Shown here: in pieces, positions 1 through 64,000 of the stretch
Layout: every line of letters starts with the position of its first letter
Numbering within the stretch: the stretch's first letter is position 1
Assembly (NCBI RefSeq): GCF_036373705.1
Contig: NC_089863.1
Span: 18,851,406 to 18,915,405, forward strand
Length of the DNA: 64,000 nucleotides
Direction of reading: 5' to 3'
From: Amia ocellicauda
Taxonomy: Eukaryota
Notes under the pieces: model-generated
Databases searched by the model: none
What the model saw: the letters and a program-made list of their open reading frames with translations, nothing else
What the model was told of the DNA's origin: nothing
Program-made: the position numbers and the translations under genes

Positions 1-44
1 TGATGTCTATTACAGCAAATATCACGGTTCTTTTAAATACTCAC

Positions 45-358
45 CAAACCACACCGAAAGCTCCATAGCCAATAGGACGGTCCGGTTCGACATCGGCCGG
101 GCTCGGAACCTCACTCCCGGGGTTACTGTGCTGCTGCGGAACCGCCGCTCCACCCCCGGTGCCTCCGCCGAGCGCGGGCAGGTGGCGAGGCGTCCCGGCC
201 GGGGCATTGGGCCCACTCGAGGACGGGGTCGCGCTGAGGCCTGTGGAAGCCCCCGCCGTCGAGGCGTTCGCCGGTATACAGAAGAATTTCGGGCCCAACT
301 CCGGGCCTCCGAACAAGTTGCCACAAACAGACTGGTGGCTTGTTCCGTGGAAAGCCAT
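45..358 (-). CDS. nlk: Nemo-like kinase, first coding exon (N-terminal low-complexity region up to the kinase Gly-loop); the CDS continues beyond the window start
   Basis: Minus-strand ORF from ATG 358-356 (aaaATGGct, Kozak-like). It ends ...SEVPSPADVEPDRPIGYGAFGVVW, which matches the NLK-specific motif EPDRPIGYGAFGVVW|SVTDP. A GTGAGT donor follows 'gtt tg', splitting the Trp codon. Confidence 0.7.
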
Positions 359-699
359 TTTAAAAAATAATATTGGAGACGGTCATTAAAAAAAGAAAAG
401 TTATTCAAAAAAATAAAATGTAAACAACGCGTCGTTCACGACACAATGTGAGGTAGCTTAAGCCAGCTTCCAGGGGAGACGTTACAAAACAGCAACCTCG
501 ATAAATTAAAACACAAAAATAAACTTAATAAAAACACAAAACAAACACCAATACCCTCAGATAATGAAACGCAAGACTCCCCGCTCTCTCTCTCTCTATG
601 ACGGCGACTATTCATAAATATGAAAACAAACCCCGACAATAACTTAAATCTTTAAAAAGAGCAACCAAAAAAAAATATTAAAAAATAAAAAAAATAAAG

Positions 700-1340
700 A
701 AGGTGTTTTTCATTTTCATCGGTAGGCGCTGTGGCCGTGCGGAGCCGCCGGACTCACGGCGACCTCAAATCGCTCCATTGTCTCCCGGCCGGAGACGGGG
801 CTGTGCGGCCGCCGAAAACGAGTTAAAAAAAAAAACCGAAAAAGACGAGGCGGCCCACGGCGACAGAAAGAAACGACACCCGAGCGGAGGTAGACTATCC
901 GGAGAGGGAAGGATGGAGGGAGACGAGGGAGAAAAGTGTCCGGGTCTCTCCGGGCTTTGTTAGAAGAACATACCGGGCTCAGGGAACTCAGACCACAGCC
1001 GGCTTTCCAGGCAGAGGAGGAAGCCGCCGTCCAGCACGCAGTTAGAAGCCATTATGATTATTTATTCATATTAAACTAAATATACTCCAATTAATCAGCG
1101 TACACCGAGCCCAAACCTGGGCAGCAGACCCCGGGCAGGATTTGTCAAGCAATGTCGTGGTTACACTACAAACCCCGTCCCCCGGAGGTCCATGATGAAG
1201 GTCGCCGAACCGTCCGCACAGATCCGCGGCCGGGGAGTGCGCTACACTGCCGCCGCCGAGCCCGTCCCCCCGTGTCCCGGGTAATCGATAAACCGGCTCC
1301 GGGAGTCGGCGATCGTTTCCGACATATAGGACCTGCCACT
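700..1340. promoter_or_regulatory. CpG-rich segment upstream of the nlk ATG (candidate nlk promoter / 5'UTR)
   Basis: High CpG density (ggccgtgcggagccgccggactcacggcgacc...). It lies 0.35-1 kb 5' of the nlk start on the minus strand. Confidence 0.3.
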
Positions 1341-2599
1341 GAGCCCCGCTGAGGAACAATGGTAGCTGGTGTGTTGTGAGTTGCACTGACAAATAAAGAT
1401 CACACGCACACACGCAGTCAGACGAGGTGCCGGTTATGCACAGTGTTAAAAAGCGCACCGATTAAAACTGAGGGATTGCCGGACTGCTCGGCTTCACATT
1501 CTTTCTGTTTTTCTTTCTCTCTAATCATGTGGCGTGCATTCTCTCTCTTTCTCTTTCTGATCAGCTGTTTGGGAGAGTGGGGGAGGGACGGGGGGGTGGC
1601 TAGAGAGCCAGAGAGAGTAGTGTAACGGAGCGGCCGACTTCAGAGGGAGGGGGGGAGGGGAAGGAAAGACAATAGGGGAGAGTGACGAGTGCTCTAACCG
1701 TGTTATAGCACAGGAAATACAGTCTGCTACTGTGCTCTGTGCCAGCTCGTCATGCCAATAAAGCTCGTTTTGAATTGCAGTGTGAAGGACGATGGAAGTA
1801 ACACACTACTGCCAATTGTAATCCAGCTCTAGCAGTTTATGGTGGGACAGACACGCACCCCTACCTGGAAGTGGGTTTGATTAGGACGTACCGGCTCGTC
1901 CCCCCGTGGTCATGCCCTCCTCCAGCTTGACTTCCACAGCCTTAATCAAATTGATCGGCCTCAAGTGACTGAAATTGGCCCGTGGCCCTCTGCAAGTCCT
2001 AGCATTGGGATTCTCCCATCCAGACAAATATGGCAACCAAGCAGAATCGAGCGGCACCATGGACTGAGACATTAATGTCCTAACCAACGTCAACTGCAAC
2101 AATCAGAGCTCTGCAACCCACAGGGCCGCACAGGGACTCTCCTCACCCACTGAAGAAGGACTTTGTAATATTAAGAGTTTGAAATTCAGTTTACCTGCAT
2201 GTCCCCCCCCCCCCACTTACCCATATGGAATTGTTTTAAAGCCATTGTGTTTTTATATACACACACACACACACACACACAAGAATACAGCATTCAAAGT
2301 GTGGATCACTGATTGAGCAGATGAACTGAAAGAGTTTGATGCATCTCAAAACAAACCCCAATTAAAATTAAGTGTCTCAGATGGGTTGGAGACCTTAATA
2401 GAATCAGACGGGTCCAAATGATTAAAAACGAGGTCAATATCTTCTCTCCCGCACCACCCGTAGCAATGAGACGCTGAAGCACAAAACAGACACAGCCACT
2501 GAAATCTGCTAGAAAACCAGCAGTGTAGCACCGTGGGATTGAGTTTATTTATTCATTTATGGACATTTCTGGATAAAAAGCCTGCTGTACAATGGTGGT

Positions 2600-2620
2600 G
2601 GGGGGGGGGGGGGGGGGGGG
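2600..2620 (+). repeat. G21 homopolymer (a C12 tract lies at 2203-2214)
   Basis: Read directly from the sequence. Confidence 0.9.
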
Positions 2621-3195
2621 TGGTCCAGGAGTCAGACTGGAGTGGGGGTCCACCCTCAGGTCGCCAACACCTCTAGGGCCCAGAGTCGTCAAAAATCACT
2701 CCACGGTCAGAGAGGGACAGACGGAGGGGAAAATAAGTATATAAAACCAAAAAATAAAAAAAAAAGCCCGGATGCATTCTACATCAGAAGTAGCGGTCCA
2801 GGGTCCGAGGCAGTCTCTCCGTGGGGTGCGCCGGACACACCGCAGTCCGGGTCTTACAGTCCGTCCTCTCATCCCTCTCTCGGTTTGGGGGTTAACTCCA
2901 AAGTGTGCAGGTGCAGATTTCAGTGTCTCGAGCGAGTGTGTTGGGGGAGCATGAGTCTGTCGGTTGTATATGGAGGAGGGTGTCAGTGTCAAATGTTTAG
3001 GACCGTCTGTCGAATGTGTGTGTGTGTGTGTGTCGGTCTGTCCATTCGGGGTGTACAGTACATGGCCAGTGCGTCGGTACGGCACGGCATTGGTCAGCGT
3101 CAGGCTCGGTGCGTACTCTTGGTACGCGTGTCGTCATATCACTCAGGTGGGCGTCTCAGTCGGTACAGTGTTGTTCAGTCGGTGGCGTGCGCATC

Positions 3196-3226
<31 letters not shown>

Positions 3227-3945
3227 GCTAGGCCGGCCTCTCTAGTGGCTCCTGGTACCACAGTACCCGGGCTGGATCTGTGGAGGAAGCAGAGATCAGA
3301 TCAACCCATTTTGTACCACAGACTCTTCTTGGGAAGCCAACACTAGAACAATGGAATAGAAACTTCACCCTCTTAGTGGTCCCTGGGAGCAACGCATATT
3401 TAGTTACTGTACATTAAAACAGTTGTGCATACTCAACTATACAATGTAACATACCGAAATTCAATAATTCCAGCAAAAGTAATAAGCTCATTATACAACA
3501 GTCGCTTGAAGTCGATTCGGGCTGTACTTCCTAAACAGAGTGATTACTGCAGACGCATGTGATCACATAGCACAGTGAACTCCGATTGGCTGAAGAGAGG
3601 GAAGTGAAAGGCATAGTGTCACCTGACCAGTCAGTGCGATTCTGCGTTTAGTTTTTGGGCGTTGCTAAATATCTAGGTTAGCTGGGGATGCGGTAAGCAT
3701 CGGCATTGTGTTGGTTTGGTTTTTAAGCCCTTACACACAATCTTAAACCGAGTTACTCTGATCTGTGGGGGGCGAGAAGGGCTGCGGGCTTCAGTTCAGA
3801 CGGTGTACTCACCTCTCCTGTGTGCAGTGCAGGCCCGCTCCCATTCTGAAACACAGAGCACACAGTCAGCACACAGCACCACACGACACACACAGCAACC
3901 TGCGCTTCAACTGTCGCACACAGACCAGCGGGGGACGGGACTCAC

Positions 3946-4798
3946 CGTAGCTGTGGTAGCGCAGGGCCTCCACCAGGTGGCGACAGCTCAGCAGCAGCTC
4001 CCCGGAGCTCTCGGCCCCCTTCCCCGCCTCCTCTGGCAGCCGGCCAACGGGCAGCAGGGGCTTGGCCGGGGCCAGCCTGTCAGAGTCCGGGGTGCGGGGG
4101 GCGGGGGGCGTGTCGGGGACTGCGACGCAGCCGAACTGGGGAAGGGTGGCAGCCGGGGAGGAGCGCAGGCTGGGGGGGGAGGAGGAGAAGGAGGAGGAAG
4201 AGGAGGACGGCGGAGAGGGGGAGGAGGAGGAGGAGGGCGGTTGGGGGGCAGGGGGGCCGTCGCTGATGAAGCTGAGCCCCCACTGGTTACGGAGCAGGGC
4301 CCCCAGACTGGCAGGCTCCCCCTGCCCGCCTCGTCCGGCCCCCTTCACCTTGGAGGCGTAGCTCACAGTAGGCTGCAGCTTGGCTGGACTGTCCTGAACG
4401 GGGAACGAGGGGGGGGGCTTTAGCAAGGTCCAGGTCCCCCCCACCGCTATCTCGCCCTCTCTCTTGGGGGTCCCAGGGGGCGGGGGGCTGGCAGGCTGCT
4501 GGGGGGGCCCTCTTCTCTGGTGTCTCTCCAGGCCTCTGTCCGCGGGCCGGCCCCTGTACACCCACCGCCTTTCCCGGGTGGAGGTGTGCGGGCCGGCGGG
4601 GTGTCTGTGGGGGTAGGTGGGGGGCGAGCCGTGTTGTTTCGAAGACCCCCTCTCAGCGCATCCCCCACCGCCGCCGCCCCCCACCGGGGAGAGCCGGCGA
4701 TTGCGGATGTGTGGGGTGGCGGCCGGGGCCAGGGGGCCACGGTCGGACAGGGGATCCAACTCCGGGGCCGGGTCACACACACTGGGCTCCCAGGCACC
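3946..4798 (-). CDS. Unassigned internal coding exon (Pro/Ser/Gly-rich, about 284 codons) of a minus-strand gene
   Basis: The minus ORF 3866-4780 is bounded by a ctctccctcag acceptor (about 4799) and a tac g|GTGAGT donor (3945-3940). It is low-complexity, and all six frames are open in this GC-rich segment, so coding status is uncertain. Confidence 0.3.
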
Positions 4799-7359
4799 TG
4801 AGGGAGAGGAGGGAGGGAGTTAAAACAGGGCAGACACCCACTGGACATGGCAACACACTGACTGTGTTTATATAGACACCCTGACTTACTGGCACTAACA
4901 GTACTGGACTCCCACAGCGTCAGCAGCCTCCTGCCTTGTCTGCAGCAAAGGGAGGCAGACAGCCGATTAACTCCCCCCCCATACAGCCATTTCACAACGA
5001 CCCCCCCCCACACACACACAACACTGAGCACCAAACAGAGCACCCCCTAACACAGTAGAAGACCGATTAAATCACTTTCAAGTCCTATAGGTCAGATCAG
5101 TGGGATACAAACCCAAATCCCCTCCAGCTCCACAACTCATTCGCTGGCCCATGTTTTCCAGGCTGTAGATTATACAGACTGACTGAAAGGGCTGAGCTGG
5201 AGAACCGAGTGGACTGGGGCTCCAGAACCAAGGCTGAATAATAAAAGGGGTTTGCAGTGAAATGCAAGCACAAGCACCTGGCATTTGGAGCCACCCTGAG
5301 CACAGGCACATTACTCAGACGCCAGTAGAAGTGAACTCCACACTATATTTGCCTACATAAATCACTTGTTGCTCTCTTTTTAAATTTCAAAGCCATTGTA
5401 TCCTCTTGCAGGAAGGTGGCAATGGGACTTTAAATGGAAGCATTCCCTTCCACCCACTACTGTTAGAGCTCCCCCACTGGGATACAGAACCAGTTCTTCA
5501 ATGTAGCCTGGACGAGTGGTACAGCCCCACCCAGTTTTATGCGCAGTTTTGTCCATTAATTGGCCACTTTAACTTCTTTAGGTGTGGGGGAAACAAAACT
5601 AAAAACTCCAGACCTTATTCAAGCCACCTCCAAAGATGAGATTTTCTTCCTCACACTAAGGCTGGTTACGTCATTTTAAACTGTGGGAAAGTGCAATGTA
5701 TTGTATGGGAGGAAAGGAAGAGTTAAACGCCAAATGTGTAAAAGGTGTTGCATATACTCCAGCAATTTCTATGCAGAAACTTTTGAAAATGTACCCTCCC
5801 GAGGAGCGCATCGGGCAGGACCCGCAGGTTTGTTCAATTGTTTCCACGTCAGCGTTTAACATTGCTATGGAGTAGGCCTTTCCACTTATAAATAAGTATA
5901 TTGAATCATTCCGGGTTCTCACATGATTTGTTTTAGAGGATTGGATATAATGGTGATCAATACTAGCACCAGTTATATGCAGTAGGCTAGCTGTAGCAGT
6001 GCTATTGTATTTTTAGCAAATCCATTTACAGCTCAATCAAAGATCCTTAAGAGCATCACTCACGGGCAGAAATGTGTATATGCGCAAGAATCTCAGATTG
6101 CATCTTCTACTCAAGCAGCCGCTTATTGTTTTTCCCCCTGCGTCACACGCACATGTAAAATGTAATAAACTGATCAAAGTAAATCTGTATGTGTCCTTGC
6201 TGTTGCTGTGCGATTGCACATAGAAAGCCCACACTGAATACCTCACCAGAAACCCCCACCTGGGATGTATGGGCCGTTTGATCTGAGGGCAGGGCTAAGT
6301 CAAAATGTAATGAGTTAACAGTCAGATACCAGGAAAAAATCCCATGTTAATTAGAAGCTAAAAGGCTTAATAAATTGCCAAACAATTAAGTATGTTGTAC
6401 CAAAGCAAAACATTCCTTTGACTGTTTAAAGTCATGTTAGTGTAATCTACTCATTATAATACATTATTGCTTGTGGTCCCTTTGCCCATTTAAACAGGAT
6501 ACCCAGCAAAATCCCAAAACCGATGTCATGTAGATGAAAGTGCACCTGGGGCTGCCCAGTACCCTGAGAAAAACAGCTTGACTCCTGGGGTGAAGTCTCA
6601 AGGGGCAAAGTTCTGCACTGTGGCGAAACTGACCAAGAAATATCAATGCACTCCTGCAAACCTCTGTCCCAATTGAGAGAGTATTCTGGACAATGCGTGT
6701 TAAAAAAGCAAAGCAAGTAAAATAACCTGCCATAACAGATTGAGTTACATTTATTTCCCTATGCGTTTACTCCACTTGGAATCGAGCAGCACTATTAATC
6801 AGTCACCTATTAGGGGGTCGTCCAGGTGGTTATCGTGCAGGACGGTATCTTTCGCAAGTCTGGGGGGGTGGGGGGCACAAACTGAGCTGACAAACTTACC
6901 ACGACTCGCCCTAAAAGCAAAAGAGATCGGGGATCGGATGGGCAGACTGCAGTTACACAAAAAACGAGAAAAACCCATTGACACCAACAAACAAACGACA
7001 CATCTCAGGACGTAATCGATACAAACCCTTGGCCCGATTTCGAAACCGTCCACACAGCGGTTTAAACGCGGAATGGCTTCCTGGGATGCAATTTATTTTT
7101 AATTCACAATGAATCAGAGGCGTGTCTGTTTTTCGGGCAGTGGCATCACATTTGCGGTCAGCCTACTTTACTGGATTACAACTTCAATGTGGAGAAGAGG
7201 ATTTGAACATCATCCATTATTACAAATGAGAATTACCCGATTGTTTCTAATTAGTTTAAAAGGCGCATTGCTCGTCAGTGGTTTTTAGTCTGTGCCACCA
7301 AAAACACTCCGAGTTGTTCATTAAAACAAACCCAATACAGGCACGACCACAACTGCAGT

Positions 7360-8650
7360 GCGCAGCAGGCCGGGGTTACCCGAGCCCGGGGTTAGTACAC
7401 TGACCTACATACTGGAGCGGCGATGCCCGTCTGCGCCGCCAGAGCCCCGCACACACCGCGCTGCGCAGACCTGCCGGCTCCGCCAATGGGAGAGCGGGAT
7501 TGTGCAGATCCACGCAGCGCTGCGCCACACAAACCACCACAAACACAAACCGCTTCCGCCTCTCGGCCAGAGCAGGAAAAAGAAACCGAAAAGTCCATCT
7601 TTACCGAGAAACGCGGCCCGCAATAATATTCGGGGTCGTGATCCAAAAACCAATCCTAGCTCCACCTCGAAGCAGGCCTCAAAATGGTGCCAAGACACAA
7701 CAGCCACCGCACCGCCGTCCACACAGCGTGTAACAGGACCCAGGCGGCCAGGCTGGGGGCGCCGGAGCGGCAGTAACACCGCAGCCGAGCACCCCGGCTC
7801 CACTCGCTTCCATTTTAAACCTCGCTAGAAAATGTCACTTCCCCGCCGCCTTTCGCTCCCCGGTCCCCCGGTGCGAAGTGCGGCCAAGCGGCGGCGCTTT
7901 TCCGCCCCGAGTGAAGTTCACCCCCGGCAGAGAGTTCCAGAAAAGTTAGGCGGCCGGGCTGGTTCCCACAGAGCCGGGCGGCCGCTGCCATCGGCGCCAC
8001 TTTATCAACACCTTTCATCCCGTTTTCATTCGGGCGTCCGCGACTCCAGAGCCGGCCTCTGGATTAAAACGGACCCGGGGCGAGGGGTCTGCGTCCCCGA
8101 TGCGCTGGCCAAGTTGAACGGCAAATAAACACACCCAGAGATTACACAACACTACACACCAGCGCCGGCAAGTTGGCCGACGCGTTAAATAAGTTCATGT
8201 CCTTTTATACGTTACATAAAACCCCCGCCACAGCAGCGCTCGCACCGACGACAGCCTCCACAAAAAGTTTCGTCACCTCTCCGCCTCAGACACACAAACA
8301 CACGACCCCGTCCCCGCCGGGCGCAACTCGCCTGGCCGACGGACGGACGGGGAAACAAACGGGCCCGGTAGCTACCTGCTTTAATGTGCATCTTGGCGGG
8401 TTTCTGTGGTCCGAGGTGGGAGGCCGGGAATTCCGTGTTGTTGCGGTTGGTGTGCGCGTCTCGGCGAGAGGAGCGGAGGAATAGGCCAGAGCGGTACGGG
8501 CAGCCGCGTTGGAATCGAGAGGGGAGGCAGCGCTCCGCCCGGTTATAGAAGCGGCAGGAGGGGCGGGAGGGAGCGGGCGAGGGCGGGGATTCGGGCCTCT
8601 TCCGCTACGATTACATAAACCCTGCTGAGGTATGCGAGTGCGGGGAGACG
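7360..8650. promoter_or_regulatory. CpG island (about 1.3 kb) with a CCAAT box (ccgccaatggg, 7467-7477); candidate promoter of an unidentified gene
   Basis: CpG-dense and GC-rich, with no convincing coding frame. ORFs 7358-7828 and 8173-8484 look like GC-driven artefacts. Confidence 0.35.
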
Positions 8651-9230
8651 CCGCCGCTCACTGGCTGGATATAAACGGTCGCTTTTGTTAGCAACTCGGC
8701 CGATACGCAGGATTTGTGTCATTTACGGGTGTTTCTATATTAGTTATAGTGTGCGGCGTGACGTCCACCCTGACGCGCACAGTGAATTATTCAGTCCGTT
8801 CGCTGCCGTTAACTGCTCTATTTTTCAAACTTCAGTCTCTCTCACCCTGTCTCTGCCTGCCAGACCCGGCTCCGCCCCCTGCCTGTCCTCTGGCTCCGCC
8901 CCTGCGTCGGCTCCTCCAATCCGGGCTGCAGTCTGGCCGCCACACGTCCCGCCTCCCTCTCCTCACTGGCTCGCCCCTCCAGCCCGCGCATCGCCATTGG
9001 CTGCTCTGCCTGTCGCCCCGCCCCCTCGCCCGGCCCCATCTCTCCCACTCCCTCTCTCTCTCCCGCTTCACCTCCCATCCCATTCCTCCTCTCCCCCTCT
9101 CTCTCCCTCTATCCCCCCTGTGGGAGTGTCTGGCTTCTAGCGCGCCGCCGCAGATCTCCTTTTCTAGCACAGCCAATCCTCTGGCACCCACCCTGCCCTC
9201 CCACAAATCCACCAACTCTTCCCCTTCCTC

Positions 9231-10316
9231 TTCTGGAAGATCTCCCCACCATATCTTTTCTGGAACCACGGCAGAGAGGTCTGTCCCACTGCTCTTTGGC
9301 TCTAGAACGTCAGGACTCCTCACTTGTCTCTCAGCTGGATCCCATGTTTCCGGGCCTCTTGCCTCCTTGTTCTCTTCTGGAATGCCAGTCTGGAACATCT
9401 CTGGCTGGGGACACGGCCCAGCGTTTTTCTGTTCTAGAACCTCAGAAGCCCCTCTTTCTGCATCTTCCTCCTGCAGTTCCAGAAGCTCACTCCACAACAC
9501 CCCCCACTCCTTATCCCCTGTCTCTGTCTCTCTCCCAGTCCCCGGGCTGGTTTCCACGAGAACTTCGAGATCGTCCCTCCCTCCGTCCTCTCTCTCTTTT
9601 AAAACGTCGCTCTGGCTCTCCTCCTGTCCCCCACTCGGTTCTGGAACCCCCTCCGCTAGTAACCCTGTTCCGTCCTCTATCTGTTCCTGAAGCACTGGTA
9701 TCGCAGGCTGGTCTAGAGCCCCCCCTCCCAGTCCTCCCTCCTCTTGCAGTGTTGGTGTGCTCTTTGACTCCCTCTCTTCTACACTGCCCTCTTCTACCCA
9801 CCCCCCTGTCGCACCCCTACTCCCCGTCTTCTTTTTCTTTTTCTTCTTCTTATTTTCCTTTCCCTTCTCCTCCTCTCTCCCTCCCTCTCTGTCCAATCCC
9901 CACTCCTCTCCCTTTTCCCCTCTCTTCCCCCGCTTCTCCTCCCTCCCCACCCTCGGCCTCCCTCTGTCCCCACCTCCCTGAGCTGTGCTGGGCAGTTCTT
10001 CTAGACCCTTCTGCGATGGCCCCTGCCCTGCCTTGAGGGCCCTGCTTTTGCCCCCTGCCTTCCCCCTCCTCTCTATCTTCTGCCTCCCTTCTTTCTCTCC
10101 GTCTAAACTGAGGTTGCATGTTGTCAATACATCCCTCCCTCCCCCTCTTCCTCTTCTCTCCTGGGGCCACTTCTGTCTCTCTTTCTCTCCTCCCTCCTCC
10201 TCCCCTTCTCTCGCTTGTCCCTCTAGGGAATTCTGGGAAAGCCCCCTTCTCCTTTCTCCTCTTCGTCGTTCTAGAATGTCCAGTAAGGAACGCCCCCTTC
10301 TAGAGCACCTCCTAGT
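9231..10316. repeat. Decayed tandem array (units about 50-70 bp) embedded in CT-rich DNA. It carries at least 7 perfect and at least 5 one-mismatch TTCnnGAA palindromes (heat-shock-element-like)
   Basis: ttctggaa at 9231, 9258, 9375 and 9649; ttctagaa at 9432 and 10269; ttccagaa at 9477. Near-matches occur at 9299, 9389, 10000, 10229 and 10309. Confidence 0.5.
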
Positions 10317-11567
10317 CAGAGGCGAGCTACAGTGAGGGTGCAGGGGAGGGGGCTCCATAGTGAGGAGCAGCCTGAAATCCACCACAAATTCAACCACCCT
10401 ACCCCCTCCTACTCCTCTCTCCTGTCTCCAATCCCTCTTTCTCCCTCTCCCCCTCTCCCCCAGCCCCTGCCTCCCCTGTGCCCACCCCCAGACTGGCAGC
10501 TCTCCTCCCCTGCCCTCTCTCTGTCTCTCTGCCTCTGCGCTCCCCTCCTCCCCATCTCTCTCTCTCTGAGGGGCGTCAATCTGTCTGCCTGTCTCACTCC
10601 CTGGCCCAGCGCTACTGCTGGTCTCTTCTGAAAGACACACAGACACGCACTCAGACAGTAACACACAGTGACACACACAGTCATACACACAGACACTTAG
10701 TGAGGAACACACAGATATACAGACCTATACAATTACCCATTTAGACACACACACACCAGTCAGCCACACAAAGTAAAAGACAAATAGACAGACAGGCACA
10801 CAAACAGACAGACGAACAGATGGAGACACAAAAGCAAAACTCACCACAGTTTCCTACAGGAGGTCTCTGGCCACTCTCTGTCTGTCTCCCCTGAGGCCGG
10901 TCTTCAGTACAATCTTCTATTCTCTGCTCTGTGTCTATGTGTATGAACTGGTCTGTATCTGTGTGTATAGACTGGTCTATGTCTGTGCGTATAGACTGGT
11001 CTATATCTTTGTGTATTGGTTGATCTATGTCTGTGTGTATAGACTGCTCTGTATCTATGTGTACAGACCTCCTCTCTCTCTCCCACCCAGCCTCACTTCC
11101 TCTCTCTCCTCCCTCTGCCTCCCTCCCTCCTTCTTCTGTCACCTCTATCTCTTCTGCCTCTTGTCTCTCTCCTGGTCTCTGGCCGCAAGTCTCTGTCTCT
11201 CTCTCTCCCCCCCCCTCTTCTGTCTCTCTATCAGCTTCTCCTCCAGTCCCTCCCCCCATCCCTGCCCCATCCCCTTCCCTCTCTCCCCCCTTCCTCTCTC
11301 CCTCTAGGGCACCCTTCTCTTCTGCCTCGCCGCTCCTTGCCTTTGCCTCCCTCTCTCCGCAATTTCCCTCTCCCTCGCGCTGTCCTCCTCTCTTCCTCTC
11401 TTTCTCCCCCTCTCTCTTTGTGCCTTCCCCCCTCTCTCTCTCGGCTTCCAGGGCAGACAGCTCAGTGGTAGAGAGTCGGCAGATCTCTCTGGTCTGTCTC
11501 ACGATCTCCTCTACCTGTTTAACACACAGTTAACACACAGGAACAATTACTGACAAGAAACTCCAGT

Positions 11568-12410
11568 GTGGCCCCTATATTATACAATACAATACAATAC
11601 TATACTATACTATACTATACTATAGTCCACACAGCATTGGCTCCAGTCGGGCCCCTATACTATACTATACTATACTATACTACAGTCCACACAGTGCTGG
11701 CTCCAGTCTGGCCCCTATACTATACTATACTCCACACAGCATTGGCTCCATACTGGCCCCTATACTATACTATACTATACTATACTATACTACAGTCCAC
11801 ACAGTGCTGGCTCCAGTCTGGCCCCTATACTATACTATACTATACTATACTATACTATACTATACTACAGTCCACACAGTGCTGGCTCCAGTCTGGCCCC
11901 TATACTATACTATACTCCACACAGCATTGGCTCCATACTGGCCCCTATACTATACTATACTATACTACAGTCCACACAGTGCTGGCTCCAGTCTGGCCCT
12001 ATACTATACTATACTCCACACAGCATTGGCTCCATACTGGCCCCTATACTATACTATACTATACTACAGTCCACACAGTGCTGGCTCCAGTCTGGCCCCT
12101 ATACTATACTATACTATACTATACTATACTATACTATACTACAGTCCACACAGTGCTGGCTCCAGTCTGGCCCCTATACTATACTATACTATACTATACT
12201 ATACATACTATACTATACTATACTATACTACAGTCCACACAGTGCTGGCTCCAGTCTGGCCCCTATACTATACTATACTCCACACAGCATTGGCTCCATA
12301 CTGGCCCCTATACTATACTATACTATACTATACTATACTATACTACAGTCCACACAGCGCTGGCTCCAGTTTCTATGTCTTCTATCTCAATCTCTCAACA
12401 GATGTTAAAA
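11568..12410 (+). repeat. Compound minisatellite: (TATAC)n blocks alternating with an about 40-bp unit agtccacacagtgctggctccagtctggcccc
   Basis: Direct repeats are visible. ORFs 11568-12413 and 11804-12424 are repeat artefacts. The same unit recurs at 30895-30950 (rc) and 57700-57745. Confidence 0.9.
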
Positions 12411-12817
12411 TGACAATGAAATAAAAAATATAATACCTTTTCATTAAAGACAAGATATTAGATTAATACATTTGGTTTTAATAGAGAAGCAGGCAGACAG
12501 ACTATGTAGAGAGCCCTTGACAGACACAGACCATATAGACAGGTAGAGAGATACATAGAGAATCACACACTAAAATACAGATATACAGACACAACAGCCC
12601 AATGCGTGACTATCACTAGGAAGACCCGTGTTATATTAAGCGTGCATTATATAACTACTACTGCAAACAAAACCAGACAGACCGACCCCGAGAGCAGCAG
12701 GTAGCAGTGGACATACCAGAGGCAACGGCAATGGCGTGCTGCCCTCTAGCGGCACAGCCGGTTCCCTGCAGCCACAGTCACTGCCTCTCTCTCTCCCTCC
12801 CTCCTTCCCCGGCTCAC

Positions 12818-12949
12818 CTGCTCCTCGGTGCGCCCCTCCTGCCCCCGCAAGCGGTCGTACAGCCGGACAAACTCCTCGCTGTCCCCGGCCAGCACGCATC
12901 TCCCCAAAAGCGAGGCGTACGTCCTGCAGCTCCCCGCCGCAGCCTCCAT
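12818..12949 (-). CDS. First coding exon of an unidentified minus-strand gene (MEAAAGSCRTYASLLGRCVLAGDSEEFVRLYDRLRGQEGRTEEQ)
   Basis: ATG at 12949-12947, 44 codons, then a cag|GTGAGC donor at 12817. A CpG-rich promoter with two CREs lies immediately upstream. Confidence 0.35.
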
Positions 12950-13138
12950 AGCGCCACTTTGTCCTTTCCCCCACGGAGAAGCGCACAACTCGGTCGCAGT
13001 GGGTCGGGCTGGGCGCACTCGGGCTCGGCTCGGGTTGGTGCGCAGGCCGGGCGGCTCATCGGGTCCTGGGACGGTTAGGGGTTTGAATTTCGGAAAGTAA
13101 ACAAATACAAAAAACTCTGTCCGGCTGTTGGTGGAGCT

Positions 13139-13209
13139 TGACGTCACTGGGAAGCGCCGGTTGCTAAGGACGCCGCAGCGAGGTGTGTGGGCGCTTTCAT
13201 TTGACGTCA
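13139..13209. promoter_or_regulatory. Two perfect palindromic cAMP-response elements (TGACGTCA) 63 bp apart, about 190 and 253 bp upstream of the ATG at 12949
   Basis: tgacgtca at 13139-13146 and 13202-13209, within a CpG-rich segment 12950-13250. Confidence 0.5.
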
Positions 13210-13715
13210 TCGGATAGAAACTGATTAACATCAGCTGAAGTGTGTGCAGCCCTTTTACTTAGTAGTAGTTGGAAGGAGTGGATATTTGAATGTATAGGCT
13301 TTTTAGTGCATTTTATTATCACACATACACACACTACAACCCCTCAGAGTAAGACAGGTGCGACACAACGGGAAACAAGGACAGGGGCCCAGTGTATCGA
13401 AAGGCCTTTATTACAGAGCACAGCTGAGCCTTGTGCCCGAGGAACCCAGGCTTTAAAAATACATCTCTGAACAGCAATAGACAACAGTAGAAAATTATTA
13501 TTATTAATATTATAGTGCAGTTTCTGTACAAAGGTGTGGCGGACAGGGCAGTCCGAGCACATCAGCACGGGGCGTAGAGCAGGCAGGGTCAGGGGTCAGC
13601 ACTGAGGACAGGCCATTTTACACACGGGGGGTGACACACACTCTGACTGACTGACTGACACTGTGTCTGACTGACAGTGACTGAATGAGTGTGTCAGTCG
13701 GTGCGTGTCCGGCTC

Positions 13716-13906
13716 TCAGTCGCTCTCTGCGTCGTCACTGATGATGCCTTTCAGGTTGCTCCAGTCCGTCCCTCTCTTCTGCGCCCCGCCTCCGCCGCCA
13801 CCCTCACTGTCGGAGTCCGAATCGACGCAGCGCTGGTATCGGCCCTTGGCAGGCGACGCCGAGGGCCGGGGGGGCCACGCTGGTGCCGAACTGCGCCTGG
13901 GCCGTC
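13716..13906 (-). CDS. hirip3: HIRA-interacting protein 3, last coding exon (exon 8)
   Basis: ...PAWPPRPSASPAKGRYQRCVDSDSDSEGGGGGGAQKRGTDWSNLKGIISDDAESD* matches the human C-terminus ...TAWNP...LYRRTLDSDEE...DWSHMRGIISSDGESN. The acceptor is ctctctcag and the TGA stop is at 13718-13716. Confidence 0.85.
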
Positions 13907-14008
13907 CTGAGAGAGAGAGAGAGAGAGATTCAGAGTCTCAGAATGGCAGTATAACAGTGTGTCCATGTGTCAGCGTGTGGGGGCGTAACTGTGTCAGAGT
14001 GTCAGTAC

Positions 14009-14107
14009 CCTGCGTCTCGATGATGTTGTTGAGGTCCAGCTCGGCCACTTCCTGCGCTCTCTCCCTCCGCGCCCGTGCCTTCTTACACTTCTCAATGGAG
14101 GGGTTAT
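14009..14107 (-). CDS. hirip3: hirip3 exon 7
   Basis: (D)NPSIEKCKKARARRERAQEVAELDLNNIIETQ(G); ctatag acceptor and g|GTACTG donor. Confidence 0.85.
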
Positions 14108-14286
14108 CTATAGAGAGAGAGCGAGATCACTGAATTAACACACTGCAGTGTGGACACACACCAGTAAACACACGCGCAGTGCGGTACAGGACAGACACGC
14201 ACCAGAAAAGACAAGGGGAGAGAGAGGGAAGAACAAAATGAAAGAGCAAGGGTACAGCTCAGTACGGCACGGCTGCGCAGACTGAC

Positions 14287-14458
14287 CTTTGACCCCCAGC
14301 TCCTCCAGCGTCCTGCGCAGCACGCCGACCTTGGCCTTGACAGAGTGGCAGTCCTGCAGCAGCTGCTTGTAGTTCTTGCGCACGCCACAGAGGGCGATGT
14401 AGCGCTTCAGCCGCTGCACTGACTTGTGCTCCTCCTCTCGGCCCCCGGAGGACGACGT
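14287..14458 (-). CDS. hirip3: hirip3 exon 6 (conserved C-terminal domain)
   Basis: TSSSGGREEEHKSVQRLKRYIALCGVRKNYKQLLQDCHSVKAKVGVLRRTLEELGVK(G) matches human ...MRLKRYIRACGAHRNYKKLLGSC..ALGMKG. tgtag acceptor and g|GTCAGT donor. Confidence 0.85.
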
Positions 14459-14576
14459 CTACACACACACACGGCACGGGAGAGGGGTTACGGCACGGAC
14501 ACACACTGACTGACTGCACAGCAACACTACGACATGGGACCCGTTATAACAGCAATGGTACAATGAGCACACTCAC

Positions 14577-14743
14577 TTTCTTCCCCATCTTCCCTTCTTT
14601 CTCGGCGCTGCCCTTCTTTTTCGCACCCCCTCGCTGCGGGCCTGCCTTGCTCTCCTCCTCGTCCAGAGAAGGCAGGGAGGAGGAGTCGGAGTCTGATCCC
14701 TTCTGTTTCTTCTTCTCGTCCTCTTCCACACTTTCCTCCAACT
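14577..14743 (-). CDS. hirip3: hirip3 exon 5 (acidic/Ser-rich)
   Basis: (E)LEESVEEDEKKKQKGSDSDSSSLPSLDEEESKAGPQRGGAKKKGSAEKEGKMGKK; cag acceptor and aaa|GTGAGT donor. Confidence 0.75.
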
Positions 14744-14747
14744 CTGC

Positions 14748-14786
<39 letters not shown>

Positions 14787-14892
14787 AGAATGACCAGTCA
14801 GACACAGAGACAGGCTCTTATGATGTCCAGTCAGTCAGTGTGTCTGTACTAACCCCTGTATTAACCCCTGGAAGACACACTCTTTCACTCAC

Positions 14893-16245
14893 CATCTCCA
14901 TCGCTCTCCTCCTCTTTTCTCCCTCCTTTCTTCTTCTCTCCCTCTTTCATTCCATTCTGCCCTCCCTCTTCATCGCTCCCCGAGTCCCTCTGTTCTTCAT
15001 CTTCTTCGCTCTCTCTCTCGTGCGGTTTCGTTCCCATCTTCCTGGCTCTCCTCCCTCCCCCCTTTCCCTTGCTCTCGGTCTCTACATTTCCCTTCGTTGT
15101 CTTTTCCATCTGTTTCTCATCACTCTCTTCCTCGCTTTCTGACCCACTCTCTACCGCTACTGCCTTCTGTTTTACTCCCTTTGCCTTCCCTCTGCTATCC
15201 TGCTCTTCCTCGCTCTCAGACTCACTCTCTACCTCTATTGCCTTGTGTTTCGCTCCCTTCTTCATCTGAACTCTCTTCCCCTTCTCTTCCTCGCTCTCAG
15301 ACTCACTCTCTACCTCTATTGCCTTCTGTTTCGCTCCCTTCTTCATCTGTCCTCTCTTCCCCTTCTCTTCCTCGCTCTCCAGCTCACTCTCTACCTCTAT
15401 TGCCTTTTGTTTCGTTCCCTTCTTCATCTGTCCTCTCTTCCCCTTCTCTTCCTCGCTCTCCGGCTCACTCTCTACCTCTATTGCCTTTTGTTTCGCTCCC
15501 TTCTTCATCTGTCCTCTCTTCCCCTTCTCTTCCTCGCTCTCCGGCTCACTCTCTACCTCTATTGCCTTTTGTTTCGTTCCCTTCTTCATCTGTCCTCTCT
15601 TCCCCTTCTCTTCCTCGCTCTCCGGCTCACTCTCTACCTCTATTGCCTTTTGTTTCGTTCCCTTCTTCATCTGTCCTCTCTTCCCCTTCTCTTCCTCGCT
15701 CTCCGGCTCACTCTCTACCTCTATTGCCTTGTGTTTTGCTCCCTTTGCCTTCCCTCTGCTATCCTGCTCTTCCTCGCTCTCAGACTCACTCTCTACCTCT
15801 ATTGCCTTGTATTTTGCTCCTCTCTTCCCCTTCTCTTCCTCGCTCTCCGGCTCACTCTCTACCTCTATTGCCTTGTGTTTTGCTCCCTTCTTCATCTGTC
15901 CTCTCTTCCCCTTCTCTTCCTCGCTCTCCGGCTCACTCTCTACCTCTATTGCCTTGTTTTTTGCTCCCTTCTTCATCTGTCCTCTCTTCCCCTTCTCTTC
16001 CTCGCTCTCCGGCTCACTCTCTACCTCTATTGCCTTGTTTTTTGCTCCCTTCTTCATCTGTCCTCTCTTCCCCTTCTCTTCCTCGCTCTCCGGCTCACTC
16101 TCTACCTCTATTGCCTTGTTTTTTGCTCCCTTCTTCATCTGTCCTCTCTTCCCCTTCTCTTCCTCGCTCTCCGGCTCACTCTCTACCTCTATTGGCTTCT
16201 GTTGCTTCCCCCTCCCTGCACGCTCAATGCCAGAGTCCGGGGAAT
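14893..16245 (-). CDS. hirip3: hirip3 exon 4: a 1.35-kb exon containing about 13 near-identical 78-bp (26-aa) tandem coding repeats AIEVESEPESEEEKGKRGQMKKGAKNK
   Basis: Open minus frame throughout. ttctcag acceptor (16248-16246) and gat g|GTGAGT donor (14892). Exon phases are consistent with exons 3 and 5. Confidence 0.8.
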
Positions 16246-16724
16246 CTGAGAAGAGAACAAACAACCGACGAGCAAAATGATTAAGACAGATGTAAGTGCA
16301 AACAAAGAGAAAACTCCGGACGCAGATAGAGAGACCAGGAGAGACGCGCGGATATGGGGGGGATCACCGTCAAAAAGATGAATATGCCTAAAAAGAATGT
16401 GTACTTCTATTTGTGATTTGTACCTGCATTTACTAGAACAAATCTGAAAATTACGGGTACAAATCGCATTCTTGTGAGTTACAGCGTTAAATCACTGTCT
16501 AACACACGTCACAAAGGTCCCAGGCTGGGACTGTGGGCCAATCGATGAGGACGGGACTGTGCACGGCTCAGCTACGGAAACCCAGCGGTGTGACATGCGA
16601 ACGCTCGAGAGAAATGCCGATGCCCGTGCCGTTTTTGGTGCATTTTAATAAATCGACGCCATTCTGGCCAAACTGCCGATTCTATATGCTAATTGTAAAA
16701 CCAAAGTACAGACCGAACAGTCCA

Positions 16725-16990
16725 GTCTTCCAAAATATGCATAGCGAGTTTTTCAGATCAGCAGGGACACACGGACCCGGGGACACAAATGGAAATTGGG
16801 CTTCAAGGCATTCGAGACAGAAAACAGGAGACACTTCTTCACACAGAGAGGCGTCACAATCTGAACAAACTCCCCAGCGATGTGTTAGAAGCTGAAAGTT
16901 TGGGAACATTTAAAAATAGACGGGATAGGATCCTTGCATCACTTAGATATTAATGAACACCAGACGAGCACGATGGGTCGAATGGCCTCC
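16725..16990 (+). repeat. SINE-like interspersed repeat (about 260 bp), copy A, in hirip3 intron 3
   Basis: About 85% identical to 55420-55700 (+) and to the reverse complement of 19735-19965. The shared 3' end is ...aatggcctcctctcgtttgtaaactt. Confidence 0.6.
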
Positions 16991-18005
16991 TCTCGTTTGT
17001 AAACTTTCTTATGTTCTTATGTGGAAACCTTGCAAAGATGTTGTAGAAACTTTATGGTAAAAATAAAAATGATGGAATATTGTAAAAATAAATAAAAATA
17101 AACACAAACAAAATAGTTTTAAATTGGATGTATAAAGATTATAACACCATGACATTTAATAGTTGATGTAATAATCTTTATGCATCCAATTAAAAATGAT
17201 TGTTTGTGTAGGTTAGTTTACTTTCTATTGAATGATTCCATATTTTGTTATCTTAAAGTTTCTACAAAATATCTGCAAGATTTCCACTTGATAGACCGAC
17301 CAGAGTTTCAAAATTAGAAACCGGGACATATGGAATATTTATAAAATAATAATAACGAAATCACTTCAAATTATGGTATGTGTTTAAAAAGAGTGTTAAT
17401 TCCCAGATGTCTTATTTCTGCAGGGTGAATGTGCCCGTCATTTGTCAAATTCTTGGTTTCACGGGCAGCTGCACGTCTCTGGGCGCACAACTCAGCTCTC
17501 AGTGCCTCGTGTCTCCGCTGTCATCCAGAAAACCCTCTCTAGCAGCATCACCGGATTAAATGCAAGTACAAGTTATGAGGGTTTACCAATATCAGTAAAA
17601 CGTTCACTTCTTCGTGTGATCGATCACATAAATCACGCCGTGTCTATTCTAAAGGTTTGAAGAGTTTTAAGTGAGTCTGAACAAGGGAATGCTAAAAACC
17701 GGGACGTGTAAATGATTTTGAGAGAATTGTCGGGACACCGGGACATTTAATTCAAATCCAGGACGTATGGTCACCCTAAAAAGAGCCATTACTTCTCAAA
17801 AGACAGGGCGGAGGGTTTGGTTTGCGAGCCCTGCACATGCGTAGTCTTTACAATAGCATTAGCATTGTGACAAGACAGGCACTGACTTATTAAGAGAGAC
17901 GCAAAGCCGTCAATTTCGAGACACACAGACTGTCAGACACACGCAGACAGGTGCCAAGACAGACACTCTCAGAGACAACACACACACACACACACACAGA
18001 CCGAC

Positions 18006-18144
18006 CTGGATCAGAGGGAGCCCGTCGAGACTTCTTCCTGCACTCCTCCTCTCCCTCGCTCTCCCCTCTCTTGCGCTTGGGGGCGCGGGCGGAGGACGAG
18101 ACCAGTTTAATGAGCGGCTCGTCGTCATCGCTGCTGTCGCTGCC
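18006..18144 (-). CDS. hirip3: hirip3 exon 3
   Basis: GSDSSDDDEPLIKLVSSSARAPKRKRGESEGEEECRKKSRRAPSDP(g) matches human ..KRPPTPCSDPERKRFRFNSESESGSE; ctttcag acceptor. Confidence 0.8.
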
Positions 18145-18260
18145 CTGAAAGCGAGAGAGAGGCGCAGGGGTTGACACAGCACAGACACCGACTGCCTGGC
18201 GCTGCCACACACACTGTCGCTGCACTCCTTGTCCCCAGCGATGAAGACCCTCCCGCCCAC

Positions 18261-18381
18261 CTGCATGTTCAGCAGCTCCTCCTCCACGATTCGCTTCAGC
18301 AGCTGCCGCTCGTCTTTGCTCAGCGAGTCAGAGCCACAGTGGCACAGGTAGCGCTCCCGGATTATGGCCTGAGTGAGCTTG
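18261..18381 (-). CDS. hirip3: hirip3 exon 2
   Basis: (S)KLTQAIIRERYLCHCGSDSLSKDERQLLKRIVEEELLNMQ matches human LSTLTHSIVRRRYLAHSG..EEKQALKRLVEEELLKMQ; cccgcag acceptor and cag|GTGGGC donor. Confidence 0.85.
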
Positions 18382-19277
18382 CTGCGGGAACAATGACAAT
18401 CACAACAATCTCAACAACGCATGTGGAACTATTATATGAACTCTTATCATAAACACTGCTAGCAGGATCGGGATTCAAATGACTATTAGCAAATTATTAT
18501 TTTGAATCATAGTAGTAGCAGAAGTTAGTAGCAGTAGTGCAGATACTAGTGGTAGACGATTAGTAGTAGTAGTAGCAGTGCTATAGCAAGTACTTCAGTG
18601 GAATGGCGTCACTGAAACTACATTCTGAAACGGGCCTCCTGCGTGGAGAAAGCTGATCACAGAGGTGCTCTACCGAGGATAGAGAGACGCAGGGAACAAG
18701 CCGCCTATAGTCGCAATATAAGCTGCAGTCGCACAGCAGTAGTAAAATCCGTTCCAGTATCTTAGCGGAGTAGTAACCAACTAAAAACCCCTACTAAGAG
18801 CAGTAGTAGTAGCAGAAATGTCGCTCCGATATAAGTAGCAGGTTCCACAGTAGTAGTAGTAGTAGTAGTAGTAGTAAGGTAGTGTCAGGGTATATAGTAG
18901 TAGCAGTAACTATACCCCCAACAGAAGCACTACAAACAATCCAGGGACAACATGATTGTATTAGTGGCAGTGTATGCAGCCTGTTAGGAGCAGTAGTAGT
19001 AGTAGTAGAGTAGTGGCAGGAGAAGATGTAGCTGCAGATGCACGCAGAGCTGTAACAGCAGGCTGAGTAGCAGTATTAGCAGTGCATGCAAGGACCTACT
19101 ACTACTCATCACACACCTCCCCATCACAGGGTCGATGCGACATGCAACATACAAGACACGAGTCACTTTCTCCTCCTCAGGAAATACACAGTGCAGCAGC
19201 TACACGGACGCCCGGCCTCGCTGCGGGTGTAGGCTGGGCTGGAGGCGCTCATGGCGGTGTGCGGCTCGTCCTGCTAC

Positions 19278-19342
19278 CTGAGGTCCGGACTCCGCCGCAG
19301 CTCCCGGGACACGAAGCGCCGGATCCGGGTCTCCGCCGACAT
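19278..19342 (-). CDS. hirip3: hirip3 exon 1 (start codon)
   Basis: ATG 19342-19340: MSAETRIRRFVSRELRRSPDL(ag) matches human ..FTRSFFRGRPDLS; ag|GTAGCA donor. Confidence 0.75.
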
Positions 19343-19734
19343 GCCGTCTCCTCCGCGCTTCAGCCACTGGCGGGACAAGCGCGGCGGCGCGCACGCCAGC
19401 ACGCAAACACCAGGGGCGGGGCTCCGTACGTGTGCCGTGCGCGCTCTCGGAAACCATCTCTGGCACGTCAGCGTGGGGGCAGTTGATCACAGAGGTGCTC
19501 TACTGAGGCTGGAGGCAGAGCGTACTTATTTCGGTTGTAATCCGCATAATAATTAGGCCAAAATGTCGTCAGCCTTTATTGGTGGTCAGTCTAACCCCAG
19601 GAAATGATCAACAAATATCCGTGTTTACAATACCAGGCCCCATCAACACACGAAACTGATACTGATTGTGCTGATTAAGAACATAAAAACATTAGAAAGA
19701 TTACAAACAAGAGGAGGCCATTTTACCCATGGTG

Positions 19735-19965
19735 CCCATTTGATAACTAAGTGATCCAAGGATCCTATCCAGTCTATTGTTAAATGTTCCCATGTTCTAC
19801 CACATCGCTGGGGAGTTTGTTCAGATTGTGACGCCTCTCTGTGTGAAGAAGTGTCTCCTGCTTTCTGTCTTGAATGCCTTGAAGCCCAATTTCCATTTGT
19901 GTCCCCGGGTGCGTGTGTCCCTGCTGATCTGGAAAAGCTCCTCTGGTTTGATGTGGTCGATGCCC
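19735..19965 (-). repeat. SINE-like interspersed repeat, copy C, in the hirip3-kctd13 intergenic region
   Basis: Reverse-complement alignment to copies A and B. Confidence 0.55.
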
Positions 19966-21477
19966 TTCATGATTAAAGAAACCCGATTAAAATAACTAGG
20001 TTCATCCCCAGCAAAAATAATAATGAAAGTACCCCAATAATATAAAGAAAGAATTAAATATGAACGGATGATTGTATTACAAACAAAGGGAAATCAATGA
20101 TATGTGAACAATAACCAAATACAGAATAGGAACAATATAAAGGGAATAATAAGTAAAAATATCCCACTGCACACACAACACACACACTCTCACATACACT
20201 GACAATCACCCACACAAACCCGTTGTGCAGCCTATATCACAATGCCATCCAGCGTTTTCATTTCTATTTGTTCGTTGTAAATTCTTGTCTACGAAATTGT
20301 TGCTCCTGTCATCGTATTTGTATGAGCAGGGCTGCCACCTTTCCCAGGAAACGATTGTCGTACTGACCACGCCACATCTCGAATTATGGAAAAAAAAATA
20401 GATGACATGATGTAGGACATTTTTTTCTTCTTGCTTTTCCTAGATTAGTTGAGTTTCTCTTTTTGTAATCAATACTAATAGAACTAATCCGAATAAGCAC
20501 CAGTAGGTGTGTTTTTTAGCTCACACTTAAAAGAAAAGGGCACAAATCCCTAATGCAGTCATGTTGGCACACCCCACACGTTGAGACCAAAGGGACCTAT
20601 AGAATATAAAACACCCGTTATATTAGCGCACACACACAGACACAATAGTAAGAAAAGCAGCTGCAGTTTATTGTAAAGGTTTCAGACTCACAGTGATACA
20701 AAACACATAAGTGCTGCCCAGCTCAAGTTCAGTCACTCACTGGCATTGGTTCGCTGCTTGTTGGTTCTGGGTTGGCACCTGTGAACTGGGCCAATGCTGG
20801 GCCACTAATGCCAACACCTACTCCTCTTTACAAAGTGTCAGTTGGGTAATGCATCACTCCGTCAGTCAGTCAGTCAGTCAGTCAGTGTATCAGTGCAATT
20901 GATCAGTGTTATTTATCAGGACCCAATCGCAGGGCAGCCAACATGTACCAACGCTCAGCCAACTCAGCCACCTGGGACAAATTCCTCCCCCCCGCCCACC
21001 CAAAAAGTACCAAAATATAAAAGGAAAATTCAAGACAATAAATTAAGCACAATTCATAAAAAAAAAAAAAAAAAACATTGTCAAGACAACAGTAATAATT
21101 ACATAAATAATTACAACACAAATTCCAGTTTTAAATTAAATGGCCTTTTCAGCAGACCAAGGACTCCAGTTTCCCAAAACAGTGTCGTGTATCATTTTGT
21201 GCCAATCCCTCAGTTCTCTCTCTCTCTCATATTGTGAGTATTACATAGAGACTCTGTTTGAGGGGGGAAGAGGAAAGAGAGAGAGAGGTGTGGAAGAGAT
21301 GAGGACAGAGAGGGATGAGACAAGGACAGAGAGAGAGAGGGGGGGGATGAGAGGAGGACAGAGAAGAGAACTGGGCAGAGATACAAACAATGTGATTTTC
21401 ATACATTATAAATAACTTAAAATTAACATAAAGCGGAACTGTAAACAACCTTGTACAAAGATCCCTCCCTCCCTCCC

Positions 21478-21729
21478 TCAGTCCTTATACACAGTCTGCT
21501 GCCCGTGTCCTCTCTCGTCCGTCATGATGTGTCTGCGGACGTGGATCCGCCGCACCCGCCGGTCCCCGCCCCCGGCCCCGCCCCCTTCCTCCTCCGACTG
21601 CAGGCCGCCCGGCGACGAGCCGGCGCCCGAGTCCAGCATGGCCGAGGACACGCCCCCGGGGCCACGCCCGCTCTCGTAGATCAGGATGTTCAGGGTCTCC
21701 TCGAAGATACGAGCCTCCGGGAACTCCAC
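21478..21729 (-). CDS. kctd13: KCTD13 (BACURD1) exon 6, C-terminal, with stop
   Basis: VEFPEARIFEETLNILIYESGRGPGG...DRRVRRIHVRRHIMTDERGHGQQTVYKD* matches human KCTD13 ...RRVRRIHVRRHITHDERPHGQQIVFKD; ctctctcag acceptor. Confidence 0.9.
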   Translation of the reverse strand: MEFPEARIFEETLNILIYESGRGPGGVSSAMLDSGAGSSPGGLQSEEEGGGAGGGDRRVRRIHVRRHIMTDERGHGQQTVYKD

Positions 21730-21799
21730 CTGAGAGAGAGAGGGATTAATACGATACAAAAACACTGACCGACAGAGAGAGGGAGAGGCCGAGACTCAC

Positions 21800-21995
21800 C
21801 TTGGTCTGCTTCTTCTCGGTGGCGTAGACGATGGAGGTGCAGCACACCTCGGCAATCTTGCGCCCCTCCCCGTAGAAGGACCAGCAGCAGATCTCGTCCC
21901 CCAGGACGTCACGCGCGAACAGCACCCGCCCGTTGAAGCGCAGGCCCAGCTTGTCGAACAGCTCGATGTTCTTCAGCAGGTTGTCGTCCGAGTTA
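21800..21995 (-). CDS. kctd13: kctd13 exon 5
   Basis: [66 protein letters not shown]; aag|GTGAGT donor. Confidence 0.9.
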
Positions 21996-22128
21996 CTGAG
22001 AGAGAGAGAGAGGGTGGTGGGGGGTTAATATGGGATAGATGCAGTGACTGACTGATAGCTACGAAGCAGCGGGACAGAGAGGGACAGGGGGAAGGACCGG
22101 AGACACAGACGACACAGACGCACCGTAC

Positions 22129-22181
22129 CTGGTGTAGGAGTATTTGTTGTTGCCTCGGTTGTGTTGCAGCTTCACCACAGG
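22129..22181 (-). CDS. kctd13: kctd13 exon 4
   Basis: PVVKLQHNRGNNKYSYT(ag); ttttcag acceptor and ag|GTACGG donor. Confidence 0.85.
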
Positions 22182-22867
22182 CTGAAAAGCAGAACACACA
22201 CAAACCAGTCAATCACAGTGGCCTGCCCCCCCGTCTCCTCTTCTTGCTCGCTCAGACATTTTGTATGCTGCGAACTACTGTATCCCACAGCGTGTTATTG
22301 AAAAAAAGAAAAAAAGCTACCATCTTCTACAAGGCAAAGGCATAAAGCGACGGGATACAAGAGTTGTGTATTTATTTGTATTTTTTAATCAAATCGGCAC
22401 TGTTGTACACATTGGCTGCTTGAATACAACTGTTTATTTCTACCGGTGAAAGTGTCTGGATTGCTCTAAACGTGCTCATCTGCCCCGTCTCTTTCGCCGA
22501 CTCGAAGTCGACTCTCTGGCACCGGTTGATGACATCATGAATGTGGCGTTTCATTTTAAAAGCATGATATCATCTACAGGTATGTTCAGCCTGCATCTTG
22601 GTAGAGGACCATTAGATATTACAATTGGTCCCCCCCCCCAGTCCATGCTGAGCAGGTCACAATTGGCATCCATGTTGTTTGCAATGTTCATGGGGAGTCT
22701 CGCTAGCTGCGAGAGATACAGTCTGCCGTCCTCTACAGGCGTGTTCAGATTTGGTCTCCTTGGAGGAACAGGAAGTCCAGCTGGAAATTGTATCCCACCC
22801 ACCCACTGGGCTGGGCTGGGCTGGGCTGAGCAGAGGATCATGGGAAATGCTGCAGCCGGTCTCTCAC

Positions 22868-22957
22868 CTTCTTGCAGGAGGCAATCATCCTCTGCTCCTC
22901 CTTGGGCGAGGTGATCATGGGGATCCGGCAGACGGCCTCGTAGCCCTCCGCCCGCTT
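22868..22957 (-). CDS. kctd13: kctd13 exon 3
   Basis: KRAEGYEAVCRIPMITSPKEEQRMIASCKK; ctctgcag acceptor and aag|GTGAGA donor. Confidence 0.85.
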
Positions 22958-23142
22958 CTGCAGAGAGAGAGAGAGTTAGGCAGGATAGACACTGGCTGAC
23001 TGGACACTGCAGTACACTGATACTGCACTGAGACGGAAAGAGTGACAGAGGTGGGCAGGGGGAGAGTGTGGAAGTGTGCGTCTCAGAGTGTGTGTCATTG
23101 TGTGTAACAGCGATGTGCGTCTCAGTGTGTGTGTGTCTTTAC

Positions 23143-23312
23143 CTGCAGGGCAGTGAGGCAGTGAGACACTAGGCCCTGCAGCCTGTAGTATCGCGCCTCG
23201 CTCAGGATCTCCTCCAGCTCTCGGGGGCAGTCGGGAAGTGGCACCGCTCCGTCCCGCAGAAAGTTCAGAACCGAGCCGAAGTGCCGTCCGCTGCGGTCCA
23301 ACACCAGCCACC
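23143..23312 (-). CDS. kctd13: kctd13 exon 2 (BTB domain, second half)
   Basis: GWLVLDRSGRHFGSVLNFLRDGAVPLPDCPRELEEILSEARYYRLQGLVSHCLTALQ. The DRSGRHFG motif is KCTD13-type (KCTD10/TNFAIP1 have DRCGKHFG). Confidence 0.9.
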
Positions 23313-23409
23313 CTGAGAGGAAGAGAGAGGGGGACACGAGTCAGTCAGTCAGTCAGTCAGTCAGTCGGGGCGTCTCCGTACTCCTCAGCATTTCTCCTCC
23401 GCCTCTCAC

Positions 23410-23653
23410 CCTCCGAGTCGATGGTGACCTCGGTGTGTCCAGTGCACATGCTCCTCAGCAGGCTGTCGCTCTTGCTCAGGGTCTGGACGGTGGTGTAGTG
23501 CAGAGAGCCCCCCACGTTCAGCTTCACGTACTTGCTGCCCGCCAGGCCCGTCCCCTTCTCCTCCCGGCCCGGCCCGGCTGACGCCGGAAGCAGGTCTGAC
23601 GCCAACGCCGCCCCCCCGCCCTGGCCCGGGCAGCAGGAAGCCTCGGCCGACAT
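23410..23653 (-). CDS. kctd13: kctd13 exon 1 (start codon; BTB domain, first half)
   Basis: ATG 23653-23651: MSAEAS...GSKYVKLNVGGSLHYTTVQTLSKSDSLLRSMCTGHTEVTIDSE(g). Both the MSAEAS start and GGSLHYTT are KCTD13-specific. Confidence 0.9.
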
Positions 23654-24033
23654 CAGGGCGCAAGGCTCAAATAGGCTGGAGGGGAAACAAGGGGGCACAT
23701 CGATTGTGGTTCCTGCTTGGAATTAGATTTGAAACTATATAGCTCAAACATTATTTCATATACAGTTTATTTTTCTGCCAACCTAATTTGACACCTTTGT
23801 CCCCCCTCTCTCTCTGTGTGTAGGTGCCTGTATCATTCTGCTGTCCCCCCCACCCCCTATTTTTTTTACAAAACCAAGGCCCCTGCAGTCCAGTCCAATC
23901 CAGTGTCTCTATAGCAGGCCAGGCCAGGCAGTGACTCTGTAGTATACAGTTTGCAATACAGTCACCTCTAAATTCTGTCTCTGTGTTCATTAAACACACC
24001 ACACGAGACACAAACAGAGGACCCGTCAGTAAC

Positions 24034-24092
<59 letters not shown>

Positions 24093-24775
24093 CACAGTAA
24101 GAGAATCAATCGGAGAGGAAGGCGGGGTTGATGAGGAAGACCGCTCATGTTCAGCCGGTCCTTATTTCCTTATTCATTATCTCCTTATTACTCCCGACAG
24201 GCCACTCACAGGGTGCACACAACAGCAGGGCTGTACTCACCACGCCGACGCAGCTGGAGCTATCAATGGATCTGGCGAATTAAATATGGATAGTTAAAGT
24301 GCCACATAAATAAATAAAAAATCGAATTGTTTCTAATTTCTAGAAAATACTTCACAAAATCATCGCTCGCTCTCTTTCCCTTTCACTCCCGTTCTTTTAT
24401 TCTCGCTCTATTTCTTTCTCTCTATCTCTCCCCTGTCTACCATAAAGCTGCCATAATAATAATGGCGTTTCCTCATATCTTAGGGAAACGGCCGCTGTTT
24501 GCGGCCCCGGGTTGGCTGAACTTCACGTCAATCAGCGACACACTCCTCACGCTCATGCGTCTCATTGGCCGGAGGGCTGTCGCGTCAACTGCATCCCTGT
24601 GCTGTGATTGGTCAGTGTGCCGGAGTGTCGTCCCCACAGGGCTACGTCACCCTGAGCAAAGTGGACGGAGAGCTTGCAAGGGGCCGCCTACCGCCGGATT
24701 GGTCGTTACGTCATAAGTGAGGTGCTGTATCTACCGCAATATATACAATATCTCAACATCAAAACACATATCGGT

Positions 24776-25322
24776 CAGCAGTGTTAGTGCTGTAGTGTCC
24801 AGTCAGTCAGTGTTAATGGTCTGTAGTGTCCAGTCAGTCAGTGTTAATGTGCTGCAGTGTCCAGTCAGTCAGTGTTAATGTACTGTAGTGTCCAGTCAGT
24901 CAGTGTTAATGTACTGTAGTGTCCAGTCAGTCAGTCAGTCAGTGTTAATCTACTGTAGTGTCCAGTCAGTCAGTGTTAATGTACTGTAGTGTCCAGTCAG
25001 TCAGTCAGTCAGTGTTAATGTACTGTAGTGTCCAGTCAGTCAGTGTTAATGTGCTGTAGTGTCCAGTCAGTCAGTGTTAATGTGCTGTAGTGTGCAGTCA
25101 GTCAGTGTTAATGGTCTGTAGTGTCCAGTCAGTCAGTGTTAATGTGCTGTAGTGTCCAGTAAGTCAGTGTTAATGTACTGTAGTGTCCAGTCAGTCAGTG
25201 TTAATGTGCTGTAGTGTCCAGTCAGTCAGTCAGTGTTAATGCGCTGTATTGTCCAGTCACTCAGTCAGACAGTCAGTGTTAATGGTCTGTAGTGTCCAGT
25301 CAGTCAGTGTTAATGTGCTGTA
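24776..25322. repeat. Satellite, about 18 copies of an about 31-bp unit tgtccagtcagtcagtgttaatgtactgtag
   Basis: Direct tandem repeats, with an (ACTG)n core. Confidence 0.9.
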
Positions 25323-26666
25323 CAATAGTTGTCCAGCCATTCAACCAGTTTGAATGCACTTTCTTGATTAAGATCAGGATGAAACAGAACTCAATGGAGA
25401 TAATAATACTTTTTAATTTTTTTCTTTATTCTGCAAACAAATAAAACCATTTTAATAAATAAATGAACATACAAATAAATAAATTGCTTGATAAATAATT
25501 ACATTAATAGTAACAAATCATTGTTATTCTGTATCTTAGCAAGCAGCTTCATTTTACACTTTCATCGTATCAATAGTGCATTTACAACAACAACATTAGC
25601 AATAATAATAAATAAATATATAAATAAATAATAATGATTGAGCAGAAGCAATAAAAATTACAATCATCACGTGCTTTTCTGTGGATGGAGGGATGTGTCT
25701 ATATCATTCTGCTCTATTGCCCCTCTCCTCCTCTCTCTCTCTCTCTCTCTCTCTCACTCACAGTGTGCTGTCCCCAATTGTGAGTTTATAATGGAGGGAT
25801 CCCCCATTCTCACTCTCTCTCTCTCCTCTCCCTCCCTCTATCTCTTCTCCCCCCTCCCTAACTCTGTCCTTCTCTCTTTTCCCTCCCCCTCTCTCCTCTG
25901 CCTCCGTTTCTCTCTCCCTCTCTCTCTTACTATCCTAGTGTGTGTATGTGTGTTATCACTTATCACAACCACACACAGTAAGACAGACGACAGAGACAGA
26001 GAGAGAGAGAGAGAGAGAGAGGGGTTAATACAGTACAGAAGCACTGACTGACTGGACACCGCAGCACACCGAGAGAGGAGATAGCATGGGGCAATAGCAC
26101 AGCATGACACGAACGACATTGATATTAATAAAGAAACTACAAAAGGCCAGGATACAGTGGGGCCAAGTGGATGGGGCGATGGCGACTACGTTACTTATGG
26201 AAACCATCCGGAAGGGAAACAGGAAGTGAGGGTGTCACATTACAGGGCGGTGTATTTGGCACTGAAGTGATGGCTGATGGGTACAGCAATACTGATAGAA
26301 GCCTCGGTAGGCAATCAAAATATTTACATTCAATGAATTGAGTGTCTATCTGTCTGTCTCTTCCTATGGGTCTGACTGTCTGTCTATCTGTCGCTCCCTC
26401 TGCCCCTCTCTCTGTCCCACTCTCTCCATCCCTCCCCTCTGTCTACCTCTCTTCCTTTTCTTCTCTCCCTCTCCTCGCTCACCACCCCTCTCCTTCTCTC
26501 TCTTCCCCCTCTCCCTGTCTCTCTCTCTAAGGCACCACTATCCTGAAGACGGACATCTGAACACAGCACTATAGTCTACACACTGACTGACTGACTGATA
26601 GACACACTGACACACCCAGAGACACACAGTGACCCAGACAGACACACAGACACGGGAGCGACAGAG

Positions 26667-26701
<35 letters not shown>

Positions 26702-26943
26702 GAGACTCAGAGAGACAGTGAGACAGACACAGAGTGAGAGACACGCAGACAGACACACAGAAAGAAAGACAAGCCAAACAGAGACTGACAGACACAGGTG
26801 TGGAGAGAGAGAAAGAGAGAGAGGGATGGGTTAATGGAGCGATGGAGGGTGGAAAGTAGTTGTCAAGAAAGGAGAAAGAAGGCATTCCCTTTCTCTCTCT
26901 CTCTCTCTCTCTCTCACTCTCAGCTCCTTTCTCTCAGATTGAG

Positions 26944-26973
26944 ACTTCGTACTCCCGTGTGTCCTGGGGAAGA
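26944..26973 (-). CDS. sez6l2: sez6l2 exon 17 (30-nt terminal exon)
   Basis: DTREYEVSI* is the conserved SEZ6-family C-terminus; ttccccag acceptor and TGA at 26946-26944. Confidence 0.8.
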
Positions 26974-27074
26974 CAGATAGAAGACAACCGACAATTAGAG
27001 AGAGAGAGAGAAAGAGAGAGACAGAGAGAAAATGAGTGAGGGAGGAGAGAGACAAAATGTTGAACAGACAATTA

Positions 27075-27545
<471 letters not shown>

Positions 27546-27548
27546 TTA

Positions 27549-27719
<171 letters not shown>

Positions 27720-27966
27720 TCATCCAATCAGGGTGCAGCATGAAGGGCTCAAACTCAGGTTGGGACACTACAGTGATAATAATAGTAATAATAATAATAA
27801 TAATAATAATGATGATGAAAAGGGACAGATTAGTACCCACCTTCTAACTTGTGGTCATCTAAGAGCTCTTCATAAGCTACTGTGAAAGAGTGATAGAGAG
27901 AGTGAGAGGGGGAGAGAGAAAGAGAGAGAGAGAGAGGGGGGGGTTAATATAGTAAAGTAGAGGTTA

Positions 27967-28317
<351 letters not shown>

Positions 28318-28589
28318 TTATTACAGACAGAGGGGTCCCTGCAGAGATAAACAGAGAGAAAGAGAGAGAGAGTCAGAGAGATAAGATGGAGAGACCACGA
28401 CAGATCATATTTACACCCTACAAACCCTAATAGACAAACGTGCACAGCCAGAAAAGCTAAATCGTTGCCCATTTAATTGACATTAAAAAGGCATTTGATT
28501 CAGTTGGCATGAGGGTTTATATGATACAATTCTTCAAAGTGGTGTAGAAACAAAGATGCAGTAAAAAATGTGGCAACAAACAAACGACT

Positions 28590-29510
28590 GAAACGAGTTT
28601 TTCAGTCAGGGGTGTGGAGTGAAACACTGACTGTGTTTACATGCAGCTTAATATTCCATTAATAATCCGAATAAAGTCCATTCTGAATATAATTCCCTCA
28701 TATCAACACCTCATTCGGAATAGAATAACCCAAACGTAGACATTCTGACTGACATTTCATTCTGAATAAAGGACCTGGTATATACCTTTGATAAACCGTT
28801 CAATAGAAGAATATTAGCCATACAAATGCTTGTTCGCATTACATTATGAATTGCAATGAGTTAATGTTCAGTGCGCATGCTCCACTTGGTCTGCTCATTC
28901 GAAAACATGGTGGCGGCAGCGAACAGACAGAACTGGGCTAATGAAGAGACAATGTATTTAATAGAAATACTAAAGGACTTTTTCATTTTAAAGCGGCTTG
29001 ATAGGTGAAAAGTTCTTAACAACGAACTTCATGTCAGCGCTGTCTGAATAGTAGGATGAGAGCTTGCAATTGCTGCGTCTGTCTTAATCGCAAGGCTATA
29101 TGATTGATATGTAAACAGGTATCCACAATAAACCTCATGAATGTGCGATCATGTAAATAGCTGAATGAATGAACTGATTCCGAATGACCAAATATTGTGC
29201 ACGTAAATGTCATCACCTGACCGGGAATGATCTCAAGGAAAATTCCAGAAGAGCTTTCTATGCGGTGAGAAGAAGATGCTATAAAATGTACATTCCTGTC
29301 AAGTCATGGCTAAAACTAACTGACAGCCCATTGCTCTGTGTGGCAGTGAGGTATGGGGTCCACTCAGACTACAGTAAATGGGACAAAAATACCCAATTGA
29401 AAGCCTACATGCTGAACTCATACCAAATCATGCATATGCTCGCAGTACAGCATTGTGAGAGATTGACGGAGGACTTAACAAAAAAATACACTAGAAGAAT
29501 AACCTAGCAC
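28590..29510. mobile_element. Transposon remnant in sez6l2 intron 13: hairpin-like ttcggaata/ttctgaata repeats plus a MADF/Myb-SANT-like ORF fragment (MVAAANRQNWANEETMYLIEILKDFFILKRL, about 28895-28990, +)
   Basis: The W..EET..LIE motif is typical of MADF domains co-opted from PIF/Harbinger elements. An unrelated 107-aa ORF at 29184-29507 was also noted. No terminal inverted repeats were resolved. Confidence 0.3.
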
Positions 29511-30054
29511 ACCAAAGTAACAAAAGAAGTCAAAATGACCGGCATGGACCCCCAATCTGTCAATGCATTTATAGTCAGGCAACAGCCCCCTCCTATCAGA
29601 CCACTGCCACACAGTCCTGTACCTGAAAACCAAATTCAAACAAAACCATTCGAATCCGACCCCCCCCCCATGTCCAAATTGTATTATCACCTCAAACCCG
29701 CCTGTGAATGGACACAGAGAGAGCAGTGCTGAGGAGAACGGACTCACAGAAATGTCAGCACAGAAATAGAACGTCTGCTAATCAGCTTTCTAATTAAAAC
29801 ATAAATCAGACACAAATTCAATCAATTCGATCCATACAATAAATGAACTTAATATTCGCAGCAGCAGCGACAAAATCAAATCGTAAACAATCTATAAAAG
29901 AAAACAACTGAGACACAGAACGCAAAACAGCACAAAAGGAACTAAGAAAACTATCAAACCGGAAGCACCAAGAGCCTCCAAACAATTGACTCCAATAGGG
30001 GAATCCATAGAATAAAATTCCTTTTGGGAAAGATGGAACCAGCAAATTTGATTT

Positions 30055-30087
<33 letters not shown>

Positions 30088-30104
30088 CTCACTGCACAGT
30101 CTCA

Positions 30105-30371
<267 letters not shown>

Positions 30372-30379
30372 TCAGTTTA

Positions 30380-30754
<375 letters not shown>

Positions 30755-31117
30755 TTACAGTACAGTGATGTGTGCTGCTGTCAATAGAATATATATTTTT
30801 GCACTTTGTATTGCTCTTATGGCTAAGGGCATCTGCCAATAAATAAAAAATAATAATAATAATATATATGCTGTGGGGACTATAGTATAGTATATTTCAA
30901 TATAGGGCCCAGACTGGAGCCAGTGCTGTGTGTAAGGTAGTTGTGTTGTGTAATTCCTGTGCTGTTGTGTTGTCTGTGTGCTGTGTTGTTCAGTGTTGTG
31001 TTTCCCAGTGTTGTTTATTGCTGTATTATGCCATTCCCATGTTGTGTGTATGTAGGTCCTGTGCAGTGTACTGTAGTACAGTGTAGTGTAGTGCAATGCG
31101 GTGTAGATTGGTGTTAC

Positions 31118-31314
31118 CACGGTAGTGGATGAGGAAGCCCTGGCTCAGGATGAAAGAGGAGTCGTCGGGGTCGCTCTGGAACTGGATGGTGACCTCTGAC
31201 CCCCCGGAGTAGACCCGGAAGCGCTCCCGCGACCCCAGGTACTGGCCAATCACATGCGAGGTGAGGTCATGGCCATCGAACAGGGTGAGGATGTCACTGC
31301 GACGGATATTAAGA
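31118..31314 (-). CDS. sez6l2: sez6l2 exon 11 (CUB 3, C-terminal half)
   Basis: ILNIRRSDILTLFDGHDLTSHVIGQYLGSRERFRVYSGGSEVTIQFQSDPDDSSFILSQGFLIHYR(g). Confidence 0.85.
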
Positions 31315-31684
31315 CTGAGAGAGAATGAGAGAGAGAGAGAGAGAAATTAAGAGAGTTAGAGTGATGGGAGAAGGGACAGAGAGACACACACAACATAGAG
31401 AGAGACACAGACACATACAGACATACATATCCACATCCACACACACAGAGACACACACAAATGCAAACACAAAGACAGAGACACAGAGAGACAAACACAC
31501 AGACTCACAAATACACAGAAGAACAGATACAGAGACACACGTACACATACCACTCACATACACACAAATACACAATAACTCACAGATAGACACAAACACA
31601 CAGATAAGCACACACACATACATTTCGAAACACACCACTCAACATATACAGAGATGTAGACACACACAGATAGACACTCTCTTA

Positions 31685-31900
<216 letters not shown>

Positions 31901-31967
31901 TTATCAATGTTAATATACTATATTTTCCCTGCCCGTCTCTCTCTCCCTCCCTTTCTCTCTCTCTCAC

Positions 31968-32162
31968 CCCGGCAGACTGGCTCGCTCTCGTTCCAGTGGG
32001 GGTCGCTGGGGTCGACGCACTCGATGACCCCTGACCCCTGCTCCATCAGGAAGCCGGGCGAGCAGGAGAAGGCCACGCGCGTGCCCAGCTGGTAGGACAG
32101 GTCCGACGAACTGAAGTTCCCATGGAGGAGGAAGGGCTCGTAGCAGTGCTCCCCATCAAACG
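31968..32162 (-). CDS. sez6l2: sez6l2 exon 9 (Sushi 2)
   Basis: AFDGEHCYEPFLLHGNFSSSDLSYQLGTRVAFSCSPGFLMEQGSGVIECVDPSDPHWNESEPVCR(g). Confidence 0.85.
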
Positions 32163-32280
32163 CTAGAGAGAGAGATTTTACGTTATGTAAAATCACAAAA
32201 ATAGCCACTGCAGGACATTGACACTGCAGGACACTGGCTGTTCCCCGTCTCTTCTCCCTCTCCTTCTCTCTCTCTCTCAC

Positions 32281-32444
32281 CCTCGTATCGCAGTGCCAGC
32301 AGCAGGGGGATGGGGGAGGAGTCAGACTGCAGCTCCAGGTACAGGGCCGGCCCCTCGCTCATGATGCCGCGCTCCGGGATGTCGTCAAGGTCTGAGTCAA
32401 ACTGCAGGGGAGCCTGGGAGCTGTTGCCACTGCGCACTATCAAC
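32281..32444 (-). CDS. sez6l2: sez6l2 exon 8 (CUB 2, C-terminal half)
   Basis: RLIVRSGNSSQAPLQFDSDLDDIPERGIMSEGPALYLELQSDSSPIPLLLALRYE(g). Confidence 0.85.
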
Positions 32445-32574
32445 CTGAGGGGGAGAGGGAGGAAGAAGGAGGGAGGAGAGGGGAGGTGGGAGAGGTGAGG
32501 ATAAGGAAGGGAGGAGAGGGAGAGAGAGAGACTTCAGATAGTCAGTCAGTCAGCCAAAAGCAGTGTATCAGTCA

Positions 32575-32862
<288 letters not shown>

Positions 32863-33214
32863 TTAACACAGTAAGACAGTTCCTGAATGACTGGACACTG
32901 CAGTGAGAGAGAGAGAGAGAGAAGACAGGGCGAGAGAGAGAGGGACAGAGGGAGAGAGAAAGCTTGTGAGGGCCTCTGCTTTGGGTTGCCAGGTAGGTTC
33001 CAAAAATCCTACCCAAGCGTTCACTTCACTAAACAACACTGCCACCGGGACCTGGTGGCAATTCCGCAGTTGCCCACATAGGCAACACAACATAGTGCAG
33101 TGACGTGGATAATCCACAAGGGGGCGTGTGGACCTTGATATGGCAACCCTCATACCCTACACCCCTTGCGGTGCCACAACACACAGACACACATATATAT
33201 AAATGAGGTTTTCA

Positions 33215-33248
<34 letters not shown>

Positions 33249-33282
33249 CTTTTTATGCTTCTTCATACCTGGATCCATATAT

Positions 33283-33545
33283 AAATATACACCGATCAGC
33301 CATAACATTATGACCACCTGCCTAATATTGTGTAGGTCCCCCTTTTGCCGCCAAAACAGCCCTGACCCGTCGAGGCATGGACTCCACTAGACCTCTGAAG
33401 GTGTACTGTCGTCTAGCCATCACAATTTGGCCCTTGTCAAAGTCGCTCAGATCCTTACGCTGCCCATTTTTCCTGCTTCTAACACATCAACTTTGAGGAC
33501 AAAATGTTCACTTGCTGCCTAATATATCCCACACGGGTAAATGTT
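33283..33545 (-). mobile_element. Miniature, internally deleted and rearranged copy of the Tc1-like element found at 38235-39073
   Basis: ccgatcagccataacattatgaccacctgcctaatattgtgtaggtccccc... aligns to the right arm (38950-39073) and to the reverse complement of 38290-38420 of the larger copy. Confidence 0.6.
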
Positions 33546-33965
33546 GTCATTTCGAACAAAAAACTTTCTTCTGTTTGAACCCGTCTCCTCGCACTCAGTG
33601 GACTCCAAGACAGGGATACGCCGATCACAGAGCATTCAAGAGACTGAGACGGATATTGGTCTATGGCAATTGGGATTGATTGCGCCTATACATTATGCAT
33701 GGAGGAAATGGGTTTTATAATAAAGATAAATGACTCTATATATACATGAAACTAATCTAACGGGCGATGTATTTAAGGGCTGTGGCTCAACCTTTTGAGG
33801 AACTTTACAGACAGCCACAAGGTAGAGAAAGAGAGAGAGGGACAAAGAGAGAGAGTGAGAGAGGTAGAGAGGGAAACAGAGGTAGGTAGAGATAGACAGA
33901 GAGAGAGAGAGAGACAGAGAAAGAGAGAGAGAGAGGCAGAGGTGGGGCACAAGGCTGATACTGAC

Positions 33966-34151
33966 CCACACACTGGGGTTCCCCGGCGCTCCAGTGAGGT
34001 CGTGTGGCATTCAGGCAAGTCACAACCTCGTGCCCTCTGACCTCAAAGCCGGGGTCGCAGTGGAAGTGGGCGGAGCCTCCGGGGTGCAGGTCAGTGACGG
34101 ACACGCCCCCTCCAGACGGAGAGTGAGGGAAGGAGCAGGAGAGGAGGAATG
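33966..34151 (-). CDS. sez6l2: sez6l2 exon 6 (Sushi 1)
   Basis: AFLLSCSFPHSPSGGGVSVTDLHPGGSAHFHCDPGFEVRGHEVVTCLNATRPHWSAGEPQCV(g). Confidence 0.85.
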
Positions 34152-34390
34152 CTGAAGGGAGAGAGAGAGAGTAATATAGACACACTGACTGATTCATTTA
34201 CTGGAAAACACTGGTAATTCAGTTAAGTCAATCAGAAAGTCGGTCAGTCAGTCAGTGTATCAGTCAATCAGTTAGTCAGTGTGTCAGTCAGTCAGTCAGT
34301 GTGTCAGCAAAGAAGAGCAGAGCCACTATCTGATTGGACACTCTGACCTTCCGTGAGAGAACCTCCCTGCCCCCTGATTGGTGGGTGTAC

Positions 34391-34583
34391 CTTGGTAGTG
34401 AAGGCTGAACACTCCAGGGTTCGTTGGCTGGAAACTCTGGTAGTGGATGAGCACCTGATTGGTGGAGCTGCGGATCACCTGACCCTCACTCATCAGAGTC
34501 TCATTGGCCAGGAGCTCCTGCCCCACCCCTCCCAGCCCCAGGATGGTCAGCGATTCGTCCTTGGATAAATTCAGCTTTCTTAC
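34391..34583 (-). CDS. sez6l2: sez6l2 exon 5 (CUB 1, C-terminal half)
   Basis: VRKLNLSKDESLTILGLGGVGQELLANETLMSEGQVIRSSTNQVLIHYQSFQPTNPGVFSLHYQ(g). Confidence 0.85.
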
Positions 34584-34585
34584 CT

Positions 34586-34625
<40 letters not shown>

Positions 34626-34657
34626 TTCTGTACTCAAATGTGCGTCCATTGCACTCA

Positions 34658-34942
<285 letters not shown>

Positions 34943-34972
34943 CTACAGAACATCTAAAGGACAGCTGTATAC

Positions 34973-35227
34973 CTGGAGTGTGCACTGTAGTTACAGTCGT
35001 GGTGGTGATGAGCGTCGTTGTGGTCTCCTCCTCCTGGGGTGATGAGGTGGTGGGCACCGAGGTCACCGCTGCCAGGGGTGCGGAGCTGGCCCTGCTCCCC
35101 GACTGGCCAGCTCTGGGGGCAGTGGCCGACGACGTCACGGCGGTGGTCAGCACTCTGGGCGACATCATGGTGGAGCTGGGCTCTGATTGGTGGGGAGGAA
35201 CTGCTTGAGTGGGATTGGTCACCGTCC
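34973..35227 (-). CDS. sez6l2: sez6l2 exon 3 (Ser/Thr-rich, mucin-like stalk)
   Basis: GTVTNPTQAVPPHQSEPSSTMMSPRVLTTAVTSSATAPRAGQSGSRASSAPLAAVTSVPTTSSPQEEETTTTLITTTTVTTVHTP(g). Confidence 0.8.
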
Positions 35228-35469
35228 CTGTGTGGAGGAGGGATTTACATATAAATACACACACATTCTCCCTCTCTCTCTCATACACACACTCACAATC
35301 TCAATTAAAAAAAGCTTTATTGGCATGACTAATTTCCATCAGTGTTGACTAACTGACATCTCTCTTACACACACGCACCCACTCTCTCTCTCTCTCACAC
35401 ACACACATTCTCATCACACTCTTTCTCTCGCTCTTCTTCTCTCTCTCTAGCAGCTCCGGCAGAGCTCAC

Positions 35470-35649
35470 CAGCGAAGACGGGTCTCTGCCTCAGATACTC
35501 TTTGCTCAGCAGAGCGGCGTGAATGAGCTGACTGAGGGGCGTCCCGGGTGCTGCTGGGATAGTGCTGGAGGGCTGGGAGGACTGAGGCGGCGGGGCAAAG
35601 GTAGTGTAGAAGTCATCGCCTTTGACCTCGTGAGGGGCAAAGGTCAGAG
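35470..35649 (-). CDS. sez6l2: sez6l2 exon 2
   Basis: ALTFAPHEVKGDDFYTTFAPPPQSSQPSSTIPAAPGTPLSQLIHAALLSKEYLRQRPVFA(g); cccag acceptor and g|GTGAGC donor. Confidence 0.8.
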
Positions 35650-35812
35650 CTGGGTGAGAGAGAGAGAGAGAGAGGGGGAGGGGGGGTTGATACAATACAG
35701 ACACACTGACTGGAAAGAACGAATACACTGTACCCACACTACACACTCTACTACACAAAGTGTACCCACACTGTACCCACTCTCTCAGTGGGCAGCAGTG
35801 GGCGGGGCTCAC

Positions 35813-35870
35813 CTGTGCCACAGTGAGTGAAGGCCAGCGCCACTGTGAGGAGCTGCAGTCCAGCGGCCAT
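35813..35870 (-). CDS. sez6l2: sez6l2 exon 1 (start codon and signal peptide)
   Basis: ATG 35870-35868: MAAGLQLLTVALAFTHCGT(g); g|GTGAGC donor. The SEZ6 paralogue assignment rests on adjacency to asphd1, kctd13 and hirip3. Confidence 0.75.
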
Positions 35871-36249
35871 AGTGACCCAGCTGAGCGACGCTGAAATGAC
35901 ACCCCACACTAATCACAGGAGCAACAACAACAAATTAAGAATAACCACAACATTACTCATAGTAAATACACGACTACTGGTAGTAATAATAATAAGAAGA
36001 AAAGTAATGAGGATGATTTTTGTCATACAAATATTTTAGTAATAATAATGATGTCTAATTAAGAGTGCTGTTTGTCTTTCCCTCCCTGGATGTGTACCTG
36101 CTCCTCTCTCTCTCCCCATCCCTCTCTCTCTCTCTCTCTCTAGATACCATCACAGCCTTGTCCTCTCTCCCTCTGTTATGTACACAACGTGATGGAGGGA
36201 ATAGAATCGGCCTAGTCACCAGTCAGTGTCTCATTACACACACAATAAA

Positions 36250-36306
<57 letters not shown>

Positions 36307-36955
36307 ACGTTGTTATTATAGCCAGATTGATAGAGAGGTAAACGTATAGGCTATTTTGTAATCCAGGATGTTGCAGAGAGAAGCAATAGCGTCTCTGTCT
36401 CTTTTTCATTCATATTTCACCCTCTCTCATTCCCTCTCTCTCTTTCTCTAGCTCTCTCAATACCTTCTATTCAATACCTTATTTTTAATTTTGCCCGTCA
36501 TTTACCCTGCATCCCTTCATCCATTCCTGCCAAATTTATCTATCTATCTATCTATCCACGCCATGTTGAGGTATATATTTCGGGCCAAATAAATACATAC
36601 ATACATACATACATACATAAAATCACCTTATTGTATGAATTTGCTATTCAAATAAAGAAAAAAAACACCAGTAGTAATAATATTATCAATAATAATTCAA
36701 TAATATTGTTACAAACACGCATGTATATGCATAGGCTATAGATATATACACGCATAAATACAGAAACACAACATATTTACCTGTATATACTGCACTTCTC
36801 CTCTCGTGTACCGCGTTGTCTGTCGGTCGGTCGCCCTGTCTGTCTCTACCCCTCTCTCTCTTTCTCTCTCTCTCTTTCTATCTATCTACCTGCTCGCTTT
36901 CCTTATCAGTCTACGTATGTGTCTGTCTGCGTATCTGTCCGTCTGTTTTTCCTCC

Positions 36956-36986
<31 letters not shown>

Positions 36987-37129
36987 GTAGATCGACGCGC
37001 AAACGTACAGACGCGTTAGATTAAATTATGCATCCCTCTCTCTCTCTCTCTCTCTCTCTCTGTGGGGTGTGTAATGTCTACAGCAAGGGTAAGCGCAGCA
37101 AGGCAAAAACAATAACGTAACTCTCATCA

Positions 37130-37460
37130 CATGTGAATCAGTACGGGTCAGGGTGCGTGTGTGGAGCGCAGTTGGAGCCGCGGCTGGTGTCCCGATGGCC
37201 GGCGGGCTGTGCGGCTGGTGCGGCTGTCAGAGCTCCAGCTTTCTTGCTGCTATCAGTGCATTTCTCTGTCTGCCCGTCTCCGGCTGCACGGTGTTTCTGT
37301 CGCCCTCCGGTGGCGGCCGGGCAGCACTGATCTCCCCGCAGCGCGGCGCCCTGCCACCCACCCCCCCCCTGGTGACAGCGTGGCACTTTGCTCCCCGGAC
37401 CGTGGGTCGGATCTCGATGATGAAGGGGATGATGTGTCGGTGCTTAATTAGATGTGATAT
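37130..37460. promoter_or_regulatory. CpG island in the sez6l2/asphd1 head-to-head intergenic region (candidate shared bidirectional promoter or 5'UTR exon)
   Basis: CpG-dense. ORF 37153-37524 is probably non-coding. The island sits 1.3 kb from the sez6l2 ATG and 3.6 kb from the asphd1 ATG. Confidence 0.35.
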
Positions 37461-38234
37461 CATACAGCTATTCCCTTGCCCACCCCTCCTGCAAGAAAGT
37501 CAGGCTACGGCCCTGAGACTGTGATGGATAATGCGCACACACACACACAGCTTACTGGTCACAGTTATAAGTATAAGTCAGGAAGCCTGGCAGAGTCTTA
37601 AAATGTTGTCAACTTATTCTGTCAACCTGTACATGTAACTAGGGCTGCAGAGTGCGTGCGTGCGTGCCTGTTGCGTAGGTGAATGTGTGCTATGTTGTGT
37701 CACTTTATGTTTCGAGGAGAATGACAGAAGTCTGTGCCTTCCTCTCACGGGGGCGCCAGTGTAAACCAGCCACTTACACGTTGGGTGGCCTGCCTGCGAT
37801 ACACACACATGTACACAGCAACATAAAGCATAAAACATAAATGTAGCACATTCAACAATACTAGTAATGAGACAAAAATAACACATAGTGAATACCAAAA
37901 TCTTGTGCAGACACAGCGTAAAAGCAAAACAGTTGATATATATAGATCACACTGTAGACACACTCTACTCACACTGTACCCAAACCATACACATACTGTA
38001 GTCACACTCTACTCACTCTGTACTCACACTGTACCTACGGTGTATATACACTGTGGTCACACTCTAATACACACATTGCATCCAAACCAAACACACACTG
38101 TACCCACTCTGTACTCACACTGCACCCAAACCATACACACACTGTTCTCAAACTCTACTGACACCATAGTCACATTGTACACACACTGTACTTGCACTGT
38201 ACTCACACTCTACTCCCACTGTACCCATGGTGTA

Positions 38235-39073
38235 CACCGATCAGCCATAACATTATGAGCACTAACAGGTGACGTGAATAACACTGATAATCTCGTTATC
38301 ATGGCACCTGTCAGTGGGTGGGATATATTGGGCAGCAAGTGAACATTTTGTCCTCAAAGTTGATGTGTTCGAAGCAGGAAAAACGGGCAGCGTAAGGATC
38401 TGAGCGACTTTGACAAGGGCCAAATTGTGATGGCTAGACGACTGGGTCAGAGCATCTCCAAAACTGCAGCTCTTGTGGGCTGTTCCCGGTCTGCAGTGGT
38501 CAGTACCTATCAAAAGTGGTCCAAGGAAGGAAAAGCGGTGAACCGGCGACAGGGTCATGGGCGGCCAAGGCTCACTGATGCACGTGGGGAGCGAAGGCTG
38601 GCCCGTGTGGTCCGAGCCAACAGACGAGCTACTGTAGCTCAGATTGCTGAAAAAGTGAATGCTGGTTCTGATAGAAAGGTGTCAGAACACACAGTGCGTC
38701 GCAGTTTGTTGCGTATGGGGCTGCGTAGACACAGACCAGTCAGGGTGTCCATGCTGACCCCTGTCCACTGCCAAAAGAGCCTACAATGGGCACGTGAGCA
38801 TCAGAACTGGACCACGGAGCAATGGAAGAAGGTGGCCTGGTCTGATGAAACACAAGTTCCCCAGATCTCAATCCAATCGAGCATCTGTGGGATGTGCTGA
38901 ACAAACAAGTCCGATCCAAAGGATCTGCTGCTAACGTCTTGGTGCCAGATACCACAGCACACCTTCAGAGGTCTAGTGGAGTCCATGCCTCGACGGGTCA
39001 GGGCTGTTTTGGTGGCTAAAGGGGGACCTACACAATATTAGGCAGGTGGTCATAGTGTTATGGCTGATCGGTG
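38235..39073 (+). mobile_element. Tc1-like DNA transposon, internal-deletion derivative (about 840 bp) with about 28-bp TIRs (CACCGATCAGCCATAACATTATGA) and a truncated transposase
   Basis: Terminal inverted repeats at 38235-38262 and 39046-39073. ORF 38427-38900 encodes the Tc1 paired-like HTH region ...WKKVAWSDE. The ORF then fuses out of frame to a C-terminal [12 protein letters not shown] remnant, so the DDE catalytic core is missing. Confidence 0.8.
38427..38900 (+). pseudogene. Truncated Tc1 transposase (N-terminal DNA-binding domain only)
   Basis: Same as above. Confidence 0.75.
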
Positions 39074-39364
39074 TGTGTATATACACTGAGCTCACATTCT
39101 ATTTATACTGTACACACACTGTCCTCACCCTGTGCACAAAACATACCCACACTGCACTCACACGCTACACACAGTCTTGTTATGTCTGTGAGCTTACGTC
39201 TGCCGTCTGTGTTTTATTGTATTAATGAATTTGAGAATGTGATTTCATTCTTTCTTATTATTGATGTTCACATTATTTATGTATTCATTTTAAAATGTAT
39301 TATTTGCATCGTTTCTCTATTGCAAATGCTTTGCCAACACCAAAGAGCAGTGGGTCATGACAAA

Positions 39365-39375
39365 AAAGCTATAGT

Positions 39376-39435
<60 letters not shown>
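39365..39435. repeat. (GA)n microsatellite; (CA)n lies at 39597-39641 and (CTGT)n at 39690-39770
   Basis: Read directly from the sequence. Confidence 0.9.
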
Positions 39436-39441
<6 letters not shown>

Positions 39442-39592
39442 CGGCAGGATCACGGCAAGCTGAGTTCGGCTGTTTCCGTGAGCCGTGACTCGGCTCAGTT
39501 CGGAGAGCTCCTGTTTGCAGCGCTGCAGATGCGGACGTCTCCGGCACTGGCTGTGGCGCATAGCGAGGTACTCGACACACACGGACAGCGAC

Positions 39593-39635
<43 letters not shown>

Positions 39636-40096
39636 ATACACATACACACTCACACACGGGGCTGAGGAGCGCAGAGGGTCGTCCGGTACCGGCGGTCTGT
39701 CGGTCTGTCTGTCTGTCTGTCTGTGTGGAGGGTCTCTGTGTTCGTCAGCCTGTCTGTCTGTCTGTCTGTGTCATCTCTGTGTAACGGTGTCTGTGTATGT
39801 GAATACGCCTGTGCCCGCTATATTATTATTATTCTGATTATTACTGCTGTTGTCAGTGATGCTTTATGGTTCTGTGTGAGAAGAGTCAGAAACGATGGAC
39901 CAGGATCTCGCGTCAACTCGTGGTTATAAACGTGACGAGTGAGGAGACACTGTTTACCTCCTCCACCACTCCCTCTGTTCGTGTGAGTCTGTCTATCTCT
40001 CCCTCTGTCGATCTGTTCCCCTCTCTTCTTATATTCATCCACGTCTCCCTCAGCTTCTATGCCTTTCCATACTCTCTCTTTCTCCCTTTCCGTACC

Positions 40097-40132
<36 letters not shown>

Positions 40133-40416
40133 GGAGGGAGGGAGATTATTCTATTATTAATTGCGTTTCAGTTGCAGAGAGGGAGAGAGACAAAGAGAGG
40201 TAAATGCAGACAGAAGGCCTGGTAAAGAGGGAGCAGGTTGTGTTGACAGTCTGCATTGTGCTTCAGTGAACTGGAAAAGGGAGCCTTTTGAGAGAGAGGG
40301 AGAGAGTGAGAACTACCGGGGGCAGAGTACGCTCTCACTGACGGACAGAGCGCTGTGGGTCTCAGCGCCATCACTCCGCATGTCTGTGTTAACTCCAAAT
40401 AGATAAATACAATCAG

Positions 40417-41010
40417 GTGTCAAATAAAAGAAGTGGTGAAAATGTACCGTACTATATTACATCGCTCTTCTCTTTCCTGCCCTCCTTCTCCCTCTCCTCT
40501 TCCCTCTCTTCTTTCACCTCCTTCCCCCTCCCCTTTCCTTTCCCCTCCTTCTCTCTTGCCTTTCCCCTTTCTCTCTACCCTCTCCCCTCCCATTTCTTTC
40601 CTCTCCTTTCCTCTTTCCCCTCCTTCTCTCCCCCTTTCTCTCTCCTTCCCTTTCCCCTCCTTCTCTCCCCCTTCCCTTCTCTCTACCCTCCCCTCTCCCC
40701 CTTTCTCTCCTCTCCTCTTTCCCCTTCTTCTCTACCCTCTCCCCTCTCCCCTTTTCTCTCCTCTTTCCCCTCCTTCTCTCTACCCACTCCCCTTCCCCCT
40801 CTCTCCTCTCCTTTCCCCTCCTTCTCTACCCACTTCCCCTCTCTTCTCTTTCCCCTCCTTTTCCTCCTTTCCCCTCCTTCTCTCTCTCCTCTCCTCTTTC
40901 CCCTCATTTTATCCTCTTTCCCCTCCTCCTCTCCCCTCTTCCCCTCTCCTCTTTCCCCTCCTTCACTCCCCTCTCCCCTCTCCCCTCTCTCTCTCTCTCT
41001 CTCTCTCAGT
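40417..41010 (+). repeat. About 600-bp polypyrimidine (CT-rich) tract ending in a ctctctcag motif immediately 5' of the asphd1 ATG
   Basis: Low-complexity CT. ORFs 40417-41016 and 40433-41620 are artefacts. Probably 5'UTR or promoter sequence. Confidence 0.8.
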
Positions 41011-41015
41011 CAGTG

Positions 41016-41495
41016 ATGATGCAGTGGGATCTGGAGTCTCTGGTGTCGGTGGTCCTGTCCCGCGCTCCCTCTCCGGGGCTGGGTGGGCGGCCGCTGACCG
41101 GGCTGCTGTGGGCCCTGCTGGTCCTGTTCCTGTGGTACTGCTACCGGGTCGGGGTGGAGAGCGCCGGCCCGGCCCGAGCCCAGTGCTCCCGCCACCGGCG
41201 CCGCCGCCCCCCCCGCCTCCAGTCTGCCTCCGGGCCCGTCTCCCTGGGCGACGCGGGGCTGCCCTTCATCGCCATGGAGACGGCGGGGGAGGAGGAGGAG
41301 GACGAGGAAGAGGAGGAGGAGGAGCTGGGGGGGGCGGGGCGGTGCCGGGGTTACCTGACCCCGGTGCTAGGCCACGCACTATTCCCAGGCCAGGCCCCGC
41401 CCCCCAGCCGGCGGCTCTATGGTGCCCTACAGGAGTACGCCAAGAGGTACTCCTGGGCTGGCATGGGCCGCATACACAAGGGGCTGCGGGAGCAG
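41016..41495 (+). CDS. asphd1: Aspartate beta-hydroxylase domain-containing protein 1, exon 1 (start codon and TM helix)
   Basis: MMQWDLESLVSVVLS...LTGLLWALLVLFLWYCYRVGV...RRLYGALQEYAKRYSWAGMGRIHKGLREQ matches human ..LTSLFLWYCYRLG..RRLRAYARRYSWAGMGRVRRA; cag|GTGAGG donor. Confidence 0.85.
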
Positions 41496-41681
41496 GTGAG
41501 GCGACTGACACCATCTTGGCTCTAGGGAAGGGGGTTAATGTGACTTTGGTGAGTTGGAGCCAAAATGGCCGCCATCTGGATGTCATCTTCCTTCCAGCAG
41601 GACAGCATTTAAATAGTTGAGAGTCAGAATCTCTCTTATCCTTGTCCCCCCTTCTCTCTCCTTCCCTCTGTTCACTCTCAG

Positions 41682-41900
41682 GGTCGTCTCCTCTCAGAGA
41701 GGCACTCTATCCAGAGGCCCCAGGTGTTCTTCCTGCCCGACGTTCCCAGCATCCCCTTCTTCCCCCGGGACGCCCAGCGCCATGACATCGAGGTCCTGGA
41801 AGCCAGCTATCCCATCATCCTCTCTGAGTTCCAGGCTGTGTACCAGAGGGGCGTGGACCCCAAGCTGGGCTGGACTGTGGGGGGCCCTGGTCAGCCCAAG
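41682..41900 (+). CDS. asphd1: asphd1 exon 2
   Basis: [73 protein letters not shown] matches human [38 protein letters not shown]. Confidence 0.85.
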
Positions 41901-42098
41901 GTGAACAACAAGTGCCAAAAAAACAAAAACGACACTTCCCAGAAACCCCCACAGCACAGGTGCTAGCGTGGGGCCACTGGGAAATGTAGTTTATTTTTAC
42001 CTTGAGATAGATTTCATGCTGGGTGAGCTGGTGTTACACTATTCCTCCTCCCTCCATCTGTCCCTCTCTAAATGTCTCTCTCTCACTCTCTCTCTCAG

Positions 42099-42306
42099 GG
42101 TTACTCAGTGTTCTCTCTGTACAGTAAGGGGGTGTGCGTGGCGCTGAACTGCCGCTCTTGCCCCCGGACATACCGCACCCTGTCCTCTCTGCGCACCTTC
42201 ATGGGCGCCAATGCGTTCGGCCATGCCGCCTTTGCCCTGCTGCGCCCCGGCACCAGCCTGCCCCAGGGCTACGGGCCCACCAACACCCGCCTGCGCTGCC
42301 ACCTGG
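42099..42306 (+). CDS. asphd1: asphd1 exon 3
   Basis: GYSVFSLYSKGVCVALNCRSCPRTYRTLSSLRTFMGANAFGHAAFALLRPGTSLPQGYGPTNTRLRCHL(g). Confidence 0.85.
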
Positions 42307-42339
42307 GTGAGGGGGTGGGCGAGAAGAGAGAGGAAGGGA

Positions 42340-42850
42340 CTGATACATTGACTGGCACACTGACTGACTGACACACTGACTGACTCACACACTGACTGAC
42401 ACACGGACTGACTGACTGACTAACTGACACACTGACTGACACACGGACTGACTGACTGACTCACTAACTGACTGACACACTGACTGACTGACACACTGAC
42501 TGAAACATGGACTGACACACTGACTGACACATGTACTGACTGACTGACTGGCTCACTAACTGACTGACTGACACACGGACTGACTGACTGACTAACTGAC
42601 TGACTGATAGACACACTGACTGACCTGACTGACACACTGACTGACTCACTAACTGACTGACACACTGACTGACCTGACTGACACACTGACTGACTCACTA
42701 ACTGACTGACACACTGACTGACTCACTAACTGACTGACACACTGACTGACTCACTAACTGACTGACACACGGACTGACTGACTGACACAATGACTGACAC
42801 ACGGTCTGACTGACACATGGACTAACTGACACACTGACTGACAGACTAAC
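42340..42850. repeat. Minisatellite in asphd1 intron 3, about 48-bp units built from (GACT)n/cacac: tgactgactcactaactgactgacacac
   Basis: Direct repeats. ORFs 42420-42698 and 42464-42649 (minus) are artefacts. Confidence 0.9.
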
Positions 42851-42878
42851 ACACATGTATGTTTTGTATGCATTGAAA

Positions 42879-42942
<64 letters not shown>

Positions 42943-42949
42943 AATACAA

Positions 42950-42994
<45 letters not shown>

Positions 42995-43052
42995 AAGAGC
43001 TAAGAGGAGGAATTTATTTTAAAAGGTAAATCTCTCTCTCTCCCTCTCTCAG

Positions 43053-43166
43053 GGCTGCAGACACCTCCTAACTGTGAGCTGGTGGTGGGGGGGGAGCCTC
43101 AGTGCTGGTCAGAGGGACACTGCCTCCTAGTGGACGACTCCTTCCTGCACAGCGTCTCCCACAACG
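43053..43166 (+). CDS. asphd1: asphd1 exon 4
   Basis: [38 protein letters not shown](g) is near-identical to human [34 protein letters not shown]. Confidence 0.9.
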
Positions 43167-43421
43167 GTCAGCCCGCACTACCACTCCCACAATCCTCAGC
43201 GCTGCACTGCATATGGGCGAGGCTTTTGGAAACTGTAGTTTTTTTAAATATATATATATTTTTGTATTAAATAACAATAGCTCTGTGTGTGTGTAAATTG
43301 TGTCCAGTCAGACTGTGTGTGTGTCTGTCTTGCTCAGCGCAGTGTGAATGCAATGTTCGTTTTGTCAGTGCAGTGTGTTAGTGGCGTTCAGTGTTAATGC
43401 ACTGTGTCCCTCTGTGTTCAG

Positions 43422-43531
43422 GCACTGTGGAGGACGGCCCGCGCGTGGTCTTCACTGTGGACCTCTGGCACCCCAATGTGGCCGCGGCCGAGAGACAAGC
43501 CCTGGACTACATCTTCGCCCCTGAGCAATAG
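43422..43531 (+). CDS. asphd1: asphd1 exon 5 (stop)
   Basis: [36 protein letters not shown] matches human [35 protein letters not shown]; TAG at 43529-43531. Confidence 0.9.
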
Positions 43532-45565
43532 ACTGACACACTGAAAATACTGACACACTGATCATTCTGACATACTGAAAATACTGACACACTGACATCA
43601 CTGAAACACTGCCACACTGATTGACAAACTGATACACTGATATGTGCTGACTAACTGACCGACTGTGTCTCTGTCTGTCTGGCTGTATACAGCTGTCAGC
43701 CGCTCTGTCTGTCTGTGTGTCTGTGTTACTGTCAGCGTGTCTGTCTGTCCGTCTCTGTGTCTCTGTCCCTCTGACTTTTCGAAGCCGCCCACTGTTTTTT
43801 ACCCATGATACCCCGCTTCCTGCCTGGGACACCAATCAGAGGAGCTGAAGCAGAGGGAGCAGCCACAGCGGGGTGCTGCACCACAGAGAGTTGAGTTGAG
43901 GCCTTCACCCCACCTCCACCCCGTCTCTTGGGGGCGCTGGTCTTGTACGCCTCACCTAGTTACTGTTGCTAGGTCTGACACGCAAAGGAGAAAGTGCCAT
44001 AGGGAAACACAGAGATCCCAGTTAGCCCGTGCGTGACATCTGTGTCCTTTCACACTGAGCGCGTGCAGATTATTTATTATTATGATTAATTTCGTAGCAC
44101 ACGCCCTTATCCAGAGCGACTTACAGTTTACATAAGAAACACTTGAAACACTTTTTGTCTGTCTTAATATTGACCTCCATCTCTGTCTTTCTCTCTGTCT
44201 TTGTCTCTGTTTAATTACCTCTAACAGTCTGTCTGTCTGTCTGCCTGTCTGCTTGTTTACCTTTCTCTCTCTATCTGTCTTGTCTGTCTGTCTGTGCCTC
44301 TCTGGCTCTCTTTGATTGTCAACCCCAAACTAGTGTGTTGCTCTCCGTGTGTGTGTGTCACCGTCAGCTTACCTGTCTGTCTGACTGCTCTCTTACTATT
44401 CCCGCTGTCTTGTGTATCTGTAAAGCAAACGTATCAAGAAAAATATATATTATTATTATTATCCTGATACTGTTGTGAAGAGTCATTGCTTTGAACTATA
44501 TATAGATACTGTATATATCTGGACTGGCGTTCAAAAGCAGGAGGGGTCTCGGTATCAGTATAGCAGGGGTCTCCACTGCTGTCAACCAATCATTGCAGAA
44601 GTCTGTGATGTATCGGCCTCTCTCTCTCTCTCTCTCCCTCTCTCCCCCCCTCTGTCTCTCTTCCTCTTGCTTTCTCCCCCTGTTTCTCACACCCTTCCTC
44701 TCTTCCCCCTCTCTCTCAGTTCCACAAACTTTTTCATATGTAATAAAGGTCAGAGTAGGTTGCATCACAAGGGCACTATAATCCCAGTAATCTCTGACTC
44801 TGTAATCCCTCTCTCTCTCTCTCTCTCCTTCTCTCTATCCCTCTATCCCCCAGTGTTTGGAAACACCAGGCGCTCTTACACAAGGGCTGTGGTGGCTGTG
44901 TGGGTAATCATATCGGAGAGGGACACACTGTGCCTGGGGACGGTGGACGGGAGACGAGGGACGGGGGGGTGGGGGGCAAGAATTATGCAAAGGGATTAAA
45001 CTGAATATGAATTTATGTAATGGGTAGGGTGAGGGATTTTATAACAGAGATAGAGGGAGATTGGGGGAGAGAGATTGGGAGGAATGATACTGAAAGAGAT
45101 GGGGTGGATATAGTGAGAGACATAGAGGAGGGCGAGTGAGAGAAACTGAGGAGAGAGAGAGCTAGATTGCATAGAGAGAAATGGGAGTGAGAGAGAGTGC
45201 TCTGGGTCTCATCTGCAGGGTTGGTGCATCTCCACTGGACCCGAACACACCACCGCTGTCAACAGAGTCCAGAGCCATGGAAAAAACTGCTGGAATTGTG
45301 CTGGGTGACATCACGAGAGAGAGGGAGAGAGAGGTCAGTCACTGCAGGGTCAGTGCAGCCCCACAGCATCACTGGACCTGAACAGGAAATAGGTCTTACA
45401 ATCCCCTCTCATGTCAATAGTTTCCAATACTAACACATTGCACCACACACTATACTATAGCAGTTTAATACACACACACACACACACACACACAGCAACA
45501 CACATATATTGATATATAGCTAGATATACAGATGGATATTTAGAAACATAAATAGATAAATAAAT

Positions 45566-47545
45566 ACAGTGGATTGCATAAGTACTCTTTCACATTTTGT
45601 TGTTACAATCTGAAATGAAAACTGATTTAATTGTGATTTTCTACCTTTGATTACCTTTCATTAACAACCTGGAGGTGCAAAATTGTGAAAAACTGAAAAC
45701 TGGAATGTGAAATGTGTTAGTTGAATAACTATTCACCCACGAGTCAATACTTGGTAGAACCACCTTTGGCAGTTATACAGCCTTGAGTCTTTTTGGATAA
45801 GTCTCTACCTGGTTCCTGTAATTGTTGCCCATTCTTCTTGGCAGAATTGCTCAAGCTCTCTCAAGTCCGAAGGGCACAATTGGTTAAGAGCAACTTTCAA
45901 GTCTTGCCACTGATTCTTAGCTGGATTGAGGTCTGGGCTTTGACTGGGCCATTCTAGAACACTAGTTTTTAACACCTTCAGACCTTGTGTCCATTACAAT
46001 CCACCTCATTGAAGAGAGGCCTGGCAGGGCTCCAAACTACATGGCAAAGTAAAGTAACTGTAGTGCAGTCTGATGATCTCACACTACATCAACACTGTAT
46101 AGTAAATATAGTGCAGTCTAATGACCTCACACTGTAGAGTAACTATAGTGCAGTCTAATGTTCTCACACTGTATAGTGACTATAGTGCAGTCTGATGACC
46201 TCACACTGTAGAGTGACTATAGTGCAGTCTAATGACCTCACACTGTAGAGTGACTGTAGTGCAGTCTGATGACCTCACACTGTACAGTGACTATAGTGCA
46301 GTCTGATGACTTCACACTGTAGAGTGACTATAGTGCAGTCTGATGACTTCACACTGTAGAGTGACTATAGTGCAGTCTGATGACCTCACACTGTACAGTG
46401 ACTATAGTGCAGTCTGATGACCTCACACTGTACAGTAACTATAGTGCAGTCTGATGACCTCACACTGCAGAGTAACTATAGTGCAGTCTAATGACCTCAC
46501 ACTGCAGAGTAACTATAATGCAGTCTGATGACCTCACACTGTACAGTGACTATAGTGCAGTCTGATGACCTCACACTGTACAGTGACTATAGTGCAGTCT
46601 GATGACCTCACACTGTACAGTGACTATAGTGCAGTCTGATGACCTCACACTGTACAGTGACTATAGTGCAGTCTGATGGCCTCACACTGTAGAGTGACTA
46701 TAGTGCAGTCTGATGACCTCACACTGTACAGTGACTATAGTGCAGTCTGATGGCCTCACACTGTAGAGTGACTATAGTGCAGTCTGATGACCTCACACTG
46801 TAGAGTGACTATAGTGCAGTCTGATGACCTCACACTGTATAGTGACTATAGTGCAGTCTGATAGCCTCACACTGTAGAGTGACTATAGTGCAGTCTGATG
46901 ACCTCACACTGTAGAGTGACTATAGTGCAGTCTGATGACCTCACACTGTAGAGTCACTATAGTGCAGTCTGATGACCTCACACTGTACAGTGACTATAGT
47001 GCACTCTAATGACCTCACACTGTAGAGTAACTATAGTGCAGTCTAATGTTCTCACACTGTACAGTGACTATAGTGCAGTCTGATGACCTCACACTGTAGA
47101 GTGACTATAGTGCAGTCGAATGACCTCACACTGTAGAGTAACTATAGTGCACTCTAATGACCTCACACTGTAGAGTAACTATAGTGCAGTCTAATGTTCT
47201 CACACTGTACAGTGACTATAGTGCAGTCTGATGACCTCACACTGTAGTGACTATAGTGCAGTACATAGATATAGTGTAAATATGATGCTATCATATGATG
47301 TTGGTATTGGTATTTTAAAACTGTTTGGACCCACTTGTTGCAAACCGCATTTTATTTAAGTGTGTCATAGCAAAGGGGCTGAATACTTATGCAATCAAGA
47401 CTTTTCCATTTTTTTTATTTGCAGTTAAGAAAAGATGTAATACTCTGTAGATCAGTGACTGAAAATCCCAATTAAATCAATTTTAATCCAACACTAAACA
47501 ATGTCCAAAAGTACCTGGGGGGTGAATAATTATACAATCCATTGT
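45566..47545. mobile_element. Tc1-like IR-DR element (long-TIR type) whose interior is replaced by a satellite array
   Basis: Left arm 45566-46055 starts acagtggattgcataagtactc. Right arm 47270-47545 ends with the reverse complement tacaatggattgtataatta and has an inner DR gattgcataagtattc at about 47385. There is no transposase ORF. Confidence 0.6.
46060..47265. repeat. Satellite, about 30 copies of a 40-bp unit gtgcagtctgatgacctcacactgtacagtgactata
   Basis: Near-perfect direct tandem repeats. Confidence 0.9.
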
Positions 47546-48289
47546 ACATAGATAGCTAGACTGATACACATATAGATAGATAGATACACAGATTTTAGTT
47601 TTTAAAATAAACCATATACAAAAATCAAATAATCATACTAGAAACACGGCACTTTTCACACCAAACCACACAACCCCAACCAGAACCCTATTCCCAGAAT
47701 AAAAAGAAACTAAAGAATAAAACAAATCAACTCATCTAGTACATACTGCCGACCATTGAAAAACCAAAACAGATTACAGAGTACATCATAGAGACATGAC
47801 TTGTCCCCACCCCCCAGCCCTGTTTGACACAGCTGAGCATTAGAGCACCACATGCCCCTCCAACACGGCCAAATCCTGCGGTGCTTTGCAGACTTCAAAA
47901 TCTACTCTGATCTTTGATAAAACCGTCTGTCTAAAAATATCCACAGGATCCCAATCACCCTTAAAAAACCCAACAACCTTGCATTCGGCCAAGATTGCCT
48001 TTTCCATCTGCACGCCACTACCCGAGTAAGATCCTCAATCATAGCCGCCCACGCAGGGCAACTGGTGTGTGTTTGTTTTACCTCTCAATTACTGTAGTGG
48101 GTGCTTAGCAGGGGTCTCGGGTCAAAGCACAGCACCCCACTCTCTGCTCGCCTCCCTCCGGTTTGAGCCCCCCGCCCCAGGCTTACTGTAACACACAGAA
48201 GTGATTGGAACGCTCTGCGTCAAACCTGGATAATTGAGCACCAGTGCGTCTGAGAGAACTTCCACAGCTGGTTTTGCAGACTACGATCT

Positions 48290-49150
48290 GCTCTAGTCTG
48301 GGATTACCCTCTTTAAAATAACATTGGGTGGTCCACGACTAGTGTGGATCTGGGTCTGCGAACCCAAACCTTCACACAGGGCGCTCCAGGGCGCCTTCGG
48401 ATCAGGTGACCTAAAAAATGTGAGTTGCTCCAAAAACAAGGCCGCGATAGTCCTTGTGTTGGTTATGTGTCGGTTATGTGCCTTGTCTTCGGAGCAGGCT
48501 GAAGAAGCCAATTGTGGGAAAATCAGCCCAAACCTTCACAGTGCCACCACCATGCTGAACAGGTTCTTCTGTTTGAAAGCAGTGTTTGGTTGAGGCCAGA
48601 AGGTTCAACCGTTGATTTGTCTGTCCAGAGAAGTCCCCGTGGATCATATATGTACTCTTTGGCGAACTTCAGGTGGGCAGCCATGTTCTGTTTAGAGAGC
48701 AGTGTTTTCTTCCGGGCTCTCCTTCCATGAACACCATTCTTGTTCGGTCTTTTTCTGATTATTGAGTCACATTAGCCAAGGCAAGAGTGGCCTGCAGAAC
48801 CTTGGCTTTTACTCTGAGGTTCTTTGTGACTTCTTGGATGATTTTCTGGTTTGTTCTTGGAGAATTTTGTACAGGATGCCCTGGGTAGAGTGACTGTGGT
48901 CTTGAAATTCTTCCATTTGTACACTATCTGTCTTACAGTGGACTGCTGGAGCCCCAAATCATCAGAAATGGGTTTGTAACCTGTTTTAGACTGATAAGCA
49001 TCAATTACTGTTTTCTGAGGTCCTCAGAGATTTCTTCTGATTGTGGCGTGACGTGTTTCCACACACCTGTATGGTGAAGGCCAGACTCACAATGTTTCTA
49101 ATCTTTATATAGGGTGGGGTCTCCCATAGTCACCCCTGAAGGTATACCTA
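48290..49150 (-). mobile_element. Tc1-family transposon fragment with frame-shifted transposase remnants (pseudogene)
   Basis: Minus ORF 48772-48957 reads ...STVRQIVYKWKNFKTTVTLPRAS (Tc1 HTH). Minus-strand translation of about 48660-48690 gives MAAHLKFAK... There are multiple frameshifts and no intact TIRs. Confidence 0.6.
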
Positions 49151-52100
49151 ATTTAAACACCTGTGCTCATATGCATAAAGCATCTGAGAGTGGGAAATCG
49201 GTCCTAAGTCCCTGAAATATCTGAGAGTGACGTCAATTTGGTCCTACTTTTACTCTTAGGAATAAAAGCTTACATCACAGCCTTAAATAAGCAGAATTTC
49301 CCGTCAAACCATACTGGCATTAACAGCACCCGAATTTATCTTTTTCCCCACCACTGCGCGACAAATACCCCCAAAACAAACCACATTCATAATCAATAAT
49401 TATGCCTAATCAATGCTAGCCTATTTTCATCAAGGATTTTACATTACACTGATTCTATATCCGACAATATTTTAACACGAGTGAAATTAAAAAATAAGCC
49501 GCAAAATAAATGAAAAATGATCCAGCTCATACAAAGCACATTCATAATAAACTGTATGGACGGTGACGAATGCATGTTAACTTTAAATTGTATTTTATTC
49601 AAAACACAAAAATTGTCTGAAATAGCGAATCGGTGTAAAACCCTTCATGAATAGACCACCAGTGTTTCCACACTGTAGCACCTTAACATCCTCGTAATGA
49701 AGGAACGAGGGGGAAACTCTTAATATTTTGTGTCAAATTATAAACAAATAAAAGGTTGAGTTAGCTTAGGATATTCCTATAGTTGTCTTTTCACGTCTGC
49801 TTGTCTACATGTGAACTCATGTTTTTTTTCTTTTTCTTCCCAAAATGAAGAAAATACGTCACAGTGAGCCGTATTCTAACAAACTGTTTGCTCAAAGTTT
49901 TTCCTACAATTGGATCCTACTCCCAGTTAAAAGTAGCTGTAAGAGACTTTATGACTACCTCCTACCTCCTACTCTGAGCAAGGAGCAATCTTACTCCTAA
50001 ACTAACTTTAAGCATGATTCCTAGGAGTAATTCTGGGATGTTTTATGCATACGGGCACTGATCCTAATTATCCCCATTAATTGAGTTGATAAAACCAGGG
50101 TTCACTTACTTTTACTTACAATTACCTATTGGATATGTAAGGGGTTCACAAACTTTTTCTCACCGCTGTAGATAGACAGTAGGACACAAACATACACACA
50201 TAAACAGATACACAAACACACACAGAGGCACAAAAACAAACAAGACCGTCCCTGTGTGTTAAATAATGCCCACGCTGTCCGCACAGCAGGGCCTGTGGGT
50301 GATGTCAGAGGGGCAGCTGTTGTTTGGGATCCCAGAGGCTTACAGGGGCATGAACATCTGGAGCCACTGCAGCCCTGGATTATGTGGGACAAACATACAC
50401 TTTCAATATATAGATGGGATGTGTAATATGTGTATGACATAACTGATGTATTGTACACAGACTCAAGCATTTGGATGATGAAAAAAACATAGGTGCCTAA
50501 ATATATGGGGTTGGCTTCTATTTCCCCTTGTCCCCAAAATGGCCCCTGTTTTGTGTATGCATTTCCCATTGATGTTTTAGGCTGTAATTAAACTTTAAGG
50601 TTTTGAAATTCACATTAAGGTGTGTCTGTGTGTGTGCTTCTGTCTGTCTCTCTACATAGCATTTCCTGATCCCTCTTTTCATCAGTGAGGGAAAGAAACA
50701 GATAGATAGATAGATGGATAGACAGACAGATTGACAGATAGATAGATAAACTGACAAATAGAGAGAATCAAATTGTCAGAGATAGTGACAGACAGGGAGA
50801 CAAATTCAGCCAGATAGATAGATAGATGGAGAGAGAGAGACAGAAGGACAAGCAGGCAGAGACAGAAGGAGAGAGAGGACACTTTAACTTATCTATTTCT
50901 ACCCCCTTCCCACCTCTCTTTCCCTCCCCTCCCCTCCTCTCTCCTTTCCCCCCTCCTCTCTCTCTCTCTCTCTCCTCAGTCCCTCCCTCAGAGTTACAGT
51001 AACAGGACACTGACACTCATCTGTCATCAACTCTGCCACACTCTGTCTCTCCGTCTCCACCAAGAGGGCGCAAAGGAAAATAAGTGAAAGGAAAAATAAG
51101 AGGAAAAAAGAGAGAGATAGATGGACTAGGCACCATCAATTATCATAAAAAGAATAAATAAAGAAAAAGAAAAAAGACAGAACAAGGTTATTTTAATAAA
51201 AAGAAAAAGAAGAAGGGAGGGGACAGCTGTGGACTTTCTCATTCTTTCCATCACTGCAGTGAAGACAGACTGAGAGGAGAACAGGTTAGTCACTCTCTCA
51301 TTACAGCACTAATAATAATAATAATAATGATAATAATTACACATTACACTCATTTATTGTTTAATTTGACAATCCTATTATCATTATACTTGTGATAATT
51401 GCTTCAAAACTATTATAATACTTATTATAATTAAACAATCTGCATAATATATAATATTGTTGTTAATAATAATGTAATGACAATAATCTTTATTAATGAG
51501 ACTGGCGTCCCGTCCTGGGTGTATTCCTGCCTTCCCCGCGACCCCCTCCAGGATAAGCAGTTTCGAAGATGGATGGATGGATGGAGTTAATAATATTGAT
51601 ATTATTCAATAAATGCAAGATGAATATGTATTCATAATTCAAATGTGCAGTCAATAATAGCAAGTGTTCTGCTTTAGTGGAATTTGTATGCCTTTTTTGT
51701 GTAAAATAATAATATTAATATCGATAACAATACATGTATTAAGAGTAATAGTGTTGTATTAATTATTAATAGAAAATAAACAGTTACTATAATAATACAA
51801 CATCAATAATAATACAAATTATTGACAGTACTATTTTAATGTTAATATGCACTTTTGTAAGAAATGAGGTGTAATAAGTCATTAGTATGACTATTATCAC
51901 TACTGCTGCTACTAATAATAATAATTCTGTGGGATTAAGCCCCAGCAGCAGCAGTAATATGTGCCCTGGCAGCTGTCTCAGAATCAGCCTCAGCCTTTGG
52001 CTCTGTCCTGCGGTGCACTGCTCTGGCCACTGAGTGTAGCCATCGCTCTGTGTGCACCTGCCAGAGGGGTCAGTGTGCCCAAGAGCAGAGGAGAGCGTGC

Positions 52101-52429
52101 CGTGCAGTGCAGTACAGCACGGTCTCCAGCCCTGCTGCTGGAGACACTCAGTCCAGTCAGTTCTGCAGCTCAGCTCAGTCCCCAAGTCCTGCAGCCTGGG
52201 ACACATGGGCCAGTGAAGGAGCTGTGGGCCTGTAGGGGCTGGATGGGTGTGTTCCCACTGATCTCTGAGTTCCTGACAACACAGGCAGACGTGTCTAATA
52301 TACATATACTATCTACATGTATTTCAGTATAGATCGCTGTATATTATATATAAGGGTCACTTTTCTGGTCTTCGTTTATTTAGAAATCTCCAGCTGTATT
52401 TGGCTACAATGAAGGGCTTTAGATTAATG

Positions 52430-53035
52430 CTGTGTCATATTGTATAGTACACTACACTACATCACACCACACTGTACTGTACTGTACTATACTTCACTGC
52501 TATACTACACTGTACTGTACTAAACTGTGCTATACTACACTAAACTACACTACACTGTGCTATACTACACTGTACTGTACTAAACTGTGCTATACTACAC
52601 TAAACTACACTACACTGTGCTATACTACACTGTACTGTACTACACTGTTATACTACACTAAACTACACTACACTGTGCTATACTACACTGTACTGTACTA
52701 CACTGTGCTATATTACACTGTACTACACTGTGCTATACTACATTATGCTATACTACACTGTGCTAAACTACACTGTACTGTACTACACTGTGCTATACTA
52801 CAGAAAACTACACTACACTGTTATACTACACTCTACTGTACTACACTGCTATATTACATTGTACTACACTGTGCTATACTACACTGTGCTATACTACAGT
52901 AAACTACACTACACTGTGCTATACTACAGTAAACTACACTACACTGTGCTATACTACACTGCTATATTACAGTGTTCTACACTTAATTGCACCACACTGC
53001 ACTGCGCTACACTACACACACTGTACTACACTACA
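52430..53035. repeat. Low-complexity (CTACA/CTGTA)-type microsatellite block
   Basis: ORFs 52432-52902 and 52730-53299 are repeat artefacts. Confidence 0.7.
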
Positions 53036-53719
53036 CTGTACAGCAGGACTGCACATATGGCCCACCAGCATTTGAAGAGAAGCACTGAAATGCTTCAGAG
53101 GGTTCTGTATTGGCATTGTGTTGCTGTTGTGATTGACATTAGCTCCACCCTGTGCAGGGGTGTGTCTGCAGTCCATGTGGTTGCGGTGCGGGATGCTCTA
53201 ATACCACACGGTGCTGGGCCTGTATGGACTGTCTGGTGCTTGGCAGGGCCATGGGAGTGTCTGGGCTGGATAGGAGTAGCACTAGAGCAGAGCTTTTAAT
53301 TGATGGTACCAAACCCAAACTATGACTCAATAGCACACGGTCCGTAACATGCTGAATACATACCCTGGATAAAGGCGTCTGCCAATAAATAAATAATAAT
53401 AATACTCAGATTGATAACTGTACACTGGTGATTGACATCTAGGCTGTAGATTTGAAAGAGAGAGAGAGAGGCAGTGTGCATGATTACAATTTCTTCCTTG
53501 TCTCCTTTAGGAGGAAGAGCTCCCTCCAATCTCGGCACTCGTTCACTCGCCCCCCCTTTCACACTCCCTCCATCTGGAGGAGCCCGAGGACAGACGGACA
53601 GACGGACAGACAAAAAGAAGGACAGACACGCAGGGAGACACCCACACGCACACACACAGACACCTCTCTCCTCTCTTCCTCGCCTCGTTCTCTCCATCCC
53701 TCACTCTGCTGCCGTCGCC

Positions 53720-53779
53720 ATGCAGAACTTCGGACCAGCCTGTATCTTCCTGAGGAAAGACATCGCAGACAAGCACGTG
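53720..53779 (+). CDS. cabp1: CaBP1-type neuronal calcium-binding protein, exon 1
   Basis: MQNFGPACIFLRKDIADKHV matches CaBP1 ..LLGPACIFLRKGFAENRQ; gtg|GTGAGT donor. The symbol is by best similarity (INMNLGG in EF-hand 2), and the exact fish paralogue is unresolved. Confidence 0.7.
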
Positions 53780-54132
53780 GTGAGTAAAGTGGTGTGTGTG
53801 AGTGTGAGAGTCTGTCTGTGTGTGAGTGTGTGAGAGAGAGTGCAAGTGAGTATGTGTGTGAATGTATATGTGTGTGTCTCTGTGTAGGTCTCTTGCTGTC
53901 TGATAATGTCTTGGTGTCTCTGTGTCTGTCCACCTGTTTCTCTCTGTCTCTCTCTGTGTCTGTCTGTGCCTCTATCTGTCTGTCTCTCTCGTGTCTGCCT
54001 GTCTGTGTGGTCTCTCTCTCTCTCTCTGCACACGCTCCTGTTGTGTCTAGGGCTGTACATTAGCAGACTGCTTTGCTAAACTGACCGATACACTGACTGA
54101 CACACTGACTAACCCTGTGCTTCCTGTTTCAG

Positions 54133-54163
54133 GAGCGGGAGCTGGCTGACGATGAGATTGAAG
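54133..54163 (+). CDS. cabp1: CaBP exon 2
   Basis: ERELADDEIE(g); tttcag acceptor and g|GTAATA donor. Confidence 0.75.
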
Positions 54164-54256
54164 GTAATACACACTGCACACCAATACACTCACACTGTAC
54201 ACTAACACACACTCACAGAGCTCAGTAATACACACTGCACTGTTTGTCCCTGCCAG

Positions 54257-54400
54257 AGCTGCGGGAAGCGTTTGAGGAGTTTGACAAGGACCATGACGGC
54301 CTGATCAGCTGCAAGGACCTGGGCAACCTGATGCGCACCATGGGCTACATGCCCACCGAGATGGAGCTGATTGAGCTGAGCCAGCAGATCAACATGAACT
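54257..54400 (+). CDS. cabp1: CaBP exon 3 (EF-hand 1)
   Basis: (E)[47 protein letters not shown](t). Confidence 0.9.
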
Positions 54401-54485
54401 GTGAGGAGACACTCTCACTCTCTCACTCTCTCTGTGTCAGTATTCTGCAGTGTCCAGTCAGTCAGTGTGTCTTTACTGTATTAAT

Positions 54486-54568
<83 letters not shown>

Positions 54569-54573
54569 CTCAG

Positions 54574-54683
54574 TGGGTGGCAGGGTGGACTTTGATGATT
54601 TTGTGGAGCTCATGGCCCCCAAACTGCTGGCAGAGACGGCGGGAATGATTGGAATGAAGGAGCTGAGGGACGCCTTCAAAGAG
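54574..54683 (+). CDS. cabp1: CaBP exon 4 (EF-hand 2)
   Basis: (L)[36 protein letters not shown]. Confidence 0.9.
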
Positions 54684-54891
54684 GTGAGAGAGAGAGAGAG
54701 AGAAAGAGAGAGGGAGGGAAAGGGGGAGAGGGAGGCAGGAAGGGTATGGTTGTAGGAAGAGGGGTAGGGCAGAAAGAGAGAAAGAGGGAGAGAGAGAGGG
54801 TTTTTTGTGGGGATGAGGGGGTGAGAGAGTGAGGAGAGAAATGGTTGAGCGAGTGTGTGAGGTCAGTGCGTGTGTCTGTCCTGTCTGAAGC

Positions 54892-54936
<45 letters not shown>

Positions 54937-54942
54937 TCCCAG

Positions 54943-55090
54943 TTTGATGCAAACGGCGACGGCGAGATCACCATCGAGGAGCTGCGCCAGGCCATGGTGA
55001 AGCTGCTGGGCGAGCAGATGAGCTGCCGCGAGATCGAGGCCGTGGTGCGGGAGGCCGACCGCAATGGAGACGGCACGGTGGACTTCGAGG
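54943..55090 (+). CDS. cabp1: CaBP exon 5 (EF-hands 3 and 4)
   Basis: FDANGDGEITIEELRQAMVKLLGEQMSCREIEAVVREADRNGDGTVDFE(g). Confidence 0.9.
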
Positions 55091-55419
55091 GTGAGGGGGA
55101 GAGAGAGAGAGACGCTGCTGATCAATAGTGCTGTTCACACTGATTGATAAACTAGATCGATACCAGTGAACTTCCACACTGAGCTATAACACTGATCAGA
55201 CCACCGAGCAATAAAAGGGATCAATAACAGTGATCTATGACACGGGCCAATGACAGTGATCAAAAACACTGGAGGCACTGTGGAGAGAGACGCTGCTGAT
55301 CAATAAATACTGTACCATACTGTAGTGTACTAGAATATACTGGGAAATACTAGACAGTACTGTACTATGCTATACTGTCTGGTACTACACTGTACTGGCC
55401 TATACTATACTATACTTTT

Positions 55420-55700
55420 GAGGGGGATGTACAGTTTCCAGATCAGCAGGGACACACGCACCCGGACACAAATGGAAATTGGGCTTCAAGGCATTCAAGA
55501 CAGAAAACAGGAGACACTTCTTTACACAGAGAGTAGTCACAATAATAAACTACCCAGCGATGTGGTTGAGCTGAAAATTTTGGGAACATTTCAAAATAGA
55601 CTGGATAGGATCATTGGATCACTTAGATATTAATGGACACCAAATGAGCATGATGGGTTGAATGGCCTCCTCTCGTTTGTAAACTTTATTTTGTTCTTAT
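55420..55700 (+). repeat. SINE-like interspersed repeat, copy B, in CaBP intron 5
   Basis: Aligns to 16725-16990. Confidence 0.6.
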
Positions 55701-55876
55701 ACTGCACTATGCTGTACTGTACTGTCCTAAAACTAGACTACACTGGCCTGGAGTGCAGGGAGTCATGTGACAGGGCTCCTCTGTCCATCTACAAGGACTG
55801 CCCTGCTGGGGTACAGTGTGCTCACCGAGTCCTACCCTCATCCCCCTCTCTCTCTCTCCCTCTCTCTCTCTCTCAG

Positions 55877-55905
55877 AGTTTGTGAAAATGATGTCACGGC
55901 AGTGA
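55877..55905 (+). CDS. cabp1: CaBP exon 6 (stop)
   Basis: (E)FVKMMSRQ*; tctctcag acceptor and TGA at 55903-55905. Confidence 0.85.
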
Positions 55906-56304
55906 AAGAGCAGAGAAGAAAAGAAGGACAATCAAGATGAAGGGAGGACAAGGGGAGGGGAGATCAGTCAGCTCAGTGATGAACAACAATGACACCTGTC
56001 TTATGCACAGCAACCCTGTCTGTCTGTCCGTCTGCACCCTCCTAACCTAGTCTGTCAGTCTGTCTCTTTCTGAACCAGTCTTTCTGTCTCTCTTCCTGAC
56101 CCAGTCTGTCCCTGTCTCTTTCTAACCATCTTAGTCTGTCTGTCTGACTCTTAACAACTCACTAAGTCTGTCTCAGTCTCTCTGTCTGTGTGTCTGTCTC
56201 TCTGTCTCATTCTCAGTCTGTCTCTTTCGATCCCAGTCTGTGTCTCTCTCTGTATGTCTGCCTGTCAGTCTGTCTCTGTGTCTGTGTGTCCATCTGCCTA
56301 TCTT

Positions 56305-56341
<37 letters not shown>

Positions 56342-58849
56342 TTATATTATAAGGGGGAGGGGGATGTATCTATTGGTCTTCCTGTGTATCTCTGTGTCTA
56401 GCTCCCTGTCTCTGTATTCTCTAATAGAAACCCACACACTGTCCTCACCCTGTTACAGAGAGGCTACTTCTAGAGCCGTGCAGTACAATACAATGTAGCA
56501 CAGCACAGTACACTACAGTGCCATATTGTACAGTACATTACAGTACAATGCATTACAGTAGTCAACTACAGTGCTCTACAGTAGAGTAGAGCACAGTGTA
56601 GTGTAGTATAGTCAAGTTCAGTGCATTGTACTATAATTCTTTCTAAATGTATGCATTTATTTAGGGGGATGTACAGTTTTCACAAGAAACATTTCAAAGC
56701 ATTACAAAGCAAAGGCAGTCCAAACCACATCCTATTATGAATGAGCTAACAAGTGCACAACAGAGAAGTCCTATCCCTGGGCTGTGCCATGGGGTGCGGC
56801 TGGCATGGGAACATGATAGGTACAGCACAATGATTAAAGGACTACAAATAATCACCAGGAGTATGAGGGAGCAGAGAACAGTGCAGTAAAGTACAGTATA
56901 TTGTAGTGCAGTGCAGAACAGTGCGGTGCAGTGGAATACGGCACGGCACGAGCCCCTGCACAGTGGAGGGGAGTGTGTGGGTTCAGACTATGATTTGTAC
57001 AGAGCCCTGCGCAGCCATTTGACCAATAAAATACCCTGCAAACTGCACTGTGTGGTCAGAGTCTCATTTACCACAGAAAGACGGAAGAACAGACTGTAGA
57101 CTGAAGTGGACAGAGACGGATGAGTGAAAGGCAGGAAGGGACAGACAGACAGACACACACACACACACACAAGCGGAAGGGATATACGGGATAAATAACT
57201 GCAGACATAACGGGATGAGCCGCAGGTCATCCGGCTCACAGCACGCAAGGCCGGAACAGCTGGGGCCCCTGACACTGGCCCTCAGATTACTGCCCAGGGA
57301 AAACAGACATAAGCCAGCGCAAAACACACAGCATCAAAGTAATCTGCTCTTCTCAGAAAATAAAACACAGCACACAGTGTACTGGAGCACTGCGAGAGAG
57401 AGAGATAGAGATAGTGCGGGATAGAGGTGGAATTGGGGGTCATGAGAGGGGGGGAGAGATGGGGTACAGAGATTGAGAGGAAGGGAGAAATGGGGTATGG
57501 AGGGAGGAGGGAGGGAGGGAGAGAATGAGGGGTAGAAAGAGGGGGGGATAAAGGTAGAGAGAGAGAGAGAGAGAGGCAGTAATAGAATTCGAATGATGAT
57601 ATAATATTATGTTATATTATACAATACTTCCTCTTATCAGCTTGTAATAAATAATGGGCAGGTTGTGCAGAAGGTCAATCTGTGTTTATAGTTCAAATAT
57701 ACAGTGCTGACTCCCGTCTGGCCCTTATACTATACTATACCCCTCTTAATCCATCTTCACTATAGTTCCCAGTCAGTTGGTAATTAAGGAGCTTGCCCCG
57801 GACAGACCAGACATTAACATTACTCAACAAAGACAAGACGAAAGCGAACAACAGGACATTTTCAAGCGGATGGTACAATGAGAAAAATCGGCTCTGTTGC
57901 TGCTCTACACAGAATACAAGTATTCTGTTTTCCCTGCTTATTGTCCTGTTCATCGTTTGCAGGAGATATACAGACAAACACAGGGGGAGAGATTTGAATC
58001 ACTTTTCAGAACAGGCTAAGAAACACGAAACACAAGAATAAGCTGAAAAGAGGACGCAACCCTCTCTCTCCTGAAGGCTTATCCAATGTAAATTTAAAAA
58101 TGGACATATCCTTCTCATTTTTGTGAAAATACTTTAAATTGGAGTAGGCTATTTTTAGATTTGAGTTTATCCTCATGCCTTTTTTGTTGAGGACACTGGG
58201 GTTATAGAATAAAGGAAATCCATCTTTTAAAGCATGTGCAACCGCAGCGTTTTGTGTGCTGTTAGCTGCAATGGTCTCAGGAGGCTGTTTACTGTCAATT
58301 CTCTTATAGCCTAAAACTCAGTTACAGGTGACTCTCCACTTGCCTGAATCCCATTTAATTTCACGACGTTATTCAACTATCTATTTCAAAAGTGGGCGTG
58401 GCTAGCAATTCAGGGACTGCCCCACCAGAATTAATAGCCACAAGCCGCTACTGGGCTGTAGTATTCTCCTCTCCTGCAATCCTCCTCTCTCCCGCTCCCT
58501 CCCATCTGTCTTGTCCTCCCTGTCCTCAGACAGACGTTCACACCGGGCCGTGAGGTACATGTGTCACCTGAACGGATTAGAGAGGATCATTCTCCCCAAA
58601 CAGCAGCAACACGTCAACAAAGGAATTGAAACCCAAACACAAAGTGGGGGGGACAGAGAGATAGTGAGAGAGACACGCAGCGCTCCCGCCTCAGATTTAG
58701 GAGAGTAAAGCAGATTATTTTCAGGGGGGATTAGACCGCGAAGCCGGGCTGTCTCATTAGTTTGGGTTTAAGGCAGATGTGTGACCTTTAACCTCGATCC
58801 GTTCTGTTCGACATTAACGCCTGCAACTCTGCGGGGAGAGGACATATGT

Positions 58850-59115
58850 GTGCACGAATGTGCGTCCGTGGAAGAGTTTATATGTGTGTTAAGTGAACAT
58901 GTGTATGTGAGTGAACGTGTTTGTGTATGTATGTATGTCTGAGTGAATGTGTGTTTGAGTATGTGTGAGTGAACGTGTCTGTGTATATGAGTGAACATGT
59001 ATGCATGAGGGAACGTGCGTGTGTAAGTATGTGTGCGTAAACGTGTGTGTGTGAGTGAACGTGTGTGAGTGAATATGTATATCTGTGTGTGTGTGTGTGT
59101 GTGTGAGTGAACATG
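58850..59115. repeat. Minisatellite (gtgagtgaacgtgt(gt)n units)
   Basis: Direct repeats. Minus ORFs 58768-59211 and 58878-59243 are His/Thr-rich artefacts. Confidence 0.8.
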
Positions 59116-60884
59116 TATGTCTGTGTGTATTGTAAGGAATCCACAGGACAAGGATGAATCAATTGGATATTTATTTTGGAAATAATAGAGAGACAAGTGA
59201 CAGAGATACATCGAAGACTCAGCGAAAGCTCCAAGTGAACCAAGCTGTGGTCATTTATACATTAGTAATTAATACTCACATCGCCTTCATTAATATGTAC
59301 ATCTAGCAGGTGACACAGCATTGTGGGAAAGAACCACAAAAGCACAGGGTGAAGACTGCTGAATGCCACTAGGAAACCAAGGCCCCTGGGTCAGTCAACA
59401 CTGGCATACAGTGCAGTGCTGAGGCTGTACCCTACAGTGTCTTTGAAGGCACAACAACCCTGAGAAGGAGTTACAAGGTCAGAGGTCAAAGATGACAACC
59501 AGTCTCTGATCTCATCAGCCATACATCAAACGGCCGAATAACAAATAATTCTTTTTAAAGCAACCAATCGGATGCAGGGATTTGCCCAGGTAGGCGTGTC
59601 AGTTGGTTACCATGGACGTGGAGGGGGGCTGGAGGGCAAGTGAGTACAGCCCCCCTCACTGTCCCGTTCATGTGAAGTTCACAGCAATAACGACGCTAAT
59701 AGAGGGCAGCATGTCCCATCTGTGCGTGAGAGATACGGGATTAGATTTATCCACTCAGTTTTGTATGATTTCATAGACCGGAATTGGAGCTGAGCAGAGT
59801 GAAGAGAGGAGGAACCAGACTTGAAAGAAAAGGAATTTACCCCAAACCTGACTGACTGACTGACTGACTGACTGACACCCACCCACTGACTGGTACAGTA
59901 CACTAATACTGCACTGAGAGCCAGAGAGAGAGGATTAATGCAGTCAGTATGCCCTGACAGGATATTACACTACATTAACACGGCACTAAGAGACAGCCAG
60001 AGAGAGAGGGAGTGAGGGACAGAGAGAGACAGGGGGGGAGTGAGGCTGTTTGGCCAGAAAGGGATTAATTTCTGGTCCAAAATGTTGATTATAGAAGCTC
60101 ATCAGAATCCGGGGTGGGGGGGGGTAGTTAAGACCAGATTAGTAGGAGTCACTGACGATACCCTGATCACTGGCTGACCTTATATAATCACACAGCGCAG
60201 TGTCCAGTCAGGCAGAGTGTCTGCACGGCATTAACCACCATCCCTCCCTCCCTCCCTCCACAGTGTTCAGTAGGCACACCCAGCGCGTCGAGAGTCTGTG
60301 GCCCGATACCCTCTTTCGTGTTGCACTGCTCACAGTGAACACAGGGGGCAGTAGTGCAACAAAAAAAGGGCCTCGAACCACAGGGGTCAAAGGGCATCGT
60401 CACAGAGGCAGAGGTCACTGCGATGGGACTGAGAGGGGGTCACGGCCTGAGAGAGAAATCAGGAAAACAAAGAAAACAGAGTGAGAAGCCACAGAGAGAG
60501 AGAGAGAGAGAGAGAGACACACAAGATATAACAGTTGAGTGAGTAGCTGCGGCGTCTCCTGACATCTAGTGTTGATTTTCAGGAATATTAGAATTCATGT
60601 GCTGTAGTGTCCAGTCAGGTATACTGTATATTCACTACAGGTCCATCCAGTGAGCATACTGCGCACATTCACTAGATTATTATTATAAACACAACAATGA
60701 TAACAACAGCAAGAAGAACTGTATTCAAGTGGACTGACCTGCGTCTGCTGAAATGCACTGGTTCAAAAACGAGGTATGTGTTGTGGCCAGCCGCATTTTC
60801 ACACTACACGAATCACATTACATGAACGTATATATTACTAATTTTATTATATTCCCAAAACAAATTGCAAACGAATTAGTAGTG

Positions 60885-60925
<41 letters not shown>

Positions 60926-61029
60926 GCTGGCCTTTCACTGTTTCAGCGCCAGGTCGAACTACACACCGACGCACCCATTATAAAGAAAAAAAACGAGAAT
61001 TTATTTACATGATACATTTCTTCAACCCA

Positions 61030-61480
61030 GTGTCAAGCGAATTTTCTCACTTTCTCCTCCGGTTCGGTGCCTCTTCCCCCGCCGAGGGAGCCCGTCCCGG
61101 CGGCGCTGCCCGCTCTGCCGCTGGCGGAGGCCGGTGTCCGGAGCCGCGCCGCTCCCCTTCCTCCGCTCCGCCTCGCCGCCATTTTGCATTCCTGGCATTC
61201 CAGAGCGGGAGGCGGGCGCACGCCGGGGGGCGGGGAGAGCGCGTCGTCTCGGCTTCTCATTGGCTGCGGCCTCCCCGACGCGCGGCGCTCATTGGCCCCG
61301 GGGTGTGTGAATACGCGACGAGGCCCCGGCTCCTCATTGGCGGAGACCTCGGGGAGAACGCTGGAATGAATAATTAACGACGCCCTTCGGGTTGTGATTG
61401 GACGAAGGGAGTGAGCGCTTCGTTTGTGATTGGCTCAGTTTGGGAGAGGCTGCGCTCTTTCTCTCACTGGTCCCTTTCAT
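61030..61480. promoter_or_regulatory. CpG island with five inverted CCAAT boxes (ATTGG at 61259, 61291, 61336, 61397, 61429) and a YY1-like CGCCATTTTG (61177-61186); candidate NF-Y-driven promoter of an unidentified gene
   Basis: Motifs were read directly. ORFs 61009-61377 and 61067-61369 are GC-driven artefacts. Confidence 0.45.
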
Positions 61481-61740
61481 CCAGTTCATCCCAGGGGTGT
61501 TCCATATGGGACTGAAGAGAGGAGCCAGCAAATCTACACTGTACTGTACTATCCTACATTAAACTATACTGTTCTGTTCTATACTCAACTATTCTATATT
61601 CTTTACCAGGGGTTCCCTGGAGGAGCCCCTAGCCTGCTGGTTGTTGTTCCAACCGAGCTCTCAATTACACACACACATTAATTGAACCCCTGATTTAATT
61701 TAAATTATTTTAAACAGGTTTTAAGTATAATTGTATACGC

Positions 61741-63569
61741 CCTGCAGAAGCCGTCCAGCAGGGCGACGGGGGCCGCTGTGAATAAGGCCAAGAGCGAGGT
61801 CTACCTCTCCAGGGCATGGCCTGTCGGCCGGGGCCCGCCGACCGTGTTCCCTGTGAAGCCGTTTATCAAGGTTCTGGGGATCACGATCGACGGGACCAAC
61901 ACGGGCACCCGGAGCTGGGAGGAGGCCATAGCAAAGGTCCAAAGGAAGATCCACGGCTGGAGCACAAGGACCTTGACGATGGCTGGTAAGGTGCTGGTCG
62001 TAAAGGCCATCCTCTTCCCGATACTCCTCTACGTAGGAATGATCTTCCCCCCAGACAAGGGTATCGCAAAACTAGTGACCCGAATTATATTTCGGTTTGT
62101 CTGGGGGAGCAAAATGGAGAGGCTGAAAAGAGTGCAGATGGTGAAGGGTACCCTGGATGGAGGCAGGGGGGTCCCGGACGTTGTGCGGCTGATAAAGGCG
62201 CAGGGGCTGGCCTATGTGGTTAAGAACATCCAGGCTGCTGGCAAGAAAGTGAGTTTCATGAACCGCTTTTATTTTGCCAGCAGCCTGAGACCATTCGGCC
62301 TCTGCGCCATGGACAACACCAGGCCGCACTCGTGGGATCCCCCGCCGTTCTACAGGGCGCTCCGAGCCTTTGCGCTCGAAGTAGGCCTCCATAAAGTCGT
62401 GCTGGCCTCCTGGGATTATAAGACCATCTGTAGTCAGATGAGATCTGCCCAGGAGACCAGCCGGATAGAAGATTTCCCTCCCGAAACCTGCCGGTTTATC
62501 TGGGCTAACGCTACGCACGTTTGCCTCACGAACACGCAGAAAGATGTCTCCTGGATGGCTGTGAGTCGGTGTCTCCCCACCCGAGTGTTCATGCACAGAA
62601 GGGGCATAGCTCCTTATGACACCTGCCCCTATAAGGGTTGCTTGGGGAAGGAGACGGAGGCTCACATCTTTAGTGAGTGCCCCTCCGCCCACAGGGTCTG
62701 GCTCCTGTTTTCTCCGTTCCTCCACAGGTTCGCCGTTCCTGCGCGGGCGACCGCCCAGCAGATCCTATATGGTCCAGCCAAGGGAATTTCTACATCTACC
62801 TTGAGGTGCTGGTGGCGTGTCGTCTGCGCAGTGAAGCAGGCACTGTGGGAGGGACGGAACATCTGTTTGTTTAATAAGCAGGAGCTGGACCCGATCGTCA
62901 TCGCGCGGAGGGGCATGGTGTTTGTAAAAGACTACGTCAATCTGGAGGTCCATCAGAGGGGCAAGGAGGAAGCCTTTAAGAACTGGCGCATACAAGATCT
63001 GGGGGAGCTCAGGATCCCATGATGGGACCCACCTCCGGGGACGGTTAGTTCCCCCTGCTGGAGCCCGAGTCCAAGATCTTTTAAAGATCTTTTAAAGATT
63101 TTAAGAATGATTGTTTTTAAAAGAAGATTTTAAATAATGAATCTTAATTGTTTTTAAAGATTTAGTTGTTTTTAAATCACAATTGTTTAGGGTTTTTGGT
63201 AGAGTTTTGTTATATTTTGTTGTCAGATACATTGACCGTTTTGGGTTTAATTTAAAATGCATTGGACCTTTTTTGTTTGTTTTTTATTTTTTCCTTTTTA
63301 ATTGTTTTTTTAATTTGTTCAATGCATTTTCAGTTATTTTCAATGTATCTGACTCTTTTGTTGGTGTGCAATTTTTTGCTTTTATCATGTTTTCTTTATT
63401 TGATTTGAGCACGTTTATTTTAAAGTTTATTGTTTTAGTTTGGTTAAAAATCACAAGATTTTAAAAATTTTAAGTGATTTTAAGGATTAATATGTCAATG
63501 TTTTTAATCACAAGTATTAAAAATTGAATTGTTTTTATTGATGAAAAGAAAATACTTAAACCAATAAAC
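61741..63569 (+). mobile_element. 5'-truncated non-LTR retrotransposon (LINE, L1/Tx1-like), flanked by a 17-bp target-site duplication agtataattgtatacgc (61724-61740 and 63570-63586)
   Basis: The ORF2 C-terminal remnant is followed by an AT-rich tail of (g)tttttaaa(g)at repeats at 63023-63569. The TSD is perfect. Confidence 0.75.
61778..63022 (+). pseudogene. LINE ORF2 C-terminal fragment (RT thumb plus Cys-rich CX3CX9HX4C motif: CPYKGCLGKETEAHIFSECPSAH)
   Basis: The 414-aa ORF lacks the N-terminal endonuclease and RT fingers/palm, so it cannot be autonomous. Confidence 0.7.
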
Positions 63570-64000
63570 AGTATAATTGTATACGCAACTTATCTTATTA
63601 AGCAACCAACTTTTGATCAGTTACACAATTTTAAAAGTCAAATGTAAGCAAATTATTAAATTAAGAGTTCAATTAAGTAATTGAGAGCTCGGTTGGAACA
63701 AAACTCAGCAGGGTAGGGGGTCCCCCAGGACCAGGGCTGGGAAGCACTGTTCTATACTATATCACACGGCACTATACTGTACTGCACTGCACTACATTAT
63801 ACTATACTGCCCTATTGTATTTTGATGGAGGCCGCTGTCTATGTTAAGTTGTGCTGTGGGTGCTTGGCATAACTGTGAGTTGTGTTGTGCTGTGATGTGG
63901 TACAGCACACAACCCCTGGAAGTACAGTGTAGTACAGTGAGAGGGTGTCAGGGCTGTGCAGTATTGCTTTGTATTATGTAAATGTGAATTTAATGTTTGA

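What the first reader, a model, noticed from the sequence alone, without database searches (positions are those of the whole stretch)
45..358. An nlk first exon sits inside the 16p11.2-type paralogon (a retained ohnologue that is absent from human 16p11.2)
The exon ends with the NLK-diagnostic EPDRPIGYGAFGVVW immediately before a GTGAGT donor. Human NLK lies at 17q11.2 in the paralogon containing TNFAIP1, SEZ6, TAOK1 and ALDOC. Those are the paralogues of KCTD13, SEZ6L2, TAOK2 and ALDOA at 16p11.2, which has no NLK. An nlk copy linked to kctd13, sez6l2 and hirip3 here is consistent with the fish-retained nlk1 lineage. It directly documents that the pre-duplication ancestral block contained NLK next to the KCTD/SEZ6 genes.
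Basis: partly seen in the sequence, partly recalled or inferred. Interest (0 to 1): 0.6.

Follow-up and report, generated by a model that had tools for sequence, protein, structure and literature searches.

The report
Bowfin nlk1 first exon, already annotated

Summary
**Observation: confirmed.** On the minus strand, 358→45 is an open exon. It has an ATG in a good Kozak context (AAAATGG), 104 codons plus 2 bases, and ends ...EPDRPIGYGAFGVVW at a TG|GTGAGT donor.

**Identity.** Its 105 residues equal the first 105 residues of RefSeq XP_066577917.1, "nemo-like kinase, type 1 isoform X1 [Amia ocellicauda]". That 499-aa protein has a full kinase domain. The window is therefore bowfin, a holostean, not a teleost.

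**Neighbours in the window**
- kctd13: 100% identical to bowfin BACURD1.
- hirip3.
- A SEZ6-family gene and an ASPHD-type gene.
- A NUFIP2-like gene and a CaBP1-like gene.

**Lineage.** The MAF[HQ]G-type N-terminus and a tree (bootstrap 100) place the gene with fish "nlk type 1" and with tetrapod and shark "NLK2-like". It is separate from true NLK.

**Synteny elsewhere**
- Sterlet: kctd13 and nlk1 lie 19 kb apart.
- Turtle: the gene sits between ZG16 and C16orf54.
- Horn shark: kctd13 and the NLK2-like gene share a 1-Mb scaffold.

**Verdict.** The gene and its family name are already in RefSeq, and 16p11.2 is already described as rich in ohnologues. Interest is low.

The parts
45..358 (-). First coding exon of nlk type 1 (nlk1). 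ATG at 358-356; 104 codons plus 2 bases. It encodes the disordered N-terminal region and the start of the kinase glycine-rich loop (IGYGAFGVVW).
   Evidence: Translation. Identical to residues 1-105 of XP_066577917.1. Homologues at E = 3e-43 to 1e-27.
39..44 (-). Splice donor GTGAGT of intron 1 (phase 2, inside the Trp codon).
   Evidence: Sequence. The junction is conserved in teleost, sturgeon and turtle loci.
1..38 (-). First bases of nlk1 intron 1. The remaining exons lie beyond the left edge of the window.
   Evidence: the annotated protein continues with SVTDPRDGRRVALKK..., which is not encoded in the window.
359..1400 (.). CpG-rich stretch upstream of the ATG. It is the presumed 5'UTR and promoter CpG island of nlk1; this is inferred, and no transcript data were available.
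   Evidence: CpG observed/expected is 1.0-1.6 in 200-bp windows from 1 to 1400 (one window, 1001-1200, is 0.72), and falls to below 0.8 beyond that.
3231..8391 (-). Neighbour: a small NUFIP2-like gene (RefSeq 'uncharacterized protein LOC136767904', 316 aa). The main exon is at 3935-4801.
   Evidence: Pfam NUFIP2 E = 3e-13. 99% identical to XP_066578072.1.
14007..19342 (-). Neighbour: hirip3. It contains an 81-bp coding tandem repeat (13.6 copies) at 15124-16203.
   Evidence: 54% identity, E = 9e-44, to the N- and C-terminal parts of human HIRIP3. Weak CHZ hit, E = 0.1. Repeat; coordinates.
21478..23653 (-). Neighbour: kctd13 (BACURD1), six coding exons.
   Evidence: The assembled protein is 100% identical over 100% of its length to XP_066578055.1 of Amia ocellicauda. 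KCTD13 orthologues score above KCTD10 and TNFAIP1.
27234..34825 (-). Neighbour: a SEZ6-family gene with CUB and Sushi domains, a transmembrane segment and an NPLYEAG tail. It is called sez6l2 by position only. N-terminal exons may reach about 36 kb.
   Evidence: Pfam CUB E = 4e-15 and Sushi E = 2e-19. The best per-domain PDB match is a Sushi domain of Seizure 6-like protein (2yra). Coordinates.
41013..43528 (+). Neighbour: an ASPHD-type gene, called asphd1 by position only.
   Evidence: Pfam Asp_Arg_Hydrox E = 3.7e-28. Coordinates.
54250..55089 (+). Neighbour: a CaBP1-like EF-hand gene.
   Evidence: Pfam EF-hand families. PDB CABP1 E = 6.5e-64, against CaBP4 at 1e-46 and calmodulin at 1e-36.

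Best explanation
Positions 358-45 (minus strand) are the first coding exon of the bowfin (Amia ocellicauda) gene nlk type 1, also called nlk1; Xenopus and RefSeq call members of this lineage 'NLK2'.

**What the exon does**
- It supplies the start codon and a roughly 90-residue low-complexity N-terminal region.
- It encodes the first strand and glycine-rich loop of the kinase domain (IGYGAFGVVW).
- It is then spliced at a conserved phase-2 donor to the remaining exons, which lie left of the window.
- Together they encode a complete proline-directed, MAPK-like Ser/Thr kinase of 499 aa.

**Where the gene comes from**
- It is the second vertebrate NLK paralogue.
- It is kept in cartilaginous fishes, ray-finned fishes, amphibians and some reptiles.
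- It is missing from the human gene set.
- It sits in the block orthologous to human 16p11.2. True NLK sits in the paralogous 17q11.2 block.
- It is therefore most likely an ohnologue pair from the early vertebrate genome duplications, with the 16p11.2-side copy lost on the way to mammals.

**Shown:** the exon, its identity, the lineage, and the linkage in four species.
**Inferred:** the whole-genome-duplication origin, the promoter, and the time and place of the loss.
For: **Exon and identity**
- Exon anatomy.
- Residues 1-105 of XP_066577917.1 ('nemo-like kinase, type 1 isoform X1 [Amia ocellicauda]', 499 aa) equal the exon translation. The rest of that protein is a complete NLK kinase, including SRHMTQEVVTQYYRAPE.
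- In teleost loci the same exon is followed by all the NLK exons.
- The junction is conserved in teleosts, sturgeons and a turtle.

**Lineage**
- The best hits are named nlk type 1. Next come 'NLK2/NLK2-like' proteins of amphibians, turtles, a snake and a shark, at up to 100% query coverage (about 85-100%). True NLK covers about 81% of the query (74-83% across the listed hits), that is the kinase part only.
- N-terminal motif census.
- Neighbour-joining tree: the clade {type 1 + NLK2-like} has bootstrap 100.

**Synteny in the window**
- kctd13 is 100% identical to bowfin BACURD1.
- hirip3.
- SEZ6-family and ASPHD-type genes.

**Synteny elsewhere**
- Sterlet: kctd13 at 6,600,060-6,607,882 and nlk1 at 6,626,828-6,644,249, on the same strand.
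- Turtle: ZG16 | NLK2-like | C16orf54-like.
- Horn shark: KCTD13 XP_067882680 and NLK2-like XP_067882687-90 on one 1.03-Mb scaffold.
- Gambusia: a gene with a CDP-OH_P_transf domain (cdipt-like), then nlk1, then a TLC-domain gene.
- Carp: tlcd3b-like and nlk1 carry adjacent locus tags.
- Human: NLK lies with TNFAIP1 at 17q11.2 (PMC5919379).
- Zebrafish: kctd13, sez6l2 and asphd1 cluster on chromosome 3 (PMC3484866).
Against: - The window holds only exon 1. The other bowfin exons were seen only through the RefSeq protein, not as DNA.
- No transcript evidence was available.
- The tree is a neighbour-joining tree on a very conserved kinase. It does not date the duplication: lamprey and hagfish NLK fall with true NLK, with no usable support.
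- Orthology of the SEZ6 and ASPHD neighbours was not tested by phylogeny.
- The hirip3 call rests on a human sequence recalled from memory plus a sub-threshold CHZ hit.
- Absence from mammals and birds rests on general knowledge of the human gene set. It was not tested by a search here.
Confidence: 0.93

Rival explanations
1. The two NLK genes are not whole-genome-duplication products. A small-scale duplication or a transposition put a second NLK copy into the 16p11.2-type block in an early jawed vertebrate.
For: The tree cannot date the split relative to the genome duplications, and the cyclostome sequences are not informative. Only one copy was checked per cyclostome.
Against: - Both blocks carry matching members of several other families. 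These are BACURD (kctd13 here; TNFAIP1 beside NLK in human), the SEZ6 family and a NUFIP2-like gene.
- 16p11.2 is already described as dense in ohnologues (PMC6429492).
- The linkage is present from shark to turtle.
Confidence: 0.06
2. The exon is an isolated remnant, a pseudo-exon of a dead nlk copy.
For: Only exon 1 lies in the window. No RNA data were available.
Against: - The ORF, the Kozak context and the donor are all intact.
- RefSeq models a full 499-aa kinase starting with exactly this exon.
- The peptide is 57-79% identical to orthologues from bichir to teleosts, with changes concentrated at third codon positions in the conserved tail.
Confidence: 0.01
3. The exon belongs to the direct orthologue of human NLK, and the neighbours are 17q11.2-type genes (tnfaip1, sez6).
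For: A NUFIP2-family hit lies next to it. NUFIP2 itself is a 17q11.2 gene in human (from memory).
Against: - The N-terminus is MAFHG-type without His tracts, unlike every true NLK.
- Names and tree agree on type 1.
- The BTB gene is KCTD13, not TNFAIP1.
- hirip3, a gene with no paralogue in human (from memory), is present.
- The NUFIP2-like gene is a separate small-protein family, not NUFIP2 itself.
Confidence: 0.005

Closest known systems
Fish 'nemo-like kinase, type 1' (zebrafish nlk1 nomenclature; RefSeq name in Esox, Silurus, Hippocampus, Polyodon and Amia)
   Same: - Same exon 1 architecture: the motifs MAFHG..CGxLF..K(Y/F)FC..SEVPSPA(D/E)xEPDRPIGYGAFGVVW.
- Same donor position.
- 70-79% identity over exon 1.
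- The bowfin gene itself carries this name.
   Different: Nothing of substance. Bowfin has a single copy in a genome without the teleost duplication. The immediate neighbours differ from Gambusia (cdipt-like and a TLC-domain gene there; the NUFIP2-like gene and hirip3 here).
Tetrapod and shark 'NLK2 / NLK2-like' (named after Xenopus NLK2)
   Same: - Same clade, bootstrap 100.
- Same kind of start (MAFQG/MAFPG..LC..KFYC) and the same junction.
- Located in the 16p11.2-type block in turtle and shark.
   Different: The middle of the N-terminal region is not alignable with the fish version. The SEVPSPA motif is specific to ray-finned fishes.
Human NLK (17q11.2)
   Same: - About 83% identity over the kinase and C-terminal domains.
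- The same EPDRPIGYGAFGVVW motif at the end of exon 1.
   Different: - True NLK has a long His/Gln/Ala-rich N-terminus starting MALCG/MSLCG.
- It forms a separate clade.
- It lies beside TNFAIP1 rather than KCTD13.

Membership tests
Nemo-like kinase (NLK) family | A glycine-rich loop motif, PDRPIGYGAFGVVW, at the start of the kinase domain. | tested here: met
   Encoded at window positions 86-45, ending at the donor. The motif is present in most of the NLK hits.
Nemo-like kinase (NLK) family | A complete MAPK-like kinase domain with a T-Q-E activation-loop motif and the conserved NLK C-terminal domain. | tested here: met
   Not in the window. It is present in the annotated bowfin protein whose first 105 residues equal this exon (SRHMTQEVVTQYYRAPE ... 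CINPQSAAFKTFI).
nlk type 1 / NLK2 lineage (as opposed to true NLK) | An N-terminus that starts MAF[HQ]G or MAFPG and lacks His/Gln tracts. | tested here: met
   The window exon has MAFHGTSHQSVCGNLF. In the census of 120 hits, vertebrate proteins that start this way all carry type 1 or NLK2/NLK2-like names, and true NLKs carry 16-40 His residues. A related internal MAFQG motif occurs in invertebrate NLKs.
nlk type 1 / NLK2 lineage (as opposed to true NLK) | Groups with type 1 / NLK2 sequences in a phylogeny of the kinase region. | tested here: met
   Tested on the orthologues, because the window lacks the kinase exons. The clade of 15 type 1 and NLK2-like sequences has bootstrap 100 of 200 replicates. 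The bowfin protein lies in the same 90%-identity cluster as cyprinid type 1 proteins.
16p11.2-type paralogous block | A KCTD13 orthologue, not TNFAIP1 or KCTD10, in linkage. | tested here: met
   The window gene is 100% identical to bowfin BACURD1. KCTD13 orthologues down to mammals score 1e-224 to 1e-123. BACURD3 and BACURD2 start only at 1e-122.
16p11.2-type paralogous block | HIRIP3, a gene with no paralogue in human (from memory), in linkage. | tested here: met
The Pfam CHZ hit is only E = 0.1, so the call rests on the alignment.
16p11.2-type paralogous block | SEZ6L2 and ASPHD1 orthologues, as opposed to SEZ6/SEZ6L and ASPHD2. | tested here: inconclusive
   Family level only: CUB and Sushi domains, Seizure 6-like Sushi domain 2yra, and Asp_Arg_Hydrox. 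The arrangement matches the zebrafish kctd13-sez6l2-asphd1 cluster. No paralogue-level test was possible.
16p11.2-type paralogous block | The same linkage in independent lineages. | tested here: met
   - Sterlet: kctd13 and nlk1 19 kb apart.
- Turtle: ZG16 | NLK2-like | C16orf54-like.
- Horn shark: same 1.03-Mb scaffold.
Ohnologue pair (product of the early vertebrate genome duplications) | The duplication node dates to the vertebrate stem, between invertebrate chordates and jawed vertebrates. | tested here: inconclusive
   Both clades contain sharks and bony vertebrates, and amphioxus is outside. The cyclostome placement has no usable support.
Ohnologue pair (product of the early vertebrate genome duplications) | The two copies lie in blocks that share several other paralogous families. 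| tested here: met
   KCTD13 is here and TNFAIP1 is beside NLK in human. A SEZ6 family member and a NUFIP2-like gene are here. The 17q11.2 positions of SEZ6, NUFIP2 and TAOK1 are from memory.

The most novel reading that the evidence does not exclude
The bowfin block may keep three genes, side by side, that mammals lack on the 16p11.2 side.
- nlk1.
- An unnamed NUFIP2-like small-protein gene (LOC136767904; the zebrafish-type name is si:ch211-214j24.10).
- A CaBP1-like gene.

Their closest human relatives sit in the sister blocks: NLK and NUFIP2 at 17q11.2, and CABP1 at 12q24. If all three are ohnologues, the bowfin segment is a near-ancestral snapshot of the proto-block. The NUFIP2-like family would then be an undescribed, fish-retained sister of NUFIP2.
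Probability: 0.35. Interest if true: 0.3.

Novelty: already known. Interest (0 to 1): 0.15.

Why it matters
It matters little beyond bookkeeping. The gene is in RefSeq under the right name, the two-NLK situation in non-mammalian vertebrates is reflected in existing nomenclature, and 16p11.2 is already described as dense in ohnologues.

Three modest points are useful.
- A genome without the teleost duplication (bowfin) shows nlk1 about 21 kb from kctd13.
- Turtle data place the paralogue that human lacks between ZG16 and C16orf54. That says where in the human autism-associated 16p11.2 interval an NLK gene once lay.
- Functional NLK work in Xenopus and zebrafish may have used the paralogue that mammals lack (from memory, not checked here). 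This is worth remembering when transferring results to human NLK.

Tried and rejected
- **Bowfin DNA left of the window.** I tried to fetch it through the look-up of encoding contigs. The bowfin KCTD13 and nlk1 proteins are not on record. The same was true of bichir NLK, horn-shark NLK2-like and turtle KCTD13.
- **cdipt next to nlk1.** I looked for the Gambusia upstream neighbour (a CDP-OH_P_transf, cdipt-like gene) in the window by translating the Gambusia flank. Only exon 1 matched, so the gene order differs between bowfin and Gambusia.
- **Sterlet interval.** I looked for hirip3 or the NUFIP2-like gene in the 19 kb between kctd13 and nlk1. None was found.
- **CHZ domain.** The Pfam hit on the spliced hirip3 C-terminus is below threshold (E = 0.1).
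- **SEZ6 paralogue.** The PDB search could not tell SEZ6L2 from SEZ6 or SEZ6L, because only one SEZ6L domain has been solved.
- **Literature.** I searched for an evolutionary treatment of nlk1/nlk2 or of a 16p11.2/17q11.2 paralogon. Nothing specific is in the held library.
- **17q11.2-type reading.** I considered it after the NUFIP2 Pfam hit and rejected it. The gene is a separate small-protein family, and the BTB gene is KCTD13.
- **Incomplete scan.** ORFs on the plus strand of 1-36 kb and the minus strand of 51-64 kb were only read by eye, not scanned against Pfam. Small genes there could have been missed.

Full report
**1. The observation**

The feature is on the minus strand. Reading 358→45 gives an ATG in the context TTTAAAATGG, with an in-frame stop just upstream. 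The open frame then runs MAFHGTSHQSVCGNLFGGPELGPKFFCIPANASTAGASTGLSATPSSSGPNAPAGTPRHLPALGGGTGGGAAVPQQHSNPGSEVPSPADVEPDRPIGYGAFGVVW. The Trp codon is split TG|G by a GTGAGT donor at 44-39. The stated coordinates, 45-358, are exact. The window ends 38 bases into the intron, so no further nlk exon can be seen in it. The 1.4 kb upstream of the ATG has a CpG observed/expected ratio of about 1.0 or more in all but one 200-bp window, and the ratio falls beyond it. This fits a CpG-island promoter, but that is an inference.

**2. What it is**

- The 105-aa peptide alone finds homologues at E = 3e-43 to 1e-27. They include 'NLK kinase, partial' of the bichir and a kinase of Gambusia.
- In a teleost contig and in the Gambusia contig, the same exon is followed by every NLK kinase exon and C-terminal exon.
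- I assembled the neighbouring BTB gene from six window exons. It came back 100% identical over its full 334 aa to 'BACURD1 [Amia ocellicauda]'. The window is therefore bowfin, a holostean that did not undergo the teleost genome duplication.
- A cluster look-up then produced XP_066577917.1, 'nemo-like kinase, type 1 isoform X1 [Amia ocellicauda]'. It has 499 aa and lies on the same 36.2-Mb chromosome as KCTD13.
- Its first 105 residues are identical to the window exon. The rest is a complete NLK kinase.

The exon is therefore part of an intact, already annotated gene.

**3. Which NLK**

- I searched with a query made of the window exon plus the Gambusia downstream exons. It hit 'nemo-like kinase, type 1' of teleosts and sturgeons first (E about 1e-293 to 1e-275, full coverage).
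- Next came 'NLK2/NLK2-like' of salamander, caecilian, frogs, turtles, a snake and the horn shark, at up to 100% query coverage (about 85-100%).
- Only after these came true NLK, which covers about 81% of the query, that is the kinase part.
- Among the vertebrate hits, proteins that start MAF[HQ]G or MAFPG without His tracts all carry type 1 or NLK2/NLK2-like names. True NLKs start MALCG...MMAAYNGG and carry 16-40 histidines.
- A neighbour-joining tree of the kinase and C-terminal region gives the clade {fish type 1 + tetrapod and shark NLK2-like} bootstrap 100.
- The TG|GTRAG junction after GVVW is shared by the window, two teleosts, two sturgeons and a turtle.

That lineage is jawed-vertebrate-wide, not fish-only.

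**4. The neighbourhood in the window** (Pfam on six-frame ORFs; coordinates)

From left to right:

| Gene | Coordinates (strand) | Main evidence |
|---|---|---|
| nlk1 exon 1 | 45-358 (-) | sections 1-3 |
| NUFIP2-like small gene | 3231-8391 (-) | |
| hirip3 | about 14.0-19.3 kb (-) | 54% identity, E = 9e-44, to human HIRIP3 segments recalled from memory; CHZ hit only E = 0.1 |
| kctd13 | 21478-23653 (-) | |
| SEZ6-family CUB/Sushi gene | about 27.2-34.8 kb (-) | |
| Tc1 transposon remnants | 38.4-39 kb (+), 44.5-51 kb (-) | |
| ASPHD-type gene | 41.0-43.5 kb (+) | |
| CaBP1-like EF-hand gene | 54.25-55.09 kb (+) | |
| LINE fragment | 61.8-63.0 kb (+) | |

- The kctd13, SEZ6-family and ASPHD-type trio matches the zebrafish chromosome 3 cluster kctd13-sez6l2-asphd1 (PMC3484866).
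- KCTD13 orthology is firm. All KCTD13 orthologues, down to mammals, score above KCTD10 and TNFAIP1.
- The SEZ6L2 and ASPHD1 assignments rest on position only.

**5. Is the linkage old?**

- Sterlet: kctd13 (6,600,060-6,607,882) and nlk1 (6,626,828-6,644,249) lie 19 kb apart on the same strand. This is the same relative orientation as in bowfin.
- Turtle (Mauremys mutica): the NLK2-like gene lies between a Jacalin-domain gene and a small gene. The Jacalin gene is ZG16 (E = 1.5e-67 to human ZG16, against 3e-18 for ZG16B). The small gene is named 'transmembrane protein C16orf54-like'. ZG16 and C16orf54 are adjacent genes of human 16p11.2 (my knowledge; C16orf54 is listed in the 16p11.2 core in PMC3484866).
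- Horn shark: KCTD13 (XP_067882680) and NLK2-like (XP_067882687-90) share a 1.03-Mb scaffold.
- Gambusia: nlk1 lies between a CDP-OH_P_transf (cdipt-like) gene and a TLC-domain gene.
- Carp: a tlcd3b-like gene and nlk1 carry adjacent locus tags.
- Human: NLK lies with TMEM97, TNFAIP1 and POLDIP2 at 17q11.2 (PMC5919379).
- 16p11.2 is already described as holding 24 ohnologues in 1.5 Mb (PMC6429492).

**6. Interpretation**

Two NLK genes sit in two paralogous blocks, each next to a BACURD gene and a SEZ6-family gene. The proto-block therefore carried NLK, and the 16p11.2-side copy is missing from the human gene set.
- This is an inference from present-day linkage.
- My tree does not date the split, and cyclostome placement is unsupported.
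- A small-scale duplication into the block in an early jawed vertebrate therefore remains possible but unlikely.

**7. Novelty and score**

- The gene is annotated, the lineage is named, and the paralogy of these blocks is standard knowledge.
- What is added here: the species, the correction that the lineage extends to tetrapods and sharks, and the turtle position between ZG16 and C16orf54.
- Side observations: the unnamed NUFIP2-like family next to nlk1, a CaBP1-like gene in the block, and a 27-aa acidic repeat expansion in hirip3. These are mildly interesting leads.
- Overall interest is low (0.15).

Noticed in passing
window 3231-8391 (-), main exon 3935-4801: A small gene with a NUFIP2 motif lies about 2.9 kb upstream of the nlk1 ATG.
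- Motifs: TWTLLKPPPSFPV..KLQPTVSYASKVK and NQWGLSFISD. Pfam NUFIP2 E = 3e-13.
- It is RefSeq 'uncharacterized protein LOC136767904' (316 aa).
- Among the hits whose source was looked up, relatives are unnamed or misnamed ray-finned-fish proteins of about 260-440 aa (one carries the zebrafish-type name si:ch211-214j24.10); the frog hit checked is true NUFIP2.
- In paddlefish its accession number is two away from nlk1, on the same scaffold.
- True NUFIP2 lies at human 17q11.2 (from memory), so this may be another ohnologue that mammals lack.
   Followed up: partly
window 15124-16203 (-), inside ORF 14885-16264: An 81-bp tandem repeat (13.6 copies, 89% matches) lies within the hirip3 coding exon. 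It encodes a 27-aa acidic unit, AIEVESEPESEEEKGKRGQMKKGAKNK. It looks like a large in-frame expansion of the acidic region of this histone-chaperone-related protein.
   Followed up: partly
window 54250-55089 (+): A CaBP1-like EF-hand gene lies in the block (PDB CABP1 E = 6.5e-64, CaBP4 1e-46, calmodulin 1e-36). Human CABP1 is at 12q24.31 (from memory), in the third sister block with KCTD10 and TAOK3.
   Followed up: partly
L006 (Mauremys mutica CM035636.1, 158.87-158.90 Mb): In the turtle the NLK2-like gene lies between ZG16 and a C16orf54-like gene. These are adjacent genes in human 16p11.2 (from memory). This marks where the NLK paralogue missing from human lay in an amniote.
   Followed up: yes
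window 11592-12370: A satellite-like tandem array with 45-110 bp periods (unit CTATACTATACTATAC...CAGTCCACACAGTACTGGCTCCAGTCTGGCCC). Similar 'YYTILYYT' ORFs recur at 52.4-53.3 kb.
   Followed up: no
window 8800-11500: A strongly strand-biased stretch, purine-rich on the minus strand (GC skew on the plus strand down to -0.43). It gives long Glu/Gly/Arg-rich ORFs, one of 626 aa, with no Pfam hit. It is probably low-complexity DNA inside the intron of the NUFIP2-like gene or between genes.
   Followed up: no
window 38364-39000 (+), 44500-51000 (-), 61778-63022 (+); also 16.7-17.0 kb and 19.7-20.0 kb: Transposon remnants.
- Tc1/mariner transposase fragments (HTH_Tnp_Tc3_2, DDE_3).
- A LINE fragment with a reverse-transcriptase zinc-binding domain.
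- A short repeat ('TRGHKWKL..RRHFFTQR') that is also found around the sturgeon nlk1 gene.
   Followed up: no
cluster of P0139: The 90%-identity cluster of cyprinid nlk1 also contains TLCD3B/FAM57B proteins. The likely reason is that fused nlk1-tlcd3b gene models (for example the 739-aa 'NLK2' of Collichthys) bridge the two. This is a database artefact, and it incidentally shows that the two genes are adjacent in teleosts.
   Followed up: no

What the first reader, a model, noticed from the sequence alone, without database searches (positions are those of the whole stretch)
14893..16245. hirip3 carries a near-perfect 78-bp coding minisatellite (about 13 copies of a 26-aa acidic Ser unit)
Exon 4 of the hirip3 orthologue contains tandem 78-bp units encoding AIEVESEPESEEEKGKRGQMKKGAKNK. 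Several adjacent copies are identical at the nucleotide level, which indicates recent expansion or homogenisation. The inferred protein is about 768 aa, against 556 aa for human HIRIP3, by my hand-assembled exon model. Each unit carries SEPESEEE, which matches the CK2 consensus (S/T-x-x-D/E), and HIRIP3 is a known CK2 substrate and histone/HIRA-binding acidic protein. The array therefore multiplies candidate phospho-acceptor and histone-binding acidic patches, and it is likely to vary in length between individuals. The antisense strand of the same array produces three long artefactual plus-strand ORFs (15097-16284, 15245-16249, 15729-16280).
Basis: partly seen in the sequence, partly recalled or inferred. 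Interest (0 to 1): 0.75.

Follow-up and report, generated by a model that had tools for sequence, protein, structure and literature searches.

The report
Young 81-bp coding repeat in hirip3
A fish copy of the histone-chaperone gene hirip3 carries a recently expanded in-frame tandem repeat (13 copies of a 27-amino-acid acidic and basic unit) that makes up 45% of the predicted protein, a real but ordinary kind of change in a disordered, fast-evolving protein segment.

Summary
The array is real. TRF finds 13.6 head-to-tail copies at 15124-16203. I resolve 13 clear units at 16195-15164 on the minus strand, with 94% mean pairwise identity. Units 2=3 and 7=8=10 are identical. One unit is 66 bp and two are 78 bp, so all are multiples of 3.

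The gene is a hirip3 orthologue (E = 8e-88, conserved ends, kctd13 upstream).

The array sits in the hypervariable, half-charged central segment. It lengthens that segment to 463 aa, against 92-303 aa in orthologues, without changing its composition. It adds 29 CK2-consensus serines.

No orthologue or other protein searched has this array. Small independent duplications do recur in the same region, including an older 81-bp x3.5 repeat in a bichir.

Two claims fail or remain open. "Histone-binding patches" is not supported, because human HIRIP3 1-370 does not bind H2A-H2B. Expression in full, length polymorphism and assembly accuracy could not be tested.

Verdict: a lineage-specific coding minisatellite, a new member of a known kind, of modest interest.

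The parts
19278..19342 (-). hirip3 coding exon 1 (ATG at 19342; MSAETRIRRFVSRELRRSPDL)
   Evidence: tblastn with orthologue N-termini. The donor CAG|GTAGCA leaves phase 2, which matches exon 2.
18261..18381 (-). hirip3 exon 2
   Evidence: AG/GT sites and in-frame joining. Aligns to the conserved N-terminal region.
18006..18144 (-). hirip3 exon 3
   Evidence: AG/GT sites. Conserved DDEPL...KRKR.
14893..16245 (-). hirip3 exon 4 (1353 nt, residues about 109-560). It starts with the invariant SPDSGIER motif and holds the array.
   Evidence: Its donor is the strongest in the gene, and there are 0 stops in the coding frame.
15164..16195 (-). Tandem array of 13 units, residues 126-469, 44.8% of the protein
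15872..16195 (-). Block A: units 1-4 (81 bp each, ...GAKNK/GAKHK type), 98-100% identical to one another
15806..15871 (-). Unit 5, 66 bp (in-frame 15-nt deletion, lacks QMKKG)
15728..15805 (-). Unit 6, 78-bp variant (SESESEEEQDSRGKAKG), 97% identical to unit 13
15323..15727 (-). Block B: units 7-11 (81 bp each, ...GTKQK/GAKQK type). Units 7, 8 and 10 are identical.
15164..15322 (-). Units 12 (81 bp) and 13 (78-bp variant), the most diverged full units
15083..15163 (-). Degenerate 14th unit (AVAVESGSESEEESDEKQMEKTTKGN), the likely older or seed copy
   Evidence: The first 40 nt match the consensus at 34/40, by direct count.
14577..14743 (-). hirip3 exon 5 (conserved SDSDSSSLPSLDEEE). Its acceptor is preceded by a (TC)15 tract.
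14287..14458 (-). hirip3 exon 6 (RLKRYIALCGVRKNYKQLL..., extended CHZ region)
14009..14107 (-). hirip3 exon 7 (PSIEKCKK...EVAELDLNNIIETQ, CHZ motif)
   Evidence: Pfam CHZ at residues 688-711, E = 0.013, below the cut-off. Invariant columns.
13716..13906 (-). hirip3 exon 8, with the stop codon (…WSNLKGIISDDAESD*)
15097..16284 (+). Antisense artefactual ORFs (15097-16284, 15245-16249, 15729-16280)
21610..23653 (-). kctd13-like gene upstream (synteny marker)
   Evidence: tblastn with kctd13-hirip3 fusion models. BTB_2 Pfam match.

Best explanation
This is a lineage-specific, recently expanded coding minisatellite in the large central exon of hirip3.

DNA level (inferred from the anatomy): an ancestral-type module of about 27 aa, an acidic serine cluster followed by a lysine-rich stretch, was duplicated by replication slippage or unequal exchange. 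It then amplified in at least two local bursts, block A (units 1-4) and block B (units 7-10/11). The older, more diverged units lie at the 3' end (units 12-14). A two-unit segment may also have been duplicated, since unit 6 resembles unit 13.

The period (81) and all length variants (66, 78) are multiples of 3, so the reading frame is kept and the array is tolerated.

Protein level (inferred): the array is translated as 13 disordered modules, each with 7 acidic and 7 basic residues. They roughly double the length of the charged spacer between the conserved N-terminal region and the C-terminal extended CHZ histone-binding region. They leave its composition unchanged. They add about 29 CK2-consensus serines to a protein whose human orthologue binds and is phosphorylated by CK2.

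The most likely status is nearly neutral length variation of a disordered region, with a possible quantitative effect on CK2 phosphate load.
For: -
- The gene model has canonical sites and gives 768 aa.
- Orthology rests on E = 8e-88, 61% identity to gar at both ends, and kctd13 upstream.
- The array begins 12 residues after the invariant SPDSGIER motif, where the hypervariable region starts.
- The coding frame has 0 stops, against 41 and 23 in the other sense frames. All unit lengths are divisible by 3.
- The central segment is 463 aa, against 92-303 aa in 22 orthologues. The charged fraction is 0.52 with or without the array, and kappa is 0.36 against a median of 0.27.
- AF2 gives pLDDT 41.7 and no secondary structure.
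- The array holds 29 CK2 motifs.
- None of 120 orthologues has more than about 2 copies of any internal repeat.
- The array-only search in 5.8 billion proteins found nothing. The exon 4 search in 1.84 billion representatives found only unrelated periodic proteins.
- Small duplications recur independently in the same region in salmonids, shad and bichirs. One of them is an 81-bp x3.5 repeat in Erpetoichthys.
- A profile of the unit scores 8-10 bits in orthologues, against 3.6 and 5.7 bits in controls.
- The window holds at least 6 other minisatellites, so the local genome is prone to them.
- Human HIRIP3 associates with CK2, and its N-terminal and central regions have no assigned role.
Against: - No transcript, read or population data could be consulted. 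Translation of the whole exon, the true copy number and polymorphism are therefore unverified.
- Each unit contains a donor-like AGA|GTGAG(C/T), scoring 5.1-6.7 bits against 1.5-10.4 for the real donors. It is in the same phase as the authentic donor, so shorter in-frame isoforms are possible.
- Differences between units are mostly non-synonymous. This gives no positive evidence of protein-level constraint, though the copies are too young for that to mean much.
- An open frame is weak evidence in purine-rich DNA.
Confidence: 0.78

Rival explanations
1. The copy number is an assembly artefact. Runs of identical 81-bp units were expanded or collapsed, so the real allele has a different number of units, although an array does exist.
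For: Units 2=3 and 7=8=10 are identical, giving up to 243 bp of almost perfect periodicity. No reads are available. The window is rich in repeats.
Against: The array is only about 1.05 kb and any long read would span it. Variant units (5, 6, 9, 11, 12, 13) are interspersed and give unique anchors. All units stay in frame.
Confidence: 0.1
2. The array is wholly or partly removed from the mRNA. This could happen through the repeated in-phase cryptic donors paired with the exon 5 acceptor, or as an exitron. The main protein would then be much shorter than 768 aa.
For: There are 13-14 cryptic donors AGA|GTGAGY, all in phase with the real donor. A one-unit gap can be written GAG|GTAGAG...ATAGAG|, that is GT...AG (sequence). 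In other fishes, predicted isoforms from one genome differ by about one repeat copy. In Erpetoichthys the difference is a 69-nt GT...AG gap inside the purine-rich repeat.
Against: No acceptor-like site exists inside the array. The pyrimidine fraction upstream of any AG is at most 0.33, against 0.56-1.0 at the real acceptors. The authentic donor is the strongest in the gene (10.4 bits). The exon carries 83 GAR-type enhancer hexamers. The Erpetoichthys gap also lacks a pyrimidine tract and has GTGAGGAAGA microhomology, so it may be an alignment, RT or allelic artefact rather than splicing.
Confidence: 0.12
3. The expansion is adaptive. Selection favoured more CK2 phospho-acceptor and basic modules, turning the spacer into a multivalent, Nopp140-like phospho-regulated scaffold that changes chaperone behaviour.
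For: The array holds 29 strict CK2 motifs. Acidic and basic blocks alternate regularly, with kappa 0.36 against 0.14 for shuffles. Human HIRIP3 is in a stable complex with CK2. In Nopp140, about 80 CK2 serines in 10 alternating repeats control localisation.
Against: Composition is unchanged from the ancestral region. Orthologues vary threefold in the length of this region with no known consequence. A Drosophila Nopp140 repeat-length polymorphism has no visible phenotype. There is no signal of selection in the substitutions between units. The genome region makes minisatellites freely.
Confidence: 0.1

Closest known systems
HIRIP3 orthologues of other ray-finned fishes, especially the Erpetoichthys/Polypterus internal repeat
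   Same: Same gene, same large central exon and same hypervariable charged region. Erpetoichthys has a tandem repeat of the same period (81 bp, 27 aa: acidic Ser cluster plus Lys-rich stretch) in that exon.
   Different: The bichir repeat has 3.5 copies at 79% match, so it is older. It shares only 9/27 residues with this unit. Here there are 13 copies at 94% identity, forming 45% of the protein. No other orthologue of the 120 examined has more than about 2 copies.
Nopp140 (NOLC1) / treacle central domains, and the Drosophila Nopp140 96-bp repeat length polymorphism
   Same: Alternating acidic-serine and lysine-rich low-complexity repeats, which are CK2 targets. In Drosophila they are encoded in one large exon, with a copy-number polymorphism of a 96-bp unit.
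   Different: There is no homology and no LisH or SRP40 domains. Nopp140 repeats are old and degenerate, while this array is young and nearly perfect. CK2 phosphorylation of this array is untested.
Classical coding minisatellites (PRDM9 zinc-finger array, 84-bp units; mucin and involucrin VNTRs)
   Same: In-frame tandem units of tens of bp, with near-identical neighbouring copies, block structure and divergence that is polar (increasing toward one end of the array). High copy-number mutability is expected (PRDM9 described as a coding minisatellite in PMC3890296; the rest is general knowledge).
   Different: PRDM9 units are folded domains under positive selection at the DNA-contact residues. 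Here the unit is a disordered charged module with no sign of selection.
Tandem repeats as drivers of length variation in disordered regions (yeast; protein tandem-repeat census)
   Same: Repeat copy-number change concentrated in disordered regions (bioRxiv 10.1101/339663; PMC7230257).
   Different: Those are general surveys. Neither describes hirip3.

Membership tests
HIRIP3 (HIRA-interacting protein 3) orthologue | End-to-end sequence similarity to annotated HIRIP3 proteins | tested here: met
   All top hits are fish HIRIP3, the best with E = 8e-88. Identity to gar is 61% in both the N-terminal 125 aa and the C-terminal 209 aa. Invariant SPDSGI, SSLPSL and C-terminal columns are present.
HIRIP3 (HIRA-interacting protein 3) orthologue | CHZ histone-chaperone motif near the C-terminus | tested here: inconclusive
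   Pfam PF09649 scores E = 0.013 and 15.4 bits, below the 23.3-bit cut-off. The motif residues (E..A.LD..NII) are invariant in the alignment with orthologues.
HIRIP3 (HIRA-interacting protein 3) orthologue | Conserved gene neighbourhood | tested here: met
   kctd13-like exons lie directly upstream on the same strand. kctd13-hirip3 read-through models exist in other fishes (P0031, P0117).
HIRIP3 (HIRA-interacting protein 3) orthologue | Binds H2A-H2B and is bound and phosphorylated by CK2 | not testable with these tools
   Known for the human protein only (PMC10854748).
Coding minisatellite / VNTR | Head-to-tail units of about 10-100 bp with high identity | tested here: met
   81 bp x 13.6 copies, score 1579. 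Mean pairwise identity is 94%.
Coding minisatellite / VNTR | Unit length divisible by 3 and open in the gene's frame, inside an exon | tested here: met
   Unit lengths are 81, 66 and 78 bp. There are 0 stops in frame. The exon is bounded by canonical AG/GT sites and joins in frame.
Coding minisatellite / VNTR | Present in the mature mRNA and protein | not testable with these tools
   No transcript data. The indirect splice-signal analysis favours inclusion.
Coding minisatellite / VNTR | Copy number varies between individuals | not testable with these tools
   Only a single sequence is available. No second copy was found in the protein or metagenome collections.
Nopp140/treacle-type phosphoprotein | Alternating acidic-serine and basic repeats | tested here: met
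   Each unit has 7 acidic, 7 basic and 2-3 Ser residues in two blocks. Kappa is 0.36, against 0.14 for shuffles.
Nopp140/treacle-type phosphoprotein | Homology to NOLC1/TCOF1 (LisH, SRP40 C-terminal domain) | tested here: not met
   Pfam finds only a weak CHZ match. This is an analogy of architecture, not membership.

The most novel reading that the evidence does not exclude
The array is not neutral padding. It would be a selected, copy-number-variable module that turns HIRIP3 into a Nopp140-like, CK2-hyperphosphorylated multivalent scaffold. Adding 29 phospho-sites and 13 basic patches would tune H2A-H2B handling, CK2 recruitment or condensate partitioning in this lineage. The 27-aa acidic and basic module would be an ancient building block of vertebrate HIRIP3 that has been amplified repeatedly (81-bp repeats here and in bichirs).
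Probability: 0.08. Interest if true: 0.5.

Novelty: new member of a known kind. Interest (0 to 1): 0.28.

Why it matters
If the array is real in the animal, nearly half of a conserved histone H2A-H2B chaperone consists of a very young repeat. That makes it a natural experiment on how much length and phospho-site number the unassigned central region of HIRIP3 can absorb. The array is also a likely hypervariable marker.

It matters for annotation as well. Allelic copy-number differences in this array can be written as GT...AG gaps, so RNA-seq pipelines may report spurious isoforms, as seems to happen in other fish hirip3 models. It does not open a new mechanism or family.

Tried and rejected
- Array-only protein search in the 5.8-billion-protein collection: no hit at E <= 0.001.
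- Exon 4 against 1.84 billion representatives: 7 hits, all unrelated proteins with their own periodic acidic and basic repeats at 38% identity or less. They are analogues, not homologues.
- Exact 36-nt unit core in metagenome contigs: 0 matches.
The species and its annotation could therefore not be identified. O. nerka and Alosa isoforms were not on record.
- Semi-global identity of putative units 0, 15 and 16 to the consensus: no better than shuffled purine-rich controls (80% against 80 +/- 4%). I claim only unit 14 as a degenerate copy.
- The first hmmsearch run failed on incompatible options and was repeated correctly.
- Homology between the bichir unit and this unit: 9/27 identical residues and about 60% nucleotide identity in low-complexity sequence. 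This is suggestive only, and I do not claim shared descent.
- Reading the plus-strand ORFs as genes: rejected.
- Pfam on the neighbouring ORFs 8835-10712 and 12749-13231: nothing found.

Full report
**1. Observation**

Tandem Repeats Finder reports one strong array at 15124-16203: period 81, 13.6 copies, 89% matches, score 1579. On the minus strand I resolved 13 clear units from 16195 to 15164.
- Ten units are 81 bp.
- Unit 5 is 66 bp, an in-frame loss of QMKKG.
- Units 6 and 13 are 78 bp and share the variant SESESEEEQDSRGKAKG.

A 36-nt unit core occurs 13 times with at most 3 mismatches. It occurs 0 times in 100 shuffles and nowhere else in the window. Mean pairwise identity is 94%. Units 2=3 and 7=8=10 are identical.

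The copy number, the identical neighbours, the exon limits and the three antisense ORFs are all correct.

**2. Structure of the array**

- Two homogeneous blocks stand out: units 1-4 (ending GAKNK/GAKHK, 98-100% identical) and units 7-11 (ending GTKQK/GAKQK, 96-100% identical). The blocks differ from each other by 4-5%.
- Units 6 and 13 are 97% identical to each other but only 85-91% identical to the majority type. This suggests that a segment including the variant unit was duplicated before each block expanded.
- Divergence grows toward the 3' end (units 12 and 13). The array ends in a degenerate unit at 15163-15083, whose first 40 nt match the consensus at 34/40.
- Further "units" beyond that are no better than shuffled controls, and I do not claim them.
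- Among the ten 81-bp units only 10 positions vary, and most changes are non-synonymous. Several are CpG transitions, such as CCG to CTG and GCG/GCA.
- This is the pattern of a young minisatellite that grew by local bursts, rather than by array-wide homogenisation.

**3. The gene**

- Eight minus-strand exons, all with AG/GT boundaries, join in frame into a 2307-nt coding sequence of 768 aa. They are 19342-19278, 18381-18261, 18144-18006, 16245-14893, 14743-14577, 14458-14287, 14107-14009 and 13906-13716.
- A version of the protein with the repeat collapsed hits only HIRA-interacting protein 3 of ray-finned fishes. The best hit is Lepisosteus, E = 8e-88.
- Identity to gar is 61% in both the N-terminal 125 aa and the C-terminal 209 aa. 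No closer relative is present, so the species or its near kin are not in the protein collection.
- kctd13-like exons with a BTB domain lie directly upstream on the same strand. This matches the kctd13-hirip3 read-through models of other fishes.
- Pfam CHZ matches residues 688-711 only weakly (E = 0.013, below the cut-off). The motif columns are nevertheless invariant in the alignment.
- I conclude that this is the hirip3 orthologue and that the array lies in its fourth coding exon.

**4. Where the array sits**

The alignment with ten orthologues shows three parts:
- a conserved N-terminal region ending in the invariant SPDSGIER motif, which opens exon 4;
- a central segment that cannot be aligned and differs greatly in length;
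- the conserved SDSDSSSLPSLDEEE motif and the C-terminal extended CHZ region.

The array begins 12 residues after SPDSGIER.

The central segment is 463 aa here, against 92-303 aa (median 212) in the 22 orthologues where both landmarks could be found. Its charged fraction is 0.52 with or without the array. The orthologue median is 0.50.

Charge segregation (kappa) is 0.36 for the array. Composition-matched shuffles give 0.14, and orthologues range from 0.13 to 0.35.

A single-sequence AlphaFold2 model of exon 4 has mean pLDDT 41.7 and no helices or strands. This is weak evidence, but it agrees with a unit holding only 3 hydrophobic residues in 27.

The array therefore adds more of the same disordered, half-charged sequence, about 45% of the protein.

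**5. Is the array shared?**

- None of the 120 orthologues has more than about 2 copies of any internal repeat.
- The array alone finds nothing in the 5.8-billion-protein collection.
- Exon 4 against 1.84 billion representatives finds seven unrelated proteins with their own periodic acidic and basic repeats, at 38% identity or less.
- The unit core is absent from metagenome contigs.

Small independent duplications do recur in the same region: 42 aa x2 in Oncorhynchus, 23 aa x2 in Alosa and 26-27 aa in bichirs. In the Erpetoichthys locus (L001) the orthologous exon holds an 81-bp repeat, x3.5 at 79% match. That is the same period as here, but only 9/27 residues are shared.

A profile of the unit scores 8-10 bits on single sites in orthologues, for example EVESEEEKDPRAKK and SSSESEEEKNQRAKIKNG. 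Shuffled and reversed controls reach 3.6 and 5.7 bits.

I read this as amplification of an ancestral-type module in a region that tolerates such events repeatedly. Shared descent of the two 81-bp repeats is not shown.

The window also contains at least six other minisatellites, so the local background is repeat-prone.

**6. Is it coding and retained in the mRNA?**

This is inference only.

In favour of retention:
- The gene's frame has 0 stops in 1353 nt, against 41 and 23 in the other sense frames.
- All length variants are multiples of 3.
- The authentic donor ATG|GTGAGT is the strongest in the gene.
- The exon is 84% purine and carries 83 GAR-type enhancer hexamers.
- No AG inside the array has a pyrimidine-rich upstream tract (at most 0.33, against 0.56-1.0 at the real acceptors).

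Against:
- Every unit carries AGA|GTGAG(C/T), scoring 5.1-6.7 bits, in the same phase as the real donor. Shortened in-frame isoforms joining to exon 5 are therefore possible.

A practical warning follows from the orthologues. Predicted isoforms from one genome differ by about one repeat copy in three other fishes. In Erpetoichthys the difference is a 69-nt gap, CCG|GTGAGG...GAAGAG|, inside the purine-rich repeat. It has no pyrimidine tract and has GTGAGGAAGA microhomology. It could be an exitron, an allelic deletion or an RT or alignment artefact.

In this window a one-unit deletion can likewise be written GAG|GTAGAG...ATAGAG|.

**7. Function**

- Each unit has two strict CK2-type serines (S-E-x-E). 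The SESESEEE variants have three.
- The array holds 29 such sites and the protein 48. The orthologue median is 21 and the maximum 42.
- Human HIRIP3 is a 556-aa, seven-exon protein. It is stably associated with CK2 and is phosphorylated by it (PMC10854748, citing Assrir et al. 2007).
- In the same study, residues 1-370 showed no H2A-H2B binding, while 371-556 and 403-527 bound fully. The roles of the Glu-rich and poly-Ser regions are described there as unknown.
"Multiplies candidate CK2 sites" holds at the motif level.
- The nearest architectural analogue is Nopp140. It has ten alternating acidic-Ser and Lys-rich repeats with about 80 CK2 serines that control localisation (PMC8336889).
- In Drosophila Nopp140, a 96-bp repeat in one large exon is polymorphic (2 or 3 copies) with no visible phenotype (bioRxiv 10.1101/513978).
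- There is no homology to Nopp140.

**8. Antisense ORFs**

The three plus-strand ORFs are real as open frames. They follow trivially from the pyrimidine-rich antisense strand, which has 0, 1 and 1 stops in its three frames. They have no Pfam match.

**9. Verdict**

This is a real, young, lineage-specific coding minisatellite: 81 bp x 13 in the hypervariable disordered centre of hirip3. It most likely arose by slippage or unequal exchange and is tolerated because it keeps both the frame and the composition.

It is a new member of a well-known kind, coding tandem repeats in disordered regions. It is worth recording as a probable length-polymorphic locus and as an annotation hazard. It is not a new mechanism. 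Expression in full, true copy number and polymorphism remain untested.

Noticed in passing
window 11597-12370; 24774-25322; 40486-41007; 42338-42847; 46092-47262; 52481-53041: The window is unusually rich in minisatellites. The strongest is a 37-bp unit x31.7 at 93% match (46092-47262, score 1964), stronger than the hirip3 array. I did not check whether any of these are coding.
   Followed up: partly
L001:18997-19263 (Erpetoichthys calabaricus hirip3, GCA_900747795.4 LR536443.2): The orthologous large exon of the reedfish holds a tandem repeat with the same 81-bp period (x3.5, 79% match), encoding VRKKGKPEIKKADSxSDSEEEEEKKxP. Annotated isoform X2 equals X1 minus a 69-nt GT...AG gap (19050-19118) that has no pyrimidine tract. 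This may be an exitron, an allelic deletion or an artefact.
   Followed up: partly
orthologue proteins P0022/P0018 (Oncorhynchus nerka), P0108/P0113 (Alosa alosa): Predicted isoforms of one species differ by exactly one copy of that species' own internal duplication (42 aa and 23 aa). Repeat-unit-sized 'alternative splicing' looks like a recurrent feature or artefact of fish hirip3 models.
   Followed up: partly
window 21610-23653 (-): A kctd13-like gene (BTB_2 domain, 60-95% identity to fish models) lies directly upstream of hirip3 on the same strand.
   Followed up: partly
window 16789-16953 (+) and 19780-19896 (-): Two copies, in opposite orientation, of a transposon-like ORF fragment (MEIGLQGI[RQ]DRKQETLLHTERRHNLNKLPSDV). 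One is in hirip3 intron 3 and one is upstream of exon 1.
   Followed up: no
window 8832-10712 (-): A 626-aa open frame of E/G/R-rich low complexity lies downstream of hirip3. It has no Pfam match. It is probably a composition artefact or part of another charged protein.
   Followed up: partly
window 14753-14782 and 13907-13935: (GA)15 on the plus strand, that is (TC)n on the gene strand, forms the polypyrimidine tract of the exon 5 acceptor. Exon 8 has a similar (TC)n tract. Microsatellites are serving as splice signals here.
   Followed up: no
window 18500-19000 (-), hirip3 intron 1: Several (ACT)n / 'actactact' trinucleotide runs are interspersed through intron 1.
   Followed up: no
protein P0121 (1218 aa, from the representative library): An unrelated transposase-like protein carries about 12 copies of a 25-27-aa unit, SDYESEPSTKTGTRGRKKKLVDIQPQ. 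It has the same acidic-Ser then basic layout as the hirip3 unit (E = 1e-23, 27% identity). This looks like convergent architecture.
   Followed up: no
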